Assembly: GCA_963170185.1 (NCBI GenBank)
Contig: CAUJGS010000041.1
Span: 8,262 to 72,261, forward strand
DNA length: 64,000 bases
Source: Bdellovibrionota bacterium
GTDB lineage: Bacteria > Bdellovibrionota > Bdellovibrionia > Bdellovibrionales > JAMPXM01
Direction of reading: 5' to 3'
In this document: positions 1 to 64,000 of the stretch, piece after piece
Position numbering within the stretch: position 1 is the first letter of the stretch
Layout: every line of letters starts with the position of its first letter
Made by a program: the position numbers and the translations under genes
Notes under the pieces: model-generated
The model's database searches: none
Seen by the model: only the letters and a program-made list of their open reading frames with translations
Told to the model about the DNA's origin: nothing

Positions 1-1
1 C

Positions 2-448
2 TATCTTCCAAAACCGTTTGAGCCACGTGAGCTTGTCGCGCGACTTCAGGCTCTGGTGCGACGTGCTTCGCGTGAAACAAAGGCGTCATCCGGTGTGAAA
101 CTGAAGTCAGGCCGGCTCGTACTTGATCGCAATATGCGCGAGGCTTGGTTCGCCGACGAAGCTTCACAGTCGGAGGCTCAAGCATCGGCGAAGACGGCTT
201 TGCAGTTAACGACTTCGGAGTTTGCAGCTCTCGAGCTTTTGATGATGAAGGCCGGGGAGTCCTTGGATCGCGACCAGATCATGGAGGCTCTTCGCGGGAT
301 CGAGTGGGATGCCACGAATCGCGTGATCGACATCACGATGAGCCGACTTCGGCAGAAGCTGGGTGACGACCCTAAGAATCCGCATTTTATCAAAACAATT
401 TGGGGAACCGGTTACGCTTTCATCGCTCCGGTCGAAAGCGAGGGGTAA
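2..448 (+). CDS. OmpR/PhoB-type response regulator, C-terminal part (5' end outside window)
   Basis: The frame of ORF 56..448 stays open to the window edge (nt 2: YLPKPFEPRELVARLQALVRR). Winged-helix end: RVIDITMSRLRQKLGDDPKNPHFIKTIWGTGYAF. Its stop abuts the GTG start of a histidine kinase. Confidence 0.85.
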   Translation, partial: YLPKPFEPRELVARLQALVRRASRETKASSGVKLKSGRLVLDRNMREAWFADEASQSEAQASAKTALQLTTSEFAALELLMMKAGESLDRDQIMEALRGIEWDATNRVIDITMSRLRQKLGDDPKNPHFIKTIWGTGYAFIAPVESEG

Positions 449-1828
449 GTGAAAGCGCTTCGCTTGACGCTAACGAGCAAGGTCATGTGGATTTTCATTG
501 CGGCCTTGATCGTGCTTGGAGCTCTAGCATGGGGGTTTTCGAAACCGTGGCGTGGGCCGTGGCGCGATCAGTTACCGAAGGTGGCTTGGATCAATCTGCG
601 CGCGCATCTTTCCAATGTCGTAAACGAGATCGGCTCCGACCCGACATCGGATTCCGCACAGGCTTTGCTTAAGGGGCTTCGGCTTCAGCTTCGCGTGAAA
701 CGTGCCAACGGGACGGATATCGAAACTCAACCGGGACTTCCGCCATGGACGGTTATTGAAACCGAAATTCGCAAGGAAGAAGAACGTTGGATGGAGAAAC
801 CCAAGTCGATGAAGTCTCGTCTCGGAGACTTTGTCGTCGGCCGACTGGGGGGCCGTATGTTCGCGGTTTTGGAAAAAAACGGCGACTACTACGCGTTCTT
901 CATCGCTGGCCGAAATGAGTTTCAAGGCGGCTTAAGAGCCTTCAGTGGCTTTGTGTTTACGATCGCCTTTTTGTTGATCGCGATTTTATTGATGACCTCT
1001 TGGTTGGTTCGGCCAATGAAATCGCTGATCGCTGGGGTCAATGCGATTTCGGAGGGCAAGCTTGATACCCGAGTTCCTGTCGAAGCCAAGGGAGAGTTCG
1101 GGCGTCTTGCGGAGTCTTTTAATAAAATGGCGGATCGTATTCAAGCGCAGCTAAAGTCTAAGGACAGGTTGCTCATGGATGTGAGTCACGAGCTAAGAAG
1201 TCCCCTTGGTCGCATAAAGATGGCGGCCGAGATGTTAAAAGACGAGCGCTTGCAGCCGCAGATTCAATCCGACGTTCGTGAGATGGAAGACCTAATTACG
1301 GAGCTTCTCGATCTCTATCGCCTGCAGGGCGGTGGCGCGAATGGCCTTGGGCACGGTGGACATCCAAAGACGGAGATCACAGTCGAAGACCTTCTTAAGC
1401 AAACGATCTCTCCACTCTTAGAAGGCAAGCCTGGTTTGCGATATGAGATCCACGGCGGTGAGGTCAAGGTGCTTGTCGATGTGAAGTCGATGGTTCGGGC
1501 CTTTCGCAACGTGGTCGAGAATGCGCAGAAGTTCTCGCATCATCAATCGCGTCCAGTTGAAATTCGGGTCAGGACGATTGATCAACAGGTGGAGATCGAG
1601 GTCGAGGACTTCGGGATCGGGATGTCGGCCGATGAGGCGGCAAGGATCTTTGAACCGTTTTATCGATCGGACACGTCGCGCGTGAGAGAGACTGGCGGTT
1701 ATGGCCTTGGGCTTTCCCTGTCGCGTGCGATCTTGCGGGCCGGGGGCGGTGATCTTCAGGTTGCACGTACGGAAGCTGGTCGCGGCTCCTTGTTCCGATT
1801 GAGTTTCCCGATAGCTCGGGCCGGTTAA
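449..1828 (+). CDS. sensor histidine kinase (TM - HAMP - HisKA - HATPase_c)
   Basis: 459 aa with two hydrophobic segments and a HAMP-like linker. H-box SHELRSPLGRI; N/G boxes VVENAQKFS, DFGIGM, GGYGLGLSL. Operonic with the upstream regulator. Confidence 0.9.
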   Translation: MKALRLTLTSKVMWIFIAALIVLGALAWGFSKPWRGPWRDQLPKVAWINLRAHLSNVVNEIGSDPTSDSAQALLKGLRLQLRVKRANGTDIETQPGLPPWTVIETEIRKEEERWMEKPKSMKSRLGDFVVGRLGGRMFAVLEKNGDYYAFFIAGRNEFQGGLRAFSGFVFTIAFLLIAILLMTSWLVRPMKSLIAGVNAISEGKLDTRVPVEAKGEFGRLAESFNKMADRIQAQLKSKDRLLMDVSHELRSPLGRIKMAAEMLKDERLQPQIQSDVREMEDLITELLDLYRLQGGGANGLGHGGHPKTEITVEDLLKQTISPLLEGKPGLRYEIHGGEVKVLVDVKSMVRAFRNVVENAQKFSHHQSRPVEIRVRTIDQQVEIEVEDFGIGMSADEAARIFEPFYRSDTSRVRETGGYGLGLSLSRAILRAGGGDLQVARTEAGRGSLFRLSFPIARAG

Positions 1829-1885
1829 CCCGGTTCCGTTTAAAATTTCGTGACGCCGCTTGTATGGGCGTGAGTCAATGGACTC

Positions 1886-3055
1886 ATGAAAAAGGGGCTA
1901 GCTAAAAAACTCGCCGAATGGGAGAAAGCAGGGCTCGTTCGGCAAGATCAAGTCGCTGCTATTTCACAGTACGAACAAAACCAGCCAGAGAGTCATTGGG
2001 TTTTGTCGGGTCTCATGATTCTTGGAGTCGTGATTATCGGGATCGGCGTGATCTCTTTGATTGCGGCAAACTGGTCGGAGATACCGGACGCCCTGAAACT
2101 TGCCGTCGACTTTCTGGTTTTAGGTGGAATTGGCTACGCGATCTTTCGAGCGGCACATTCCTCGGACTCTGGACGTCGCGAGATGGCTTTCAATGCCTGG
2201 ATCGTCGCTATGCAGGTCGCGGCCCTCGCTTCCATCGGACTGATTTCTCAGATTTATCACACGGGCGGAAAGCTCTATCAGGCGATTTTATTCTGGTCGA
2301 TACTTGTCGCGCCTCTTTCCTTGATTGCGACGAGGTTTTTTCCTCCGATGTTCTGGATGGGCGGACTTTTGGGAGCCACGACCTGGGCGGTGATGGACTC
2401 CGGGGTTTATAGCTCGTTGTTCTCCCGTAGCCCCGGATACGTGGCATTTTCTTTGACGACATTCTGCCTGATGCTCGCCGTGCTCGCTCGTCTTTTTAGC
2501 CGAGGCGAAGAATGGCCTCTGACACGAGTCGCGCGCTTTTGGACGTCCTATATCGGAATCGGTGCGCTTTTGTTTTTGGAATTCGCCGGTCGTGGGCGTT
2601 ATGAAGCTGAGTTCGTTCCCATGTACTTGGGTCTTGTGTTCTTGGCGATTTCCCTTGGCGGAATCGCCTTGGGCAGAGTTTATAACCGCTTTCAGCGTCT
2701 TTCGATGATGGCGATGCTCTTGTTCTTCACGACACTTGCTCACATTCAACACCTTGGCTCAGGTGCCGGATATGACGGTCGAGGGGGCGAGTGGTTGGTT
2801 CGTGTGGGGCTTGTTATTCTCACCTTGCTTGCCGCGGGCGTATTCGCTGCGAGTTTGCGTGCCGAGCGGACATTTCAGCTCATCTTGGCGATCATAGGTA
2901 TGCGTCTTCTGGGGGTTTACTTCGAGGCGGTTGGTGGACTTGCCGCTACGGGAGTTGGTCTTATCGTGTCCGGCGGAATCGTGATCGGCATGGGATGGCT
3001 TTGGAACAAGTATAGAAAGACGATTCAGGTGTGGGTCGAGGAGTTGTCGCGATGA
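1886..3055 (+). CDS. polytopic membrane protein, DUF2157-like
   Basis: 389 aa. A soluble N-terminus (MKKGLAKKLAEWEKAGLV) is followed by about 10 hydrophobic helices. Coupled to the next gene through ATGA at 3052-3055. Confidence 0.7.
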   Translation: MKKGLAKKLAEWEKAGLVRQDQVAAISQYEQNQPESHWVLSGLMILGVVIIGIGVISLIAANWSEIPDALKLAVDFLVLGGIGYAIFRAAHSSDSGRREMAFNAWIVAMQVAALASIGLISQIYHTGGKLYQAILFWSILVAPLSLIATRFFPPMFWMGGLLGATTWAVMDSGVYSSLFSRSPGYVAFSLTTFCLMLAVLARLFSRGEEWPLTRVARFWTSYIGIGALLFLEFAGRGRYEAEFVPMYLGLVFLAISLGGIALGRVYNRFQRLSMMAMLLFFTTLAHIQHLGSGAGYDGRGGEWLVRVGLVILTLLAAGVFAASLRAERTFQLILAIIGMRLLGVYFEAVGGLAATGVGLIVSGGIVIGMGWLWNKYRKTIQVWVEELSR

Positions 3056-3585
3056 CAGATACAATCAATCCGGTCTCATCGCCTCTTCATCGAAAGTTTT
3101 TGATCTTCGCCATCGCCTTTCCGATTGTTCTCTTGCTGGTGTTCATGCTGCATAAGCAGCGAGTCGTTTCGCAAGGGGCACGCGTCGTTTTAAAAATCAC
3201 GGGTTACGATCCGCGCGATCTGCTCTCGGGGCACTACTTGATTTACAATGTCGAGTATGGCGTAAACGCCGTGTGCACGTCGGACACAAATCTGGCTGAA
3301 GCGTATGTCTGCCTGGGGGATGGAACTTTCCGATTCGGATCCGTACGCGACTGCGGCCTGGCGATCGCCGGGAAATGCGAAAACTCGCGCTTCGTCGCGG
3401 GAATCGAACGGTTCTATGTTCCGCAGGAGAATGCACAGGAGTTAGAAAAACACGTGATGGGAAAAAATGCTTCCATCGAACTCGCCATTAAAAATGGTCG
3501 AGCGCAAGTCGTCGATCTTTTGATCGAAGGGAAGAGCTGGCGGGAAAAAATCAAAGAGCCGGCTCCATCAGAACCGGCTCCTTAA
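3052..3585 (+). CDS. GDYXXLXY-domain protein
   Basis: N-terminal TM helix, then ITGYDPRDLLSGHYLIY, which matches the DPxDLLRGDY core of the GDYXXLXY family. This family is the usual partner of DUF2157 genes. Confidence 0.7.
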   Translation: MTDTINPVSSPLHRKFLIFAIAFPIVLLLVFMLHKQRVVSQGARVVLKITGYDPRDLLSGHYLIYNVEYGVNAVCTSDTNLAEAYVCLGDGTFRFGSVRDCGLAIAGKCENSRFVAGIERFYVPQENAQELEKHVMGKNASIELAIKNGRAQVVDLLIEGKSWREKIKEPAPSEPAP

Positions 3586-3608
3586 AGTTAGTAATTTTTG
3601 TCGCGACC

Positions 3609-4151
3609 TTAAGGAAGGCCCGCTTGGTCTTTGAATTCGCGCAAGATTTGCGCGGGTGTTTTGCACGTGCTTGGGTTCTCGGGCATATTCGGCGGGCCTT
3701 TGGCGACTTCAGCAAGTTTCACGCGAACCTCTGCCGACACCTTGTCGTCGAGGTTTGAGATCGAACGGTACACCAGGCGTTTCACGGGTGCTGTCGGCGA
3801 CGCTTGGTAGTCTTTGAGTTCGAGCATGATCTTTGTCGGCGATCCGAATGGAACACCGTGAGTCACGCAACCAGTAGCTGGGTCGCGACGGATTTGAATG
3901 CCGTTGAATTCTGTCACCAACATAACAGCGCTATCGCCGATGCAGTCGACACGAACCGGCTCAACAACGTACTTGTCGATATCGTTGGCCGAAGCCAGGA
4001 ACGCCAGCGTTTCGACATAGTTGTTTGCCGTCCATTGACCGTTTTTCGCTGGGACCAGTGGTTTTAGCTGGGGCATGAGTTCCAGGAGTCCTGCGATCGA
4101 AGAGTGCCAGCTGATGTAGTCTGGATGGATTTGCTCGAGTGGATATCGCAC
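3609..4151 (-). CDS. hypothetical protein; probably the C-terminal segment of a frameshift-split gene
   Basis: 180-aa ORF with protein-like composition from its first codon (GTG at 4151, TAA immediately upstream in frame). It overlaps the 3' end of ORF 4064..5239 by 88 nt in another frame. Confidence 0.5.
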   Translation of the reverse strand: MRYPLEQIHPDYISWHSSIAGLLELMPQLKPLVPAKNGQWTANNYVETLAFLASANDIDKYVVEPVRVDCIGDSAVMLVTEFNGIQIRRDPATGCVTHGVPFGSPTKIMLELKDYQASPTAPVKRLVYRSISNLDDKVSAEVRVKLAEVAKGPPNMPENPSTCKTPAQILREFKDQAGLP

Positions 4152-5107
4152 TTAAGGTCTTCGACGCCAATCGCCGGATAACCAGGAGTTTTTCGAAACT
4201 GTCGATTGAACTCTGTTTCCGACTTAAGCCAGGTTCCTTCGCGCACCAAGCCGCCCGCAAATTTCCAGTGATTGATCTCGGTTTGAAGAATCAAGGTGAT
4301 CGACTCGGTTTGCGGGAATCGTCGCTCAGGCGGCAAGGCAGCAGATTGAAAACCACGTTCGGTGGCACTTCGCAGCAGTGCACGTACGTGATCGGCAAGT
4401 GTCGTCTTGCCGAGTGATGCGATTTCGCTGATGAGTCCTGGGTGAGGCCCGAGCGCTTTACCGAATGTCTCGGTGCCGTACTGAGTCTCGCTCAGATCTT
4501 GAAGTATTTTGAGATCTTCAATGGCCGCTTGAAGCTCGGCTGAGTCGAGATTGACCAGAATATGAATAGCTGTGGGGAGAGCGATGCCAAAGAGATTGAA
4601 AGGCTGTGTAACAAGTCGGAGACGCGGTTGGCAGCCGGGGTCTCGTGTGAGGAGAAGTGTTGATGGGAGACCGATGTGACTTTCTTTTTTTATGCGAATG
4701 ACTTCGCTACAGTCTTCGAATCGAAAAGATGTCAGTTTCCAGCGACGAAAATCTGTGATGAACCGTGAGTCGACATAAGGCAGATCCGCGAAGTCAGGAG
4801 AGTTCGCCGCCGCTTTGGGATACTCGAAGCGAAGGACCTGTTCAAAAATCTCTTCGTCAAGAACGCCTAGTTCTTGAATGGAAATAGCCGGATGTAACCC
4901 ATGTGGACCCACGGGTAAAAGCACGCTGACGTCGTTGACGTCCAGGCCCCTTGTCGCTAAGCCGCGCGCCTTTGCGGAATACACCTGCGAAGCAGCCCAT
5001 GTGGTAAGCGAAAGCGCAATAAGCAGGGTGATGCTGGCGACGGTTTGCGCATAACGCACAAGTGGCCGCAGCGGCTTTTTTGTTCGAGCATTCATACGCG
5101 CTCTCAT
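4064..5107 (-). CDS. hypothetical exported protein (N-terminal segment of a possibly split gene)
   Basis: An internal ATG (5107 or 5095) gives MRARMNARTKKPLRPLVRYAQTVASITLLIALSLTTWAASQ, a signal/anchor sequence. The last ~25 codons after ...IGVEDLK look like out-of-frame read-through. Confidence 0.55.
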   Translation of the reverse strand: MRARMNARTKKPLRPLVRYAQTVASITLLIALSLTTWAASQVYSAKARGLATRGLDVNDVSVLLPVGPHGLHPAISIQELGVLDEEIFEQVLRFEYPKAAANSPDFADLPYVDSRFITDFRRWKLTSFRFEDCSEVIRIKKESHIGLPSTLLLTRDPGCQPRLRLVTQPFNLFGIALPTAIHILVNLDSAELQAAIEDLKILQDLSETQYGTETFGKALGPHPGLISEIASLGKTTLADHVRALLRSATERGFQSAALPPERRFPQTESITLILQTEINHWKFAGGLVREGTWLKSETEFNRQFRKTPGYPAIGVEDLKCDIHSSKSIQTTSAGTLRSQDSWNSCPS

Positions 5108-5263
5108 ACGGCAATACCAGCTTTCGGGGAATGAGAGTCCCATGACACAGCGGGCTTCTTTTGCTGATTTCGCGTCACAGAGATTTGAAACGAATTGGAA
5201 CAAAAGATGTATCGGGAAGCGTATTCGTTCCGAAAACATCTGTTCGAAACACTGAGGTTGGCG

Positions 5264-7018
5264 ATGAAGAGGTCGGCATTGACGAATTCGAGCGTGCTGT
5301 CGCGAAGTTCGACAGTGGTCTTATTTGCCATTGGCGCATTTGCATTTGCGGCGACGCTTTCGTCCTGCTCAAAGCCGTCTCCTGAATCGAACCTGGCGAT
5401 TACAGACTTCAGCGTATCCGATATCGAAAAGCCAAACTCCGTTCGAGACGCCGAAGACGATGAAGGGGCCACAGAAACTCCACGTAAGTCTGAAGAGTTG
5501 GACGCACCCGTTGCCGCTCGTCCGGAAGTGTCTACCGGGGCGTCGCCTGTTGCCTTGGCGCCATCAAAACCCTACGCGCGGGCTGTTGAAATTCTCTCCG
5601 GTCACTCCACTTCGCAGCATGTGGGCGAGCCATGGGGCTCGGTCAAAGGCATGACGATGTTTCGCGGAAACCCGTCTCGCACCTACTACGGCACGGGACC
5701 GGTTCCTCGTACTCAGCCAAAAACCATGTGGCGTTATCCAGATAAACCGATGTGCGCGGAATCCTGCGTTGGGAAATCTTGTAAGCAGTGGTGTGGTCTC
5801 GGATGGACAGGGCAGCCAGCCGTATATGAACGAGCTGATGGCGTAACGGAAGTTATCTTTGGTGCGTACGATCGCCAGGTTCATTTTGTCGATGCGGCGA
5901 CAGGCAAAGCCACACGTCCGCCATTTCCTACTGGCGATATCATCAAAGGTTCGGTCACGGTCGATCCGGATGGATTTCCGCTTCTCTATTTTGGATCACG
6001 CGATAACAAGTATCGTATTCTCGCTCTTGATCGCGATGTTCCAACAGAGCTTTTCCACTTGAACGGCAACAAGGTTCGCCGTCGCCTTTGGAACGACGAT
6101 TGGGATTCCAACGGTGCAATCGTCAGCGATCGACTCTTTATCGGTGGCGAGAACTCGTGGTTCTACGTGGTGAAACTTAATCGCGGTCGCGACTCCCAAG
6201 GGAAAGTGAAGATCGATCCCGTTGTCGAAATTGAAATGCCGGGCTGGACCGAAGAGATGATGAAGATGCTCCATCCAGAAAAGCGCGACACGATGGTGTC
6301 GATCGAAAGCTCTCCGGTTGTCATCGGTAACCGTGCTTACTGGACGAACTCTGGCGGCATGGTTGTCGGAATCGATTGGACGAAGGTGAGAAACAAACAA
6401 GCCGACATCGTCTTCACATTCTGGACAGGTGATGATGTCGACTCGACTCCGGTTGTGGATGAAAAAGGCCATCTCTATATTTCCGTCCAAAAGGAGCTTG
6501 AGAACGGACGAAGCGGCCGTGCCTCACGAGAGCGTGTCGAAGAGATCGGGCAATTGATCAAGCTTGATCCTATGAATCCCATGAATCCGCTTATCTGGTC
6601 GGTTGCGATTCCGTCAAAACGTCAGGGTGACAAAGGCGGGATCTGGTCGACACCAGCATTGGATTTAAAACGAGGTCTTTTGATCGTGACAACTCATCCG
6701 GGAGACCTCTTGGCCGTGGACCGCAACACAGGCCGCGAGATGTGGCGAACACGCCTTGGTCACCACGAGTGGTCTTCGCCATTGGTGATCGGCGACAGCC
6801 TTGTTGTTGGTCGATGTCTTCACTCGGGTGTTCAGGCATTTGATCTCAGTGCCTACGGTCCAAGTGGTGGTCCTGGTTCCAGTGGACCTGTTCCGCCGGT
6901 TCTTTGGACCACGCAAGCACCTCGCGGTTGCGTTGAGTCGACTCCCACGATGTGGCGCGGTCGCCTCTACGTCGGCTCTCGCGACGGCTACTTCTACGGC
7001 TTGGCTGCGGAAAAATAA
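5264..7018 (+). CDS. lipoprotein with PQQ-like beta-propeller repeats
   Basis: Start at the internal ATG gives a lipobox signal MKRSALTN...AFAATLSSC. Repeated propeller-type segments: GGMVVGIDW, LLAVDRNTGREMWRTRLG, LYVGSRDGYFYGLA. Confidence 0.75.
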   Translation: MKRSALTNSSVLSRSSTVVLFAIGAFAFAATLSSCSKPSPESNLAITDFSVSDIEKPNSVRDAEDDEGATETPRKSEELDAPVAARPEVSTGASPVALAPSKPYARAVEILSGHSTSQHVGEPWGSVKGMTMFRGNPSRTYYGTGPVPRTQPKTMWRYPDKPMCAESCVGKSCKQWCGLGWTGQPAVYERADGVTEVIFGAYDRQVHFVDAATGKATRPPFPTGDIIKGSVTVDPDGFPLLYFGSRDNKYRILALDRDVPTELFHLNGNKVRRRLWNDDWDSNGAIVSDRLFIGGENSWFYVVKLNRGRDSQGKVKIDPVVEIEMPGWTEEMMKMLHPEKRDTMVSIESSPVVIGNRAYWTNSGGMVVGIDWTKVRNKQADIVFTFWTGDDVDSTPVVDEKGHLYISVQKELENGRSGRASRERVEEIGQLIKLDPMNPMNPLIWSVAIPSKRQGDKGGIWSTPALDLKRGLLIVTTHPGDLLAVDRNTGREMWRTRLGHHEWSSPLVIGDSLVVGRCLHSGVQAFDLSAYGPSGGPGSSGPVPPVLWTTQAPRGCVESTPTMWRGRLYVGSRDGYFYGLAAEK

Positions 7019-7042
7019 TCAGAGAAATAGCTACGCCTCTTG

Positions 7043-7297
7043 TCAGTGGATGAGCGGGCCTTCGTAGTTCTGCGGGCCGGTCGCGCGATCGTTCGATCTT
7101 AGGCTCCATCCGTATAGCAGGGTCAATAGTCCTAAGACGGCCGGCGCGATGAGCAAGAACGCCCGATAGGTCTCGATCGATAAAGTTGGGAAGAATGGAT
7201 TTAGGGTTCGAGTGAGGGTCTTAGAGACCTCGGAGAAGGGAAGCCAAAAGTAGGAGCTCAGTATGGCAAGCCCGGCAACACATAGGCATTTGCTCAC
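7043..7297 (-). CDS. small hypothetical membrane protein (2 hydrophobic segments)
   Basis: 84-aa ORF with a GTG start and no recognisable SD. Only its hydrophobic profile supports it. Confidence 0.25.
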   Translation of the reverse strand: MSKCLCVAGLAILSSYFWLPFSEVSKTLTRTLNPFFPTLSIETYRAFLLIAPAVLGLLTLLYGWSLRSNDRATGPQNYEGPLIH

Positions 7298-7355
7298 CAG
7301 GAGTCGTAGCTGGGGTAGCGTGTGCCTTCCTTGATCCAGTAAAGTGCGTTTTCGC

Positions 7356-7979
7356 TCATTGTTTTCCTAAAGGAGCGCTGATCTTTTTTCGGATGTCTTT
7401 TCGAACTTCGAGCGAAATGACTTCCGGAGTGACGATGGGTGTCTGGCCGTCAGCTTCGAAGAACGGTGAGGGGGACTTTTTCCCGAGAATGAGTCCCTTA
7501 AGGAGAAAGGGAGCGACGAACACGATGTCGCGAAGACCCATCTTTTGGGAAGCGTCTTTGGGTGGCTCGCCGTGGGCAAACTTCGCCATGATCCGACTTT
7601 TGACCTGGCCAAAGTTTCGCTCGACGAAACCGACTTCTCCGAAGTTGTAGAGATGAGGACTGAGGCCCGCCCAAGGGGCGCCAAGCATCAAGTTTGCGAC
7701 AGGTGTTTTACAGCAAACTGTCGAAAAGCGATAAAGACCTTTTGGCGAAAGCCGCGTGCAGCGAAGCTGTTCGCGTCCGGCCATGAATTTGATGGCACTT
7801 GGAAACGTGGGAATGACTTCGGTTCCGCCGTTTTGATCGAGCAGTTCGGCTCGCCCAATGTGATGAAGAAACGACTGGCAGTCGTCACAGTAGCAGACGG
7901 CTCGACCAGCTGTGGAAGCCTTGACGTCTATGACCTCAGCCTGAAACTTTCCGCACTCGCATCGCACTTTCGCAGTCAT
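7356..7979 (-). CDS. Cys-rich zinc-binding protein, GFA/CENP-V-like (DUF6151-like)
   Basis: 207 aa. Cys clusters: MTAKVRCECGKFQ, CYCDDCQSF, TVCCKTP. SD-like GAGGAAC lies before the ATG. Confidence 0.6.
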   Translation of the reverse strand: MTAKVRCECGKFQAEVIDVKASTAGRAVCYCDDCQSFLHHIGRAELLDQNGGTEVIPTFPSAIKFMAGREQLRCTRLSPKGLYRFSTVCCKTPVANLMLGAPWAGLSPHLYNFGEVGFVERNFGQVKSRIMAKFAHGEPPKDASQKMGLRDIVFVAPFLLKGLILGKKSPSPFFEADGQTPIVTPEVISLEVRKDIRKKISAPLGKQ

Positions 7980-8003
7980 AGGTTCCTCTGGTTGTCTTTC
8001 CAG

Positions 8004-8038
8004 TTACTTTTCTGATTACTTTTCTGAATACTTTCTGA
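8004..8038 (-). promoter_or_regulatory. three tandem 11-12 nt direct repeats in the 5' leader of gene 7356..7979
   Basis: Plus strand reads TTACTTTTCTGA, TTACTTTTCTGA, ATACTTTCTGA at 8004-8038. On the minus strand this is TCAGAAAGTAT/TCAGAAAAGTAA x2, ending about 24 nt upstream of the ATG. Confidence 0.4.
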
Positions 8039-8106
8039 GGATCTTTTCGCGCTCCGATGGCGCAGTCTCTTTGTTGCTTTAGAGATCTTCTCCATAAACG
8101 AGATAG

Positions 8107-8706
8107 TTAGTCAGGCATTTCTCTTAAGCTCTTCTCGATTTCGATCCAGGCTCGCGCTTCGCGTCGGTTTGCACCGTTGCCCTCAAGCTGATTAAGACGA
8201 ATATAGTCACGAAGACCAAGTACCGCTCGCCAGCTTTCTACAATCCGCGTGAATGGACGATGGTCCCAAAAACGGAGCCTCTCTCGAGAATTCGACGACA
8301 CGTTACTGTCGGTTTGCCAACGTGTTCGTCCAGTCACGGCCTGTGCGATCGCACCAGTGATTGCGCGAATGAATCTTGCGTACGCAAAGCGATTCCCTAG
8401 CTTGATATGCAGGTGAAGGTGATTTCCGACATTCGCCATCGAAAGCACACGGACGCCGTTGGTGCGCGCAAATCGGAGAACGATGTTCGTCACGCGTCTG
8501 CGATGGCGGGTGTGTCGAAGTGACCACTCGCCCTTGGCGAGCGAAGATCGCAAGACCAGATGCATGGTTTGGCGAGTGGCAAGTGGCCTTGCGCCTCGGC
8601 CGGCGCGAGTTTTTCGAAGTTCACCACCATATGCGCTCTTTTCTCGTTTCAGCATGGCGAGCTGAGGTGAGCGAGGGGAGTTGCGTTTTGGTGGGTTCTT
8701 GCGCAT
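8107..8706 (-). CDS. IS200/IS605-type Y1 (HUH) transposase-like protein, RAYT-like, copy 1
   Basis: HUH motif NHLHLHIK; Tyr motif RDYIRLNQ (compare YIxxNP of RAYTs); beta-strand MHLVLRS. Start at the internal ATG 8706 by homology with copy 2. Paralog at 62166..62942. Confidence 0.6.
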   Translation of the reverse strand: MRKNPPKRNSPRSPQLAMLKREKSAYGGELRKTRAGRGARPLATRQTMHLVLRSSLAKGEWSLRHTRHRRRVTNIVLRFARTNGVRVLSMANVGNHLHLHIKLGNRFAYARFIRAITGAIAQAVTGRTRWQTDSNVSSNSRERLRFWDHRPFTRIVESWRAVLGLRDYIRLNQLEGNGANRREARAWIEIEKSLREMPD

Positions 8707-8712
8707 GCGTTT

Positions 8713-8741
8713 CTTGTATGTGACCGATGGTATAGAGTCAA
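8713..8741 (-). promoter_or_regulatory. putative sigma70-type promoter of RAYT-like copy 1
   Basis: Minus strand reads TTGACT (8741-8736), 17 nt, TACAAG (8718-8713), with ATG 7 nt further on. The geometry and -35 are identical to copy 2, but the -10 is weak. Confidence 0.3.
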
Positions 8742-8931
8742 CCAAGAGAGTCTGGCTAGACTATTAGGACGTGGGCAAAGAACGAGCTGGGAGGGCGTGT
8801 CGAAGCCGAATTGGTGATCACGGCGAGGCGAGGTATGGAGGCGAAAATGGTGCGCTATCGAGGAACGCGCGCCTACGGCCATCGAAACGTTTACGATCGC
8901 CCGCGCCTCCGAACGCGCCATCGCGCGCGCG

Positions 8932-8964
8932 AAACAAAAAAAGCGCAGCTGGTGACTGCGCCCT
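8932..8964 (-). terminator. intrinsic terminator downstream of the deoxyhypusine-synthase-like gene
   Basis: Minus strand reads GGGCGCAG-tcaccag-CTGCGC followed by TTTTTTTGTTTC. Confidence 0.75.
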
Positions 8965-9062
8965 TTTGGCTGGCCTGAGCTATGGTTGTGTGCAGGCCGG
9001 AATTTTAGTTTGCATCGCGCGCCAGTCGAATATTCGAAGAGCGCAAGGTCTTAGGGCGGGAA

Positions 9063-10055
9063 CTACTTGTTCATCACGTAAGCGAAGATCAGGGGCGCGA
9101 CGATCGTCGCGTCCGATTCGATCACGAAGCGTGGTGTGTCGACGCCGAGTTTACCCCAAGTGATTTTCTCGTTGGGGATCGCGCCTGAGTACGAACCGTA
9201 CGAAGTCGTCGAGTCCGAGATTTGGCAGAAGTAACCCCAAAGTGGCGTGTCGCGCTGAAGATCTTGTTGAAGCATTGGAACAACGCAGATCGGGAAGTCG
9301 CCCGCGATACCGCCGCCGATTTGGAAAAATCCAATCGACGATTTCGGTGCAGTTTCTGTGTACCAGCTAGCGAGTTCCGTCATGTACTCGATACCCGAGC
9401 GCACGGTGTGGACGTTCTTGATATCGCCTTGCATGCAGTGAGCAGCGTAGATGTTGCCGAGAGTTGCATCTTCCCAGCCCGGAACGATCATCGGGAGGTT
9501 TTTTTCGGCTGCGGCCATCAGCCACGAGTCTTTCGGGTCAATTTGATAGAACTTCTTAAGCTCGCCGCTTAAGAGAATCTTGTACATGAATTGGTGAGGG
9601 AAGAAGCGCTCGCCGGCTTTGTCGGCTTTTTGCCAATGCTCGAGAACAGCGTGCTCGATACGACGGATCGCCTCTTCTTCTGGGATACATGTGTCAGTGA
9701 CGCGGTTTAAGTGACGGTCGAGGAGCTTTTGCTCGTCTTCCGGAGTCAAATCGCGGTAGTTTGGGATGCGCACGTAGTGATCATGAGCAACGAGGTTGAA
9801 AACGTCTTCTTCAAGGTTTGCACCCGTGCAGCAGATCGCGTGGACCTTGTCTTGACGGATCATCTCCGCCAAAGAAAGACCGAGTTCGGCCGTCGACATC
9901 GCTCCCGCGAGTGTCACAAGCATCTTTCCGCCGCCATTTAGGTGCTTTTCGTAGGCTTGTGCTGCATCTTTCAGCGCTGCCGCATTGAAGTGACGGTAGT
10001 TGTAGTCGATGAACTGGCGAACAGTTCCGGTCGATGCTGTGGTAGTAGCTGCCAT
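9063..10055 (-). CDS. deoxyhypusine synthase family protein
   Basis: About 330 aa from MAATTTAS (SD AAAGAGG upstream). Family-typical stretches: LAGAMSTAELGL, AICCTGANLEED, FQIGGGIAGDFPICV, ISDSTTSYGSYSGA. Confidence 0.85.
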   Translation of the reverse strand: MAATTTASTGTVRQFIDYNYRHFNAAALKDAAQAYEKHLNGGGKMLVTLAGAMSTAELGLSLAEMIRQDKVHAICCTGANLEEDVFNLVAHDHYVRIPNYRDLTPEDEQKLLDRHLNRVTDTCIPEEEAIRRIEHAVLEHWQKADKAGERFFPHQFMYKILLSGELKKFYQIDPKDSWLMAAAEKNLPMIVPGWEDATLGNIYAAHCMQGDIKNVHTVRSGIEYMTELASWYTETAPKSSIGFFQIGGGIAGDFPICVVPMLQQDLQRDTPLWGYFCQISDSTTSYGSYSGAIPNEKITWGKLGVDTPRFVIESDATIVAPLIFAYVMNK

Positions 10056-10182
10056 TTTTTGGACCTCTTTAAAGCGTTTTACGTGTCGGGAGGTGATACC
10101 CCTTGTACCCCCAGCAGGCAATGCCAAATCGCGTGGAATTTTGGTGGCAATCTGACCGGTTTTCTCCTAGATATTCGGCCCC

Positions 10183-10938
10183 ATGAGCCAACCTCCGCGT
10201 CCGTCGCCACTGCATTCGCCGATTTTTGCCGCCAAAGATCTGTTTGAAACCCGTTACCAAGGGGCCAATGCCGTGCTGGTCGCCGGTTCCGTTGTGCGCG
10301 GGGAGGCTTCGACGTATTCGGATCTCGATCTCGTCGTGATTTTTCCCAAAGTAGGAATGGCGTATCGCGAGTCGTTTACTCATAAGGGCTGGCCAGTGGA
10401 GGCGTTTATTCACGACCTCGAAACGCTTCGCTACTTCTTCTACCGTGTCGATCGTCCCGAGGGTTCGGCCACACTTTGCGACATGGTACGCGAAGGTCTT
10501 GAGGTTCCGGCGCCGACGGCGGCAACTCGTGAGGCGAAAGAACTCGCGGCCGAGATTCTACGCGAGGGACCTCCCAAGCTTGCGGCTGAAGACATCGAGG
10601 ATCGCCGCTATATGATCTCGGAAATGATCGACGACCTTCGTGAACCGCGCAGTCGACACGAACTAAACGCCTCCGGCGCACGTTTGTTTGGTGAGCTTGG
10701 CGACTTCTACTGCCGTTCGCGCGGCGGGTGGACAGGACACGGAAAAGGACTTCTCAAGCGAATCAAGTCGCAGGACCCGGTTTTGGCTCGTCGTTACTCG
10801 GAGGCCTTTGATCAGCTCTTTCAGCACGGTCAACCGGCGATGGTGATCACGATGGCCGAGGAACTGCTTGCGCCATACGGTGGGCTGCTGTTTGACGCCT
10901 ACCGTCGGGATGCGCTGCCAAGTCAGCGCGGCCGCTAG
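10183..10938 (+). CDS. nucleotidyltransferase-domain protein (KNTase/ANT-like two-domain architecture)
   Basis: Polymerase-beta NTase motif GSVVRGEASTYSDLDLVVIF, followed by a helical C-terminal domain. 251 aa. Confidence 0.65.
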   Translation: MSQPPRPSPLHSPIFAAKDLFETRYQGANAVLVAGSVVRGEASTYSDLDLVVIFPKVGMAYRESFTHKGWPVEAFIHDLETLRYFFYRVDRPEGSATLCDMVREGLEVPAPTAATREAKELAAEILREGPPKLAAEDIEDRRYMISEMIDDLREPRSRHELNASGARLFGELGDFYCRSRGGWTGHGKGLLKRIKSQDPVLARRYSEAFDQLFQHGQPAMVITMAEELLAPYGGLLFDAYRRDALPSQRGR

Positions 10939-12005
10939 TTCGAGCTAGGCTTTGCCGGAGCGTTGGCGACCGATGCGAAGAAATGCATGAGCAGGATCTG
11001 AACGTTGGTTGTCTCGCCTTCGTCGTTGTCGACGATTTCCGCGACATCGCGATGGAATTTTTCGACGAGTTCCAAAACCTTACCGGAAGCCTCTTTTGAC
11101 ATCGGCCGTACGCGGACCGAGGAAACACTCGGGTTGATCCAGTCTTGTGCGGGGGCGCCAGATGGTACAGTCAAGTAGCGTTCGGCGGTGAGGCCGGTAG
11201 AATATCGCGTAAGACCTTTCAGTCTCGTGTTGGCGAGACTTCCAAAGGAAAAACAATCGCCCTGACTTGTGTATCTCGTTCCGTCGAACTCGACACAGCC
11301 GAGTTCGAGAAGGGCTTTCAGCGTGGTGCGTGCTTCTTGCGTTGAGCAAGTCGCGTGTCTGGCGACGAAGTCGTCGTCATGCTTTTTAAGCGCTTTGTAA
11401 ACATCGAGTTCGATCGCCGCTTTGACAAACACCGCAAGGGGATTGGCCGCAACGAGGTCGATACATTGCTGATGCCAGGCATAGAAGGACTGAACTTCCG
11501 GAAGCAGCAAGGGGTCGACAAACCCCTCGAGCCACCCCATCAAGAGCGAGGGTTTTGAAGCGATAAGGCGCTGAACATCGGCGAGCATCACGTGTGACTC
11601 GCCGGCTTTCAGGCGACGAATGGTTCGGGGCGAACTGGAAAGTGCGCGTTGGATGAAGCGGTGATCGGTCAAAAAGTAGTTGATGACAGCTTTGGAGTTG
11701 AACTCGCCGACGAATGACCAAAAGATGCTGCGAAAATGTTTTTCGATCGCATGGCCTTCAAGTGTTGCGAGCTTGACGAAGTCGTCCCAAGAAATATGCG
11801 TCGATCCACTTTCCCATTTTCCGACCTGGTTGAACGAATATCCGAGCTTCTGACTTAAGTCGCGCTGAGTGCTGTCGCCGCGCATGGCGCGCACGATTTC
11901 ACGGGCGAGAGTGTCGTGATCGATCTTGGTCACCGGGCGTGGGCTATTAGGTGAGCGAAGGGGCGTTCCCGACTCAGGTGTGTTGGATGGTGGTTGAAGC
12001 TCCAT
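10935..12005 (-). CDS. HTH (XRE-like) protein, TIGR02147/DUF4423-like
   Basis: HTH segment STQRDLSQKLGYSFNQVGKWESGSTHISW, followed by a ~250-aa C-terminal domain. Architecture matches the TIGR02147 family. Confidence 0.6.
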   Translation of the reverse strand: MELQPPSNTPESGTPLRSPNSPRPVTKIDHDTLAREIVRAMRGDSTQRDLSQKLGYSFNQVGKWESGSTHISWDDFVKLATLEGHAIEKHFRSIFWSFVGEFNSKAVINYFLTDHRFIQRALSSSPRTIRRLKAGESHVMLADVQRLIASKPSLLMGWLEGFVDPLLLPEVQSFYAWHQQCIDLVAANPLAVFVKAAIELDVYKALKKHDDDFVARHATCSTQEARTTLKALLELGCVEFDGTRYTSQGDCFSFGSLANTRLKGLTRYSTGLTAERYLTVPSGAPAQDWINPSVSSVRVRPMSKEASGKVLELVEKFHRDVAEIVDNDEGETTNVQILLMHFFASVANAPAKPSSN

Positions 12006-12097
12006 ACGTCCCCTTTTTGTTTCCGGTTTTGGAGATCGGCGGACAAATCCGGAAAGTTCGGTCGTTTTCCTTACGACAAGGTCGAAGACTTAGCGGA

Positions 12098-13240
12098 ATG
12101 ATGAATTCAACTCAAATTCCAAAGTCTCAGTCGCTTGAAATCGAAATGGCAGCCATCTGGGCGCGTCAGGCTGCACGAGCCGCGTCGGGCGGTAACGCTC
12201 AGCCATGGGTCGTGAAGATAGAGCGTTTGTCTGACAATCGCCTTTTGTTTCGCTTAGGAATAGACTCTCGCTACTCTTGTCGGCCTTCGCCAATGGATGT
12301 CGATGGCAAGGCGGCGCTGATGGCGCTGGGGTGTTATGCGGTTTATGTCGAAGCTTTTGCGGCACTTGCCGGTTTCGAAGTTCAAAGTCGGTCTTTGGCG
12401 GCGGGGGAAACCGCGTGGGAGACAGAGGTCTCTCTGGTGTTTCGTCCGGTTGTTGGTGCGCGCAAGACGAAGTATTCCGAACAAGCGTTGCAGCAGCGTT
12501 GGACCGACCGTCGGGTTTATGAGACGGCGCCCTGTCCTCCTGATTTGCAGCGACGCATGCAAGATGTTTTAAAAGACTACGGCGGTATCCGCGCGACTTC
12601 GGTTCGCTCACGTATTGAGGCCGCAATCGGACCGTTAAGAAAACTCGAAGCCTTGCGCTGGAAAAACAAAAAATTTCGCGACTCGCTTTTTGAGGAGATC
12701 GACTTTTCCAGCGGCAAGGACGCTGGGGCGAGTAGGAAAATTCCCGCCTCACAACTGGGGGTTGAGGGGTTTGATCTTTTATTTTTGCGCTTGATGCACG
12801 GGTATCCCGCTTTGCGCACGATTTTAAGTATGGGTGGGTCGGAGATCGTCGCAAGAAAAACAGTGCCTCGCTTGCTTCGAGCTTCGTCGGGGGTTTGGTT
12901 TCTTCAGGCCGAAGTGAAATCAAACGCGGCCGTGTTTGATTTGGGAAGGTGCTTTCAGGAGCTATGGCTTGTCGTGAACGATTACGGCTATTCCTTTCAG
13001 CCCATAGGACTGCCTTTGGTGGCACTTTCTTATTGGAGCGGCGACAGTTGCGGGATCGGTCAATCGCCCGCGCAGACCGGTGTCGTGCGGGAGGTAACAG
13101 GGGTGCTTCGGGAGAAATTCGACTTAGACTTAAAAGAACTTGTTCTGGGCTTTCGCTTTGGCGCGACGAAAATCTCGCAAAGTGTTTCGTCAAGACTGAG
13201 CCCGCGCGCGGAACCGCAAATCGAAAGCAGCAAAACCTGA
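12098..13240 (+). CDS. tandem nitroreductase-like (Acg-family-like) FMN-binding protein
   Basis: Start at ATGATG 12098. Motif AARAASGGNAQPWVV resembles the nitroreductase SxxNxQPW signature. The ~380-aa length fits a two-lobed Acg-type protein. Confidence 0.6.
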   Translation: MMNSTQIPKSQSLEIEMAAIWARQAARAASGGNAQPWVVKIERLSDNRLLFRLGIDSRYSCRPSPMDVDGKAALMALGCYAVYVEAFAALAGFEVQSRSLAAGETAWETEVSLVFRPVVGARKTKYSEQALQQRWTDRRVYETAPCPPDLQRRMQDVLKDYGGIRATSVRSRIEAAIGPLRKLEALRWKNKKFRDSLFEEIDFSSGKDAGASRKIPASQLGVEGFDLLFLRLMHGYPALRTILSMGGSEIVARKTVPRLLRASSGVWFLQAEVKSNAAVFDLGRCFQELWLVVNDYGYSFQPIGLPLVALSYWSGDSCGIGQSPAQTGVVREVTGVLREKFDLDLKELVLGFRFGATKISQSVSSRLSPRAEPQIESSKT

Positions 13241-13380
13241 AGGACACAGCGACATATCCCGAATCTTTCGATGCCCCTGCATCGAAAGCAGCGAAGTCCG
13301 AAGGACGCAGCGACATATTCCAATCTTTCGATGCCCCTGCATCGAAAGCAGCGAAGTCCGAAGGACGCAGCGACATATTA
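13221..13380 (-). repeat. 2.7 tandem copies of a 60-bp two-hairpin element (family locus A)
   Basis: 13261-13320 and 13321-13380 differ at 2 positions; 13221-13260 is a degenerate partial copy. Each unit holds a perfect 10-bp stem (CTTTCGATGC/GCATCGAAAG, 4-nt loop) plus a small GTCC/GGAC hairpin. Confidence 0.95.
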
Positions 13381-14613
13381 GTTTCTGGCGTAGCCGTCGA
13401 AGTGAATGGGCCACGCGATCATGTCGCGTAGGGCGAATACGGTTCGAAAGTACGGAAGAACCGGAAGTGGCCAGGTGGCGCTTGGGTCGACCGCTTCGTA
13501 TGCGGAGCCGCCAAGAAACGAGGGCTCGTAGAGCGCGGAAAACACCTTGAGACGGCACTCTTTGAGCGCGCGAGCGATGATCTTGTCGAGTTCCAGATAC
13601 TGCGAGCGATACGTGCGTTCAAACGGCCAGCGTCCAGTGAGCTGGTCGCGCATGGAGAGTTCATTGGGCAGGCGATAATTGATCGCCGCGCAAAGGCCCG
13701 ACGGAAGCTTTTCGTCGCCAAAGCTTTTTAGTAGGCGTTCTTCGAGATTTAAGATGCTTAGGTAGCTCGAGCTTGCCAGCCAAGTCCGTCGGGCCCGACG
13801 TATGAGATTGGTCGGAAGCGGCTGCCATTTGGACTCTTGCAACCATCCGCGATCGACGTATTCACGATACGCGACACGCTCAAGATCAAGGATCGCAAGC
13901 CCGGTCAACAAGAGTGGCATGTACTCGGTGGTCAATAGTAGGCTTGCGAGCTTTCGTGTTTCGTGAAGAGCCTCTAGCGGTTGACCATCGAGAGTTCCTC
14001 TTAAGAGTCGAACCTTGGCGGCCGAGATGAGATCCAAAGTGTCTGGCGAGGGTATGAAATTGTAGGGAACGAACTGTCGTTTTTTTCCGAGCGCCTCCAA
14101 TGGAGACGCGGTTTCAATGTCCCAGATTTCGAATCCGCCGAGCTCCGAGAAGACGGCTGTTTCCCCTTTGAGGCGTCCACTTTCTAAAAAGCTTCGTCCT
14201 TTGATCCAGTCGTCTTGATAGCGCAAAAGAAATTCGCGCGACTCTGGCGGCACCAAAGGGGTTTTGCGGCCAAAGCTTGCTTGGTCGGCCGGTGCCGCTG
14301 GTGACCAGTAGAGTTTCGCATTGAGAACGGGACCTGCATTTTTTCCGGTTTTGGGCATCAGAGCCCGAAGCGGTTCGGCGGCGGGTGCGCTGTTTAAAAA
14401 CTCAAGATCGGCGCTGAAGGTGTCGTAGTGGCGCGCGTAGATCGCCTCGGTCTCATGAAGTTTCGTGGCGATGTTGCCGCGAAGAAGAAGCTCGACCGAG
14501 AGAATGTAGAGAAAAAAGAGCGCAATAAAGGACGGCGCTCCAAGAAGGAGCGCATGTCGAAGAGAGATTAGGCTGTTTGGGCTCGGAGCCACGTTCTCAC
14601 GTACGTCTTCCAC
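13378..14613 (-). CDS. hypothetical membrane-anchored protein
   Basis: 411-aa ORF with an N-terminal hydrophobic helix (LLLGAPSFIALFFLYILSVELLL). No domain recognised. Its 5' end overlaps the desaturase 3' end by 46 nt, so the true start may lie further downstream. Confidence 0.6.
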   Translation of the reverse strand: MEDVRENVAPSPNSLISLRHALLLGAPSFIALFFLYILSVELLLRGNIATKLHETEAIYARHYDTFSADLEFLNSAPAAEPLRALMPKTGKNAGPVLNAKLYWSPAAPADQASFGRKTPLVPPESREFLLRYQDDWIKGRSFLESGRLKGETAVFSELGGFEIWDIETASPLEALGKKRQFVPYNFIPSPDTLDLISAAKVRLLRGTLDGQPLEALHETRKLASLLLTTEYMPLLLTGLAILDLERVAYREYVDRGWLQESKWQPLPTNLIRRARRTWLASSSYLSILNLEERLLKSFGDEKLPSGLCAAINYRLPNELSMRDQLTGRWPFERTYRSQYLELDKIIARALKECRLKVFSALYEPSFLGGSAYEAVDPSATWPLPVLPYFRTVFALRDMIAWPIHFDGYARN

Positions 14614-15764
14614 GCTATGAGAGCATTGTTCATCTCAATGCGTGCAAGCTCAAGCTCCGCTCGCTTTTCAACCAAAACTTGATTCCAAGAATGTTCTTCT
14701 TTGTAGCGTTTGATATCGGCCTGGATGGCCTTCCAGCGCGTCTGAGCCGCCAGAATTCGTTCGCGAAGCAGGCGAACGCGTTCTTGATTGGCGCCGCGCG
14801 CCAAAATACGCTTCTCCTCCATGGCGATGCGGGCTTTTAAGATTTCCTCGGCTGAAACTTTTTTGAGCCGTTTGGCAAGGCCGACGATGGCCATCGAGGC
14901 GATGACCCACTTTGATGGGTCCCACTGATACCAGCGCACACCATTTCGGTAATCAGCTTGGAAGTAGTGGTGATAGTTGTGATAGCCCTCGCCGAAAGTG
15001 AGAAACGCCATCGTGAAGCTGTCGCGAGCGGTGTTTTTGTCGGTGTAAGGTTGGTTGCCGAACGTGTGTGCGGCCGAGTTGATCAAGAAGGTCGAGTGCT
15101 GCGAGAGCACGATGCGCGTGAGGCCGCCAACTAAAACTCCCGGCCAAAACCCAAAGCCAAGCGCCATTCCAATTAGACCCGGTACGACGAAGCCCATGAA
15201 GATCGCAACGACGATGTAGTAGTTGTGCTGAAGCTGGACCCACTTGTGCGTCGCTAGATCGCGGGGAATGACGTCGACATCGGGGTGGCGATCTTTGAAC
15301 AGCATCCAACCAAGGTGTGCGTGAAAGAAACCTTTGTTGATAGTGTAGGGATCTTCATCGGTATCGACTTCGCGGTGGTGGCGGCGGTGGTCCGCTGCCC
15401 AACGAAGCGCAGACCCTTGAAAGGCCATCGACGCCACCAGCAGGAACATCACCTGCACCCACATCGGCACATCAAAACTGCGATGCGCGAAGTAGCGGTG
15501 GTAACAAACGGTGATGCTCAAGTTGGAGATTGAATAGAGAATCACGAGAAACGCCGTTAATCCCCAGCTCCAACCATGAAAATACATGTAAATGGGAAGC
15601 AAGATGACAGCCAGCAGAGGTGTCACCACCAAGAAGATCGCACTGACCCAGTTGATCTCTCGCAAGAGTTCGCGGAACGTCATCTCTCGGACTGATTTAG
15701 GATGTGACGCTCGCGAATTCTCGATCTTTTGAACCGAGTCTGAAATTTGACTGTTCTGATTCAT
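14568..15764 (-). CDS. acyl-CoA (delta-9) fatty-acid desaturase
   Basis: Three His boxes: HRYFAHRSF, HRRHHREVDTDEDPY, HNYHHYFQADYRNG. Four TM helices, plus a coiled-coil-like C-terminal ~90 aa. Confidence 0.9.
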   Translation of the reverse strand: MNQNSQISDSVQKIENSRASHPKSVREMTFRELLREINWVSAIFLVVTPLLAVILLPIYMYFHGWSWGLTAFLVILYSISNLSITVCYHRYFAHRSFDVPMWVQVMFLLVASMAFQGSALRWAADHRRHHREVDTDEDPYTINKGFFHAHLGWMLFKDRHPDVDVIPRDLATHKWVQLQHNYYIVVAIFMGFVVPGLIGMALGFGFWPGVLVGGLTRIVLSQHSTFLINSAAHTFGNQPYTDKNTARDSFTMAFLTFGEGYHNYHHYFQADYRNGVRWYQWDPSKWVIASMAIVGLAKRLKKVSAEEILKARIAMEEKRILARGANQERVRLLRERILAAQTRWKAIQADIKRYKEEHSWNQVLVEKRAELELARIEMNNALIAWKTYVRTWLRAQTA

Positions 15765-15823
15765 GTTTCCTCGTCGTTCGCGGAATTTGGCCCTAGAATC
15801 AGTCTAAAAAAAGCGGGGACGAG

Positions 15824-16612
15824 TTGCACTTGAAAAGAAGAGAAAAATCGACCTGGACCGGTCGGCGATTTGTCACAGTTTTGTCAGTTTCGTTAATAGC
15901 CATCGTTATTTTCTCATTGGCGAACTTTGACGCTATGAAACAGCCGGCGCAAGCGGCTGATGCGACCAAGGAAAATACTAGAGCGATCGCGCCAGTGGGC
16001 TCTCGGAACGAGACAGTGATCGTGTTCATCGGGGACTCTTTGACCCAAGGTTATGGTGTCCGAGCCGAAGAAGCTTATCCCGAACTCGTGGGAAAACAGC
16101 TTCGCGACAAAGGCTACTCAGTCAAAATCATCAACGGCGGGATCAGTGGTTCTGTCACTGCGGAAGCCGATCGCCGCTTGCGATGGTACCTGCGTGCGAA
16201 ACCGCAGATCGTGGTTTTAGCACTTGGCGCCAACGACGGAATGAAGGGTGCTCCGCCGGATGTGATTGAGAAGAATTTGAAAAAGGCCATCGATCTCGCC
16301 AAAGCAAACGGCATCGACGTGGTGTTGGCGGGACTAAAAATGTTCACCAATTTGGGTGACGAGTACTTGCGGAAGTACGAGGCGATTTTTCCCCGTCTAG
16401 CTAAGGAAACCAAAGTGCAGCTGATTCCATTTTTGCTCGAAGATGTCGCGCTTCAAAAAGAGTACAACCAAAGCGATATGCGACACCCCAATCCCAAGGG
16501 GCACGAGGTCATCGCCAATCGGGTGACGAAATCCTTGGAAGGGCTCTTAGTGAAGCATGCGAAAGCTCAAACGAGTTCCCAAACCAACCCTCAAGACGGA
16601 GTGAAGCAGTGA
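15824..16612 (+). CDS. SGNH/GDSL arylesterase / acyl-CoA thioesterase I-like (TesA-like)
   Basis: Blocks FIGDSLTQGYG, GGISGS, LALGANDG, MRHPNPKGH. N-terminal signal/anchor. Positioned beside ybbA/ybbP-like genes, as tesA is in E. coli. Confidence 0.8.
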   Translation: MHLKRREKSTWTGRRFVTVLSVSLIAIVIFSLANFDAMKQPAQAADATKENTRAIAPVGSRNETVIVFIGDSLTQGYGVRAEEAYPELVGKQLRDKGYSVKIINGGISGSVTAEADRRLRWYLRAKPQIVVLALGANDGMKGAPPDVIEKNLKKAIDLAKANGIDVVLAGLKMFTNLGDEYLRKYEAIFPRLAKETKVQLIPFLLEDVALQKEYNQSDMRHPNPKGHEVIANRVTKSLEGLLVKHAKAQTSSQTNPQDGVKQ

Positions 16613-17334
16613 GTGACCCGGTTTTGGTCTGCGCAAAAGTCAAAAAGTCGTACGTGATTCCTGGAGAATCGGGAGCGGCTGGCCGTCTCGAGGTTTTAAA
16701 GGGCATCGATTTCGAAGTTCGCGCCGGCGAGACACTGGCGATTATGGGGCGATCCGGCGGCGGAAAGTCGACCTTGCTCAGCTGTATCTCCGGTCTTGAT
16801 GTCATCGACTCGGGTGAAATACGTCTGATGGGCCAAAACCTTTCGGCGCTCGATGCCAACTCGCTTAACGCATTTCGCGCAAGCCGTATCGGAATCGTGT
16901 TTCAACAATTTCAATTGCTCGACCATTTCACCGCGCTAGAAAACGTGCGACTCCCATTGGATCTTGCCGGCGTATCGCCGGAAAAGGCCGATCAAGTGGC
17001 GCTAGAAAAACTTGAGCGCGTTGGTTTAGCTGGGCGTGAGTCGCATTTCCCGGATCGCATGAGCCGCGGCGAGTGTCAGCGCGTGGCTATCGCACGCGTG
17101 TTGGCGATGGGGGTTCCGGTGATCTACGCCGACGAACCGACAGGAAGTTTGGATGTCAAAACGGGGAAAGTGGTCATGGATCTGCTCTTTACCTCGGCCA
17201 AAGAATCCGGAGCGGCCCTGGTCTTGGTGACACACGATCCACTTTTGGCGAAACGCTGTGATCGCATCTTGAGAATCGAAGACGGACTCCTTAAAGAAGG
17301 ACCGCTTGAGCTGACGAGCGAGCTTGGTGTCTGA
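16609..17334 (+). CDS. ABC transporter ATP-binding protein (YbbA/LolD-like)
   Basis: Walker A GRSGGGKST, signature MSRGECQRVAIAR, Walker B VIYADEPTGSLD. Its start overlaps the upstream stop. Confidence 0.85.
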   Translation: MSDPVLVCAKVKKSYVIPGESGAAGRLEVLKGIDFEVRAGETLAIMGRSGGGKSTLLSCISGLDVIDSGEIRLMGQNLSALDANSLNAFRASRIGIVFQQFQLLDHFTALENVRLPLDLAGVSPEKADQVALEKLERVGLAGRESHFPDRMSRGECQRVAIARVLAMGVPVIYADEPTGSLDVKTGKVVMDLLFTSAKESGAALVLVTHDPLLAKRCDRILRIEDGLLKEGPLELTSELGV

Positions 17335-19841
17335 TGTTTAGCAGGTATTTTCGCACAGATTTGAAGCGCTCGATGCGAGCCAACTGGATCGCGATTGCGG
17401 TTTTGTTTCTGAGTTTCCTTGGGCCTGTCGTTTCAAGCGTTTTAAGGTCCTCGGTGGAAAGCTTTTTGGTTTCAAATCAACGCCGCATTCTGACGGCGGA
17501 TTTAGCCATCACGGCCTATCGGCCGATTCGTGAAGATGAAGTGGACCGTGTTCGCGAAGTTCTCGGAATCAAGCGCGAAGTTCGAGAAGTCGAATTCGTG
17601 ACGATGGCTCTTGGCGGCGCCAGTCAGGGAAGTCTGATCGAGGTCCACGCCGTCGAGCCCTCTTTTCCGATTGATGGTGAATTCACATTTGCCGACGGAA
17701 GCAAAAAAGCCGGCGGTCCGACGGGAGAAAACCTCTGGGTGACTTCGGATGCGGCTCTTGCGTTGGATTTGAAATCTGGCGGACGATTGAAGCTTGGCCG
17801 CGTGGACTTTTTGATCGAAAAAGTCATCACGCAAGCCCCTGGTATTTCGCGTGGTGCTTTCGGTATGGCACCGCGAGTGTACATCCCGATCGAGCAGGCA
17901 AGTCGCACGGGGCTTACCGGGTTCGGAAGTCAGATTTATCACCGCGTGTATCTTGAGACCGAAAAGCTGGCGACGAGCGAGGTGATCAAGGAAACACTAG
18001 GGGATCCGGATCTGTTTTTGCGAACACCGGACGATTCCGTTCAGGGTATCGAACGCTTCACCGGATTTGTTTCGCTCTATCTTGCGGTGGTTTCGGTTTC
18101 GCTGTTTGCGCTTGGTTGGGCGGCGGCCTTTTATATTATTCGAACGCAAGCGATTGAACGCATGCGAGCAACGGCGATTGCGATTGTGTTTGGCGGATCG
18201 CGCAGCAGCATGCTCGGTTTTGAATTCGCTCGAACTTTGGCGCTGACGGCGATTGCCGCCGTGCTTGCGATGCTGGCAGCCTGGGGAGCCGCGGAGTTTT
18301 TAGAGCCCGTCATCGGCCAGGCGTTGGCCAAACAAGTGCCAGGCAAATTTGAAATCGTACTATCCATTAAGGATTTCTTAGGGCTCTTTGTAACCTCGCT
18401 TGTGTCGGCGGTTTTGTTCACGGCGCCATTCGCGCAGCGTTTGAGGTCCTCGCAGCCGCGCGAACTTTTTGATGACTCGGCTCTTGCGCCACCTCAGGAA
18501 TCTCGCAGCGGCGTGAGGTCGATGCTTGCTTTGTCGGCGGTTGGATTTCTCACATTGGCGGCGCTTGCGAGTTGGATCACGCGCGACGTAAAACGTGGTT
18601 TTCAGCTAGCCGCGGGATTTGGCGCGGCGGCAGGCGTGATTCATTTTGCGGGAATCGGTTTGTTTCGAGCGCTTTCAACGGTGTTTCGTGCAACAGGATC
18701 AAGTGCCTTCTTGCGCTTGGTCGGGCTTCAACTTTCACGCGCGCGATTTGCCGTGAGGCTTTCGTTTCTGGCTATCGGGCTTTCGACCTTTGTGGCGAGC
18801 AGTGTCGGGCAGATCATGATTTCTCTTGGCGACGAGTTGGGAGCGGGCGGAAAGCTTGATTCGGCGCCAGATTTTTTCCTGTTCAACATTCCGGAGTCGG
18901 AAGTCGAAAACCTGCAAGCAACGGTTGCCAAGTACGGCGTGAGCCTCGATTTTCTTTCGCCGATGATATTGGCGCGTCTTCAGGCCAAAAACGGCGAAAC
19001 CATGGAGAGCGAGCAGTTTCGAAAGTTCCCGGTTCGCATCACTTGGCGCGAAAAAACCATCGGTAGCGAAAAGATCGTCAAAGGCAAACCTCTTCACGAA
19101 AAGTATGACCCAGCCGTCGACGGCGATTTGCCGCTGATCAGCGTCGAATCGCGCTTTCTTGAGCGAAACAAACTGGGAATCGGTGATCGCCTTCTCTTTG
19201 ATGTACAAGGTGTCCCGGTCGAGGGGAAGATCGGCAACGTTCGTTCGGTGCGGTGGACGGATTTCAATCCAAACTTTTTCATCTCGTTTCAGGGCGGAGT
19301 TTTAGAAGACGCTCCAAAAACCTGGCTTGCGAATATAAAATCCAAGTCACGTGAGGACCGCATCCCACTGCAGGCCGAGATCGTGCGCAACTATCCCGAT
19401 CTTTCTTTGATCGATGTGAGTCAGGGCTTGGAAAAAATCGTCGCGCTCATGCGATCCATCTTGGGGCCGGCCGAGCTTGCGGCTTGGTTGGCTTCGGCGT
19501 TCTCGGTTTTTGTTTTGGTCACGATCGTCGTGCATTCGACCCGACTTCGCGCACATGAGATGAATCTCTTTCGGATACTCGGCGCAGAGCCGCGTCGCGT
19601 TAGGCTGCTCTATCGAGCTGAGTTTGCCCTCGCGTCGGGCTTTGGGTCATTGCTTGGAAGTGTTGGCGGCCTGGGGTTGGCTTGGTTTATCTCGATTCAG
19701 TTCTTGGATTTGGAGTTTCGCGCCGACCCGGTTCGGTTGCTGCTAACAATCTTGGCAGGATTGGCTCTCGGAACCTCTTTGGGAGAGTGGCTCTATCGCC
19801 GTACAGCTCGAGGACTTGGAATCGAGCGACGGGTCGTGTAA
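17334..19841 (+). CDS. FtsX-family ABC transporter permease (YbbP-like, duplicated FtsX domains)
   Basis: 835 aa with two clusters of TM helices separated by large loops. TGATG overlap with the ATPase gene. Confidence 0.8.
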   Translation: MFSRYFRTDLKRSMRANWIAIAVLFLSFLGPVVSSVLRSSVESFLVSNQRRILTADLAITAYRPIREDEVDRVREVLGIKREVREVEFVTMALGGASQGSLIEVHAVEPSFPIDGEFTFADGSKKAGGPTGENLWVTSDAALALDLKSGGRLKLGRVDFLIEKVITQAPGISRGAFGMAPRVYIPIEQASRTGLTGFGSQIYHRVYLETEKLATSEVIKETLGDPDLFLRTPDDSVQGIERFTGFVSLYLAVVSVSLFALGWAAAFYIIRTQAIERMRATAIAIVFGGSRSSMLGFEFARTLALTAIAAVLAMLAAWGAAEFLEPVIGQALAKQVPGKFEIVLSIKDFLGLFVTSLVSAVLFTAPFAQRLRSSQPRELFDDSALAPPQESRSGVRSMLALSAVGFLTLAALASWITRDVKRGFQLAAGFGAAAGVIHFAGIGLFRALSTVFRATGSSAFLRLVGLQLSRARFAVRLSFLAIGLSTFVASSVGQIMISLGDELGAGGKLDSAPDFFLFNIPESEVENLQATVAKYGVSLDFLSPMILARLQAKNGETMESEQFRKFPVRITWREKTIGSEKIVKGKPLHEKYDPAVDGDLPLISVESRFLERNKLGIGDRLLFDVQGVPVEGKIGNVRSVRWTDFNPNFFISFQGGVLEDAPKTWLANIKSKSREDRIPLQAEIVRNYPDLSLIDVSQGLEKIVALMRSILGPAELAAWLASAFSVFVLVTIVVHSTRLRAHEMNLFRILGAEPRRVRLLYRAEFALASGFGSLLGSVGGLGLAWFISIQFLDLEFRADPVRLLLTILAGLALGTSLGEWLYRRTARGLGIERRVV

Positions 19842-19887
19842 GACAAAGGGACGATTTAAGTAGGTTACAAACTCACGAACAAAGGTT

Positions 19888-20505
19888 TTGAGAGTGGAAA
19901 AACAGTCCTCCAATCAATCTTCTCGATCGATGTCCCTTCAGCCGGTTCTGATTGTTGGCGTCGTGCTTGCGCTGGCGGCTTTGGCCCGCATGATGCCTCA
20001 TACATCCAACATGACTCCGATCTTCGCAGTGGGCCTAGCAGCCGGTGCGTGGTTAGGACGCGACCGCCAAGTGCTTGCTGGTCTCATGGTGATTGTGGCG
20101 ATGCTGGTTGGCGACCTCGTACTGGGGTTTCACTGGACAATGCCGTTTGTTTATTTCGGAATGTATATCGGCGCGACTCTTGGCGCTCGATCGAGCGATT
20201 GGTTGGCGGGAGCGAAGTCTTCGTGGTCGCGCATGGGTAAGTCCTTTGCCGTCGCCGGAACTGGCAGCCTCTTGTTCTTCGCGGTTTCGAATATCGGTGT
20301 TTGGCTGATCGGAGAACTCTATCCGCGTACGCTGGAAGGCCTTGTTCAGTGCTTTGTGATGGCGGTTCCGTTCTTCAAGCAAAGTCTTGCGGCGGACCTC
20401 TTTTTTGGGTCGGTTCTTTTGTATGGTGTAGCTCTTGCCCGTCGCTCTTTCCGCGGCGTGAACTGGATCGCTTCTGAAGAGGGTGGATCAGTCCATGCCG
20501 GATAA
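19888..20505 (+). CDS. polytopic membrane protein, DUF6580-like
   Basis: ARMMPHTSNMTPIFAVGLAAGAWL resembles the RL(I/L)PHxxNFTP(I/V)GA motif of DUF6580. About 6 TM helices. Start uncertain (TTG 19888 or ATG 19930). Confidence 0.55.
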   Translation: MRVEKQSSNQSSRSMSLQPVLIVGVVLALAALARMMPHTSNMTPIFAVGLAAGAWLGRDRQVLAGLMVIVAMLVGDLVLGFHWTMPFVYFGMYIGATLGARSSDWLAGAKSSWSRMGKSFAVAGTGSLLFFAVSNIGVWLIGELYPRTLEGLVQCFVMAVPFFKQSLAADLFFGSVLLYGVALARRSFRGVNWIASEEGGSVHAG

Positions 20506-20731
20506 GAACGATCAGTGGACACAGAATATCAAGGGTAAGTACTACGTCGATAAAACCTGTATCGCGTGCGATGCCTGCTGCATCGCTGCTCCCGGCAACT
20601 TCAAGATGAATGACGAAGAAGGTCACGCCTTCTTGTCGAAACAGCCTGATTCACAGGAAGAAGAAGAGCAGTGCAACGAAGCGATGGCTGGTTGCCCTGT
20701 TGAAGCCATCGGAAGCGACGGCGAGTCTTAA
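20495..20731 (+). CDS. small single-cluster ferredoxin
   Basis: CIACDACCIAAP ... CNEAMAGCPVEAI, the CxxCxxC...CP pattern. 78 aa from MPDKND. Confidence 0.8.
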   Translation: MPDKNDQWTQNIKGKYYVDKTCIACDACCIAAPGNFKMNDEEGHAFLSKQPDSQEEEEQCNEAMAGCPVEAIGSDGES

Positions 20732-20778
20732 TACATCGCTTGCTCGAGCGTGCGGTGGCACGCTCGAGCTCAATTTGG
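20729..20778 (+). repeat. one-hairpin variant of the repeat family (locus B)
   Basis: TAATACATCGCTT-GCTCGAGCGTGC-GGTG-GCACGCTCGAGC-TCAATTTGG. A perfect 12-bp stem (20742-20769) lies between the ferredoxin stop (20729-31) and the MscS stop (20770-72). Confidence 0.8.
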
Positions 20779-21615
20779 CGAGGTCGGTGCGCCGCTTTGG
20801 TCGATGTGTTGATGTACGATTGTGCGAGTAGGGAACGGAATGTTGATTCCGTTTTGTCTGAAGGCGCGATCCAGCGCTCGGTACATTTCGTTCTTCACGG
20901 CGACGACGTTGGCCGTCTCTGTCCAAACATAAATATCGAAATCGATCGACGATGCGCCAAAACCTCGCATCTGAATACTCGGCTCGGGGTTGCGTAAGAC
21001 AAAGGGGTGTCCTGCGACTGTCTCGCGGACAATTTTTTCGACCGTGTCCAAGTTCGCGGCATAGTCGACACCGATCTCCAAATCCACGCGGCGAACCGGG
21101 AAATAGGAGAGATTGGTTATGCTCGATTTCACCAGTGTCTCGTTGGGAACGCGCACCATCATATTGGCCAACGTGCGAATTTTCGTCGAAAGCAAGTCCA
21201 CCGCAATGACTTCGCCGCGAAGGTCGCCGACGGCAATGGAGTCGCCGACGACAAACGGGCGTTCGATCATCAAAAAGAGGCCGCTGATGAGGTTGGACGC
21301 GGATGTTTGCGCGGCAAAGCCAACGGCGACGGTGAGCACGCCGGCCGCACCAAGAAGAACTTTGAGGTCAAACCCCAGAGTGTCCAGCGCCAGTGTGCAG
21401 GAAAGAAAAACCAGGCCCAGATGCGCGAACTTTTCGAACAGCATGCGCTTTTGTGAGTCGAGATTCTTCATGCGGCCGATCGCGGTACGAGCGCGGCGTG
21501 CGAGGAAGAAGCCGACACTTAAGATAACGAGCGCCGTGAAAAGCGATGCAATATGGCGACTTGTTATGACCTCTGAAATCTCTTTGGACCACTGTTGAAA
21601 GATACTTGGCATCAC
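20770..21615 (-). CDS. mechanosensitive ion channel, MscS family
   Basis: Three N-terminal TM helices, then ASNLISGLFLMIERPFVVGDSIAVGDLRGEVIAVDLLSTKIRT, the MscS beta-domain signature. Confidence 0.85.
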   Translation of the reverse strand: MMPSIFQQWSKEISEVITSRHIASLFTALVILSVGFFLARRARTAIGRMKNLDSQKRMLFEKFAHLGLVFLSCTLALDTLGFDLKVLLGAAGVLTVAVGFAAQTSASNLISGLFLMIERPFVVGDSIAVGDLRGEVIAVDLLSTKIRTLANMMVRVPNETLVKSSITNLSYFPVRRVDLEIGVDYAANLDTVEKIVRETVAGHPFVLRNPEPSIQMRGFGASSIDFDIYVWTETANVVAVKNEMYRALDRAFRQNGINIPFPTRTIVHQHIDQSGAPTSPN

Positions 21616-22472
21616 TTGCGCTCCCTATGAAAAGCCGAGGTGGGAGGGGTTTGTTTCGGACCCTGCACCAGCACAGGGAGCCCGGCGTCTTTTGGAAAGG
21701 TCTTTTCCGTCTTGAGCGGCTGCTGCTCGGCGATGTCGACGTTCAGCGTGTCGCTCCAAAATCCCGTTTGCGGAGAGTGGTACAGCGCTAGCCGGACGGT
21801 GGGAACAACGAGGTTTCGCATGGTTTGAGCCGCGCTCCCTTGATTGATTAAGGAAACGGGGCAGGCGACATAGTCCAAACGTGGGGAATGGTCCGTCCAG
21901 CGATCGACAGTGAGGCAAGGGCTTGGAACAAAGGCGATGTCACCAAAGGTGGTATTTGGGCCGTTCCAGGTTTTTGCCATCGGATGGATGGGGATTTCTG
22001 TGATGACGCGGGTGCCACCGTGCGCCGGCGCGATTTCGACCTGGATAGAGAGCGGAATCAGGAGTCCAAAATTCAGGCGTTCTCCGGCCGCTAAGGTGAC
22101 AGGTGTTTTGAGCTCCATAAGTAGAGGACCTACCGGATAGGTCGGCGTGAATATCAGGTCTTCGTTAGGACTCATTGAGGGTATTGTGAGCGACGTGTTT
22201 TTCGCCGGATAATAGCGGCTCAGTGCGGAAAAGGATTCGTCAGCGGATTCGTTAGCGAAACTTCCAGCGGCACTCGATGAGACGCCGATCGATCTGCGAA
22301 CGGGAAAACTGCCGGTACGGTGAACATGACGCCATGTTAGGCGCCAGAGGCTGTCGCGACGTTCGCAGAGAAGGTCAATCGGCCCGATCGTCCAAAGATC
22401 ATATCGGTCGTGTGATTGGCGGTGTCGGCCCCACCACGTATTGATTTCGGTCAGCTTCTCGGTCGCAGTCAT
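21612..22472 (-). CDS. hypothetical protein, translationally coupled to the MscS gene
   Basis: 286-aa ORF. Its stop overlaps the MscS start (GTGATG). No motif recognised with confidence. Confidence 0.6.
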   Translation of the reverse strand: MTATEKLTEINTWWGRHRQSHDRYDLWTIGPIDLLCERRDSLWRLTWRHVHRTGSFPVRRSIGVSSSAAGSFANESADESFSALSRYYPAKNTSLTIPSMSPNEDLIFTPTYPVGPLLMELKTPVTLAAGERLNFGLLIPLSIQVEIAPAHGGTRVITEIPIHPMAKTWNGPNTTFGDIAFVPSPCLTVDRWTDHSPRLDYVACPVSLINQGSAAQTMRNLVVPTVRLALYHSPQTGFWSDTLNVDIAEQQPLKTEKTFPKDAGLPVLVQGPKQTPPTSAFHRERK

Positions 22473-22572
22473 GGCTGTTAACGTACCAATTCCGAGGCGA
22501 AATTCAAGACGTGGCTATTGTGGCGTGCCGCAAGGTTTGTTTAGATAACGTGTAGAGACAAGAGGGAACGAT

Positions 22573-24882
22573 ATGGCAAGCGGCAAAGAACGGCACAAGG
22601 GAGCGATGCGGACCTCAGCGAAAAACGCGAGGGCGACGGCACCGCGACCGAAAACCACAAAGAAAGCCGTAAGAAAAAAAGTCCGCTCACTTGGCAAGTC
22701 CTACGAAAAAAAGAATGTCGATCTCGAATCTCTAGAAGGCACGGGGTCTCGTTCGGAATTCCTCAATCGGGAAGTCGAGTGGCTGGAATTTAACGGCCGC
22801 GTGCTTCACGAGGCGATGGATCGCCGCACGCCGCTTTTGGAGCGCGTGCGATTCATGGGAATCTTCACGTCCAATCTCGACGAGTTTTTTATGAAACGTG
22901 TCGGCGGCCTTCGGCATCAGGTCCAAGTTGGAAGCCGTCGTCTCGCCGGTGGCATGACGGCCGAAGAGCAGCTGAAGGCCATTCGAAAGATGGTCGTCTC
23001 GCAACAATCTAAGCAGGCCGATAGTTTCTCGAAAGTCTTGCGTCCGGAACTAAAAAAACAAGGAATTGAGCTTCTGGAGTGGCGCGAGCTGTCGGCTTCC
23101 GAGCGTCTCGTCGCAACCCAATATTTCCGACAGAATGTGTTCCCGGTGCTAACGCCTCTTGCTGTGGACCCTGGATTGCCGTTTCCATTTATTTCGAGTC
23201 TTTCGGTGAGTTTCGGTGTGACGCTTCGGCATCCCGAGCGTGACGAAAAACTTTTTGCGCGCATTAAGATCCCAAAAATTTTCCCGCAGTGGATTCGAGT
23301 GCGCCCAGAGCCTACCGTGGGAGCCGCGCACGACAGCGGACACCGCTTCGTTTCGCTCCTTGATGTGATTCAGCACAACTTGCGCGATTTGTTCCCGGAC
23401 ATGGAAGTCATCGACGTCATGCCGTTTAGAATCACGCGAAATGCCGAAGTCGAACGCGAAGAGGAAGACGCGGAAGATCTTTTGGAGATGATCGCCGAGG
23501 AGCTTAAGCAGCGTCGCTTTGGCGACGTCGTGCGATTCGAACACGGCCCAAACCCTGATCCGTGGATGCTTCGCTTCTTGATGGATGAACTCGAGCTCAC
23601 GGAAGACTCGGTCTACGAATTGGGCGGGCTCTTTGACTACACCGATCTGAAACCGCTTTTAGAGCTTCCGCTGCCGCAGTTGAAGTACGAACCGTGGACG
23701 CCACTGGTGCCTCCTCGGCTGATGGACGATCGTGTGAGTATCTTCGATGTGATTCGCGAGGACGATATTCTTGTGCATCACCCCTATGAAAGCTTCGGCG
23801 CCAGTGTTGAGCGCTTTGTGCGTCAGGCGGTCGACGACCCATCCGTCTTGGCCATCAAGATGACCTTATATCGGACCGGAGACGACTCGCCATTTATCCC
23901 GCTTCTGATTCGTGCCGCGGAACAGGGTAAACAGGTTGTTGTGTTGATCGAGCTCAAAGCGCGCTTCGATGAGGCGCGAAATATCCACTGGGCTCAGGAG
24001 TTGGAAAACTCAGGTGTTCACGTCGTGTATGGAGTCGTCGGCCTTAAAACCCATGCCAAGACGGCGCTTGTGATTCGTCAAGAAGCGACGGGTGTTCAGT
24101 GTTACGTTCATCTTGGAACAGGGAACTATCACAAACAAACTGCAAAGCTTTATACGGATGTCGGGTACTTCACGGCTAAGCCCGAGTACACCGAAGACGT
24201 GGTAGAGCTCTTTCATTTCCTCACGGGCCGAAGTTTGAAACGCACCTACCATAAGCTTTTGGTGGCGCCTGCGGAAATGAAGGACGGAATCCTTGCGCGA
24301 ATCAAACAAGAAATCGAATTCGCCAAGGCGGGAAAGCCCGCGCGAATCATCGCAAAATGCAACTCGCTAGAGGAGCGTGATCTGGTGCGGGCCCTCTATG
24401 AGGCCTCGCAGGCCGGCGTCGAAGTCGAGCTCATCGTTCGCGGGTTTTGCTGTCTTCGCCCTCGTGTGAAGGGCCTAAGCGAACGCATTCGAGTGATCTC
24501 GGTGATCGGACAGTTTTTGGAGCATTCGCGTATCTTGTTCTTCTCTCGTGGCCAGGCGAATCCGCTGGACGGGGAGTTTTTAATCGGCTCGGCGGACCTC
24601 ATGTATCGCAACCTTCTGGGGCGTATTGAAACCATGTCGCCGATTGAATCGCCGATCGCCAAGGAACGTCTGTGGGAGATTCTCGATACTCACCTTTCGG
24701 ACCGTCGTCTCGCGTGGGAGATGCAGTCCGATGGTACCTACGTGCAGTACCAGCCAAGAACAACTGCCGAGCAAGACGGAAGTCATAAGCGTTTGATGAA
24801 CTCCACTCGCCAGCGGCATCTCGATGAGCTGCGTAAGATTCAAGAGCGAAGCAGCGCCGAAGCGGAAAGCTCGGGCACATGA
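22573..24882 (+). CDS. ppk: polyphosphate kinase 1
   Basis: FLNREVEWLEFNGRVLHEA, two PLD-like HKD regions (GLKTHAKTALV, FLEHSRILFF), about 700-aa core. An extra ~60-aa Lys/Arg-rich N-terminus is present. Confidence 0.95.
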   Translation: MASGKERHKGAMRTSAKNARATAPRPKTTKKAVRKKVRSLGKSYEKKNVDLESLEGTGSRSEFLNREVEWLEFNGRVLHEAMDRRTPLLERVRFMGIFTSNLDEFFMKRVGGLRHQVQVGSRRLAGGMTAEEQLKAIRKMVVSQQSKQADSFSKVLRPELKKQGIELLEWRELSASERLVATQYFRQNVFPVLTPLAVDPGLPFPFISSLSVSFGVTLRHPERDEKLFARIKIPKIFPQWIRVRPEPTVGAAHDSGHRFVSLLDVIQHNLRDLFPDMEVIDVMPFRITRNAEVEREEEDAEDLLEMIAEELKQRRFGDVVRFEHGPNPDPWMLRFLMDELELTEDSVYELGGLFDYTDLKPLLELPLPQLKYEPWTPLVPPRLMDDRVSIFDVIREDDILVHHPYESFGASVERFVRQAVDDPSVLAIKMTLYRTGDDSPFIPLLIRAAEQGKQVVVLIELKARFDEARNIHWAQELENSGVHVVYGVVGLKTHAKTALVIRQEATGVQCYVHLGTGNYHKQTAKLYTDVGYFTAKPEYTEDVVELFHFLTGRSLKRTYHKLLVAPAEMKDGILARIKQEIEFAKAGKPARIIAKCNSLEERDLVRALYEASQAGVEVELIVRGFCCLRPRVKGLSERIRVISVIGQFLEHSRILFFSRGQANPLDGEFLIGSADLMYRNLLGRIETMSPIESPIAKERLWEILDTHLSDRRLAWEMQSDGTYVQYQPRTTAEQDGSHKRLMNSTRQRHLDELRKIQERSSAEAESSGT

Positions 24883-25553
24883 TCTTGGTTTATTTCCGTC
24901 ACGGCATCGCCATGGATCGCGAAGAGTTTGCGCGCTACTGCATCGAAAATGGAATCGAAGCGGACGATGAACGACGTCCGCTGACCGAAGAAGGAGTGCG
25001 TAAGACCAAGCGCACCGTGCACGGTTTGATTCGGTCGCTGAAGTCTTTGGACACGGCCGGTGTCTCGGGGCTTTCGCAAGAAGCCCGACGTGAACTCACG
25101 CGTAAGTCGACAAAGAAAAAACTTTCGCCGCTTCCTGCCTTTCGACCTTTGATCGTTACAAGTCCGCTTCTGCGCGCCAAGCAAACGGCGGTGATTCTTG
25201 CGCAAGGTTTTGCCAAAGCCGGAATTCGTTTAAAGACAAAGCAACCGTTGGAGACAACCACGCTTTCACCGATGCAAGACCCGCAGGAATTTCGCGATTT
25301 CCTCTACGGCCGGCTTCACTCCGATGACTCTCATCGGGTTCATTCGACGACCGTGGTGATTGCCGTCGGTCATGAGCCGCATCTTGGGCAAAGTGTCGCG
25401 TGGTGGATGATGGGTGAAAACCGACCGCGATTTCCATTCAAAAAAGGTGGCGCGACATGTTTGGAAATCGGCGCGGCTTTGGCACCCGGAGAGGCTCGGC
25501 TTTTATGGGCGCTGCCGCCATGGGCTTTGCGAGCAATGGCGCCGCGCGCTTAA
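24879..25553 (+). CDS. histidine phosphatase superfamily protein (SixA-like)
   Basis: MILVYFRHGIA (RHG motif), SPLLRAKQTA, AVGHEPHLG. ATGA overlap with the ppk stop. Confidence 0.7.
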   Translation: MILVYFRHGIAMDREEFARYCIENGIEADDERRPLTEEGVRKTKRTVHGLIRSLKSLDTAGVSGLSQEARRELTRKSTKKKLSPLPAFRPLIVTSPLLRAKQTAVILAQGFAKAGIRLKTKQPLETTTLSPMQDPQEFRDFLYGRLHSDDSHRVHSTTVVIAVGHEPHLGQSVAWWMMGENRPRFPFKKGGATCLEIGAALAPGEARLLWALPPWALRAMAPRA

Positions 25554-25558
25554 GATGT

Positions 25559-26551
25559 CTAAAGCATGCTAGCGAGAAGGCCATCTCGAAGCCCGACAAA
25601 GGGTACGTTTAACGTGTCCGTCGGGATTGATTCCATGATCGCGAGAGTGACGAGGGCCGCCGGTACGATGACGTCTGCTCGGTCGTTTCTTAGTCGCAAG
25701 TAGTGAATACGTTCTTTCACCGACATGGATGCCAGGTGATCGGTCAACTCGTGTAGATCGTCAAAGCTCATCGAATAAATCGAAGTTTTCGAAAGCAGAG
25801 CGACGCGAAGCTTGCCTAGACATTCGAAATTGCCGCCGGTGCCGATGGCGAAATCCACGGACTGGTTGCGAAGGTTTTCTTTGAGGTAGGTTCGCACGGG
25901 CTTCATCGCGCTCTCGATGAGGTTTGGCAGGTGCTTTTCTTTTAAGTTTTTCGAGTCCAAGGTCTCAAGAAGCCGGACCGTGCCTAGCGGAAACGAGCGT
26001 GTCGCCGAGACTTTTTTTCCATCGGCGATCGAGACTTCGACACTGCCGCCTCCGATATCAATCAAAACAGATTTCGAGCCAACCAAGTCGACACGACGTG
26101 CGACGGCCGAGAAGATCAGCTGTCCCTCTTCGAGGCCGTCGATCACTTGCAGCTGAAGTCCTGAGATCTTTTGAATTTCCGCGATCAGGCTATCTCGGTT
26201 TTTCGCTTCGCGAAGGGCGCTGGTGCCGACGGCCCGCACTTGGCGGGCATCGTGTTCTTTGATGAAACGGCGAAACTTGATGAAGGTCTCAACGGTCCGT
26301 TCGATCGACTTTTTGGAGATGGTTCCTGCGGAGAAGGTGTCCTTGCCTAGGCGCACGCCTTCGCGGAATTTTTTTAAGACCTTGATTTCGCCATTTTTGT
26401 CGACTTCGCCAATAACCAGTCGGATAGCGTTTGAACCGACGTCGATCGCTGCGAGGCGAGTCCCGGGTTGGGATTTGCGGCGATTGGAAGGTGTGTAGTT
26501 TTCGAAAGTCGAAGTCGATCCCGTCGTGGCCATGGGTCTAGTACGAAGCAA
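25559..26551 (-). CDS. ppx: Ppx/GppA family exopolyphosphatase
   Basis: LAAIDVGSNAIRLVIGE, VGTSALREAKN, DIGGGSVE: the ASKHA phosphatase motifs. Confidence 0.9.
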   Translation of the reverse strand: MLRTRPMATTGSTSTFENYTPSNRRKSQPGTRLAAIDVGSNAIRLVIGEVDKNGEIKVLKKFREGVRLGKDTFSAGTISKKSIERTVETFIKFRRFIKEHDARQVRAVGTSALREAKNRDSLIAEIQKISGLQLQVIDGLEEGQLIFSAVARRVDLVGSKSVLIDIGGGSVEVSIADGKKVSATRSFPLGTVRLLETLDSKNLKEKHLPNLIESAMKPVRTYLKENLRNQSVDFAIGTGGNFECLGKLRVALLSKTSIYSMSFDDLHELTDHLASMSVKERIHYLRLRNDRADVIVPAALVTLAIMESIPTDTLNVPFVGLRDGLLASML

Positions 26552-26628
26552 TGTCGGTCGGAAATCAAGACCTAACCAATCTCAAACTGAACTCAAACTA
26601 AGGACTGACAACGTTTCCGCGGTTTTGC

Positions 26629-27399
26629 GTGCACGATTTAGTCATGATGATAGCGGACCTCCACGTTCACTCGACCTTCAGCGATGGCAAGCTCACGATT
26701 CCGGAGCTTGTGGACTTCTACGGGACGCGCGGATTCGGCTGTATCGCGATCACCGACCATATCTGCGAGAAGAAGAGCTTTCTTGGATTCGCCGCAGGCG
26801 CCTTGAAGTTCAGCCTAAAGGAAGAGACGTTTGACGATTACCTCAGGCTGATTGCCGAAGAAGGCAAGCGTGCGTGGCGCACTTACCGTATGCATGTGAT
26901 CCCCGGTTATGAGCTCTCTAAAAACTCGTGGTCGCACCATCGTTCCGCTCACGTTTTGGGGATCGGCGTAAAAAGTTGGCTTGCGGCCGAGCTTCCGATC
27001 AGAACTATGACACGTGAACTGCGCGCACAAGGAGCGCTAAGCATTGCGGCGCATCCCGTGTTTACTGGCGTGTTGGAGCCACAAACTTTGCATCTTTGGG
27101 AAAATCGCGAAGAGCTGGCTCAGGAGTTTGATGCGTGGGAAGTTGCTAGCGGCCGCCACTTCTTTCATCAGGTCTATAGCTCAGGCTTAAAAATGGTGGC
27201 TTCAAGCGATCTTCACCATCCCAAGCAAATCCATTCGTGGAAAACTCTTCTCAAGCTTCCGCGAGGTGAGGCCTCGGTCGGTGAGGTTTTAACAGCCGTG
27301 CGCGAGCAAAGACTCGAGTTTGGTTTTTGGAATGAGGCGAGAGGGCAAATCGAGTCGACTGGCGCAACTTGTCAACCCGTGATGGCGCCGCTCTCTTAA
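26629..27399 (+). CDS. PHP-domain metal-dependent phosphoesterase
   Basis: ADLHVHSTFSDGKLTIPELV ... IAITDH ... AAHP. The start could be ATG 26644/26647. Confidence 0.75.
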   Translation: MHDLVMMIADLHVHSTFSDGKLTIPELVDFYGTRGFGCIAITDHICEKKSFLGFAAGALKFSLKEETFDDYLRLIAEEGKRAWRTYRMHVIPGYELSKNSWSHHRSAHVLGIGVKSWLAAELPIRTMTRELRAQGALSIAAHPVFTGVLEPQTLHLWENREELAQEFDAWEVASGRHFFHQVYSSGLKMVASSDLHHPKQIHSWKTLLKLPRGEASVGEVLTAVREQRLEFGFWNEARGQIESTGATCQPVMAPLS

Positions 27400-27444
27400 G
27401 GTTAATTGGCGCTTATCAAGATCACTGTCAGGAGATCCATCAAG

Positions 27445-28485
27445 ATGATTCTTTCGTACACGAAGACACTTCTCGTTTGTTTGGCTTTGGTGACCTCGGC
27501 GTCCGTTTCGCAGGCTGCGGAATCCAAAGGTGGAAAACTTCTCATGACGGGCGCCGGTTCGACGTTCATCAACCCGCTTTTTTCGAAATGGTTTTCCGAG
27601 TACAACAAGAAGTTTCCCAACGTTGAAATCAACTACCAGAGCATCGGTTCTGGTGGCGGTATCAAACAGCTTCAGAAAAAAACAATCGACTTCGGGGCGA
27701 CGGATGTTCCGATGACGGAAAAAGAACTCACTGATGCGGGAGCCCCGGTGCTGCATTTTCCAGTGGCGATTGGTGCGGTCGTGCTCTCGTACAATCTCCC
27801 CGAATTGAAGGGCGAGCTGAATCTCGATGCGGCCACGATTGCCGCGATCGTGAAAGGCAAAATCAAATCGTGGGATGATGCGGCTCTTAAGGCGCTCAAT
27901 CCGACCCTCGCGCTTCCTAAGCGCCCGTTGGTTTTTGTTTATCGTTCGGACTCCTCTGGTACGACCGGCGTATTCACCGAATATCTTGGCAAGAGTGACG
28001 CGACATTTGCCAAGGAAGTGGGAGTCGGCAAAGCCATCAAGTGGCCTACTGGTTTGGGTGGAAAAGGAAACGAGGGAGTCACGGCAAACTTGAAAAACAC
28101 GGTCGGTTCGATCGGCTATGTGGAACTCACCTATGCCTTGAATGAGAAGCTCCGAATGGCTGCGATCAAAAATCCGGCCGGAAAATTCGTTGTCGCAGAA
28201 TTGGGAAGTGTCACGGAGGCGGCTGCGCAGTCGCTGAAGTCGATCCCCGAGGACTTCAAGGTGTCGCTGACCAATGCTCCTGGTGCGAAGTCGTATCCGA
28301 TCTCTTCGTTTGCCTACCTACTGGCGTACGAAAAAACGGCGAAGCCAGCGGGTGAGGAGCTTGTTCGTTTGATGAACTGGGCCCTGGTTGATGGACAAAA
28401 GATGGCGCCGGCCCTTGGCTATGCGCCGCTCCCGGCGGCACTTGTTAAGAAGATGCAGCCCGCGCTGGCCAAGATGGCCAACTGA
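27445..28485 (+). CDS. pstS: phosphate ABC transporter substrate-binding protein PstS
   Basis: Signal peptide MILSYTKTLLVCLALVTSASVSQA. GAGSTFINPLFSKW, YQSIGSGGGIKQ, DSSGTTGVFT. SD AGGAG before ATG 27445. Confidence 0.9.
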   Translation: MILSYTKTLLVCLALVTSASVSQAAESKGGKLLMTGAGSTFINPLFSKWFSEYNKKFPNVEINYQSIGSGGGIKQLQKKTIDFGATDVPMTEKELTDAGAPVLHFPVAIGAVVLSYNLPELKGELNLDAATIAAIVKGKIKSWDDAALKALNPTLALPKRPLVFVYRSDSSGTTGVFTEYLGKSDATFAKEVGVGKAIKWPTGLGGKGNEGVTANLKNTVGSIGYVELTYALNEKLRMAAIKNPAGKFVVAELGSVTEAAAQSLKSIPEDFKVSLTNAPGAKSYPISSFAYLLAYEKTAKPAGEELVRLMNWALVDGQKMAPALGYAPLPAALVKKMQPALAKMAN

Positions 28486-28520
28486 TTCAAAAGCAGCTTG
28501 GGACGTCGATCGGGTGAGCC

Positions 28521-29252
28521 TTATCGGAGCTCGTTCACGAGCCTAAAAACGGAGTCGAACATCGGCTCCGTTAGACGTTTGGTATTCGTGTTCTGACGGC
28601 TCGGGTGATAGCTCCCGACTAAAAAAATATGCTCACTGCTTGGTCTGCGCCCGTAGGGTTTTGTGAGTTCCACTTTTGCGAGATGCGCGAATGCCGGCAG
28701 AGGTTTTGGTTTTTCAAAGCCCATCTCGTCGGTCAAGACGTCGAGCGCGGCCTTCCAGGCGATTCCGCCAAGTGCCAACACGACTTTCGGCTTTGCGATC
28801 TCAAAGCGACGAACCAGAAACGGTCGGCATTTTGCGATCTCCGAGGTGCTTGGCTTGTTGTCGGGCGGAGCGCAGTGGGCGACGGCGGTGATGCAGGCGC
28901 CGACAAGCTCATTGTCATTGGCCCTTTCATAGCCAGGGGTTTTTGCGAGTCCCGCTTTGTGAAGAGCGCGGTAGAGCCACTTTCCCGAATCGTCTCCCGT
29001 GAACATTCGCCCTGTGCGGTTGGCGCCATGGGCCGCCGGCGCCAGTCCCACGATCAAGACATCAGACGGTGTTGATCCGAAGTCGGGAACCGGTTTTTTC
29101 CAGTAGAGGTCGTTTCGGACTTCCTCAAGATACGCCTTTCTTGGAAGCGCTTCTCCACGAGCGACCGCCTCGCAGTGTTTGCGAAGTCGAGGGCAGCGTG
29201 TGCAGGCGATTAGGTCGCGATCAAGAGAGGTCGGCATTTTTCTCGGCTTCAT
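28521..29252 (-). CDS. uracil-DNA glycosylase, family 5 (UdgB-like, Fe-S)
   Basis: Motif A GLAPAAHGANRTGRMFTGD, motif B SYHPSRQNTNT, N-terminal Cys cluster CTRCPRLRKHC. Confidence 0.8.
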   Translation of the reverse strand: MKPRKMPTSLDRDLIACTRCPRLRKHCEAVARGEALPRKAYLEEVRNDLYWKKPVPDFGSTPSDVLIVGLAPAAHGANRTGRMFTGDDSGKWLYRALHKAGLAKTPGYERANDNELVGACITAVAHCAPPDNKPSTSEIAKCRPFLVRRFEIAKPKVVLALGGIAWKAALDVLTDEMGFEKPKPLPAFAHLAKVELTKPYGRRPSSEHIFLVGSYHPSRQNTNTKRLTEPMFDSVFRLVNELR

Positions 29253-29631
29253 CGAGTTTTTTCGTGAGGAGATCTTTTATGGTCTGGCGATCGGCTTCGT
29301 TGTTTTGAACCGACAAAAGAAACTCGCCTTCCGGGTAAAGCGCCATGGCGATTCCTTTTGAGCAGAAGTCGATGCAGCCGGACCCGTTCACGCGTGCGCG
29401 GAACTTTCCCTGAAGTCGAGGGCGCTTGATAATTTCATTTCTCAGCCACTCTTTGAGTTCACCGCGAAGGCTATCGGCCCCTAGGGGGCCGCACGATTGT
29501 TTTACGGGTCTGCCGTCGGGGGAGGGGGCTCTCGTATTGGTGCAAATCATTAAGTGAATGTCGAAAGGTCGAGTTTTGTTTTCCACATCTGCTCCGCGAG
29601 TTCCAAAATGGGTGGTTCCAATTCGAGCCAA
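29221..29631 (-). CDS. thioredoxin-like (2Fe-2S) ferredoxin family protein
   Basis: HLMICTNTR ... SCGPLGA ... VNGSGCIDFCSKG, a Cys pattern typical of COG3411-type ferredoxins. Confidence 0.55.
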   Translation of the reverse strand: MARIGTTHFGTRGADVENKTRPFDIHLMICTNTRAPSPDGRPVKQSCGPLGADSLRGELKEWLRNEIIKRPRLQGKFRARVNGSGCIDFCSKGIAMALYPEGEFLLSVQNNEADRQTIKDLLTKKLDEAEKNADLS

Positions 29632-29859
29632 GGCACCACTTGTTAGGGCTTTGATGCTTACATTTCGCTTCAGAAGATTAACGAAATAAAACTAATTGAT
29701 TTAGAAAATCTTCTTGCTTGAGCACGGATTTCGCATCATCGTTAACTCATGGTCATAATCCCTCGAGGGATGGGGCGCAAGAAAGTGAATACTTTCTCAG
29801 TACCTTGTCACCTGATCGAGTAGGAAAATCGACCGAACTCTTATGAAAGGAGGACGAGC

Positions 29860-29997
29860 ATGTTGAACATTCATCTTAAGTCTGATCGCGGAATTTGCGG
29901 TATTACGAAGCGTGATCTTGGTGGAGTCGCGGATATGGAGCTTGTCCTCCTACCAAGCGAACGCCCAGTCGTCGGCGCTTTGGTCGCAGCTAAATAA
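29860..29997 (+). CDS. candidate small ORF (45 aa), below the 60-aa cut-off of the ORF track
   Basis: A perfect SD (AAAGGAGG, 29846-29853) lies 6 nt before ATG 29860. Translation: MLNIHLKSDRGICGITKRDLGGVADMELVLLPSERPVVGALVAAK. A nested stem-loop follows at 30003-30041. Confidence 0.3.
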   Translation: MLNIHLKSDRGICGITKRDLGGVADMELVLLPSERPVVGALVAAK

Positions 29998-30278
29998 GGC
30001 GGCTCGGTAGCCTGGCTATATCAGCTGGGTGAGTAGCGAGCTAAAAACCAAAACTTTAGCAACGCGATCAGAGCCGCAGTTTCAGACGCGGCAACGAAAG
30101 CAGTAGAATTTCGAAAAATAAACGGTGGGCCTAGCGATCCTTCGTTTCCGTTGGCAACGGCGATCTTCCGACGTCTTTCGCAAAACGTTCATCCGTTCGT
30201 TTCAACAATCTGAGGTCGTTTCATCTGTGCCGTCGGGTACGGAAGGGGCGAACTCGTTTTTAAAATTAGGATTTTATA

Positions 30279-30586
30279 TGTATAAAAAGTTAAGTCAGTT
30301 AAATAGCTGGAAATCTGCGGCCGAGAATCAGTTGTCGGTCACGCTGGTTTTGATTTCCGGAGCCGAAGCGGGAAGTGCGAGAAGCAAGAGTTTCTCGAAA
30401 CGACCTTTTCGGGCTTCGAGTTTCGCGAAGATAGCAGTTCGAGTATGGAACACGATGGCGGCAGCCTGGGCTTGGGCCTTTTCTGCTCGTTTGGTTCGCT
30501 CGATCGGTCCTGGCCGTCAGGCGCTTGAAAGACACGAGTTTGAGTCGATCGAGTTAAGACAGGGCGGTTTCGGTGGCCCGTTCTAA
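30279..30586 (+). CDS. doubtful ORF (102 aa from MYKKLSQL), basic Ser/Ala/Arg-rich
   Basis: Internal ATG of ORF 30125..30586, preceded by an AT-rich tract. No SD and no recognisable domain. Listed only because the region is otherwise empty. Confidence 0.2.
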
Positions 30587-30593
30587 AATGCGG

Positions 30594-30623
30594 ATTTCTG
30601 AAATGCTTATTTCCGAAATGCTT
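30594..30623 (+). promoter_or_regulatory. two tandem 15-bp repeats, each containing a TTTCnGAAA palindrome
   Basis: ATTTCTGAAATGCTT (30594-30608) and ATTTCCGAAATGCTT (30609-30623) are immediately followed by AAAGGAGG (30624-30631). Confidence 0.4.
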
Positions 30624-30926
30624 AAAGGAGGGGCGGTTTTGCTTCGGGATGCCTATTCAAACTATGGCGACCTATAAGTGCAAATCGCACCCTCCGTGTT
30701 CTCCTTTCTAAACATCGCTTATGCACCCTGAAATATTGCCAGTGACCGTGGACGGCACTTAGACGCGTGGCTCCACTATGGTACCACTTTAACCGTCCGT
30801 GTTTTCGCCAGTTTATCTGGTGTCAAAACGACCTGGCGCAAAGCTTGCCTGCACGTTACCGGCGGAAGAACCGGTGGACCGAATCGGTGAGACCATTGCC
30901 TCCAGACGGCAAGAAACGAGGGTGCA

Positions 30927-31874
30927 GTGCTGAATACAAAGATTCCATCACGCATGGAAACTCAGCTCGAAACGAGAGACTCGAAACTCTCGACGGCTGC
31001 GCTCTTTGTTTTCTTTGTTGTGTTCGTAGGTCTTGTCTCAAACTTCCTCGCGTCGCGCGCCAACGCTCAGGCGGCAGCTCTTGCGAACGATCCGGCGACC
31101 TTGGCGGCAAATGCGGCTCAGGCGGAAAACCAAAGCCCGTTCCTCTTCACAGGCCAGTTCTTGCTCGAGACAACGCGTTCAGCAAACGAAGCTGAGCCGA
31201 TCTCGTACGGCGGCTGGTACCAGCTCACCGGTTCGGCGATCCATAAAAAAACGGCTATCAACGCAACAGCGCGGGTCGGTTACACCCGCGAATACTCGTA
31301 CGAGCGTGACGACGGGTCGGTTGGTTCGTTTGATAACCCCGGCCTCTCGCTCGCAAAGAGCTTCCGAAACGGAAAAGACTACGAGTTCTCGTACCTCGAT
31401 GCGGTTTCGGTTTCTGTCAGTGGCTCGATCGGTGCCAACGACGAATCACGGCGTCGCTCGTTCCTTTGGTCCAATGGAGTCAGCGTCACAGGTGCGAAAA
31501 CTCTGGGGAATTGGAACCTGCGCCAAGGGTTCGGCTACACGCACTCGTTTTATGAGTACGACATCCGAGATAGCGGCGTGGTGAATGCGCCGCACACGCT
31601 TCGCAGCACGACGATGGCGTTTTATTCGTTGAACGATCAGATTTCTTTCGGTGCGAGTGTTCTCTACGGATACTCGATCAGCTTCCAAGGTGTTGGACGA
31701 GCAACGACGATGGCTCAGTTCAGCGCTGACTATGCATTTACAGATAAAGTTTCGGCCTCTCTTGGAGTCGCGTCAGAACGCGGCACTTTGGAGCCCGACG
31801 GCCAAACAAATCGGATCCGGTTTTACGCGCCCGAGGCGGCGACGTATTTCTTCGATCTGATCGTCTCGCTGTAA
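30927..31874 (+). CDS. putative outer-membrane beta-barrel protein
   Basis: Signal peptide ending ASRANAQ. Alternating-hydrophobicity strands rich in Y/G/S (ARVGYTREYSY, GFGYTHSFYEY, SVLYGYSISF). Lies upstream of the metalloprotease gene. Confidence 0.55.
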   Translation: MLNTKIPSRMETQLETRDSKLSTAALFVFFVVFVGLVSNFLASRANAQAAALANDPATLAANAAQAENQSPFLFTGQFLLETTRSANEAEPISYGGWYQLTGSAIHKKTAINATARVGYTREYSYERDDGSVGSFDNPGLSLAKSFRNGKDYEFSYLDAVSVSVSGSIGANDESRRRSFLWSNGVSVTGAKTLGNWNLRQGFGYTHSFYEYDIRDSGVVNAPHTLRSTTMAFYSLNDQISFGASVLYGYSISFQGVGRATTMAQFSADYAFTDKVSASLGVASERGTLEPDGQTNRIRFYAPEAATYFFDLIVSL

Positions 31875-31935
31875 GGACATAAAGGAAAGCGTGTCTCTAG
31901 TTGAGAGATACGGTTGAAACCAGAAAGGGGCCGAC

Positions 31936-34900
31936 ATGGCTCAGGGGCAGAACAAGATGGGTAAATTCGCAACACTGGTTGCTGTATTTGCGGCGTTGGC
32001 GCTTTCGGCTTGTACGAAGACGAAAGAGACCAAGTCGATGGTCAGCCCTGATCATTATATGTCGAAGGCCGACTTCGAAGGGAAAACCTTCTCGCTCGTC
32101 CGCGGGATCGAAGAAGCAGACTCGAACAACACGGTCGGCGCGATCCCTGGTTTTTCGGAGGACTTCGGTTTTGTAACGGTACGTATTACCGAGACGGAGC
32201 TTCAGTTCATCGAGGCCTTCAATCCTCAGAATAAAAAGGAGACTCAGTCGGTCTTGGCATCTTTCGCCATCAAAGACCACTTTGATATCCAACGCGAAGA
32301 AAACGACTTCAAAGAGACAACTCACCGGATCGTTGAGAACCGTGAGCGCCCTTGGAACCAACGGAAATTCATTCGCGTTGATTTCAGTCGTCCAACAAAT
32401 GAAAAGTCGCGTTTGTCGTCATCGACCCAAGATCCAACAGCTCCAACAGAAAACGTCGTTCAGCTGGCTGATCCAAAGGTTGAGGCTGACGGCCATATCT
32501 CTTGGTTGACCGAGTTCTCGGCGGCTGGTGGCAGCTTCTGGTGGGGCGTTGAGAACAACTCGCGCGTTGTTGCTCGCACGCATCTCATGCCAGTGAAAGC
32601 TACCGATTACGAAAAGCTCAACTACCGCGAAAAGGACTTCCAGCGTTTCGGTTTCTTCTACACGCGTCAGTTGCTCGAAGACCCTGAGAAGGGTTTCTTG
32701 GACTCGAAGCTTGAAGACAACACATACGCGTTGATGCACAACGTTTGCGAAGCCGGACGCACGGACAAAAATGGCAAACCGCTTTCGTGCTCGACGAACA
32801 AAATCGTATGGCACCTCTCAAAAGGCTTCGCCGAGAAGTACAAAGACGTCACTCGCAAGGCTGTTAAAGAGTGGAACGATGTTTTCAAGAAGTCGCTCGG
32901 CCGTTCGGACGACGTCGTAGTTCTAAACGAAGATCTCGCGGTGGATGTCGTTGATCCACGTTACAACACACTTGCGTACTACGGCGCGAAGTCGCCAGGC
33001 GGTCTCTTGGGTGTCGCGCAATGGGCGTCGAACCCTGTGACGGGCGAACTGATCGCGGCTCGCGCGACAGTTTACGAAGATGGTATCCGTGGAACTCTTG
33101 GTTGGGTTGATGACATCATCACGATGATCCTCAATGACGAAGAGGTTCGTAAACTCTTCTTGGCATCCGACGAGGAAGCAAAAGAGCGTCTTTCTCGCTT
33201 GTTCCCATCGACTGGTGGATTCAAGGTTCAGGAAGATATTCAAAAGCTTCGTATGAGCATGGGTATGCCTGTTCATTCGGATCTTCGCGTCGGTTCGGAT
33301 CTCCTCGCGGACTCGCACGGAGCTACGACTGCTTTGAAGAAAGATTCGAAGTCTTTGGCGGCAAACTTTGCTCGCGGTCAAAAGTCGCCTTTCCAGAGCC
33401 AGTCTTACCGTAATTATCTCTCGCGCAAGCTGGCTGAGCCAGTGGGTCGCGGTCTGGCGCGCAAAGAAGCCTTGATGAAAAAGGCTCCCGAACTCTTTGC
33501 GGTTTCGGAAGTCGATCGTCTTGGCGGCGCAATCGGTGGTTATGACTACTCGTTTGGCTTGATCGGTGCCAAGCAACCAGCGAAGTCGCGCTTGCCTTCG
33601 ATTCAAGGTCTTGAGCACTTGCATGATGTAGGTTCGGCTCTTCGTGAAGAGCGCGCTCGCATGGTTAACCAGGCTCACACAGGTGTTCACGGTGCGGAGC
33701 TTGTTGAAGAAGCGGCGATCCGTTACATCCGTAAGATCTTGGCGAAATACCCGAACGTGAATGACTTCAAGGGTCAGGTCGCGGTGATCAAAGCTGAAAT
33801 CGACCAGCTGACGTTCTACACGACAATGCTTCACGAAATGGGGCATGCGTTCGGCCTTCGTCATAACTTCCACGGTTCTTCGGACTCAAAGCACTACCAC
33901 CCTGAGTACTTCCGTCTCTCGAAGCAGATCGAGTCCGAAGCGGCTTTGCCTGCTGACCAGAAGACAGTGACTCCAGACGACCTGCATCCGTTCATGTTCT
34001 CGTCGATCATGGATTACGGCGGCGACTTCTACGCTCAGGCGGGTGGACTCGGTCCGTATGATTTCGCGGCGATCAAGTACGCTTACAACCGTACAACGGA
34101 TCGCAACGAAGATCCCGTTGTGAAGTCTGGCTACAAGTTCTGTACGGACCACCAGGTCAACGACACGATCCTCTGTCGTCGTTTCGACAAGGGTCGTAAC
34201 GTTTCCGAGATCACGGCGAACATGATCGAGGACTACCACAATAACTGGGTTCTCTCTCACTTCCGTCGTGACCGTGCGAACTTTGAACAGCGCGCTCGTA
34301 GTTACCCAATGGCGGCTCTTGTTCGCTACTTCATTCCGATCCGTCAGGTCATGGACGAGTACATCTACTCGTTGATCGATGCGAAAGATGTTGCGGCTGG
34401 TGAAAACGAGTGCGGTATGGAGCACTGGAAAAAATCGGTCGATGCGGGCGAGATCGTCAACGTCTGTGACCCGCTTGCGGCTGAGCAGGTAGGTGTTGAT
34501 CCGACGGATCTTTCGACGTTCGCTGCGGGCCTTTTTGGCGAGCAGGGACTTCGCAAGAACCCAATGGAGTACGAAGCCTACGGTTTGGCTGACTTGGTTT
34601 ACGCCGATGCGATTGCGAAGCAGTTCTTCGTTGAAGTTCTTGGTTCGGCAGAGCCCGGCACGTTCATCGCGCTTCCAATTGCTCCTGGAAAGTTCCAACT
34701 CGAACAGATTCCTTCGAGCGGTGACCTTGAAGAAAACTTGGCGCAGTTCGCAGCCGAGCGTGGGTTCCCGACGACACCTGACGTGATCGGTCAGATGAAA
34801 CAACTTGTGGGTCGTATCGACATCGGTCGCTATGGAAAACCATTTGTTTCGGAAGCCGACGAGACAGGTCCGTTTGTTCGTCAAAAGAATATCGGAGCCT

Positions 34901-36144
34901 TCTTCGACAAGTACGTAGCGATGATAGCTCTTGGTATCAAAGACATCGGTGTGCCGAAGTACTACCGCCGTTCGATGACGGGCAACGCGTACGCGTACCC
35001 ACAGACGAAGGACTTCGCGACTCAGATGATCAAGGCGATGATCACGCAGAAGGATCGTATCTTGACGATTCCGTTTAAGACACAAGTCGGAGTTATTCCG
35101 GTTGCTGTTGAGCCGTCGTTGAACCTCGATGTTAAGGCGATTGGGACGATCACGGCCCTTGTCGACTTCGTTTCGGATTCGGATGAATCGATTGCGGATT
35201 CGCTTCGCGTCTGTTCGCTCAATGACCAAGGGTGCCGCGCTGGTTTTGGTCAGAAGACAGTTGAGTTCACGACTGCAAGCGGTCAGGACGTTTACCGTTC
35301 GGTTCAGACTCTGAAGGAAGATTCGATTTCGTTCGATCTTTTGACAGAAGCTGCGGCGATCGACAAAGAGCGTAAAGAGTGGGTCACAAAGCTGCAAAAA
35401 GCTTCGGACACAATCGCTACGAACATCATGAAGCTAGAAGAGCTTAAGCCAGTTCGCGAATCGATGATCAAGACGCTTGAATCTCTTGAGATCGCGGAGA
35501 TGGCGCAGATTCTTCCGATGGTTTTCACTGACGACGAAAAGACACCGTCGCTGTGGAATATCACGAAATTGGTTGCGACAAAGGGCGAGGAGATTCCTCT
35601 GTTCCTGACGTTGAACATGACTCAGCAAGCGGGTGGCGCGTTGGAAGCTGTCGGCGGGCTGATCGTAGCGGAGATCCAAAAGATCGACCCTAAGAACGAG
35701 TGTCCTGTTCCGATGGCAGTTGAAGGTGAAGAGCCGGTAGAAGCACAGGGTGGAGATAAGCAGGGACCAAATGGTGGCCTGCCGACCGTAACGGGACTTC
35801 GTGGTCGCGCGAACGGAATTCGCCTTGCGGGTGGCGCGGTCTTGCGCCCAGGCTCTCCTCTTCTCAACAACAATGCACCAGTTGTTCAGCCAAATGGTCC
35901 GGCAACGGCTGAAGAGCCTAAGATGCCGGCGCATTGCGCGGAAATCTTGGAGCGGAAAAAGACTCTTGTCGCGGCGGTGACTGAGTTCCAAGGCTTCGCA
36001 AAAGGTGTTGGAGAACTCTTGAATGGTGCGCTTGAAATCAAAGTCGCTCCGCTTCGCGTGAAACGTGCGACGGATGAGCTTCAGCGTGCCGAAGCCAATA
36101 TTCGATTGATTCGCCGTGTATCGAAAGCGGTCGGTCTCGAATAA
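31936..36144 (+). CDS. large zinc metalloprotease lipoprotein (metzincin-type HExxHxxGxxH)
   Basis: Lipobox FAALALSAC. Active site TMLHEMGHAFGLRHNFHGSSD. 1402 aa. SD AAAGGGG before ATG 31936. Confidence 0.85.
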   Translation: MAQGQNKMGKFATLVAVFAALALSACTKTKETKSMVSPDHYMSKADFEGKTFSLVRGIEEADSNNTVGAIPGFSEDFGFVTVRITETELQFIEAFNPQNKKETQSVLASFAIKDHFDIQREENDFKETTHRIVENRERPWNQRKFIRVDFSRPTNEKSRLSSSTQDPTAPTENVVQLADPKVEADGHISWLTEFSAAGGSFWWGVENNSRVVARTHLMPVKATDYEKLNYREKDFQRFGFFYTRQLLEDPEKGFLDSKLEDNTYALMHNVCEAGRTDKNGKPLSCSTNKIVWHLSKGFAEKYKDVTRKAVKEWNDVFKKSLGRSDDVVVLNEDLAVDVVDPRYNTLAYYGAKSPGGLLGVAQWASNPVTGELIAARATVYEDGIRGTLGWVDDIITMILNDEEVRKLFLASDEEAKERLSRLFPSTGGFKVQEDIQKLRMSMGMPVHSDLRVGSDLLADSHGATTALKKDSKSLAANFARGQKSPFQSQSYRNYLSRKLAEPVGRGLARKEALMKKAPELFAVSEVDRLGGAIGGYDYSFGLIGAKQPAKSRLPSIQGLEHLHDVGSALREERARMVNQAHTGVHGAELVEEAAIRYIRKILAKYPNVNDFKGQVAVIKAEIDQLTFYTTMLHEMGHAFGLRHNFHGSSDSKHYHPEYFRLSKQIESEAALPADQKTVTPDDLHPFMFSSIMDYGGDFYAQAGGLGPYDFAAIKYAYNRTTDRNEDPVVKSGYKFCTDHQVNDTILCRRFDKGRNVSEITANMIEDYHNNWVLSHFRRDRANFEQRARSYPMAALVRYFIPIRQVMDEYIYSLIDAKDVAAGENECGMEHWKKSVDAGEIVNVCDPLAAEQVGVDPTDLSTFAAGLFGEQGLRKNPMEYEAYGLADLVYADAIAKQFFVEVLGSAEPGTFIALPIAPGKFQLEQIPSSGDLEENLAQFAAERGFPTTPDVIGQMKQLVGRIDIGRYGKPFVSEADETGPFVRQKNIGAFFDKYVAMIALGIKDIGVPKYYRRSMTGNAYAYPQTKDFATQMIKAMITQKDRILTIPFKTQVGVIPVAVEPSLNLDVKAIGTITALVDFVSDSDESIADSLRVCSLNDQGCRAGFGQKTVEFTTASGQDVYRSVQTLKEDSISFDLLTEAAAIDKERKEWVTKLQKASDTIATNIMKLEELKPVRESMIKTLESLEIAEMAQILPMVFTDDEKTPSLWNITKLVATKGEEIPLFLTLNMTQQAGGALEAVGGLIVAEIQKIDPKNECPVPMAVEGEEPVEAQGGDKQGPNGGLPTVTGLRGRANGIRLAGGAVLRPGSPLLNNNAPVVQPNGPATAEEPKMPAHCAEILERKKTLVAAVTEFQGFAKGVGELLNGALEIKVAPLRVKRATDELQRAEANIRLIRRVSKAVGLE

Positions 36145-36191
36145 TCTATGAAATAGTAGAGGGGGGAATGAGAATTCTCGTTCCTTTGAGC

Positions 36192-36220
36192 GGGAGGACA
36201 TTGTCCTCCCGTTCTTTTTT
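36192..36220 (+). terminator. intrinsic terminator after the metalloprotease gene
   Basis: GGGAGGAC-att-GTCCTCCC followed by GTTCTTTTTT. Confidence 0.8.
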
Positions 36221-36238
36221 GCGGTAATCGTCTCCTAT

Positions 36239-37144
36239 ATGGATCAGAGCTTTGTTCCGGACTATCGGAAACATCTTGGTGCCGAGTGGGGAGATCGCGG
36301 CGATGCGATCTTTCATGCGTTGCTCACGGATCACCGCAAGCTTGCCCGGAACAGTCGTTTCACTGGTGGCTCGAAAACGGTCTACCATATGGACCCCGCC
36401 TCGCTTTTGCCGGCAGTGGCACTTGATGTTTTGCCTGGGATGGAAGTTTTGGATCTATGTGCGGCACCGGGAGGAAAGACTTTGCTTTTGGCGGAGTCGC
36501 TCTTTTTGGCGCAAAAAGCGCGAAAGCACTCAGAGGAAGTTACCCAAGGGCGCTTGGTCGCCAATGAAATCTCCGACGGTCGTCGAACGCGGTTAAAGAA
36601 TACGATTCGCGATTACATGAACCCCGAGTTTACCGGGCAGGTGCGAGTGACCGGCTACGATGCTTCGCGCTGGGGTCTGAATGAAAAGGAAGCCTATGAT
36701 CGAATCTTGGTCGATGCCCCCTGTTCGGGAGATCGCTTTTTTTTAAAGAAGCTGCACAACCAGCAACTGCATGAATCGGATGCCGATGAAGTTGAGGACT
36801 TCCGACCTGGGCGCACGAAGCGATTGGCGATTCGTCAGTACGCGATTTTGGCCAGCGCTTGGATGGCGCTTAAGCCAGGGGGACGGTTGGTCTACTCGAC
36901 CTGCGCTGTTTCCGAAATCGAAAATGACAAGGTCGTGGCGAAGCTTGTGAAGCGCCAAGGTGTTGATGAATCCGGCGCGCCGGCGCTTCGAGTGGAGCGC
37001 ACTCTTTCGGAAGAGGCCTGCGCCGTGGCCACCAACCACCAGATGGAGTGTGAACCGACGGAGCATGGATTCATTGTTCTTCCGGATCGTTCAGGTGGAG
37101 CGGGTCCGATCTATTTTTCGATTCTCAACAAACTGCAAGGGTAA
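36239..37144 (+). CDS. NOL1/NOP2/Sun (RsmB/RsmF-like) RNA m5C methyltransferase
   Basis: SAM motif LDLCAAPGGKTL. Catalytic motifs DRILVDAPCSGD and LVYSTCA. Confidence 0.85.
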   Translation: MDQSFVPDYRKHLGAEWGDRGDAIFHALLTDHRKLARNSRFTGGSKTVYHMDPASLLPAVALDVLPGMEVLDLCAAPGGKTLLLAESLFLAQKARKHSEEVTQGRLVANEISDGRRTRLKNTIRDYMNPEFTGQVRVTGYDASRWGLNEKEAYDRILVDAPCSGDRFFLKKLHNQQLHESDADEVEDFRPGRTKRLAIRQYAILASAWMALKPGGRLVYSTCAVSEIENDKVVAKLVKRQGVDESGAPALRVERTLSEEACAVATNHQMECEPTEHGFIVLPDRSGGAGPIYFSILNKLQG

Positions 37145-37149
37145 AGACG

Positions 37150-37911
37150 ATGAAGATTCAAGGCGCGAAGGTTTTAGTGACCGGTGGCAATCGAGGAATT
37201 GGACTTGCGATGGCGAGGGCTTTTCGCGAAGCCGGCGCGGACGTCTGGGTCGGGGTTCGCGACGCGAAGGCGATGACGGAGTTTCCTGCGATTGCGCTGG
37301 ATATGGGGTCGCGAGATGCGATCGAGCGTGCGGCTTTGGAACTTCAGGCGATGGAGTTTGATATCTTGGTTAACAACGCCGGGCTTTTGACGGGAGGTCT
37401 TTTGGAAGACCAGTCTGTCGAAGAGATCTACGCCATGCTGCAGGTGAATCTTCTTGGGGTTATCCAGCTTACACACGCGCTGCTGCCGGGAATGGTGAAG
37501 CGTGGACGCGGAAAGATTGTGAACAACTCGAGTGTTTCGGGTGTCATGAATTTCCCTCTGGCTTCGACATATTCCGCGTCGAAGTCCGGAGTTTATGCGT
37601 TCACGCAATGCTTGGCTCAGGAGCTTCGTGGAACCGGGGTTTCGACGTTGGTCATGGTCACGCCGGGCGTAAAAACCCGGATGTTCGATGAAATTCCAAA
37701 AAAGTATGGCGCGAAACTGGATTTGAAACTCATCGAAGGTGCGATTTCGGCGGAAGAATGGGCGCGCGAAGTCGTGCATGCCGTGGAGGATGATCGCGAA
37801 GTTTTGGAGCCCAAAGGCTTCTCAGGGCTGGGGGTCTTTCTTGCTCGGCATACGCCAGGAGTTTTCAATCGTCTGGTCGCGACCAAGTATCGCCGGGACG
37901 GGCTGTTCTAG
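37150..37911 (+). CDS. short-chain dehydrogenase/reductase (SDR)
   Basis: VLVTGGNRGIGLA, NNAG, YSASK catalytic motif. Confidence 0.9.
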   Translation: MKIQGAKVLVTGGNRGIGLAMARAFREAGADVWVGVRDAKAMTEFPAIALDMGSRDAIERAALELQAMEFDILVNNAGLLTGGLLEDQSVEEIYAMLQVNLLGVIQLTHALLPGMVKRGRGKIVNNSSVSGVMNFPLASTYSASKSGVYAFTQCLAQELRGTGVSTLVMVTPGVKTRMFDEIPKKYGAKLDLKLIEGAISAEEWAREVVHAVEDDREVLEPKGFSGLGVFLARHTPGVFNRLVATKYRRDGLF

Positions 37912-37971
37912 ACCGAGGTCCTGGGTTCTTTTCCTTGTCGCGCACAAGGGTTTATCGAGACAATACGCCAT

Positions 37972-39300
37972 ATGGATTTGAATGCCCTTGTGCGGCTGAT
38001 TTATGCGAAGCACGAACTGATGTTGGGCGTGTCGATTACGCTTTTGCTGATCGTCACCGTTTTGATGTTGGTTCGATCGGTGATGGAAGACCGCCAGGCC
38101 GAAAAAAAATCGGACAAATCTGGAGACCTCGACGCTAAGACTTTGAACACGGCGATCGAGGGAGCCATGAAAAAGGTTTTGGCTGATAAGGGTATTCAGG
38201 GAGCAATTGCTGGTGCCGCGGGTGCGTCTGTTGCTGGCGGCGGGGCGGCCGGCCCGGAGGCCGCCGAACTTAAAAAATCGTTGAGCGAGAAAGAAGCAAA
38301 GATCGCGGCGCTGATGACCGATATCGAAGCTCTGAAAGTCGCGGCGGATAAAGTGCAACCGACGGCGGACGGTGGCGTGGCTCACGGTGTGGACATCGGG
38401 GCTTTGCAGGCGAAACTCGCGGAGCTACAGGCAAAACTCGCGGAGTACGAGATCATCGAGGACGATATCGCCGATCTTTCGATGTACAAAGAAGAGAACA
38501 AAAAACTCAAAGCCGAACTGACCACTTTGAAAGCGGCTGTCGAAACTGCGCAGACCCAAGTTCATGCGGCGAGTGTTTCTGTCGAGGCGGCTCCGCACGT
38601 TGAAGACCCGGTGCAAGTCGCGCAGGCGGCGGTGACGTCTCCAGCTCCTCAGGAAAAGTTCGAGCTCGATAAGAGCGACAGTGTCATGAACGAGTTCGCT
38701 CAGGCGATTTCTGGCGAATCTTCGACGGCGGCTCAGCCGGAGACAAGTTTTGAATCGCAGCTCGTGGTGGCGTCGGATTCGCCATTGGCGGACCCTCAGG
38801 CGGCAATCGATGCGATCATGTCGCAGTCGCAAGCAGAGGAACAGGCGGTAGCCGAGAAGGCACCTAGTGAGGAAAACCTCGAGGTGACGGAGGCCTTGCC
38901 TGAGTTGCCGGTCGAAACGGCCGCGGCGACGCCCGGGGTTTTGGATGAGGCTTTGGATACCAATAAACTTCAGGCCGAGGTTTCTAAACTGGCAGCCGAA
39001 CTCGAGAGTATGGCGCTAGAGGCCGCCGGAGACTCTTCGGTTCTCGACGAGAGTTTGGATACGGATAAGCTGATGCAGGAACTCGCTGGCTCGGAAGAAC
39101 CGACAAAACCAGCGACACCGCCGCAAACACTTGAGAGCTCGTTAGCAAGCCCGCGCGAGAGTGCGGTTGTCTCCGCCAAGCCGGAAGTCGTTGAATCGGG
39201 AGCTAAGCCCCGTCCGCCGTCAGCACCCGCGGAAGATGACCTTCTGGCGGAATTCAAGGATGTCGATTTTCAAAACTCAAAGACCACGAAGGGATCTTGA
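37972..39300 (+). CDS. membrane-anchored acidic coiled-coil protein
   Basis: N-terminal TM helix (LGVSITLLLIVTVLMLV), then heptad-like repeats (LQAKLAELQAKLAEYE) and a long Ala/Glu/Ser-rich acidic tail. Confidence 0.6.
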   Translation: MDLNALVRLIYAKHELMLGVSITLLLIVTVLMLVRSVMEDRQAEKKSDKSGDLDAKTLNTAIEGAMKKVLADKGIQGAIAGAAGASVAGGGAAGPEAAELKKSLSEKEAKIAALMTDIEALKVAADKVQPTADGGVAHGVDIGALQAKLAELQAKLAEYEIIEDDIADLSMYKEENKKLKAELTTLKAAVETAQTQVHAASVSVEAAPHVEDPVQVAQAAVTSPAPQEKFELDKSDSVMNEFAQAISGESSTAAQPETSFESQLVVASDSPLADPQAAIDAIMSQSQAEEQAVAEKAPSEENLEVTEALPELPVETAAATPGVLDEALDTNKLQAEVSKLAAELESMALEAAGDSSVLDESLDTDKLMQELAGSEEPTKPATPPQTLESSLASPRESAVVSAKPEVVESGAKPRPPSAPAEDDLLAEFKDVDFQNSKTTKGS

Positions 39301-39301
39301 A

Positions 39302-40126
39302 ATGGGATTGTCGCGTTGGAGTTTCTTGAGTTCGCTTTCTGTCGTCGTCGTGTTTGGCGCGATGGAGTATGGACAAGCGGCGATTGACCGCAAGTCGGAA
39401 TGGATCACGCCGAAGGCTTCGGAGAAAAACGCAGGCAAAGATGCGGTGAAGCCAGTGGCGGGCGTGAAGCCCGGTAAGTCGGTTTCGATTCAGCAAACGA
39501 TGATTGCTTTGGAGCTTCCGTTTGAAAATCGCATCGCGGCTTTGCGGGCGCAGGGGCCTCAGGGCTACAAGAATCTTCGAGATATCATGTTTGGTCGCGA
39601 CAGCAAGATCGATTCGCGCTGGCGGGCGACGATGGCGCTTGGACGCATCGGTGGACGTTTTAGTCTTCCGGAGCTTGAGCGCGCCTCGAAGGCCAGTGTT
39701 TGGGAGCTTCGCAGTGCTGCTTTGATCGCTGTTTCAAGAATCGATCGCGCGACGGCGTCGAAATGGTCGCGTCGCTTGTTGCAAGACAAGGCTCTCTTGG
39801 TGCGATTGACGGCTGTTGAAACTCTAGAGACGGTGGGAGATCGCACGGCGATTCCCGAGCTCTGGGCGCAGCTCGATAGCCGGCAAAACTTCAAAGGTAG
39901 TCGAAGTCTCTTCATTCGTCGTCGGATCGTGGAGGCTTTGACGAAGCTCGAGTCTCCGACAGCCACGGCTCGGTTTGCTCGACTTTTAGAAGAAGAAGAT
40001 CCGCAGATTCATCGTTCTGCGATTTTGGCTCTTGAGAAACTAACAGGGCAAACCATGGGAAAACCAAGCGACCCGCTTTCGCGTCGCCGAGCTCTGTGGC
40101 AGCAGTGGCAGTCGACTCAAGGCTGA
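39302..40126 (+). CDS. HEAT-repeat protein
   Basis: Start at ATG 39302, 1 nt after the upstream stop, with a signal-like N-terminus. Repeated WRATMALGRIG / VWELRSAALIAVSRI / VRLTAVETLETVGD / RSAILALEKL helices. Confidence 0.7.
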   Translation: MGLSRWSFLSSLSVVVVFGAMEYGQAAIDRKSEWITPKASEKNAGKDAVKPVAGVKPGKSVSIQQTMIALELPFENRIAALRAQGPQGYKNLRDIMFGRDSKIDSRWRATMALGRIGGRFSLPELERASKASVWELRSAALIAVSRIDRATASKWSRRLLQDKALLVRLTAVETLETVGDRTAIPELWAQLDSRQNFKGSRSLFIRRRIVEALTKLESPTATARFARLLEEEDPQIHRSAILALEKLTGQTMGKPSDPLSRRRALWQQWQSTQG

Positions 40127-40638
40127 TTCTTCTTGTTCGCTTTGTCGTTGGCTTTTGCGATGGCGCGTGCGAGTTGAAGTTCGCGCCCGATTCGATAGAG
40201 AATGACCTGCTCCTCTAAACCGTCGCTTTTTTGTGTGACGGGTTCCGAGAAAAAGTCCCTTAAAATTTCAGCGCGCTTGGTGATCTGCACTTTGATGGCG
40301 GGTTTGTCTTCCGAGCGTCCGCGGACGAGACGCACGAGAAGTCGATAGCGATACCCTGGTGAGAGCGGCCCTGGTTCGAGAGGCGAACGAAACCGCGCTT
40401 CACCTTTGATGAAGTCCGTTTCGAAAATTCCGGCTTCGGTATTATCCACCTTTTGTGGGTAGCGAATCATGGACTGCTTGAGGGCGATCTCGACATCTTC
40501 GTAGTTGGCATAGAAGACCCGGCTATAAGGACCGCTCGAATTTTTGCGCTCTTCAAGACGCTGAGTCGCCGTCGTGCAAGCCGACAACGACAACAACAGC
40601 GATATGGCTAAGAAAGAAATATTGCCGCGCAACTGCAC
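40117..40638 (-). CDS. lipoprotein, function unknown
   Basis: GTG at 40638 gives M-QLRGNISFLAISLLLSLSAC (lipobox). In-frame sequence upstream overlaps the preceding gene. The start codon lies inside a repeat-family hairpin. Confidence 0.6.
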   Translation of the reverse strand: MQLRGNISFLAISLLLSLSACTTATQRLEERKNSSGPYSRVFYANYEDVEIALKQSMIRYPQKVDNTEAGIFETDFIKGEARFRSPLEPGPLSPGYRYRLLVRLVRGRSEDKPAIKVQITKRAEILRDFFSEPVTQKSDGLEEQVILYRIGRELQLARAIAKANDKANKKNQP

Positions 40639-40675
40639 GGCAAGCAGTACCGACCGGAGGTCGGTACGCCACCTA
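40621..40675 (-). repeat. two-hairpin repeat family, locus C
   Basis: Minus strand reads TAG-GTGGCG-TACCGACC TCC GGTCGGTA-CTGC-TTGCCGTGC AGTT GCGCGGCAA-TATTT. From CTGCT to ATTT it matches locus D at 27 of 31 positions. Confidence 0.8.
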
Positions 40676-42202
40676 TAGATCAACGGCGCTTTTTGAGACG
40701 TGCGAGAGTCCGTCGATAATGCTTGGGCTGAGACTGACGTTGGTTCCTTGAGTAGCAGCACCGAACAAAACCTCCCAGCGATGCGAGCCGGAGATCGCGC
40801 TTCCCATTTCAGGAAGTTCCATCGAAGCACTCCAGCCAGTCGCATAAACGTCCCAAACCGGTGACTTGCGGTCGATTTGCATCGAGCCCGAGGTCACACG
40901 ATCGATCTTGTTCAGCGTCGCATACGTCGCAGCAGGTGTCACGGAAGCAACCGACGACTTCGGCGGATTAAGGCCGAGAGTCGAGCCGCGCGCCGTTGGG
41001 GCTTTTGCGATATCGAGGAATTCAAACTTCGTCGTCCCCGTGTTGGGAGAAATCACGACCGACATAGCGTCAGCGCCCGCACCTGAGCTTGGTGCGTTGG
41101 TGTCGCGAAGTGCGCCGACGAGGTAGCCAGGAACGCCTTTTGGCGAAACGAGGCGACGTGTTTCCGAAGGTCCAAGTTTTTTGACGTCGGTTGGATACAG
41201 AAGCCCACCGTTTTCTGCGACGGAAACTGCGAGCATCGTTTGCGAGCTAGCAAAACGAGGTGCCGTCACGTCGACCTTTGCATCAAATACGGTGTCAGTG
41301 ATCGAGAGATCTTGGTTGGTAGACGGGCTAGAAAGCGCAATGTCTTTGATCGTGGCACTTTTAAATTCGAAGTAGTTTAAGATGTCGAAGAACGACTTTC
41401 CGGCGCGAAGATCGTCGACGACTTCTTCAAATGGGAAGCGCGCGTGAGCCGCGACCATTTTCCAAGTGCGTGGTTCTGGCAAATAGCTGCGGAACACGGG
41501 CTTGTCGAGCGTGATCGTGAAGAAGTAGCGCTCTTGCTGTTTAGGCAAGGAGACGTTGCTTGGAATATTGATCGACTGCCCCATGATCGTGATGGTGTCG
41601 ACTTCAGGGCTCACGAGATCTGTTACTTGCAACGATGCCAGTTGATCTTTGCGCAAAGCCGGGAAGATGACGCCGACGTCGACCCAGCCGTCTTGCTTGA
41701 GATTTTTAAAGCCAGTCGCTTTACCTTTAAGTTCCATGCGTTGCGCTTGGATCTTGCGGCGAACCTGAAGAGCCAGAGCTTGAGGTGCCTGATTCATCCA
41801 TGTTGCGCGAACGAAGCCAGCGACTTCGACAGTGATAGGCTGAGCGTCTGTCCATTGTGCGGGCAGGGCGATCTTGCCATCAGCGTCTGTTGTGAGCACG
41901 TTTCCAGGGAATGGGACATTTTCGCGTGCCCCGATCATGACCTTTGCTTGCGCCAAAGGCTGACCGCCTTGGTCAGCAACAAGCAGGTGGCCAGCGATAG
42001 GAGCCAAGGCTGTGATGCCCGCTTGGTTAGAGTCTGATGGGATCGAAACTTGTTCACGCGAGCAGGCTGCTGCGGAAAGCAGCAATGCCATGGGCAGAAC
42101 CACCCAGAACTTGGATGATAGGTTGGCTGACAGTTTGAATGACTGTTTGAATGACTGTGCAGTCTTGTTGGCCCGAGTCGTTTCCGTCTTTGGTCGAGTC
42201 AT
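40673..42202 (-). CDS. large lipoprotein, function unknown (carboxypeptidase-regulatory-like N-terminal fold possible)
   Basis: Lipobox LLLSAAAC. Segment GHLLVADQGGQPLAQAKVMIG...TTDADGKIALP resembles CarboxypepD_reg-type beta-sandwich domains. Confidence 0.6.
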   Translation of the reverse strand: MTRPKTETTRANKTAQSFKQSFKLSANLSSKFWVVLPMALLLSAAACSREQVSIPSDSNQAGITALAPIAGHLLVADQGGQPLAQAKVMIGARENVPFPGNVLTTDADGKIALPAQWTDAQPITVEVAGFVRATWMNQAPQALALQVRRKIQAQRMELKGKATGFKNLKQDGWVDVGVIFPALRKDQLASLQVTDLVSPEVDTITIMGQSINIPSNVSLPKQQERYFFTITLDKPVFRSYLPEPRTWKMVAAHARFPFEEVVDDLRAGKSFFDILNYFEFKSATIKDIALSSPSTNQDLSITDTVFDAKVDVTAPRFASSQTMLAVSVAENGGLLYPTDVKKLGPSETRRLVSPKGVPGYLVGALRDTNAPSSGAGADAMSVVISPNTGTTKFEFLDIAKAPTARGSTLGLNPPKSSVASVTPAATYATLNKIDRVTSGSMQIDRKSPVWDVYATGWSASMELPEMGSAISGSHRWEVLFGAATQGTNVSLSPSIIDGLSHVSKSAVDL

Positions 42203-42311
42203 TTTTCCCCTCCGTTGGTACGGGGGATAGTCGACCCAAGGCGGAAAAATGTGTCAATTCTACATGGTTAGGATGGCGCAGTCCGCCACCAATTAGTGGG
42301 GCATCCTCGAC

Positions 42312-42752
42312 TCATCGCACTGCGTGTGCGCGTAGGGGCGGTAGAGAAAGAGATCTCAGGGCGGCGATCCGCTCGTCGGTCATGTGGAGGCGGCACTGCT
42401 GAGTGGCCGGGTTGAGCCGGTTTTCGTAGTCCCGTAGCTCGAGGCCAGCGAGCTCGCATTGAGCATCCCGATAATCACGCCACTTGGATTGCGCGTCTTT
42501 CAGCCGTGAAAGTGATGGATTTTTCGCTTCGCGGGTCAGGAGCGTTTTGAAGAGAACTGAGAGCTCGGTTTCGGCAATGGCGATTTGCACGCCAAGGCAT
42601 TCGGCAAGCTCACCGCTTGGCGCCTCGGCGCACGAGGCACGCTTATCGGCACCGACGGTTCCGCTTTCTGTCGAAGCATCGGCGGCGATAGAGCCCAGAA
42701 GAGTGGCAACAAGAGCGAGAGTGGTGACGATCAGACGGCGCGTTTTGGTCAT
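42312..42752 (-). CDS. DUF1311 / LprI-like (lysozyme-inhibitor family) secreted protein
   Basis: Signal peptide MTKTRRLIVTTLALVATLLGSIAADA. Family motif AQSKWRDYRDAQCEL. Confidence 0.7.
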   Translation of the reverse strand: MTKTRRLIVTTLALVATLLGSIAADASTESGTVGADKRASCAEAPSGELAECLGVQIAIAETELSVLFKTLLTREAKNPSLSRLKDAQSKWRDYRDAQCELAGLELRDYENRLNPATQQCRLHMTDERIAALRSLSLPPLRAHAVR

Positions 42753-42902
42753 ATGAGTGGCTTGCGCTCGCAAGAAGTCTTCCACATGAAGTCGCGTGAT
42801 CTCTGCGGCATAGCGCGGAGTTGGTGGTTGAGAGCCGAGAGGAATTTTCCGAAGTGTTTGATTTCTCGACAGCCAGGAGGGTGGCCTTGCCGGTTTTGGG
42901 CC

Positions 42903-42932
42903 TTGACGGGCCTCCCGGTTTTTACTTATGGT
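42903..42932 (+). promoter_or_regulatory. putative sigma70 promoter of the tRNA gene
   Basis: TTGACG (42903-08), 18 nt, TATGGT (42927-32), then a GC-rich discriminator GGTCGCTCGC. The tRNA starts about 20 nt downstream. Confidence 0.45.
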
Positions 42933-42951
42933 GGTCGCTCGCTTTTACCGT

Positions 42952-43028
<77 letters not shown>

Positions 43029-43037
43029 CTTTTTAAA

Positions 43038-43067
43038 GCTCGCTGACTTCTGCAGCGGGCTTTTTTA
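43038..43067 (+). terminator. intrinsic terminator after the tRNA
   Basis: GCTCGCTG-acttctg-CAGCGGGC (one G.U pair) followed by TTTTTTATTTT. Confidence 0.8.
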
Positions 43068-43103
43068 TTTTAAACCACAAGAGATTTTAGGCGACGATTT
43101 CGA

Positions 43104-43490
43104 TCACTGGTCGCTCTTTCTAAAGAGTTCTCGTAGGCGGGAAACTCCTTGAGAAAGCCCTTGAGAAAGCCATGATGTGATCTGAGGTTTGGGTGGGAGA
43201 GCGCCGAGTTCTGAAAGTCGTTGGAGCACGAGATCGTTTCCGTAACGAACGGCGGCCTCGCGTGGAGTGGTGTCGTCGAAAAAGGACCTGAGATTCGGGT
43301 CGGCACCGTTTTCGAGAAGGTAAAGTGCGACTTCCGTGTGGCCACCCGAGATGGCTGCCACCAAGGGTGTGGCGAGGATCTCGGGGTGCTGATAGTTGGG
43401 GTTCACTTCATTTTCGATATGGTAGCGAACGAGTGCGAGATCGCCCCGTAGTGCCGCCGCATACATGTCTTTCCAGTCTCCAGCCGACAT
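43104..43490 (-). CDS. ankyrin-repeat protein
   Basis: Three ANK-like units: AALRGDLALVRYHIENEVNPN; TPLVAAISGGHTEVALYLLENGADPN; TPREAAVRYGNDLVLQRL. Confidence 0.8.
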   Translation of the reverse strand: MSAGDWKDMYAAALRGDLALVRYHIENEVNPNYQHPEILATPLVAAISGGHTEVALYLLENGADPNLRSFFDDTTPREAAVRYGNDLVLQRLSELGALPPKPQITSWLSQGLSQGVSRLRELFRKSDQ

Positions 43491-43632
43491 CGTATCGCGA
43501 TGTTAACGGAATGTTTCAATGGTGGCCAACACGAAGTTTCTCTCGAGAATTTTCAACGAGCTGCTTGGCTCTTGCTGGGTGTGATTTTGCGGCTGTAAGC
43601 AGGGGACGATTCCATCTATAAAAGGAGGCCTT

Positions 43633-44424
43633 GTGAAGGCGATTGGCTTGGTTTTGGTAGCTATGGGTTCCATGATCGCGGCGTCGTTGCCGGAATTGTC
43701 CTCGGCCTCGGCGACGCAGCCGTTGCGTTCAGCTCCGCTGAAGCGTTTGATCTGCGAAGAGATTCGCTACAAGTTCGAGGATCAGGCGGAGAAACATCTT
43801 TTCTTTGGTCGCTTGAGTCAGAAAGACTGCGTAGCTGGCCGGTTCGTCGTGACCAAGTCGGTTTACGACAATGCGCTTAAGACCACGACGCTGTTGGAAG
43901 TCGAGTTCGAGACGGGTTTCGGCAAGTTTGCGATCGCCGGGAATGCGAAACTTGGGCTGGCGATCACTGCGGATCGTCAGGGTTTGATTTCTAAGAGCTG
44001 GAAAGTCTTGGAGTCGGGTGTCGCGATCGAGGACTCGCGCGCGGTTTCCGATGTTCTAAAAGACTACTTCGAATTCGAGAAAGTCGATTTCCACAATGGT
44101 TCATTTTCGTTGGATCCTGCGGCAAAGGGACTGACGTCCAAGGATCTCGTTTTCGATCTCGAGCAAATGTTAGAAGACGGTGAAGCGACGGATTCCTGCC
44201 GATACCTCAATGAGGAGTCGCCGAAGGGCGCAATTGAGTACTTAAAGGAGTACGCACCGGACTTGGCGACGTATCTGGAGGCGAAGCTGGCGGCGGGTGA
44301 AATCGCTCTAGCGGTGTCGCGCACCTACGATTCGGGGGAGAGCGAGTACTGTTCGCACTACTTCTTTGAGATCGTCACGAAGGATGGGCTTCGGGTTTCT
44401 CTTCAGTTCGACTTCACGACCTAA
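43633..44424 (+). CDS. secreted hypothetical protein
   Basis: SD AAAGGAGG before GTG 43633. Signal peptide MKAIGLVLVAMGSMIAASLPELSSASA. No domain recognised. Confidence 0.6.
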   Translation: MKAIGLVLVAMGSMIAASLPELSSASATQPLRSAPLKRLICEEIRYKFEDQAEKHLFFGRLSQKDCVAGRFVVTKSVYDNALKTTTLLEVEFETGFGKFAIAGNAKLGLAITADRQGLISKSWKVLESGVAIEDSRAVSDVLKDYFEFEKVDFHNGSFSLDPAAKGLTSKDLVFDLEQMLEDGEATDSCRYLNEESPKGAIEYLKEYAPDLATYLEAKLAAGEIALAVSRTYDSGESEYCSHYFFEIVTKDGLRVSLQFDFTT

Positions 44425-44488
44425 AGAATCCACTTCTCAATTGCACCGTTGATTGTAAGATCGAGGCCAAATAGGCTGATTCGATCTT

Positions 44489-45157
44489 ATGAAGACGGTG
44501 CTTTGCGTAGAAGACAACCGCGAGATTCAGATTTTGGTGCGGGCGGCGCTGGACCAACACTCGGTTCTCACGGCGGAAAACTTGAAAGAAGCTAGGCGGC
44601 TTTTAAAAGGTCAGCGCGTTGATCTTTTGGTGCTCGATATCGAACTTCCAGATGGAGATGGTCTCGATCTGCTGGCTGAGATCGAGGGTCAGGGAATTCC
44701 GGTTTTTGTTCTCACCGGTAAAACCGAGATATCAAAAAAAGTGATCGCATTTTCATTGGGTGCGGACGACTTTTTGTCCAAGCCATTTGACCCGTTGGAG
44801 CTTCGTGCGCGAGCTAACGCGAAGTTCAAAAAACTTGATCAGGCGACCGAGCATCAAAGCGTCTTGAAGATTCGCAATCTGACGATCGAAGTCGAAAAAC
44901 AAAGAGTGTACCTCTCAAACGTCGGTTCGCGTGATCCGATTGCTCTTACGTCGCTGGAGTTTCGTTTGCTTTTGGCGTTTGCGCGCTCACCGGAACGGGT
45001 TTTTTCTCGGCAGATTCTTTTGGACAAGGTCTGGGGGACTGAAGTCAATATCACGGATCGCACAGTCGACACGCATGTGAACCATCTTCGGAAGAAGTTA
45101 AAGGCGTCCGATGTGAAAATCGAGACGGTTTTAAACGAAGGGTATCGCCTTATCTAG
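44489..45157 (+). CDS. OmpR-family response regulator
   Basis: REC domain (LLVLDIELPDGDGLDL, SKPF) plus a winged helix (LTSLEFRLLLAF..., VDTHVNHLRKKL, GYRL). Confidence 0.9.
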   Translation: MKTVLCVEDNREIQILVRAALDQHSVLTAENLKEARRLLKGQRVDLLVLDIELPDGDGLDLLAEIEGQGIPVFVLTGKTEISKKVIAFSLGADDFLSKPFDPLELRARANAKFKKLDQATEHQSVLKIRNLTIEVEKQRVYLSNVGSRDPIALTSLEFRLLLAFARSPERVFSRQILLDKVWGTEVNITDRTVDTHVNHLRKKLKASDVKIETVLNEGYRLI

Positions 45158-45182
45158 AGAAAGCGATTGGGAAGCTTCGTGT

Positions 45183-47741
45183 TTAGGCGAACAGTTTTTG
45201 TTCAGCGAACACGTTTCCGACGCTTTCGGCTTCCGCCAAAAGCTCGTGTACCGCCGGTGCGACATCTTCGAGATGCAGCGTGCGTTCGGCTTTGTATTCC
45301 AGGGTTTGACAGAGTTCACTGAGCTTCGTGGCGCCCAGCGTGGCACTTGATGCCCGCAGGTGATGGGCCGTGCGGCGAATTCCGTCGAGATCCCCTTTTT
45401 CGACCGCAGCTTCGATTTTGGCGACAGATTGGTTCAGCGTTGACCGGTACGAGGCAATAAGCTGTCGAACGACATCAGAGCTTGTATCCGTGGCGAGCTT
45501 GCGAAGAGCCGCCCAGTCAACGAACTCGGCCCCGTTGTAAGTGAGCCAGCGCAACAGAGTTTTTTCCAACTCTATTGGCTGTAGAGGCTTTGAAAGAAAC
45601 CCGTCCATGCCGGCGGCGAGACATTTTTCCCGATCTTCAGCCATGGCATTTGCTGTCATTGCGATCACGGGAGTGTGTGTGCCCTGTTGGCTTTCGCGTT
45701 GTCGCAGTTTCCTCGTGGCTTCGAAACCGTCCATGATCGGCATCTGGCAATCCATGAAGACGATCTGATAAGATGTTTTCTCAAGTGCCGTCAGCGCCTC
45801 TTCGCCATTTGCGACGGTGTGCACTTCGCAGCCATACTTTTTGAGATAGGATTCGGCTACTAGCTGATTAGTTATGTTGTCTTCGACCAATAAGACAAGG
45901 CGCCCGTTAGAATCGGCGTCTGTCGAAGTCGGAAGTTGTGTTTCAAGCGCGATCGGATCTTGGGGTTCTTTCGGTTCGCTCAAGGCTTCTTGCAGGCGTT
46001 GGCGGGAAAAGGGAATGCGTAGATATGTCAGCGGGAATTCACGGAAGGCTTCGCGTTCTTTGAGTCTCTGATTTGTGAGCAGAATGGTGCGCGGGACACG
46101 GGCGGGTGTCGATGCCGAATTCGTGGTCTTTTGTGCAAACAAGGTCTGGAAGAAATGCTGAACGTCCTCTTCTTGGTAATCATCCGAGCAGACAAAGACG
46201 ACGGAACTCATCGAGGCTGTTGGGATCAGTTCCGATTGAACAGTCAGCGTGGTGCCGGCTTCATCAGCATAGAGCCCGAGCGTCTCTGCCAGCGGCGAGT
46301 TGCGGCTATACAGGGTGAAGAGATCGTCAGAGGCGACCCCCAGTTTTGAAATAGAAACCCGCTCGTCTTGATTTTGAAGCTTCAGTGGAATCTCAAACCA
46401 GAATGTCGAGCCGCCGGACGGAGCGGGAGAAAATCCAATTTCACCGCCCATCTGTTCGACGAGTCCCTTGCAAATGGAAAGTCCTAGCCCAGTTCCTTCG
46501 ACGTCGATGCGATTGCGGTTGTGAAGCTGGTGAAATGGTTCGAAGAGGTACTGACGCATGTCTTCGGGGATGCCGAGCCCTGTGTCTTGGATCTCGAAAC
46601 GAACCAGAACTTTTGATCCGGCCTCAAAGTGGTGTCGGGCTTTGACGACGACGCCACCTGAGGATGTGAATTTCACGGCATTGGCGATAAGGTTGCGAAG
46701 GACTTGGCTAATTCGGCTGGAATCTCCCATGAGGTCGGCAGGGATGGCCGAATCGACATGCGTAAGTAGGGTGATGCCTTTTTCCGAGGCCTTGGCCGAA
46801 TAGAGTTCGACGGCGGTTTCCACGAGGTTGAGGCAAGACAGCCGAGAGAGTTCGAATTCGATTCTCCCGGCTTCGATTTTTGAAAAGTCGAGCAAGTCGT
46901 TCACGATCCGTAGCAGTGCAAGACTCGATTGATGAATGATGTCGGAATAGCGTCGACCTTCTGAATCGTGAATGCGGTCGCGGAGCAGGTCGCTCATGCC
47001 GATGATGCCATTTAAGGGTGTGCGAATTTCGTGGCTGATGGTCGAAAGAAAGCGCGACTTCATACTAGACGCGACAAGTGCGGCTTGTTCGGCTTTTTTT
47101 AATGATTCTTCATTGAGTCGTCGTTGTCGGATTTCTTTTCTCGTGAAGCTTGCAAACAAGAGCACGAGGGAGAGTGAGATGAAAGAACCAACCGCGATCG
47201 AGATTTTGAGAAGTGTGGAGTATCGTTGCACGAAACCTTCGTGGCGAATGGCGTCTAGTTCGGCTTTGTGATCGAGTTGGTTTAACAGCTCGAAGATTTC
47301 GGTCATCAGCTGCTTGCCCTGGTCGGTATTCGTGATCGCAATGGCCTCTTCGTTTTTGGAGGCTTTGCGAAGAATGACGGTCAGTTTAATTTCGTCGAGT
47401 TTTTTTGATACGAGTTGATCGACCTCGCTCACGATTTTTTCTTCTTCCGGTACGCCGGCGGTGACTCGACGGAGTCGTTTCATGATGCCGGGTACTTTGG
47501 GAATCGCTTGAGTGTAGGCACGGAGGTAATCATCGTTTCCGGTAAGAAGATAACTTCGCTGCGAGGACTCGGCGATTTGAAGCTGTTGGGAAAGATCTCC
47601 CACGATGTCTTGAATGATGATCGCATCTTTTTCGATACGAATGGCATTTTCCAGAGTTTGAACAGACCAGAGCGCGGCTGCGACCACGGCGAGAAACGAA
47701 AGCACGCCAAGAGGAAGCACGGTTTTTAGGAGTCGTCTCAT
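45183..47741 (-). CDS. hybrid sensor histidine kinase (CHASE3 - HisKA - HATPase_c - REC - HPt)
   Basis: CHASE3-like SQRSYLLTGNDDYLRAYTQ. H-box STISHEIRTPLNGIIGM. G-box DTGLGIP/GTGLGLSICK. REC VFMDCQMPIMDGFEATRKLR. HPt TAHHLRASSATLGA. Confidence 0.9.
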   Translation of the reverse strand: MRRLLKTVLPLGVLSFLAVVAAALWSVQTLENAIRIEKDAIIIQDIVGDLSQQLQIAESSQRSYLLTGNDDYLRAYTQAIPKVPGIMKRLRRVTAGVPEEEKIVSEVDQLVSKKLDEIKLTVILRKASKNEEAIAITNTDQGKQLMTEIFELLNQLDHKAELDAIRHEGFVQRYSTLLKISIAVGSFISLSLVLLFASFTRKEIRQRRLNEESLKKAEQAALVASSMKSRFLSTISHEIRTPLNGIIGMSDLLRDRIHDSEGRRYSDIIHQSSLALLRIVNDLLDFSKIEAGRIEFELSRLSCLNLVETAVELYSAKASEKGITLLTHVDSAIPADLMGDSSRISQVLRNLIANAVKFTSSGGVVVKARHHFEAGSKVLVRFEIQDTGLGIPEDMRQYLFEPFHQLHNRNRIDVEGTGLGLSICKGLVEQMGGEIGFSPAPSGGSTFWFEIPLKLQNQDERVSISKLGVASDDLFTLYSRNSPLAETLGLYADEAGTTLTVQSELIPTASMSSVVFVCSDDYQEEDVQHFFQTLFAQKTTNSASTPARVPRTILLTNQRLKEREAFREFPLTYLRIPFSRQRLQEALSEPKEPQDPIALETQLPTSTDADSNGRLVLLVEDNITNQLVAESYLKKYGCEVHTVANGEEALTALEKTSYQIVFMDCQMPIMDGFEATRKLRQRESQQGTHTPVIAMTANAMAEDREKCLAAGMDGFLSKPLQPIELEKTLLRWLTYNGAEFVDWAALRKLATDTSSDVVRQLIASYRSTLNQSVAKIEAAVEKGDLDGIRRTAHHLRASSATLGATKLSELCQTLEYKAERTLHLEDVAPAVHELLAEAESVGNVFAEQKLFA

Positions 47742-47947
47742 ATTCGCTCCAATGGTTCGCTTCTTGAGACCAGTACGAAGCTACCCCCAAGACACATCCT
47801 AAGTATAGGCAATCCTTCAGGGTTTCGCGATGCGTTCGGCGTGGAGATTTCTCCATATGGCCGTCACACGGCGATCATAGCGTGCCTTTAGATTTTGGTT
47901 CTGAAAGCAGCATCCATAACGGATCAAGCTGGATAAAGGAGAACACA

Positions 47948-48193
47948 ATGAAAGCAGCATTTTTGGCAGGTTTGATGGCAGTCGCATTCGTATCGGCAGC
48001 AAACGCGGAGGGCACAGCGGCTCCTGCAGCAGCTCCGGCTTCGGCGCCAGCAGCTCACCACGCTGACCCAATGAAAACTGAAACCGCTCCTGCAGCTACA
48101 ACTGCGAAAGCAGGCAAGCACGCGAAGAAAGATATGAAAGGCAAAAAAACGGAAGCTTCGAAAGAAGCGGAAGGCACGAAGTCGACTCACTGA
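47948..48193 (+). CDS. small secreted Ala/Pro/Lys-rich protein
   Basis: SD AAAGGAG before ATG 47948. Signal peptide MKAAFLAGLMAVAFVSAANA. A terminator follows. Confidence 0.55.
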   Translation: MKAAFLAGLMAVAFVSAANAEGTAAPAAAPASAPAAHHADPMKTETAPAATTAKAGKHAKKDMKGKKTEASKEAEGTKSTH

Positions 48194-48224
48194 TCGCTTT
48201 GTTTTCGTTACCGTTTTTTCTAGG

Positions 48225-48259
48225 CTCCGGATGGCATTGTGCTTTCCGGAGTTTTTTTT
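48225..48259 (+). terminator. intrinsic terminator
   Basis: CTCCGGA-13 nt-TCCGGAG followed by TTTTTTTT. Confidence 0.8.
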
Positions 48260-48398
48260 CGCCTCGACATTATCAATAGACTTTCGTTGATGGTTTTTTG
48301 GGGGGCGATGCTTGCTTGGCGGGTCGCGTGAAGGGCAAGATTTCTGGCGCTTCATTTGATACAGGTGAAACATGCAGGTGATACGGGAGGGAACGGTG

Positions 48399-48737
48399 AT
48401 GAAAGCAATCTTGGGTACGGCTTTGCTCGGAAGTTTAATTGCTGGTGGGGCCGCACAGGCGGCGACGAACCACTGTGACGAGTACTACTCGCGAGACCCT
48501 CGCTTTATTGAGGCGATTAAGGCGGTTGCCAACCACACGATGCGAAGTTTTGACGAGCTGTGCACGCTCCCTGGACTTTTGGATATCGAAGCGCAACCAG
48601 ATCGTGTAATCACCCGCGCTGGAGACGTGATTCCTCATGTCACGGTCCAGCTTCATCGCGAATACGATAGCTGCCTGTACAAGGTGCGCGACTCTGATAA
48701 AGAGATCACATCGGCTCGCTGTTATTCGGGATTTTAG
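48399..48737 (+). CDS. small secreted four-Cys protein, unknown function
   Basis: SD GGGAGGG before ATG 48399. Signal peptide MKAILGTALLGSLIAGGAAQA. Four Cys in the mature part. Confidence 0.55.
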   Translation: MKAILGTALLGSLIAGGAAQAATNHCDEYYSRDPRFIEAIKAVANHTMRSFDELCTLPGLLDIEAQPDRVITRAGDVIPHVTVQLHREYDSCLYKVRDSDKEITSARCYSGF

Positions 48738-48807
48738 TCCCGTCTAGGTTTCTTAAGCAGGCCACCCGAAAACTCATTAAGTTCGCGATTTTTGTCGAAA
48801 AAGAGGA

Positions 48808-51800
48808 ATGAGTTTTCGGCTTCGGAAAATCTCATTTTCGTCCCGATTGCTTGGGTCGATTTTAATTTCTTTTTCGGTGTTGATGTCTCCTTTCGGAGGC
48901 ATCGGCCGGGCGAATTCGTCGACCGATTCGTCGACAGTTACTCCCTCCGAGATGCCAGGTGTCGCTGCGGATACAATCCCGGACAACGCGACGGAAGAGA
49001 TGAAGGCTCTTCTTGCGTTGGAAATTCCCGAGACTAAACTTGAAGTGATGCAGACCAGAGGCGCTCGCGCCTTGATGGCCGGTCACGGCAAAGCCATTCA
49101 ACAGCTTGTTAGCGATATGGCGACAAAACTTGGTCTGGCCGGTGACCCGAAGGATGTCTCCGTCGTCTTGAATGCTGATCCATCGGTTAACGCCTTTGTC
49201 ATGACGGATCCGGCTACTAAGAAAGTCACGATCGGGTTGAATGCGGGGCTTTTGTCATTCGTCAAAAACCAGGACGAATTGGCCCTTGTGCTCGCACACG
49301 AGATGACCCACATGAATCCCGCGGTCCTTCGCCACCGGGCGGATTCAGGTACACTTGCGAAAATCACGAGTGCGATTCCCAAACAGATTCAAGGCCGACA
49401 GGCTGAGGAGCTACGTGCAGACCTTGGCGCTGTTCAGCGGATGATCAAGGGCGGGTACAACCCTTGGGGCAGCTACGATTTTTTCAAGAGGCTCTCCGCC
49501 AAGCGGGACCTGTCGGGAAATAGCACCGTCAGAACTCTTGTGTCCATGATCTCGACACATCCGGACCCGCAGCTTCGCATGAGCGTGGTGAAGAGCTACA
49601 TCACTGCGAGGCAGGCCGAAGAGAACTTGATGGAAGTGACCGGCAAGTACAACGGCTTTCCAAAAGGGTTGGAGGCCATGCGCTGGAGACTTGCGGCGTA
49701 TCGTGGATTGGCGGACGTCAATAAAGTGAAAGCGGGTGTCGCCGCGGTCGCAGCTGTAGGGGCCCAAGTCGCTACGGCGCTGATCGTTTCGCCGGAGACG
49801 GCCGATGCCATGGGAGTTTTGTTGCGACCGGGAACGGATCTCATCGGGATGGTGTCTTCGGTGAAGGAATTGATATTGAGCCCGGCGGAACTAGGGGCAC
49901 CCATCTTAGGTTCTGGTTATTTACCAAGTTCGGGGGCTGGTTCGTACGGAGCGGTTTCAAGTTTGGGAGGAGAGATCGCCGAAAAGGCGAGCTATCTAAA
50001 AAATGTGCCTCTTGAAAAGGTAGCAACCGTCGTCGGGTCATTGGTGGGGTCAGGAGTTGCTGGGCGCTGGGCGATCAATCGCGTTCGAGCAGATGCAAAG
50101 AGAGCAGCTGCGGATGCCAAATTCGAACGACTCGTGCAAGAGGTTTTGGAAAAGTCGAAAACAGCGATGGATATTCGCAAGGCGATTTCCAGAACCGAAG
50201 ACGCGGTGAAGCTCTATGCAGAGCTTCATAAAAAAGGTCAGTTCGATCGCACGAAGGTGCTTGAGGCGGCGCTGGCTTCGAATGAGAAATCATTCTCTGG
50301 CTTACGTCTCACAGACGAAGTCTACTCAATGATTCGAAGTTATGGCTATGATCCCAGATCTACAGTTGAGTATCTCAACTCTCTCGTTAAAGAAGAGGCT
50401 GCAAAACGCCAACTTCTCCTCAATGAAATTGTTGATGACTCAATTGCGAGGCTTCCTGCATCGCGGACACGGGCCATGATCGCGACCATAGGAAGAATGC
50501 CCGAAGTATACGTTTCACGGCCGGATATGCAAGATTCACTCGATAGGCTTATCGAGACTGCTAAAAAAAGAGATCCGTCGCTTCGGTTCTCAACGAGAAT
50601 TGAGAGAATCAAGCTTATTCAAAAACAGACAGGCCGAATCGGGAGTGCCGTGACACTCTCAAATGGTGTATCTGAGACTGCGGCTACTCCCCCACGTCTT
50701 CTCGAGGTTATGGAGATTGCCGAGAAGCTAAGAACTGCGGACCGAAGCGTGATTGCACCGAGGGGATCGCCTCCGCCGAAGGGAGCGTCCGTTAATCGTG
50801 TCGAAGTTCGCCGTTTGCGTTATCTGAATTTGCCAGAGCTTGTGATGCAGAATATCGATTCTTGGGTGCAGGAAGTAGAGGTTCCCGGCGAACGAGGCGT
50901 CAGGGCTGATACCACATTGAGAGCCGCGATTCGAGATGCAACCGAGATGTTGCTCGATGGTGGGTCTGGCGAGAGACACATTGAATTCAATCGTAAAGTA
51001 CTTCAAGTCTTTGCTGAACGTGTATCGAAAACAGATAGTGTTCGCCTGAGTCGGTTACCTGGCAGTGCTGGTTTGACGGCGGCATCCTTCACCAAGACTT
51101 CCAAAATTCCTGGGATCAAGCCTGTAATGTCTTTCGACGACACGACGGAAAAGTTGCGAGAGCTCAATAAATGGAACAACCTGTTTTTAAAAAAGGTAGA
51201 GGGAGCGAATTCCGTCGTCGAACTCGATGATCTTGTGCAAAAACTGCTTGTCGAGCGAGAGAAATTAGATCCGAACGATTCGCCGATATCGCTGCTTCAT
51301 AAACATATAGAGGCGAGGCCGGACCTTTTAAAGACTTCCGAAGATATCGACCGCTTGTTGAAGAGCCCATACTTATGGAACCAGCTTGGCACGGGCTACG
51401 GAGATCTCGATCAGAAAATCTTGGATGATATGCGCTCCAGGTACGGAAGTAGCAGTTCGCAGGCTGATCTTTGGAAGTATCGACCAGAGGCTTCCGAACG
51501 CCTGCAAAAGCGTATTCTTACGAGACTAGAAGAGCTCGGAAAATCGCCGAAGACGTTCGATGAACGACTTAAAACCTGGCAAATGTTTGTCGGTCGCGGA
51601 GTCACGAACACGACAGACACGATGTTCGCCAAACTTTATGAAGAGGCCGACCCCAAAACTCGTGGACGTCTGCGTGAAATTTCGCGAGGGCGTATTTGGG
51701 AGCCACGTCTTCGTGCAAGTATCTTGAAGGATCGTATCGCCGAAACCTCGGAGTATAAGCAGCTTGTCGCGACGTCTCGTGACGCTCAGCTCTCGCGTGA

Positions 51801-53808
51801 GGCGGAGCGGCTTCGCATCTCGAATCTCCGCCAGGTGATTCGTGTGGCGGAGCAGGAGTTTGACTCGCGTGGGCCTGACTATGATCGTGTCGTTGAATCG
51901 GTTTTAAACGATGTTCGCTCGTCGGCTTTGGAGACTCGTTATGCCGAACGGTATCGTGGGCCGGTTGGCCAGGGCCAGTCGGACCTTACCATGCGAACAC
52001 TTTCGGGTTTGGTCGAGCGAATGCGAAAAATGGAAAAGAATGAAAAGTGGGAGTTCATTCTGTGGCTTCGTGGCGAAAAGGCTGCAAGCAAATCTATAGA
52101 AGAAATGTTCCCGGCGATTGGGTCGGACCGTGTTGCACGCATGTACACACTCTTGCCTGACTATCAAAAGGCCCTTGTCATTGATTCGGTTTTGGATTCG
52201 AAAGAGGGCTTGCTGCCAACGGCTGATGTGAATTCGTTCTGGGGTCGAAAGATTGTGGATCATCTAATTGGCGGTGGGAGTTCGGATAGCGCCGATACCG
52301 TGAAGAACCGTCAGATCGCTCGTGAGATTTTGGAGTCTTACTTGGCGAGCTTTGATGGGCCGGGTGCTAATAAAGCTCAGCGCACCTTGGTGCTGTCTTA
52401 CATGCTGGCGAGTAAGTCAGGTGATGGCTCCAACGGCAAAGTTCTTAAACAGGTTCTCGAGGCGATGGGTGCAAGTGGTGTCAAGATCGGTCAGTTCTTG
52501 GTTGCAACGGACATTCTCGGGGAAGAGGAGAACAAAGTTCTTCGTCAGCTTCAGGATCAAGCCAATGTTCCATTTCGAACGCGGATCTACGAAGATCTAG
52601 CGAAAGCAAAAGGCATTCAGCCCCCTAAAAAGGTCGATGATCTTTTGGGAGCCGCATCGATCAAATATGCGGTCCAGGCCTTTGAAGTGGAAGACGGAAA
52701 TCCGTTTGTTTTAAAGGTTCTTCGTTCCGAGGCGTCTGCGACGATCGATCAGCAATTTGCACGACTGCGATCGATGTCGGACTCTCTCGTTAAAAAATAT
52801 GGTGGTAAGTACGGAGTTCTGCGCTCGGTTATCCGTGCTTCTGAGGAAGCCGTCAGGCGTGAGCTCACCTTGTCTAACGAAACAAAGAGCTCGGCAAGGG
52901 CCGCCGAAATTTATCGCGCCGTTTCGGATTTCGAGGTTCCAAAGGAAAGACTGGTGGACTCGAGTTTGATCAAATCGGATTTCGCGCATGGCGGATCGAT
53001 TCACGATCTCGATCTCGAAGAACGAGGTCGTGTGGCATCGAGAATTATGGAAGTCGAACGAGATATTCTTTTTGGCGACAAAGATGTGATCGAATTTGAT
53101 CCGGATCGACACCCTGGAAACTTCAAGGTCGAAATCACGGGCGAGGACAAAGTTCGGGTTCGACCGATCGATTTTGGACAGTTCATTAAGATCACAAAGC
53201 AAGAACGAGATCAGGTCATCGATCTTTTTGCCCAGTCGGCGATTTTGGACAAAACCGGACCGACCAAACGGTCGATCGACCGCATCGCGGAGTCTTTAAA
53301 ACTCTCGTCCGCGGAAAAGTCCAAACTCATGAAAAGTTTGAAATCAGGATTTCCGTCGAAAAACCGAACCGGTTTGGCGTCGTACTACACTTTGTTGGCG
53401 GCGCTTGAAGATGCAGGAAAGCCACAGCCAATTCAGTTCTTCGATTTCGCCCGTGCGGTTGTTCAACACAACCAATACGAAGACATGGTTATGAGCTCTC
53501 TTATGGCCAAGGGAATGAGTGAATCTGAAGCCAGGGCCGCGGTTCCGACTCCACGGGAAAAGCTAGTTCAACTGGTCAAGGCGAGTGCGGATAGACAGAT
53601 CGCAACCGGTACTGGAGTGCCGGAGTTTTCGAAAACGGACAAGGTTCGGATTGTTTGGAATCGCACCCAAAAGAAGGCCGACGAGATCGTCGGTGACATC
53701 AAGACCCGAGTTCGAGCGGCTACCTTCAAGAAGGTTGTCGATCCGACGCTTGTGCTCGGTTCCGATTGTGCAAAGTTTTTTAAAGATATCAAGCGAAGCT
53801 GGGATTAA
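48808..53808 (+). CDS. 1666-aa exported fusion protein: N-terminal M48-type Zn peptidase, long helical middle, C-terminal ABC1/UbiB-type atypical kinase domain
   Basis: Signal-like N-terminus. M48 motifs LAHEMTHMNP and STHPDPQLRM. ABC1 motifs VKIGQFLVATDIL, GAASIKYAVQAF...FVLKVLR, DPDRHPGNFKV, IDFGQF. Confidence 0.8.
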   Translation: MSFRLRKISFSSRLLGSILISFSVLMSPFGGIGRANSSTDSSTVTPSEMPGVAADTIPDNATEEMKALLALEIPETKLEVMQTRGARALMAGHGKAIQQLVSDMATKLGLAGDPKDVSVVLNADPSVNAFVMTDPATKKVTIGLNAGLLSFVKNQDELALVLAHEMTHMNPAVLRHRADSGTLAKITSAIPKQIQGRQAEELRADLGAVQRMIKGGYNPWGSYDFFKRLSAKRDLSGNSTVRTLVSMISTHPDPQLRMSVVKSYITARQAEENLMEVTGKYNGFPKGLEAMRWRLAAYRGLADVNKVKAGVAAVAAVGAQVATALIVSPETADAMGVLLRPGTDLIGMVSSVKELILSPAELGAPILGSGYLPSSGAGSYGAVSSLGGEIAEKASYLKNVPLEKVATVVGSLVGSGVAGRWAINRVRADAKRAAADAKFERLVQEVLEKSKTAMDIRKAISRTEDAVKLYAELHKKGQFDRTKVLEAALASNEKSFSGLRLTDEVYSMIRSYGYDPRSTVEYLNSLVKEEAAKRQLLLNEIVDDSIARLPASRTRAMIATIGRMPEVYVSRPDMQDSLDRLIETAKKRDPSLRFSTRIERIKLIQKQTGRIGSAVTLSNGVSETAATPPRLLEVMEIAEKLRTADRSVIAPRGSPPPKGASVNRVEVRRLRYLNLPELVMQNIDSWVQEVEVPGERGVRADTTLRAAIRDATEMLLDGGSGERHIEFNRKVLQVFAERVSKTDSVRLSRLPGSAGLTAASFTKTSKIPGIKPVMSFDDTTEKLRELNKWNNLFLKKVEGANSVVELDDLVQKLLVEREKLDPNDSPISLLHKHIEARPDLLKTSEDIDRLLKSPYLWNQLGTGYGDLDQKILDDMRSRYGSSSSQADLWKYRPEASERLQKRILTRLEELGKSPKTFDERLKTWQMFVGRGVTNTTDTMFAKLYEEADPKTRGRLREISRGRIWEPRLRASILKDRIAETSEYKQLVATSRDAQLSREAERLRISNLRQVIRVAEQEFDSRGPDYDRVVESVLNDVRSSALETRYAERYRGPVGQGQSDLTMRTLSGLVERMRKMEKNEKWEFILWLRGEKAASKSIEEMFPAIGSDRVARMYTLLPDYQKALVIDSVLDSKEGLLPTADVNSFWGRKIVDHLIGGGSSDSADTVKNRQIAREILESYLASFDGPGANKAQRTLVLSYMLASKSGDGSNGKVLKQVLEAMGASGVKIGQFLVATDILGEEENKVLRQLQDQANVPFRTRIYEDLAKAKGIQPPKKVDDLLGAASIKYAVQAFEVEDGNPFVLKVLRSEASATIDQQFARLRSMSDSLVKKYGGKYGVLRSVIRASEEAVRRELTLSNETKSSARAAEIYRAVSDFEVPKERLVDSSLIKSDFAHGGSIHDLDLEERGRVASRIMEVERDILFGDKDVIEFDPDRHPGNFKVEITGEDKVRVRPIDFGQFIKITKQERDQVIDLFAQSAILDKTGPTKRSIDRIAESLKLSSAEKSKLMKSLKSGFPSKNRTGLASYYTLLAALEDAGKPQPIQFFDFARAVVQHNQYEDMVMSSLMAKGMSESEARAAVPTPREKLVQLVKASADRQIATGTGVPEFSKTDKVRIVWNRTQKKADEIVGDIKTRVRAATFKKVVDPTLVLGSDCAKFFKDIKRSWD

Positions 53809-54233
53809 CGAAACGTCGCGATCTCCGAGAGAGGCTTACGGGCTATCTTTGGTACGTGGACTCCGTGCCTAGGGTAACCGACCGCCAGCAGTAGAAATGG
53901 ACGGTACGAGCCATCGAGTCCCAGCAACCGATTGAGGAAGTGTGCGGGGCGCGGGGTGTGGGTTAACGACGCTAGGCCCAGCTGGTGCAGAGCGGAGATC
54001 AAGAAACCAACAGCAATTCCGGTTGATTCGATGGGATAGTAGGTTTTTTTTGGAGCCGATTCGTCGGAGTCTTGCTGGATTTGGGATCGACTGAAGATTG
54101 CGATGATAGCGGGTGCCTCCGTGAGATAGGGCTTTATGCTGTTTGTTCCAAAGATCTTAAGGTCCTCTCTCCAGTTCTTTGTCGATTCGGCCGAGTAAAA
54201 CGCGGCTTCGACGGTTTCGGCGGGATCGGTCAC
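53805..54233 (-). pseudogene. N-terminally truncated nitroreductase-family gene
   Basis: The 142-aa ORF matches only the C-terminal two thirds of nitroreductase/iodotyrosine-deiodinase-like proteins (EAPAIIAIF, ESTGIAVGFLISALHQLGLASLTHTP, LLAVGYP). A TGA lies in frame 10 codons upstream of the GTG, and no RRSxR-type N-terminus exists in any frame. Confidence 0.5.
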
Positions 54234-54353
54234 TGCTGGCGAGCATGAACTTCTGGTTGTCAGTCAGGCAAATTGTGATCGAGACGAGGTGGATTTTATT
54301 GCTGCGGAAGTCAGTTTGTTGCTGAAACACGGAAGAGGCGTTAGGCTGTAAGT

Positions 54354-54590
54354 ATGGAAATGTGGCTGATCTTCGCGGCGATAGCGGTTTTTATTGGAGG
54401 TTCGGCGGTGTACCTCGTGTTCATGATCTTTTTCCCGGAATGGGTGGGGATCACGGGAGAGACGGCTTTGAAGGCCGAGCAGAGTCACCGTGGAGACGTG
54501 CCTCATGAAGAGGGGCCAGACCCTTTGAAGGGTGTATCGAAGAGCGCTTCTGGTCGCGCTTCTGGGCCGCCGGAGTCTTCAAATAAGTAA
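54354..54590 (+). CDS. small single-TM protein
   Basis: MEMWLIFAAIAVFIGGSAVYLVFMIFF TM helix with a charged tail. A strong terminator begins 8 nt after the stop. Confidence 0.5.
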   Translation: MEMWLIFAAIAVFIGGSAVYLVFMIFFPEWVGITGETALKAEQSHRGDVPHEEGPDPLKGVSKSASGRASGPPESSNK

Positions 54591-54597
54591 TTCGAAA

Positions 54598-54629
54598 TAA
54601 AAAAGAGCCGGTATTCACCGGCTCTTTTT
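54598..54629. terminator. bidirectional intrinsic terminator
   Basis: AAAAAAA-GAGCCGG-tattca-CCGGCTC-TTTTT, with A- and T-tracts on both sides. Confidence 0.85.
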
Positions 54630-54644
54630 CGTCGAGTGCTAGTA

Positions 54645-54733
54645 GAGGGTGCGGTTCGTAGCGACACCCCTCAAATCTCGCCGCGCCACTGCACGGCGAG
54701 CAGCTTAGGGCGAAGCCCTAAGCGACACCCTTA
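54645..54733 (-). repeat. two-hairpin repeat family, locus D (one full copy plus a partial second copy)
   Basis: Minus strand reads TAAGGGTGTCGCT-TAGGGC TTC GCCCTA-A-GCTG-CTCGCCGTGC AGTG GCGCGGCGAG-ATTTGA, then GGGGTGTCGCTACGAACCGCACCCTC. Confidence 0.85.
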
Positions 54734-55066
54734 GATCGCGCGACAGCCATCCATCCAGCAGCTGCGGCTTACTTGGTAGCAGCTACGAAGAGCCGCATCG
54801 CGAGCCTCGGGCATGTTGCGGCCTCGGCCGTAGAATGGTGCTCCACGCTGGTTAACAGCTTTGCACTGAACACCGCGATAGCCTGGACGGCTTGGGCGAC
54901 CTGGACGGTAGTACAGCGAATGTGAGTCAGCAGACTCTTGACCGCCGCTTGCGAGAATCGCCATCTCTTCGAAGCTAGATGTCGAGTGATCCATCGCCAT
55001 TGCTGGAAGAGCAAATCCTGACGAGATGAGAAGTGCCGAGCCCACCGAGAAAACCATACGACGCAT
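54731..55066 (-). CDS. small secreted Cys-containing protein (DUF4189-like?)
   Basis: SD AAGGGGG before ATG 55066. Signal peptide MRRMVFSVGSALLISSGFALPAMA. C-terminal ARDAALRSCYQVSRSCWMDGC. Confidence 0.6.
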   Translation of the reverse strand: MRRMVFSVGSALLISSGFALPAMAMDHSTSSFEEMAILASGGQESADSHSLYYRPGRPSRPGYRGVQCKAVNQRGAPFYGRGRNMPEARDAALRSCYQVSRSCWMDGCRAI

Positions 55067-55402
55067 ACGTGCCCCCTTAGTATGTGGTGAAGGTGCCTTG
55101 GCCTGTCTTGGTGTCAGACTGGCTATCGACACAGCGTGTTTTCGTACTCGAAAAGCGCATGCTAGGTCGAGGGGCAAGATCCGGACCATTTGAAAATGGA
55201 TTTTATTCGCCGTTTTTCTGGGGGATCGTGACACCGGTGGCAAGAAGTCCTGGTTTGAGTCGAATCTGTGCTGCAGCTCGTCTTGGACTGAGACGGACTG
55301 TCGAATGGCGCTCACAATCGGTTTCTCGGGCAAAAGCGGGGGTATCTTGGATTTCAGAAGAGAAACGTTCCGATGAGAACTAATTCGACGAGCGAGGTTT
55401 CG

Positions 55403-55690
55403 ATGTTTCAGATGAAAGAATCAGCAACAGGTTATCAGCAGTTTGAACGCCAACTAGCACGTCGACTTGCGCGAAAGGCCCATCGTACTTCGCAAAGCCA
55501 AGCGAAACAGGCTTTGCGAAGTGCCTTGATGGTCATCGTCGCGCTGGGCATGGGGTTTCTTTCCGCGTGCTCGAACGTTCGAGAAGAGGTCGTCGCGGGG
55601 AAAATCGAGGCGCAAGAGAAAAAAGAGCGCACTTACGTTGGAACTGCGAAAACTCGCTCGATCTGGGCGATTGAGGTCAGTCGCAACTAA
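55403..55690 (+). CDS. doubtful small ORF with an internal hydrophobic segment
   Basis: MFQMKES... with LMVIVALGMGFLSACSN about 45 aa from the start. No clear SD. Confidence 0.3.
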   Translation: MFQMKESATGYQQFERQLARRLARKAHRTSQSQAKQALRSALMVIVALGMGFLSACSNVREEVVAGKIEAQEKKERTYVGTAKTRSIWAIEVSRN

Positions 55691-55728
55691 TTGACTCGCT
55701 ACCGTTTCTGCGAAATTCAAGAGAGATC

Positions 55729-57033
55729 ATGGAAAGATCCTCCGCTTTTTTTCATACACTTTTGGTTCTCGTACTTTTTTTGCCGGTAACGGCGCCGGCT
55801 TTTGAGATCGACTCGGAATATCGGTCGATCGCGACAGAGCGCGGATATGCGGGGCTGCTTGAGTCACTATCGCCGAAACCCCTTGATAGCGAGTATCAAT
55901 CTGACATTTTAACTTATAGCGATTCGCCATTCTCGTTGCTTGCGAGTTCCGATATTTCTCCGGGAAACTTCGCGGCGGGCCAAGAGCGCGTCGCCGGGAT
56001 TTTCTCGACCTCGGCGGGGAGTTTGTCTGCAACCCAGTTTGATTTTCGCCTTCGAGCGAAATTTGCCAGAGCCCTAAGCGACAGTCTGCGCTTTGTGTAC
56101 TTGCGTTCGGAACACGAAAACTATGAAGAACAAGCGTCGGCATCGTTTGTCGAGCTCCAGTATCAGATTGCGGGAAGCCGACTTTGGTTGGCGGCTTACG
56201 GAAGCCTTGCACGTATGAAACGAGAAGATGACGTGGGCTTTGCGGCAATATGGCGAGATCCAAGCGAGGTTTTACGGCGCGAGCATCGCCTCTATGTGAC
56301 GTTTCCCGACTTCACACGTTCCGAACGAAACGATGCCGGAGATCGTTTTCAAAGTGGTCCGACGGTTATCGGTTGGAAGTTTGAAAGCCAAAATGCTTCG
56401 GGTGTCTACCGTTCGTCGGAAGTTCGTCGCGAGTCCGACGTTGATTGGCGCGATAGCGCATCGGGCATAGAATACGGAACGACGATGGCCTCGTTCAAAC
56501 GTGTCACTGATCGGTCGTCATTTCGGGCGCAGCTAGATCGCAAACGAATTGTCAAAAACACATTTGACGCTCTCGGTGTCGTCTCGGCGAGAGAGGGGCT
56601 TATACGCGAGCGTGAACAGCTCGAGTACCGTCGTCGAACGATGACTCAGGAGTTTGAAGGCGGCGTTGCTTGGGTAGCTAGGCGTTGGGAAGACGTCGTC
56701 GGGCGTAAGCTCATGCACGAAAACCTCATGTTCTTTTTTGATTGGCGGCCTTTGCCGGTTTTGAGCGATGACCCGGCTATGTGGCGACCGCAGCCAGGTC
56801 CCGAGCTAGGGCTTGAGGCCACACGTTTTGCCAAGCATGGCGATGCGAGTCTCGGTTCGCCAACGACACGTGATCTGGCCTGGGAGTCACGTTTGAACAC
56901 GCGTTATCGTTGGGCGTTTAGTCGCGATGAAGAAACCATCGCGGAGCTAGCGGTGGCGCTCACGTTTGATCTGGATCGTGCCGAAGGTGGCCTCTTTGAG
57001 GGCGGCCACGGGCAGTTTCTTATGAGATTTTAG
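55729..57033 (+). CDS. putative outer-membrane beta-barrel protein
   Basis: Signal peptide MERSSAFFHTLLVLVLFLPVTAPA. The C-terminus ends ...GGHGQFLMRF (terminal aromatic residue typical of OMPs). Confidence 0.6.
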   Translation: MERSSAFFHTLLVLVLFLPVTAPAFEIDSEYRSIATERGYAGLLESLSPKPLDSEYQSDILTYSDSPFSLLASSDISPGNFAAGQERVAGIFSTSAGSLSATQFDFRLRAKFARALSDSLRFVYLRSEHENYEEQASASFVELQYQIAGSRLWLAAYGSLARMKREDDVGFAAIWRDPSEVLRREHRLYVTFPDFTRSERNDAGDRFQSGPTVIGWKFESQNASGVYRSSEVRRESDVDWRDSASGIEYGTTMASFKRVTDRSSFRAQLDRKRIVKNTFDALGVVSAREGLIREREQLEYRRRTMTQEFEGGVAWVARRWEDVVGRKLMHENLMFFFDWRPLPVLSDDPAMWRPQPGPELGLEATRFAKHGDASLGSPTTRDLAWESRLNTRYRWAFSRDEETIAELAVALTFDLDRAEGGLFEGGHGQFLMRF

Positions 57034-57061
57034 CAGCGCCGTTTTGGCCGCAGGCGCGATC

Positions 57062-57898
57062 TCAGCGCTGGTGTTCGGCCCACTTGGCTTCGGCGCGCTC
57101 GATGAGTTCTTTGTCGCTGGCGACGTAGTTCCACTTCATGTGGCGAGGAGCATCTAGCGGGTCGCCACCAAAGATCGCCAAGCGTGCACCGGGTGCAAGC
57201 TCCACTTCGACAACCGATTTTTCGCCTTCGGCTTGATCGAGCACCAGGAGCTGTCCAGGGAGGAAGTGGCCGTGCGGTTCGATGGTCGCCGAGCCTTCGC
57301 AGACGTAGAGTCCTGTTTCTCGTTCATTGAGTTCAAGTGTGATGCGATGAACGTGTGAGCTTGCGGAATCGATCACGGCAAAAAGTGCTCGAGAGGGGAA
57401 CTCGGCCTTTGATTTATGGTCTCTGAATTCGCCCAAGAGAACTTGTCCGACGACGTCACGCGCGACGGTCCACATAGGTAGTTCAAGCCCTTCGCAGTGT
57501 TGAAACTTCGGCGCGCATTCTTCCTCTTCAAGCGGAAGAGCGATCCAGAACTGAAGTCCGTGCACTTCGTTGGTGAGGCCTTGTTCGATGTGCGTGATCC
57601 ACTCGCCGGCGGTCATGAGGTTGAGTTCACGTTCGCGAATGACCTGCTCGGTGCCAAGCGAGTCCTTGTGCAAGATCTCGCCTTCAAAGAGATAGGTCGC
57701 CGTCGCAAGACCAATGTGGGGATGCTCGGAAACGAACATGGGCTGCTCGGTTTCAATCGGTCCGATATGGTCGAGAAAAACAAACGGCCCGACATGGCGT
57801 CGGACTTGAACATCTCCCTCGCCAGTGCCTTTGGCAAAGGGGAGAACGCGTCGGATGATGAGGCCACCTAGGTCATGTTGTCGGGCATTGATAATCAT
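57062..57898 (-). CDS. pirin family protein
   Basis: GPFVFLDHIGP, EHPHIGLATATYLFEGEILHKDSLG, LMTAGEWITHIE, QFWIALP. Confidence 0.85.
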   Translation of the reverse strand: MIINARQHDLGGLIIRRVLPFAKGTGEGDVQVRRHVGPFVFLDHIGPIETEQPMFVSEHPHIGLATATYLFEGEILHKDSLGTEQVIRERELNLMTAGEWITHIEQGLTNEVHGLQFWIALPLEEEECAPKFQHCEGLELPMWTVARDVVGQVLLGEFRDHKSKAEFPSRALFAVIDSASSHVHRITLELNERETGLYVCEGSATIEPHGHFLPGQLLVLDQAEGEKSVVEVELAPGARLAIFGGDPLDAPRHMKWNYVASDKELIERAEAKWAEHQR

Positions 57899-58001
57899 AG
57901 TCCTAAGTTCTAGCTCCAATTTGGAACTAGAGTCACGCTTTGGCTGATCATAAAATAAGTCATTTTGTCTTAGTCATGAAAACCTATTTAACTGGATACA
58001 T

Positions 58002-59096
58002 ATGACAAACCAAAACTACGTCATCCGCACCGAAGCGCTTACCAAATCTTTTCGTCGTCCTCAAAAAGCGACGACGCTTGTCGATCGTCTCAATCCATTT
58101 CGTTCGAGCATGGAAGAGATGGTGGCGCTTAAACCGCTAAGCCTTGAGGTCAAACGTGGTGAGTCGCTAGCGTTTATCGGACCCAATGGAGCAGGCAAGT
58201 CGACGACGATTAAAATTCTGACTGGAATTTTACATCCGACCTCGGGCGAAGCCAGCGTATTGGGGCTTGTGCCATGGCGCGATCGCGTGAAGCTTGCGTA
58301 CCGCATCGGCTCGGTGTTTGGGCAAAAGTCTCAGCTCTGGTTGCACTTGCCGCCGGTGGATACGTTCGAACTTTTGTCGCGTGTTTATGAGCTCAATCGC
58401 GCGAAGTTTCAAGCGCGCCGTGACGAATTGATTCGTCTATTTGAGATCGACGATTACAAAAATGTTCCGGTTCGAAAGCTTTCTTTGGGGCAACGCATGC
58501 GATGTGAAATCGCCGCGAGCCTGCTTCACGAACCAGAGATTTTGTTTTTGGATGAGCCGACGATTGGTCTTGATCCGGTCGCCAAAGCGAGCATTCGCGA
58601 CTTGATTCGCCGTGCGAATCAGGAAACAGGTGTGACAGTGTTTCTGACGTCGCACGACGCGGGCGATATCGAAAGTCTTTGCAAGCGAACCGTGATTATT
58701 AACCAAGGGACTTCGGTTTTCGACGGGTCCACCAATAGCCTTCGTCGCGATTGGCTGAAACGCAAAGAGATCGATCTCAAGCTTCGTCGCGAAATCGGCT
58801 CGGAAAGCGAACTGCGTTTGCGGCTAAATGAACTCGGACTAGGTGAAGCAAACGGGGTTCAGCTGATCAAGGCAAAGGGTTACGGACTGAAGTTCGCGGT
58901 TGAGACCGAGAAGATGGGGATGGACCGTGTCGTGGGAGGTCTTTTGAGCGCTTATGATGTCGAAGACATCGTGATCGCGGCGGCTCCGTTGGAAGAGATT
59001 ATCGCGACCATCTACCGAGACCGCAGTGGCAGAGACCGTGAGGAGGGGCAAAATCGCCCGCTCGGCGCGCGCGAAACCGAGAGGGGCGATTTATGA
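58002..59096 (+). CDS. ABC transporter ATP-binding protein (COG4586-like)
   Basis: Walker A GPNGAGKST, signature LSLGQRMRCEIAASL, Walker B ILFLDEPTIGLD, plus a C-terminal extension. Confidence 0.9.
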   Translation: MTNQNYVIRTEALTKSFRRPQKATTLVDRLNPFRSSMEEMVALKPLSLEVKRGESLAFIGPNGAGKSTTIKILTGILHPTSGEASVLGLVPWRDRVKLAYRIGSVFGQKSQLWLHLPPVDTFELLSRVYELNRAKFQARRDELIRLFEIDDYKNVPVRKLSLGQRMRCEIAASLLHEPEILFLDEPTIGLDPVAKASIRDLIRRANQETGVTVFLTSHDAGDIESLCKRTVIINQGTSVFDGSTNSLRRDWLKRKEIDLKLRREIGSESELRLRLNELGLGEANGVQLIKAKGYGLKFAVETEKMGMDRVVGGLLSAYDVEDIVIAAAPLEEIIATIYRDRSGRDREEGQNRPLGARETERGDL

Positions 59097-59941
59097 TCGC
59101 ATCGCGTGGAGCCCCCTCGCTGACATCGGAGATCACGAAGCTTGTGGCGATTGCGCAGATCACACTGCGCTCGCGGTTTCGCTATCTTTGGGACATGATC
59201 GGATCGACGTTGTTCTTGGCGGTCGTGATGTTTGTTTTCGTCCGCCTGTGGACGGTGACGTATCAGTCAAGCGCTGGTGCTGGCGGCAACGTGAAAGACG
59301 TGGCGCTGGCCGGGTTTTCTCTGGCGCAGATGATTTGGTACTTGGTCGCAACTGAAACCATCATCATGTCCATGACGCCGATTCATCGACTCATCGAACG
59401 CGAGATTCGCGACGGTGATGTCGCGATTCGCCTGAACAAACCCTATAGTTTTTTGGGGTTTCACTGGAGCGTTTTCCTAGGGGAAGGATTGCTTAAGGCC
59501 TGTATCTTGATTGCGGTCGGCGGAGTCGTTGCCGCGATCATGGTGGGTGGCGTGTCGTTCTCTTTGGGCAGTGTTCCAGCTTTGGTGCTCACCTTTATTC
59601 TGACTTCGACGCTCAACTTTTTCTTTGGCGCGATGATAGGCCTTTTGGCGTTTTGGACCGAAGATGTAACGGGGTTTTATTTCATCTTTGACAGGGTGAA
59701 GTGGCTCTTGGGTGGTTTTTTAATGCCGATCACGCTGTTTCCGGAATGGCTTTTGAGTGTGGTCGAGTGGCTTCCGTTTTCGCTGATGATCTATCAGCCG
59801 GCGCGCTTGGCCGTGCAGTTTGATTGGAACGTATGGGCCGAACTCGCAATGAAGCAGCTAGGGTTGATTCTGGTGTTGGGTTTTTTGGCGCAAAGCATGT
59901 ATCGCTTGGGTGTGCGTCGTCTCGACGTGAACGGGGGATAG
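59093..59941 (+). CDS. ABC-2 family permease (COG4587-like)
   Basis: Six hydrophobic helices. ATGA overlap with the ATPase gene. Confidence 0.75.
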   Translation: MIASRGAPSLTSEITKLVAIAQITLRSRFRYLWDMIGSTLFLAVVMFVFVRLWTVTYQSSAGAGGNVKDVALAGFSLAQMIWYLVATETIIMSMTPIHRLIEREIRDGDVAIRLNKPYSFLGFHWSVFLGEGLLKACILIAVGGVVAAIMVGGVSFSLGSVPALVLTFILTSTLNFFFGAMIGLLAFWTEDVTGFYFIFDRVKWLLGGFLMPITLFPEWLLSVVEWLPFSLMIYQPARLAVQFDWNVWAELAMKQLGLILVLGFLAQSMYRLGVRRLDVNGG

Positions 59942-59945
59942 TCGG

Positions 59946-60722
59946 ATGTTGAGATTTTTAGCCGCGATGATGCGAACGGGTTTTGCTTCAGCGATTGAAT
60001 ATCGTTCGAGCTTTTTCACGCAAGTTTTTGGGATGATGATCAACGACTCGTTGTGGGTCACGTTTTGGATGCTCTATTTTCAGAAGTTCCCGGTTTTAAA
60101 TGGCTGGGAGAAAGAGGATCTCTTTGTGCTCTGGGCGGTGATCACGTTTTCGTTTGGAATCGCGTTTGGCTTGTTCGCGCAAGCCCTACGTTTGTCCGAG
60201 CTGATTGCGCAAGGGCAGCTTGATTATTACTTGGCGCTGCCAAAAAATGTGCTCCTGCATATTCTTGTTGGGCAAATCCGTCCGGCGAACTTGGGTGACT
60301 TGTTTTTCGGTCCGACGTTGCTATTTTTCTTTGTCGATATGACACCGGAAAAATGGTGGTGGTTTCTCGTTGGCGGAGTCTTGGGTGGCTTGGTTTATCT
60401 GGCGTTTTTTGTGATGGCCGGGTCGCTTGCGTTTTATATGGGGTCAAGCGAGGGGATTTCCAGTGGGATCGGGAATGCTCTGATTCACTTTTCGACTTAT
60501 CCGACTCGGATATTCGATGGTTGGACACGCGTGGTTTTGTTTACTTTGATTCCTGCCGGATTCATCGCCGAGGTGCCGGTGGAGCTGGTCCGACGGTTCC
60601 AATGGGGCGATCTCGGGATTTTGGTGGTCGGAACTGCCGCTTTTTCGAGCTTTGCATGGTTCCTCTTTCACCGGGGTTTACGCCGCTACGAATCTGGAAA
60701 CCTCATCGTGATGCGCTCCTAG
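59946..60722 (+). CDS. ABC-2 family permease (COG3694-like)
   Basis: Six hydrophobic helices. Starts 4 nt after the previous stop. Confidence 0.75.
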   Translation: MLRFLAAMMRTGFASAIEYRSSFFTQVFGMMINDSLWVTFWMLYFQKFPVLNGWEKEDLFVLWAVITFSFGIAFGLFAQALRLSELIAQGQLDYYLALPKNVLLHILVGQIRPANLGDLFFGPTLLFFFVDMTPEKWWWFLVGGVLGGLVYLAFFVMAGSLAFYMGSSEGISSGIGNALIHFSTYPTRIFDGWTRVVLFTLIPAGFIAEVPVELVRRFQWGDLGILVVGTAAFSSFAWFLFHRGLRRYESGNLIVMRS

Positions 60723-60787
60723 GTGGATTCGTGTTCCTCTAGGATGAGAGTGACAACGCTGGCCGGGATGTTAAACTCGTTCTCGTT

Positions 60788-61600
60788 ATGGGATCTCAGT
60801 TACAACCGGCAGTTTTCATCGGGCACGGTAGCCCGATGAATGCGATTTCAGAAAACACCTACACGGCCACGCTCCGCGAGTGGGGCGATAGGCTTCGTGC
60901 AAAAAAGCCGCGCGCTGTGGTTGCCTTTTCGGCGCATTGGGAGACGGAAGACTTCCAAGTTCTTGCCGCGACGGAACCGCGTACGATTCACGACTTCTAT
61001 GGATTTCCACGAGCGCTATTTGAAGTTCGATATGCGGCAAAAGGTGATCTGGCATTGGCCGCGCGTGTGGCGGATATTTTAAAACACGAACCGGCTTCTT
61101 TGACTCAGCAATGGGGGTTGGATCACGGCGTTTGGTCGGTGATGAGGCATCTCTGGCCCAATGCCGATATTCCGATTGTGCCAGTGTCATTGTCGCGCCG
61201 TCTCGATCCGGAAAGTCACATTCGTGCTGGGCGCCTGCTTCGCGAGCTTCGAAGCGACGGCGTTTTACTTCTGGGAAGCGGAAACATCGTCCACAACCTT
61301 CGCGAGATGAGTCGCGAAGCCGATGCGTCGCCTGCGAATTGGAATGTCGAGTTTGATAAGCGAGTCGCGGCGGCCCTTGAGGCCAGGGACGAGAAGTTTT
61401 TAGCGGGCGCTAGTCGCTCGGGCGAATTCGCCGCGCGTAAGGCAATTCCAACTCGTGAGCACTTTATGCCGCTACTTCCGATTTACGGCGCAAGTTTTGG
61501 CCCCGGCGAAGGTGGCTCGAGTGGCGAGAGGCCTGAGTTTTTTGCGACGGAATACCATCACGGAACGCTCGCTATGCGATCCGTCGCGTACGGGGCGTGA
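60788..61600 (+). CDS. class III extradiol dioxygenase (4,5-DOPA dioxygenase / YgiD-like)
   Basis: AVFIGHGSPMNA, FSAHWET, WGLDHGVWSV, GSGNIVHNL. Confidence 0.85.
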   Translation: MGSQLQPAVFIGHGSPMNAISENTYTATLREWGDRLRAKKPRAVVAFSAHWETEDFQVLAATEPRTIHDFYGFPRALFEVRYAAKGDLALAARVADILKHEPASLTQQWGLDHGVWSVMRHLWPNADIPIVPVSLSRRLDPESHIRAGRLLRELRSDGVLLLGSGNIVHNLREMSREADASPANWNVEFDKRVAAALEARDEKFLAGASRSGEFAARKAIPTREHFMPLLPIYGASFGPGEGGSSGERPEFFATEYHHGTLAMRSVAYGA

Positions 61601-61601
61601 C

Positions 61602-62057
61602 GTGAGCGGCGCTGCGATAAAGGGCCCGATCTTTGTTGTCGCCGCGGTCATTCGAAATTCTCTTGGGCAAGTTCTCTTGGCAAGGCGGCCGACTTCGCAT
61701 CCGATTGCGGGTGGTTTGTGGGAGTTCCCTGGCGGCAAAGTCGAACCGGGTGAAAAGCCTGAAGACGCACTCATTCGTGAAATTCAAGAAGAGCTCGGTG
61801 TCACGATCGTAGTTGCACGTTCGCGTGGACAAGACGGTCTCTTAGGCCTGGCCTCACACGTTTATCCGGGCGCGGGCGATTCGCCGAATGTGCATATTCT
61901 GCTTGCTGGGTATCACGCCGATCTTGCGGCTGGTGACGAGGCAAAGATTCGTCTAAGCGATGTCGCTGAAGTGAAGTGGATTTTCGCGCACGAACTTCCC
62001 GATTCTGCCGAATTCGCGCCGGCCGACATTCCGTTTTTACCGCTGATTTTTAGCTAG
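61602..62057 (+). CDS. NUDIX hydrolase (MutT-like)
   Basis: GTG 61602 lies just after the upstream stop. Nudix box GGLWEFPGGKVEPGEKPEDALIREIQEELGV. Confidence 0.8.
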   Translation: MSGAAIKGPIFVVAAVIRNSLGQVLLARRPTSHPIAGGLWEFPGGKVEPGEKPEDALIREIQEELGVTIVVARSRGQDGLLGLASHVYPGAGDSPNVHILLAGYHADLAAGDEAKIRLSDVAEVKWIFAHELPDSAEFAPADIPFLPLIFS

Positions 62058-62103
62058 CTTGCAATTCGAATATTGCCCACGGCAGGGCGAGATCGAAAAT
62101 TGT

Positions 62104-62131
62104 CGACTGGCGACTGGCGACTGGCGACTGG
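62104..62131. repeat. 4 x 7-bp perfect tandem repeat (CGACTGG)
   Basis: cgactgg cgactgg cgactgg cgactgg lies between the convergent MutT-like and RAYT-like genes. Confidence 0.95.
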
Positions 62132-62165
62132 CAGGTGGCGGCTGCATTCGGAGTTCGGCACGCCA

Positions 62166-62942
62166 TCATATTCGTGACTCGGGTTTTCTTGGGTCGGATC
62201 TTTTTAGGTCGGATATTCTTAGCACTGGTCTTCGCGTCTTGCTTTCTAGCCAAGCCCGCGCCTCTAGGCGACTGACGCCGAAACCTTCGAGTTGGTTGAT
62301 GCGAACATAATCGCGCATGTTGAGAACCGCGCGCCAGCTCTCGATGATTCTCGTGAATGGGCGGTAGTCCCAAAACTGCAACTTGGCTGACCCGACATTT
62401 CTCGACTGGTTGTTTTGCCAGCGCGTGCGTCCGGTTACAGCTTGTGCGATGGCGCCGGTTACGGCTCGGATGAACCCGGCGTAGGAATGGCGATTTCCAA
62501 GTTTGATGTGAAGATGCAGATGATTTCCGACGTTGGCCATCGACAAGATACGCACGCCGTTTTTGAGCGCAAATCGTTTGATGATGGCCCCCACGCGGTT
62601 GCGATTCTTCGGGTGGCGGAACGACCATTCTCCCTTTGCTTTTGTCGAGCGCAGCACGAGGTGCATGCTGTGCCTTGTTGCGAGCGGCCTGGCTGTAGAG
62701 CGGCCCTCGCGAGTGTTGCGAAGCTCGCCACCATACGCACTTCTTTGTCGTTTTATCAGGGTCAGTTGCGGCGAACGTGTAGCTGGCCGCGTGACCGGCT
62801 GTGTAGCTGGCCGTGCGAATGGCCGTGCAACTGATGGCGGCCGCGTAGCTGGCGGTGGCTGTGTAGCCAAGGAGGATGTTGGTCGGTCTTTCACTCGTTT
62901 TGACTGCGGGATTGAGCGGGTAGCGGCTTTTCCTGATCGCAT
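62166..62942 (-). CDS. IS200/IS605-type Y1 (HUH) transposase-like protein, RAYT-like, copy 2
   Basis: Same motifs as copy 1 (NHLHLHIK, RDYVRINQ). About three quarters identical to copy 1 by hand alignment over the core. Has an extra Pro/Thr/Arg/Ala-rich N-terminal ~45 aa. Confidence 0.6.
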   Translation of the reverse strand: MRSGKAATRSIPQSKRVKDRPTSSLATQPPPATRPPSVARPFARPATQPVTRPATRSPQLTLIKRQRSAYGGELRNTREGRSTARPLATRHSMHLVLRSTKAKGEWSFRHPKNRNRVGAIIKRFALKNGVRILSMANVGNHLHLHIKLGNRHSYAGFIRAVTGAIAQAVTGRTRWQNNQSRNVGSAKLQFWDYRPFTRIIESWRAVLNMRDYVRINQLEGFGVSRLEARAWLESKTRRPVLRISDLKRSDPRKPESRI

Positions 62943-62948
62943 CCGCGA

Positions 62949-62977
62949 AATATATGTGACCGATGGTAGAGAGTCAA
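62949..62977 (-). promoter_or_regulatory. putative sigma70 promoter of RAYT-like copy 2 (leaderless geometry)
   Basis: Minus strand reads TTGACT (62977-62972), 17 nt, TATATT (62954-62949). ATG 62942 begins 7 nt after the -10 hexamer. Confidence 0.45.
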
Positions 62978-63120
62978 TGAAAAAGCAATGTCTGACGATA
63001 GGGAAAGTGAGTGGCGGAGAAGGGGAGGGCGCCGAGTCGTATGGAGACGGTTATGGAGGAGGGTATAGAGGAGGGTATGGAGACGCTTGCAGAGGTGCTG
63101 GCGGAGAGGGCTATGGAAAT

Positions 63121-63165
63121 GGTTGCGGAGGAGGTGATGGTTGCGGAGGAGGTGATGGAGGTGAT
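63121..63165 (+). repeat. 18-bp tandem repeat (GGTTGCGGAGGAGGTGAT x2 plus a half unit) inside a G-rich tract
   Basis: 63121-63138 and 63139-63156 are identical, followed by GGAGGTGAT. The surrounding 62990-63190 is strongly purine/G-rich on the plus strand. Confidence 0.9.
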
Positions 63166-63195
63166 GGACCGGCTGTTGCGGGGGGGGCGTGAGGA

Positions 63196-64000
63196 TTATT
63201 TGAGGCGGTCGCCGAAGTGGCTTAAAAAGCGGCGGTGAAGGTCTTTGTCGCCGTAAATGTCGGTTGAGTCGGAAAGTTCGTTCCTCGAGTAGCCGGAAGA
63301 TATGTCGTGAATCTTTACGGCTCCACTGGCCGAAACGGCGGAACCGGATTTGCTGACGGAGGCGGCATTGGTGAGATCGGCATGAATGTGAGTGGTGTGG
63401 ATGGAGGACGCATTGGTGGATACGGCATTGGTGGGATCGGCATGAATGGGAGTGGTATGCGTGAAGGAAGCATGTGCGAGAGTGGCGTGAATGCGCCAGG
63501 TGCGAAACGAAGCCGTGAATTTCGTCTCAGCGCTTTCAAGTTCTGAGGCGGTACTCGATCTTGTAGTTGAACCGGGAACAGAAACATTGTCGCCCACCGC
63601 GGGAACAATCTCGATTCGTTTTCTTGTTTGATCTAGCGGTTGATAGCGAAGCTGTTCGAAAATAAAGGGGCGCAAACGTGCTTCGCCCTCTGCTTCCAGC
63701 CAGTCGAGTTTTTCTTTTGCTATCGCGGATTCTTCGATGGAGTGGGGAGGGGGAAGAAGATCGATCCACCCGGCGCGGGCATCGGGAAACGAATCGGCCT
63801 CTGGAACATAAGGCTTGATGTCGTAAATCGGAGTGCCGTCTAAGAGATCGTGGTGCGAGATGCGAACCGAGCGACCTTCGATTCCCAAAAGCCGAACACA
63901 GCTTAAACCTAAGCCGTTTGGTCGATGTGGCGCACGTGTTGCGAAGACGCCTTTTAACGAACCGTCACCGCGCGGTGGCTTTGTTTGCGGAAGCCAAGAC
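63196..64000 (-). CDS. trmO: tRNA (t6A37) methyltransferase TrmO/TsaA (5' end outside window)
   Basis: The frame stays open to the window edge. FATRAPHRPNGLGLSCVRLLGIEGRSVRISHHDLLDGTPIYDIKPYVP is the TsaA-domain signature. The C-terminal domain has a repeat-bearing insertion. Confidence 0.85.
   Translation of the reverse strand, partial: SWLPQTKPPRGDGSLKGVFATRAPHRPNGLGLSCVRLLGIEGRSVRISHHDLLDGTPIYDIKPYVPEADSFPDARAGWIDLLPPPHSIEESAIAKEKLDWLEAEGEARLRPFIFEQLRYQPLDQTRKRIEIVPAVGDNVSVPGSTTRSSTASELESAETKFTASFRTWRIHATLAHASFTHTTPIHADPTNAVSTNASSIHTTHIHADLTNAASVSKSGSAVSASGAVKIHDISSGYSRNELSDSTDIYGDKDLHRRFLSHFGDRLK

Follow-up and report, generated by a model that had tools for sequence, protein, structure and literature searches.

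The 64-kb stretch of Bdellovibrionota DNA analysed here, which we refer to as the window, carries on its minus strand a short structured repeat, copy F, wedged between two co-directional genes (Table 1). The upstream gene encodes a putative lipoprotein and has a strong Shine-Dalgarno (SD) sequence, GGAGGGG, ahead of its ATG at 42202. Its C-terminus, ...SKSAVDL and the stop, is kept in relatives both with and without the repeat, indicating that the stop codon is native and that the element lies just 3' of it. The downstream gene also encodes a predicted lipoprotein: reading the sequence by eye, we identified a hydrophobic core, FLAISLLLSL, followed by the lipobox LSAC, which fits the consensus [LVI][ASTVI][GAS]C, with Arg residues upstream of the core from either of the two main candidate start codons. 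The lipobox Cys and the residues after it (TTATxxLE...) are conserved in 120 homologues, and the N-termini of these proteins diverge widely. A Pfam search returned nothing for this lipoprotein, which forms a conserved Bdellovibrionota protein family, and only a sub-threshold CarboxypepD_reg match for the upstream protein. Comparisons between the element-bearing lineages (the window with L001, L002 with L003, and L005) gave dN/dS values of 0.01-0.015 at dS above 1.4, from which we conclude that the lipoprotein gene is functional in all of them.

Read along the minus strand, the junction runs from the TAG of the upstream gene through a single g and the tag TGGCG into hairpin 1, then TGC, hairpin 2 and finally TATTTCTTTC. 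Hairpin 1 is G-TACCGACC-TCC-GGTCGGTA-C with nine perfect pairs, and hairpin 2 is TTGCCGTGC-AGTT-GCGCGGCAA with eight Watson-Crick pairs and one G-U. With both stems perfect or G-U paired, copy F counts as a full-length member of its family, and its beginning 1 nt past the TAG places it among the stop-adjacent copies (0-3 nt). A covariance model of 31 copies matched it over all 59 model positions (72.3 bits, E 2.8e-22), a score that is partly circular since copy F is itself one of the training copies. In a 111-nt RNA around copy F both hairpins are predicted to form (-39.1 kcal/mol, z = -3.05), and none of 200 shuffled sequences was equally stable. The first-pass annotation had described this minus-strand sequence, its two-hairpin anatomy and its kinship with a second copy at locus D, and these observations hold as stated: copy F matches locus D (54703..54673) at 27 of 31 positions, including a U-A/C-G compensatory pair, and the homologous GTG at locus D opens an ORF of 7 codons. 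Likewise, a GTG at 40638 does sit in the 5' arm of hairpin 2, with the element overlapping the lipoprotein coding frame.

Table 1. Features of the lipoprotein junction and further repeat copies in the 64-kb window.
Feature	Coordinates	Strand	Remarks
Upstream gene	40673..42202	-	509 aa, putative lipoprotein; stop TAG 40675..40673
In-frame TTG in gcc gTT Gat	40681..40683	-	8 nt before the TAG; start candidate at the ancestral position
Repeat copy F	40616..40674	-	about 59 nt, two hairpins, full copy; covariance-model match and 31-copy alignment
5' tag, unpaired	40667..40671	-	conserved TGKCG (TGGCG in copy F); alignment of copies
Hairpin 1	40647..40667	-	9-bp stem, TCC loop; stem sequence varies across the family
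Linker CTGC	40644..40647	-	invariant in the family (31-copy alignment)
Hairpin 2	40622..40643	-	9-bp stem, AGTT loop; pairing in alignment and fold
3' tail TATT	40618..40621	-	GATT in most copies of the family
GTG in 5' arm of hairpin 2	40636..40638	-	start chosen in the first-pass annotation and in one public gene call
Second in-frame TTG	40630..40632	-	across loop and 3' arm of hairpin 2, two codons downstream of the GTG; TCG in L002, L003 and L062
Lipobox L-S-A-C	40576..40587	-	Cys codon 40578..40576, mature protein after it
Lipoprotein frame	40117..40683	-	from the overlap TTG to the stop; 152-aa mature part under strong purifying selection
Copy A1	13320..13378	-	begins 2 nt past the TAA of gene 13378..14613
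Copy A2	13260..13318	-	tandem with A1, 60-nt period
Copy A3	13201..13258	-	decayed (14.8 bits); overlaps the 3' end of the convergent plus-strand ORF 11951..13240
Copy D	54672..54730	-	begins 3 nt past the TAA of gene 54731..55333

Four full copies of the repeat and one decayed copy lie in the window, all on the minus strand. At locus D, the stretch behind copy D (54600-54672, minus strand) contains the beginning of another unit, GGGGTGTCGCTACGAACCGC..., which breaks off, and after it a canonical terminator, AAAAAGAGCCGGTGAATACCGGCTCTTTTTTATTT (about 54625..54600), an order that places the copy in a 3' UTR. Locus A (13201-13379, minus strand) holds three units between convergent genes, in tandem at 60- and 61-nt spacing behind the TAA of the gene that precedes them. 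A 428-aa minus-strand ORF running through these three units (12090..13376, with its ATG in a TATGTCG tag) looks by its codon-position GC like a shadow ORF and was discarded, and the plus-strand ORF 11951..13240 is likely to be the real gene there. Pfam searches of the genes flanking loci A and D gave nothing useful.

To describe the family beyond the window, one genome per species was scanned with the pattern TGKCG-N19-CTGCT-N5-TGCAG-N2-GC-N6-AKA, which matched at 37 loci. Four Bdellovibrionales MAGs account for 25 of these, every one with both hairpins; the other 12 are single matches in unrelated organisms, have no hairpins and look like chance. The unit, of about 59 nt, consists of a TGTCG tag, hairpin 1, CTGC, hairpin 2 and GATT. 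In an ungapped alignment of 31 copies (alignment A2), the invariant parts are all unpaired, namely TGKCG, CTGC, the TGC, AG and GC flanking the loop of hairpin 2, and the A of the tail, and the stems are variable. Even so, every one of the 31 copies keeps hairpin 2 paired (100% of cells); double changes affect five of its pairs and seven of those in hairpin 1, 12 over both stems. The observed covariation was reached by none of 500 shuffles, and sliding the pairing partners by 1-3 columns lowered pairing from 90% to about 40%. This combination of covarying stems and failing controls shows that structure, and not sequence alone, is maintained in the family.

The copies are also positioned in a highly specific manner. 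A stop codon lies 0-3 nt upstream of TGKCG in 17 of the 28 copies that are first in their array, whereas random positions in this DNA give 11.7%. In 13 of the 28 that stop terminates an ORF of 100 aa or more, for which the random expectation is 0.5%. The copies are oriented like the ORF whose stop precedes them. This placement appears too precise for selection alone and suggests insertion next to TAR. Moreover, any given sense frame is free of stops in 28-29 of the 31 copies, and the antisense frames carry stops in 5-11 of 31. Units in tandem arrays mostly follow one another every 60-61 nt; a single array has a spacing of 69 nt. BLAST of all fetched loci against the window found the lipoprotein junction as the only shared site, so that the element boundaries given here are approximate. 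Many copies at L018, L019, L021, L032, L035 and L038 (JAXMMN01, CAKQVW01 and JAYSST01) lie less than 100 nt from where the contig stops. Short-read assemblies seem to break at the repeat, and true copy numbers are probably much above the exact-pattern counts of 15 and 9 per MAG.

None of the 4227 covariance models of Rfam matched the window at the gathering threshold apart from one tRNA elsewhere in it, and 40500..40800 gave no match even with the limit relaxed to an E of 1. A literature search on REP, MITE or intergenic repeats of Bdellovibrio found nothing relevant. Two other classes of repeat, an attC site and a CRISPR repeat, were rejected by inspection: the hairpins are two and separate, R'/R'' core sites are lacking, and the tandem units follow head-to-tail over short linkers with no unique spacers.

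The closest likeness is to REP/BIME elements, above all those of the CGTC-tagged super-family. They share with the present family short hairpins with 8-9 bp stems and 3-5 nt loops, a 5' tag that is conserved and stays unpaired, sub-families set apart by compensating changes in the stems, and dozens or more copies that are sometimes clustered and that lie less than 20 nt from the 3' end of an upstream ORF, between co-directional or convergent genes. By the usual definition of a REP (a short imperfect palindrome in many copies, mostly extragenic and near ORF 3' ends), the family qualifies, the 64-kb window alone containing 4-5 copies. GTAG- and CGTC-tagged REP super-families, the CGTC tag often being TGTC or else CCTC, were distinguished by Di Nocera et al. 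2013 (PMC3733652), who also reported REPs in the 5' ends of ORFs as well as stop codons supplied by or abutting REP ends or the tag. For 5'-end REPs, they considered that the true start may be downstream or that the insert may be translated, as with the Rickettsia palindromic elements (RPE). The unit described here differs in that it comprises two unlike hairpins head-to-tail, whereas head-to-tail dimers are called negligible in that study. Its tags, TGTCG before hairpin 1, which includes TGTC, and CTGC before hairpin 2, are neither GTAG nor CGTC itself, its tail is GATT and not the CCA of the CGTC type, and Bdellovibrionota is not among the phyla listed there (PMC3733652). On these sequence features we regard the family as REP-like and claim it for neither the GTAG nor the CGTC super-family.

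The RPEs and other small intragenic repeats offer a second comparison, being palindromic repeats that lie in frame in genes and are translated without loss of function; the same REP study refers to RPE-1 insertions at N-termini for which expression in vivo is reported (PMC3733652). In the present case, by contrast, the added residues would belong to a signal peptide that is cleaved off, and the mature protein would have none of them. RPEs are about 100-150 bp long, and thus longer than the unit here, to which they are unrelated in sequence. A third comparison concerns mechanism. IS200/IS605-type elements and their miniature derivatives are hairpin-ended and insert 3' of a short target with no target duplication. 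Like them, the present family has hairpins close to both of its ends and shows no visible duplication of the target site, and its copies always face one way relative to a short asymmetric target, here TAR. It differs in that its stems vary among copies more than expected for the ends of one transposase. We take this comparison as a mechanistic lead only.

The lipoprotein junction is instructive since its orthologues occur both with and without the element. The element is present in the window and in relatives of at least 91% protein identity. At L043, L044, L046, L047, L051, L053-L058, L060 and L061, in turn, the junction is empty and the signal-peptide DNA is unrelated; orthologues at 72% DNA identity or less have no element and ordinary N-termini. 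Many homologues begin M-I-[SFY]-[KN] or MSxxxxx-I-[SFY]-[KN], and the DNA of 15 distant loci reveals I-[SFY]-[KN] to be the +1-frame reading of the ...D-[LF]-stop that ends the upstream gene. In L047, L051, L053, L054, L056 and L058 the lipoprotein ATG is formed from cAT GTx, the His-Val codons of the upstream gene, giving a 29-nt overlap. L060 has no such ATG (CAC GTC), and its sole in-frame start is a TTG in gcc gTT Gat, with GGAG before it. The window shares with L060 both the CAC GTC and the TTG at the same position (40683..40681).

The distance from the upstream stop to the lipobox Cys is 1 mod 3 at 18 of the 18 orthologous junctions read, over a range of 34-217 nt (97, 190, 112, 121, 145, 118, 64, 64, 76, 34, 106, 34, 103, 49, 217 and 52 nt, together with 79 nt for L043 and 115 nt for L061, both read by hand). 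A frame that stays fixed over so variable a spacer indicates that the spacer is coding and that the gene starts at or beside the upstream stop codon. Within this one frame the start itself wanders at the junctions of L043, L044, L005, L061 and P0009, and its forms include, in distant relatives, an ATG from cAT GTx, and otherwise a GTG from aGT Gcc, a TTG from gTT Gat and, in L061, a TTG 1 nt past the stop; P0009 has an apparent ATG via a change at the Ser codon, as judged from its N-terminus only. The DNA of L061 was read to represent the lineage of P0005 and P0007, which are 84-86% relatives with ordinary ATG starts.

Among the relatives that carry the element, differences in length leave the frame intact. 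L001, at a dS of 0.04 from the window, has 93 extra in-frame nt, corresponding to a second unit plus half of a hairpin 2. The proximal GTG and TTG are missing from it (GCG CAG TTA), and its nearest start is 31 codons further upstream. On either side of this difference (L001 2328-2440 against window 40643-40616) stands a 21-nt direct repeat (GCAGTTGCGCGGCAAGATTTC and GCAGTTACGCGGCAAGATTTC). Recombination between half-hairpins may have produced the window form by deletion, with no gain by insertion required in L001. L005 has two units with no in-frame ATG, GTG or TTG inside them, and GCG at the position of the hairpin-2 GTG. Its other possible starts are a GTG in the overlap and an ATG 7 codons before the Cys, from which no signal peptide could be made. 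The start codons available in L001 and L005 mean that whole units must be translated in some strains. Upstream of the hairpin-2 GTG, L003 has 24 nt more than L002 and L063 has a 21-nt duplication, and protein calls such as P0138 and others include further in-frame variants. Each of the indels on the upstream side of the GTG preserves the reading frame, its length being a multiple of 3, which is needed only if the start lies further upstream, though they are few and each has a one-in-three chance of coincidence. The hairpin-2 GTG is kept in L062, which reads TCG at the position of TTG 40632.

We therefore considered two main positions at which translation of the lipoprotein might begin in the window. 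TTG 40683 lies 15 codons upstream of GTG 40638, within the final codons of the preceding gene. From this TTG the lipoprotein frame runs through the entire element without a stop, although an open frame across a stop-free element is weak evidence taken alone. A start there would give a 36-residue signal peptide with an unusually long n-region of 22 residues. TTG is a weak start codon, and only AAAAAG stands upstream of it in the window, at the place where L060 has GGAG. In the predicted fold the TTG falls outside both hairpins, and its distance of 8 nt from the upstream stop suits reinitiation. The arrangement resembles termination-reinitiation, in which translation of the second gene begins inside the end of the first, in a constant +1 frame relation and often without a strong SD of its own; judging from this geometry, the two genes are probably translationally coupled.

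We hypothesize that copy F is an in-frame element lodged in a cleaved n-region, with the start at the overlap TTG 40683 and GTG 40638 as an alternative, a reading that we consider somewhat probable on the strength of the sequence comparisons. The copy belongs to a REP-like repeat family of a small Bdellovibrionales clade, the stems of which are kept by compensatory changes and new members of which would arrive in sense orientation 0-3 nt behind stop codons. Ancestrally, the start of the lipoprotein would fall inside the end of the upstream gene, so that the genes overlap and are probably coupled in translation. A copy arriving behind the upstream stop would then be caught within the lipoprotein frame, after the start and ahead of the signal peptide's hydrophobic core. 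As the element is nearly free of stops and lies in frame, translation from TTG 40683 would read through both hairpins and lengthen the n-region by about 19 residues (YRWRTDLRSVLLAVQLRGNIS). Signal peptidase II would remove these residues, leaving the mature protein unchanged and the insertion tolerated; GTG 40638 could act as an alternative or secondary in-frame start, and not as a necessary one. The same mature protein would result from either start after cleavage, which is probably why the junction tolerates the element, and for this reason N-terminal proteomics of the mature protein cannot tell the start site.

The first-pass annotation had taken GTG 40638 as the only plausible start, which does not stand given the in-frame TTG 40683, where distant homologues start (L060 exactly), and the further TTG 40632. 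A less probable reading is that this GTG is the main start, with the element supplying the start and the first 6 codons (MQLRGN), hairpin 2 gating initiation and the openness of the frame upstream being incidental. From the GTG a 173-codon frame opens (MQLRGNISFLAISLLLSLSAC...) with a canonical, textbook lipoprotein signal peptide of 21 residues, and the codon is in frame in the window, L001, L002, L003 and L062. It is also the start used in the public gene call of P0128 (173 aa; NCBI and Logan), whose N-terminus is identical to that of the window protein; such calls range from 173 to 245 aa for near-identical lipoprotein genes. The GTG is buried, however, in a 9-bp stem behind a second 9-bp stem, and the earlier remark that it has no SD is correct for its immediate vicinity. 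Most of the credible starts in the window, by contrast, are preceded by SDs of the GGAG type. What that remark passed over is an AGGTGG overlapping the TAG, 30 nt upstream, which would be only about 9 nt distant if hairpin 1 folds. Such a split-SD geometry is known from phage T4 genes. This AGGTGG is not conserved, relatives reading AGGTGT, AAGTGG or AATTGT.

Conservation of the GTG is itself uninformative, as GTGCAG is a family-wide motif kept in copies that start nothing. When the [AG]TG of hairpin 2 was tested as a start donor elsewhere, it opened long ORFs at the lipoprotein junction only, plus an unverified 146-codon ORF in L042. Against initiation at the GTG, moreover, L005 has GCG there and no other start in its elements, and yet its gene is under selection; L001 would still need a whole extra unit to be translated; and the model makes no demand that upstream indels be in frame. 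The earlier suggestion that the gene recruited the element for its 5' end and for control of its translation is possible, but in view of L005, L001 and the multiple-of-3 indels it is not the better-supported reading. The orthologous junctions, once compared, include hairpin-less orthologues that start elsewhere, a result that goes largely against the first-pass account.

A bolder version, which we regard as unlikely, holds that the family is a mobile element not described before, one that seeks out stop codons and is made to do no harm when translated, in keeping with its stop-free sense frames and its usual 60-61-nt unit spacing, with the hairpin-2 GTG serving as a structure-gated internal start. 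If so, the element would be coding at the junctions of overlapping genes, unit gain and loss among strains would remodel the signal peptide, and the element would really donate a start codon and translational control to its host gene.

Less probable still is the view that hairpin 2 and the U-rich tail after it (UAUUUCUUUCUU) serve chiefly to attenuate transcription or end it as an intrinsic terminator, uncoupling the two genes and leaving the lipoprotein weakly expressed or silent here. Hairpin 2 with the TATTTCTTTC tail passes a loose terminator consensus scan, and the tail of copy F is more U-rich than those of other copies. Terminator-like matches are nevertheless not enriched over shuffles (7 against 4.2 +/- 2.1), the tails of other copies read GAUUKG and are not U-rich, and copy D has its own canonical terminator downstream. 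In addition, the downstream gene is under strong purifying selection, and no promoter-like site for it was found on the minus strand.

The proposal that the 5' end of the lipoprotein gene founded the repeat family, for which the one argument is that codons 1-6 of the GTG-started ORF are repeat sequence, is refuted by the 13 orthologous junctions, among them those at 72% identity or less, that have no element and unrelated signal-peptide DNA, by the dozens of copies behind many unrelated genes in several MAGs, and by the fact that the GTG opens a long ORF essentially only at the lipoprotein junction.

REP-like elements in ORF 5' ends are already in the literature, and the advance is in that respect incremental. 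A structured, covarying repeat family is nevertheless added to a phylum for which our literature search found none described, and its precise position at stop codons points to a targeted insertion mechanism that is identifiable in principle. The lipoprotein junction constitutes a natural experiment, with 0, 1 or 2 units per strain, always in frame, and a constrained mature protein; it shows the cleaved signal peptide to be a permissive landing site for such elements. Automatic start-codon calls are, by the same token, unreliable at junctions of this kind.

Two further loci may represent elements abutting or entering 5' ends. At L016 (1228-1300), an ATG (ATGAAGAACTTG...) lies 7 nt past the end of a unit, and at L042 (4714-5190) the 146-codon frame mentioned above opens from an ATG at the hairpin-2 position and runs through a second unit. 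Elsewhere in the window, imperfect direct repeats with 15- and 45-nt spacing (GGCATTGGTG.GATCGGCATGAATG...) occur at 63358-63518, in the region of the minus-strand ORF 63196..63888, and are unrelated to the hairpin family. The single Rfam match is a tRNA gene at 42952-43025 on the plus strand (RF00005, 67 bits), just upstream of an LprI-like gene (42312..42785).

Follow-up and report, generated by a model that had tools for sequence, protein, structure and literature searches.

The unit behind a gene for a small secreted protein

Immediately past the stop codon of a minus-strand gene for a small, secreted, Cys-rich protein there lies a short unit consisting of two hairpins, which is followed, still reading along the minus strand, by a partial restart of a next unit and then by a canonical intrinsic terminator (Table 1). 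All of these are found within a 64-kb stretch of DNA, the whole of which was analysed and which is referred to here as the window. A Pfam search with the protein found no family, and its orthologues terminate at the corresponding residue (..CRAI*, ..CRSI*, ..CRPI*), with TAA (54731-54733) serving as the gene's native stop. The unit, here termed C1, begins 2 nt (GG) past that stop and is 58 nt long. This order of stop codon, unit, partial restart, and terminator is exactly as had been read in a first-pass annotation of the same DNA. Truncated restarts of this kind are seen in about 10 of the 21 arrays of the repeat family described below. The terminator (-24.8 kcal/mol, z -5.9), by contrast, is outside of that family, being located 28 bases beyond the restart and about 40 nt past the unit; a consensus terminator scanner did not flag it, that is, the call rests on folding.

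Hairpin 1 of C1 pairs GCTTAGGGC (54723-54715) with GCCCTAAGC (54711-54703) about a TTC loop. The stem thus pairs as previously described, except that it is 9 bp long rather than the 6 bp then given. Hairpin 2 pairs CTCGCCGTGC (54700-54691) with GCGCGGCGAG (54686-54677), i.e., 10 bp about an AGTG loop. The linkers and loops match, upon sequence comparison, those of the units found at 13.3 kb, and 4 of the 10 pairs of hairpin 2 are exchanged, relative to those units, for other Watson-Crick pairs. The sole non-Watson-Crick pair, T54693.G54684 of hairpin 2, is U.G in a minus-strand transcript but C.A if the plus strand is considered instead, with the same U.G present in the copy at 40.6 kb. All of these latter observations were made in the first-pass annotation and stand as made. 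Folded as RNA, C1 reaches -36.2 kcal/mol (RNAfold; z -4.3), a stability attained by 0 of 200 shuffles, whereas the opposite strand folds at -31.3 kcal/mol, the weaker fold resulting from the turning of the wobble into C.A. The covariance-model match encompassing C1 (54668-54732) is of 84 bits (E 1e-23).

Table 1. Features of the window, in order of position
Feature	Position	Strand	Basis and remarks
Y1a, Y1/HUH transposase-like gene, 212 aa	8107..8745	-	Pfam Y1_Tnp, 24.7 bits (cut-off 23)
Degenerate third unit, locus A	13220..13255	-	Sequence
Unit A2, tandem copy, identical to A1, period 60 nt	13256..13315	-	Covariance model, 67 bits
Unit A1	13316..13380	-	Covariance model, 81 bits; 2 nt past TAA of gene 13378-14613(-)
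Unit B	40612..40676	-	Covariance model, 78 bits; 1 nt past TAG of gene 40673-42202(-)
Canonical intrinsic terminator, GAGCCGGT GAAT ACCGGCTC + T6	54599..54629	. (A-run on one flank, T-run on the other)	Folding
Partial restart of next unit, 13 nt, GGGGTGTCGCTAC	54658..54670	-	Sequence
Unit C1 (GTGTCGC, hairpin 1, TG, hairpin 2, tail ATTTGA)	54671..54728	-	Sequence, fold, covariance model, covariation
Gene for small secreted Cys-rich protein, 111 aa	54731..55066	-	ORF list; also called in public assembly
Internally deleted relic unit, TGGCGTGCCGAACTCCG-AA-TGCAGCCGC	62138..62165	-	Half-pattern match; flush with TGA stop of Y1b
Y1b, Y1/HUH transposase-like gene, 258 aa	62166..62942	-	Pfam Y1_Tnp, 26.3 bits (cut-off 23)

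Additional copies within the window

Two covariance models were run over the window with filters off, yielding full units at E values of 1e-18 to 1e-23 and, across all 64 kb, nothing beyond the four full units below E 0.07. The content of the window comes to three loci, rather than the four which had been counted at first, and these represent four full units along with two partial units and one internally deleted relic. At locus A the native stop has been kept relative to the orthologue in relative L073, and a convergent ORF (11951-13240, plus strand) comes to its own stop, TGA (13238-13240), within the degenerate third unit. At locus B it is hairpin 2 of the unit that holds the sole plausible starts (GTG, 40636-40638; TTG, 40630-40632) of a downstream lipoprotein gene. 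Window copies are mutually 61-67% alike, each is 89-91% like a copy found at a non-orthologous site in another genome, and all are on the C-rich strand.

The relic scores under the covariance-model threshold. The half-pattern by which it is matched occurs 8 times in the window versus 1.3 times expected, with 4 of those 8 matches being the known units; among the non-unit matches, TGCAGNNGC follows only the relic (62165-62138). A hunt for further relics, using exact 11-13-mers along with blastn-short, gave nine 12-mers versus 7.4 in shuffles. As these counts are at the shuffled level, neither a 13-mer adjoining Y1a (8040-8052) nor a 14-mer at 56070-56083 is claimed as a relic.

Covariation and strand asymmetry

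Taken over the family, the unit is approximately 58-60 nt in length and carries on one strand two unlike hairpins, unrelated to each other in sequence, with constant feet, loops, and linkers (RTGTC, CTGCT, TGCAG, AGATT). Its freely covarying portion is the stem centres. Units occur either singly or in direct head-to-tail arrays, many of which have a truncated restart at their end. The constant parts consist of the single-stranded RTGTC ahead of hairpin 1 (21 of 22 copies), the hairpin feet (GC..GC and CT..AG), and the hairpin tops, C-TYC-G for hairpin 1 and TGCAG..GC for hairpin 2. CTGCT and TGCAG are constant in 22 of 22 copies, with the 5 nt between them variable. The two ends of the unit, i.e., RTGTCGC and AGATT (or instead a direct RTGTCGC restart), are without inverted similarity.

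Covariation was analysed over those 22 copies and 19 pairs, with 500 shuffles, as well as the sliding of the partner column by 1-3 positions, serving as controls. Pairing is seen in 91% of cells and both-sided changes at 12 of the 19 pairs, with none of the 500 shuffles matching any main measure, and the sliding of partner columns causes pairing to fall to about 40%. A gap-free MAFFT alignment as submitted to RNAalifold, which is independent of the model, yields both hairpins again. Pairing in hairpin 2 comes to 99.5%; hairpin 1 pairs perfectly in many of its sequence variants, but in the MAG subtype that is most common it has a 3x3 internal loop. The suggestion, originally made upon comparing window copies, that structure is conserved over sequence is therefore upheld. 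Stem centres which drift, in combination with a foot and loop which do not, are what would be expected of hairpins that are read by a protein at those constant places.

The asymmetry between strands that had been noted also extends across the family. At the wobble position 11 copies have U.G and 11 have U-A, with C-G in none; G.T cells number 14 versus 3 for A.C; of 21 copies, 15 fold more stably as the sense strand (p 0.003); and the consensus folds at -26.5 in sense versus -22.1 in antisense. The loop AGTN, however, accompanies U.G just as the loop AGVG accompanies U-A, so the U.G/U-A split, in tracking two old subfamilies, may reflect very few independent events.

Position relative to genes

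All copies are intergenic, with none in divergent or promoter regions. The protein genes which lie upstream are unrelated to one another, encoding EF-G, an SNF2 helicase, a sigma-54 activator, DNA polymerase III delta (holA), Nfu, GST, a beta-lactamase-family protein, a pseudopilin, and a trypsin-like protease, and units are found as well behind RNA genes, i.e., those for tRNA-Thr (twice), tRNA-Leu, tRNA-Arg, and 6S RNA. At 18 of the 19 loci with a definable neighbour the unit's 5' end is toward the 3' end of a same-strand gene. The distance from stop codon to TGKCG is 0-3 nt at 10 of 13 protein-gene loci, the individual spacings being 0, 0, 0, 1, 1, 2, 3, 3, 3, 3, 10, ~67, and ~97 nt. Stops preceding units are TAA and TAG, along with TGA for the relic, and the unit behind tRNA-Thr begins at the final tRNA base. 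With regard to a target-site duplication, TA often precedes the unit but is part of the TAA or TAG stop, and the 3' sides of the empty sites of relatives are unalignable. A TA target site was considered as a general rule and rejected, as all three stop types occur and as internal junctions differ.

Sense orientation behind the upstream gene, as had been proposed, is weaker as an argument than these counts suggest, because in convergent gaps either orientation is 'sense' to one gene. Informative in this regard are just the co-directional loci, which are 6 sense (B, L004, L009b, L010, L014, L025) versus 1 antisense, the latter (L027) being a unit found between a minus-strand gene's stop and that gene's terminator. 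Orientation has no link to GC skew, the sense strand being C-rich at 12 loci and G-rich at 10.

Three arrangements relative to canonical terminators are seen. Where the array constitutes the whole of the gap, as at four convergent loci (window A, L006, L007, L019), a canonical terminator is lacking; such a terminator is found downstream of the unit in window C, L026, and L009a, and upstream of it in L013 and L004. Given all three of these, the unit would seem usually to be transcribed, though it is no standard terminator.

Extent and turnover of the repeat family

The pattern TGKCG-N7-CTYCG-N7-CTGCT-N5-TGCAG, which is without flanking information, was scanned against one genome per species (185,579 species), giving 27 loci. 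Seventeen of these are strong copies (61-86 bits), all found in three MAGs (Bdellovibrionales or Bdellovibrionaceae), none of which is the window's own organism. Exact copies of the window's genes were met with in Logan assemblies only, and the source is presumably an uncultured, Bdellovibrionota-like bacterium. Matches in Rhizobium, Pandoraea, Kribbella, and other non-Bdellovibrionales reach at most 19 bits and were set aside as chance. The same pattern run over 241 million metagenome records gave one real copy, and plasmid and phage collections gave no match to the unit. Per fragmented MAG the strict pattern yields 6-9 loci, and the window has three in 64 kb. An Rfam scan of the whole window at gathering thresholds returned tRNA only, a permissive scan of 54560-54800 returned a best match of 21 bits versus a cut-off of 55, and no relevant paper emerged from literature searches on Bdellovibrio REP or RAYT repeats. 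The element had not been recognised as belonging to a described family, with which the lack of Rfam matches agrees, and the repeat family is a real one, apparently undescribed, with copies found in just a few uncultured, Bdellovibrio-like bacteria.

Orthologous sites differ in what they hold. At locus B, a strain with 99% protein identity (L068) possesses the element with an extra, second unit and a leftover half-hairpin, and with a compensatory A-T to G-C swap in hairpin 1; in relatives at 84, 77, 76, 73, and 57% identity, the element is absent and unrelated short spacers are found. The C-terminus of the upstream protein (..SAVDL*) nonetheless is constant across all compared relatives. At locus C, an 87% relative has a unit directly past TAA, with a different hairpin 1 and with the contig ending inside of that unit. 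A 73% relative (L072) has a degenerate copy (24 versus 78 bits), next to which the terminator stem is perfectly conserved, and in a 61% homologue no element was found. At locus A the element is absent from an 85% relative, in which the two convergent stops are 4 nt apart, with the C-terminus of the upstream protein again conserved. The native stop has been kept at all three window loci. No copies were found over about 190 kb of these relatives, as against three loci in the 64 kb of the window.

Copies with identical cores also occur at unrelated sites: L026 and L014 possess identical (100%) 54-nt cores within one MAG, these being located behind Nfu and tRNA-Arg. Seven contigs terminate in or beside a unit. 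Gain, expansion, loss, and decay at orthologous sites, with the neighbouring terminator intact, fit a mobile repeat. The signature as read from sequence, that is, subfamilies, bursts, tandem expansion, and decay, is that of a dispersed repeat rather than that of a conserved cis-regulatory RNA.

Y1/HUH transposase-like genes

The window also contains two genes, Y1a and Y1b, which resemble Y1/HUH transposases. The route to these genes was by way of synteny, with the 85% relative giving a Y1_Tnp match. The two proteins are 69% identical over 187 residues, with NHLHLHIKLG as the HUH motif and RDY[IV]R[LI]NQ as the tyrosine motif. Among NCBIfam profiles the best for them is that of REP-associated tyrosine transposases, which comes ahead of IS200, at 22-23 bits versus an equivalog cut-off of 80. 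The AlphaFold model of Y1b is of low confidence (pLDDT 51 overall, 70-85 in the core), and the best 30 PDB fold matches of this low-confidence model are all IS200/IS605-family or RAYT transposases, mostly as crystallised on DNA hairpins and with ISDra2 and IS608 TnpA, bound to end hairpins, found at the top.

No intact unit flanks either gene, the closest being 4.5 and 7.4 kb away, and a search for hairpin repeats flanking the Y1 genes found none. Y1a is syntenic in relative L073, where 21 kb shows no element and where no repeat family was found. The short MAG loci showed no Y1 gene, and RayT of E. coli, when run by phmmer over 319 kb as translated in six frames, gave no match. That probe, however, is insensitive since it missed both of the Y1 genes which Pfam later found, and for this reason absence from the short MAG loci says little. 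Y1b may be viewed as a candidate mobilising enzyme for the repeat units.

Comparison with known systems

REP and BIME sequences are short, GC-rich, extragenic stem-loops, present in many copies and favouring gene 3' ends and convergent gaps, which display compensatory stem changes and which can influence mRNA stability (PMC3184786). REPs in turn are thought to be mobilised by single-copy Y1 transposases, the RAYTs (PMC3337134, PMC3116915). The unit is like these in its short, stable, GC-rich, intergenic hairpins, and in its multiple copies per genome, and two Y1/HUH genes for which the best profile is RAYT are found in the same 64 kb. A REPIN or BIME, though, consists of inverted pairs of one REP, whereas here there are two unlike hairpins per unit and direct repeats; the REP head GTAG is missing, the RTGTC found ahead of hairpin 1 being different; and, with regard to the REPIN-RAYT pairing, Y1a and Y1b are very divergent (22-23 bits versus 80) and are without intact flanking units. 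Units here furthermore begin 0-3 nt past the stop codon. In E. coli, REPs located within 15 nt of stop codons reportedly lower translation.

Members of IS200/IS605 share with the unit two subterminal hairpins on the same strand, imperfect pairs that are strand specific, and a lack of terminal inverted repeats. Their left and right hairpins nevertheless resemble each other, while those of the unit do not. For the unit, moreover, no fixed 4-5-nt target is definable, there is no GC-skew strand link, and units are about 60 nt and tandem. The attC sites of integrons likewise are found directly past a gene's stop and in gene orientation, conserve structure over sequence, and act as a single-stranded hairpin of one strand. 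An attC, however, folds as one long hairpin that is imperfect and bears RYYYAAC/GTTRRRY cores, and such sites occur next to intI in arrays of cassettes, whereas the unit has two hairpins, has no GTTRRRY core in its consensus, and is scattered behind housekeeping genes.

SPRITE, of pneumococcus, is a terminator-like repeat found near convergent genes' 3' ends, while MIRUs are tandem, intergenic units of 40-100 bp that vary in copy number among strains and whose ends overlap flanking genes (PMC3184786). SPRITE, at about 105 nt, includes a terminator-like motif, whereas the unit has no U tract and is adjoined by canonical terminators, and the two are unrelated in sequence and host. The unit is like a MIRU in being tandem and in varying in number between strains (the extra unit in L068), but MIRUs carry ORFs, whereas in the unit it is pairing rather than peptide that is conserved. 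A MITE-like element, one of the roles proposed in the first-pass annotation, was rejected given the missing terminal inverted repeats. The unit, that is, fails tested defining features of MITEs, IS200/IS605 derivatives, terminators, MIRUs, and attC sites. It is outside of strict REP/REPIN as well, lacking inverted pairs and a GTAG head and being of only putative RAYT linkage. 'REP-like', which also was among the roles first proposed, is the best label for the family.

Interpretation

The explanation which I favour, with some reservation, is that locus C represents a single copy of a dispersed, REP-like repeat which is specific to its lineage, with mobilisation by Y1/HUH proteins and with any effect as a 3' trailer being secondary. 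The repeats are best read as a REP-like, non-autonomous, two-hairpin family which belongs to a narrow lineage of Bdellovibrionales and on which, as single-stranded DNA, Y1/HUH-like proteins probably act. Units would be non-autonomous elements copied via a single-stranded DNA intermediate, with hairpins read strand-specifically by a transposase of RAYT/IS200 type, for which Y1a and Y1b, as two divergent paralogues found in the window, with the relic at the Y1b stop, would be the candidate enzymes. Copies presumably would survive only at harmless sites, namely convergent gaps and gene 3' ends, where they would be transcribed as 3' trailers. There the sense hairpins might, in the manner of REP stem-loops, bar the way to 3' exonucleases and conceivably slow terminating ribosomes. 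The RNA may plausibly have such a role in the trailer, but the effect would be secondary rather than why the family exists. Several observations run counter to mobilisation by Y1/HUH proteins: No intact unit flanks either gene, a Y1a orthologue is found in L073, which shows no element, profile scores are far under the RAYT cut-off, the structure model is of low confidence, and hairpins are unlike each other within units that repeat directly. Orientation, moreover, lacks the link with GC skew that replication-coupled Y1 transposition would predict, and the spacing of 0-3 nt from all three stop types, as well as from a tRNA 3' end, is unaccounted for.

Less probable is that the unit is primarily a functional RNA, its 3'-trailer hairpins serving to stabilise transcripts, direct processing, or bind a clade-specific protein, with dispersal a by-product. 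Consistent with this are the facing of 18 of 19 loci toward a same-strand gene's 3' end (with co-directional loci at 6 sense versus 1 antisense), the lack of copies in divergent or promoter regions, the placing of units 0-3 nt from stops at 10 of 13 protein-gene loci, and an orientation that is independent of GC skew. Consistent too are the tolerance of U.G in half of copies by a hairpin 2 that keeps no mismatch, the better fold of the sense strand, and a terminator located downstream of the unit in window C, L026, and L009a, which places the unit inside of the transcript. It was from strand asymmetry and conserved structure that the first-pass annotation argued for function as RNA. Such asymmetry would be expected as well, however, if a Y1/HUH transposase, of which the window encodes two candidates, reads one DNA strand as a hairpin, so RNA function is only one possible reading of the conservation. 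Against a primarily RNA role, sites are absent or decayed in close relatives even as the adjacent terminator is conserved, in L013 and L004 the unit lies beyond the terminator, the unit of L027 is antisense, and the upstream genes have no function in common. Where a hairpin directly abuts the 3' end of a tRNA (L015, L040), it would impede maturation rather than aid it. The U.G/U-A split, furthermore, amounts to two loop-marked subfamilies (AGTN versus AGVG), i.e., few independent events.

A further possibility, which is speculative and to my mind improbable, is that units have been moved by Y1a and Y1b, perhaps with one enzyme per hairpin type, with insertion that is coupled to transcription and not to replication, the folding strand of the element entering the exposed non-template strand immediately past a gene end, whether an mRNA's stop codon or the 3' end of a tRNA or 6S gene. 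Such coupling would explain sense orientation, a flush position behind three stop types, and the absence of a GC-skew bias.

Quite improbable is that transcription is terminated, in an unconventional and partly bidirectional manner, by the unit itself, copies of which would have spread around the genome. Units indeed are found where protein, tRNA, and 6S genes have their 3' ends, arrays take up all of the gap at window A, L006, L007, and L019, where a canonical terminator is missing, and SPRITE supplies a precedent (PMC3184786). The tail following hairpin 2, however, is AUUUG, AUUGG, or AAUUC, with 2-4 U at most and no U tract at the hairpin, canonical terminators either follow the unit in the same direction (L009a, window C) or precede it (L013, L004), and unit B is found between two co-directional genes, overlapping the start codon of the second.

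Very unlikely, in turn, is that the unit is a site for binding of a protein to duplex DNA, of nucleoid, gyrase, or IHF type, via the constant dyad CTGC-N7-GCAG. The constancy of CTGCT and TGCAG in all 22 copies about a variable 5 nt would suit such a site, and BIMEs bind IHF, Pol I, and gyrase (PMC3184786), but neither intrastrand covariation nor a strand-specific wobble is required for duplex recognition. Scarcely credible, lastly, and rejected given its substitution pattern and unconserved peptide, is a MIRU-like, translated mini-ORF in which the RTG of RTGTCGC, 0-3 nt past the stop at most loci (TAGTG, TAAGTG, TAATATG), would be a start coupled to that stop, since, even with a frame that is open across 18 of 20 copies and full tandem periods of 60, 60, 69, 69, and 63 nt, all three frames are without stops in most copies, stem swaps change the peptide non-conservatively (FDAGAS, FRAVAR, RRAVAR), early stops occur in window C and L010, and other periods are 56, 58, and 61 nt, such that just 8 of 13 spacings are multiples of three.

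Significance

REP-type repeats and domesticated transposases are best known from the Gammaproteobacteria. The REP-like family favoured here has a distinct architecture, in that its two hairpins differ from each other, its units repeat directly in tandem, and these units abut gene ends, and it is found in relatives of predatory bacteria that are known from metagenomes only. Units interrupt assemblies and shift apparent start codons, with one lipoprotein gene starting inside of a unit, and as unit number differs between strains that are 99% identical, units matter to annotation and to strain typing. Flush placement in the sense orientation, if due to targeting rather than to selection, would bear upon how single-strand DNA transposases choose their sites; insertion that is transcription coupled, if true, would represent a new targeting mode for those enzymes as well as a REP-type system beyond the known RAYT groups. 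If that same placement instead reflects RNA function, then the unit would be a portable 3'-end module.

Units and neighboring genes

Units of the element, a two-hairpin REP-like repeat, are seen behind RNA genes at two loci outside the window, 0-15 nt from the 3' end of a 6S RNA gene at one and 0-15 nt from that of a tRNA cluster at the other (table).

Unit B has a protein-coding neighbor. The lipoprotein gene found 3' of this unit possesses as its sole plausible in-frame starts a GTG and a TTG, both within hairpin 2 (window 40630-40638, minus strand), and its product has the signal peptide ..ISFLAISLLLSLSAC. Element-free orthologues have their own start, 19-24 codons upstream of the Cys. In L068 (2328-2483), a strain with 99% protein identity here, repeat units add 93 nt, i.e., 31 codons, in frame, between the hairpin-2 GTG and the lipoprotein Cys. 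At the same site in L059 (about 11560-11620; 73% relative), and also in L060, there is a terminator and then, in tandem, four copies of the 15-mer CTGGTTTCATTTTCT.

At locus A the stop codon (TGA, 13238-13240) of a convergent ORF, 11951-13240(+), with a weak nitroreductase match, lies inside the third, degenerate unit of the array. L073, a relative carrying a Y1a orthologue, has a convergent gene here that is non-orthologous to that ORF, and synteny between window and L073 thus breaks exactly at the array.

Features in the window and at related loci, with coordinates
Feature	Location	Remarks
6S RNA gene	L004 4768-4954	60 bits
tRNA cluster	L015 4611-5130	Thr-Tyr-Gly-Thr
Peptidase_M48 + ABC1 protein	window 48808-53808	1666 aa; domains taken from equal-sized counterpart in L072 (73% relative at locus C)
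GCCAGTC x4 heptamer tandem repeat	window 62104-62131 (minus strand)	immediately 3' of relic unit behind Y1b
Direct repeats (GGAGGCGGCATTGGTGAGATCGGCATGAATG...)	window 63358-63518	spacing 45/15 nt

At locus C a consensus terminator scanner reported no terminator over window 54300-55400; despite this miss, a hairpin plus T6 at 54599-54629 is, by folding, an obvious terminator. Inside a coding region, minus-strand positions 56070-56083 repeat 14 nt from the 5' part of unit C without a mismatch (TGTCGCTTAGGGCT); this match is at approximately chance level and may be what the first-pass annotation had counted as a fourth locus.

Surroundings of the Y1 genes

The direct repeats at 63 kb are probably a repetitive coding stretch. 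The motif TTGACTnnnTACCATCGGTCAC is conserved 5' of all three Y1 transposase-like genes (window 8746-8775 and 62943-62975; L073 about 17985-18010), with that upstream of Y1b reading TTGACT, 17 nt, TATATT. This motif looks like a common promoter or operator.
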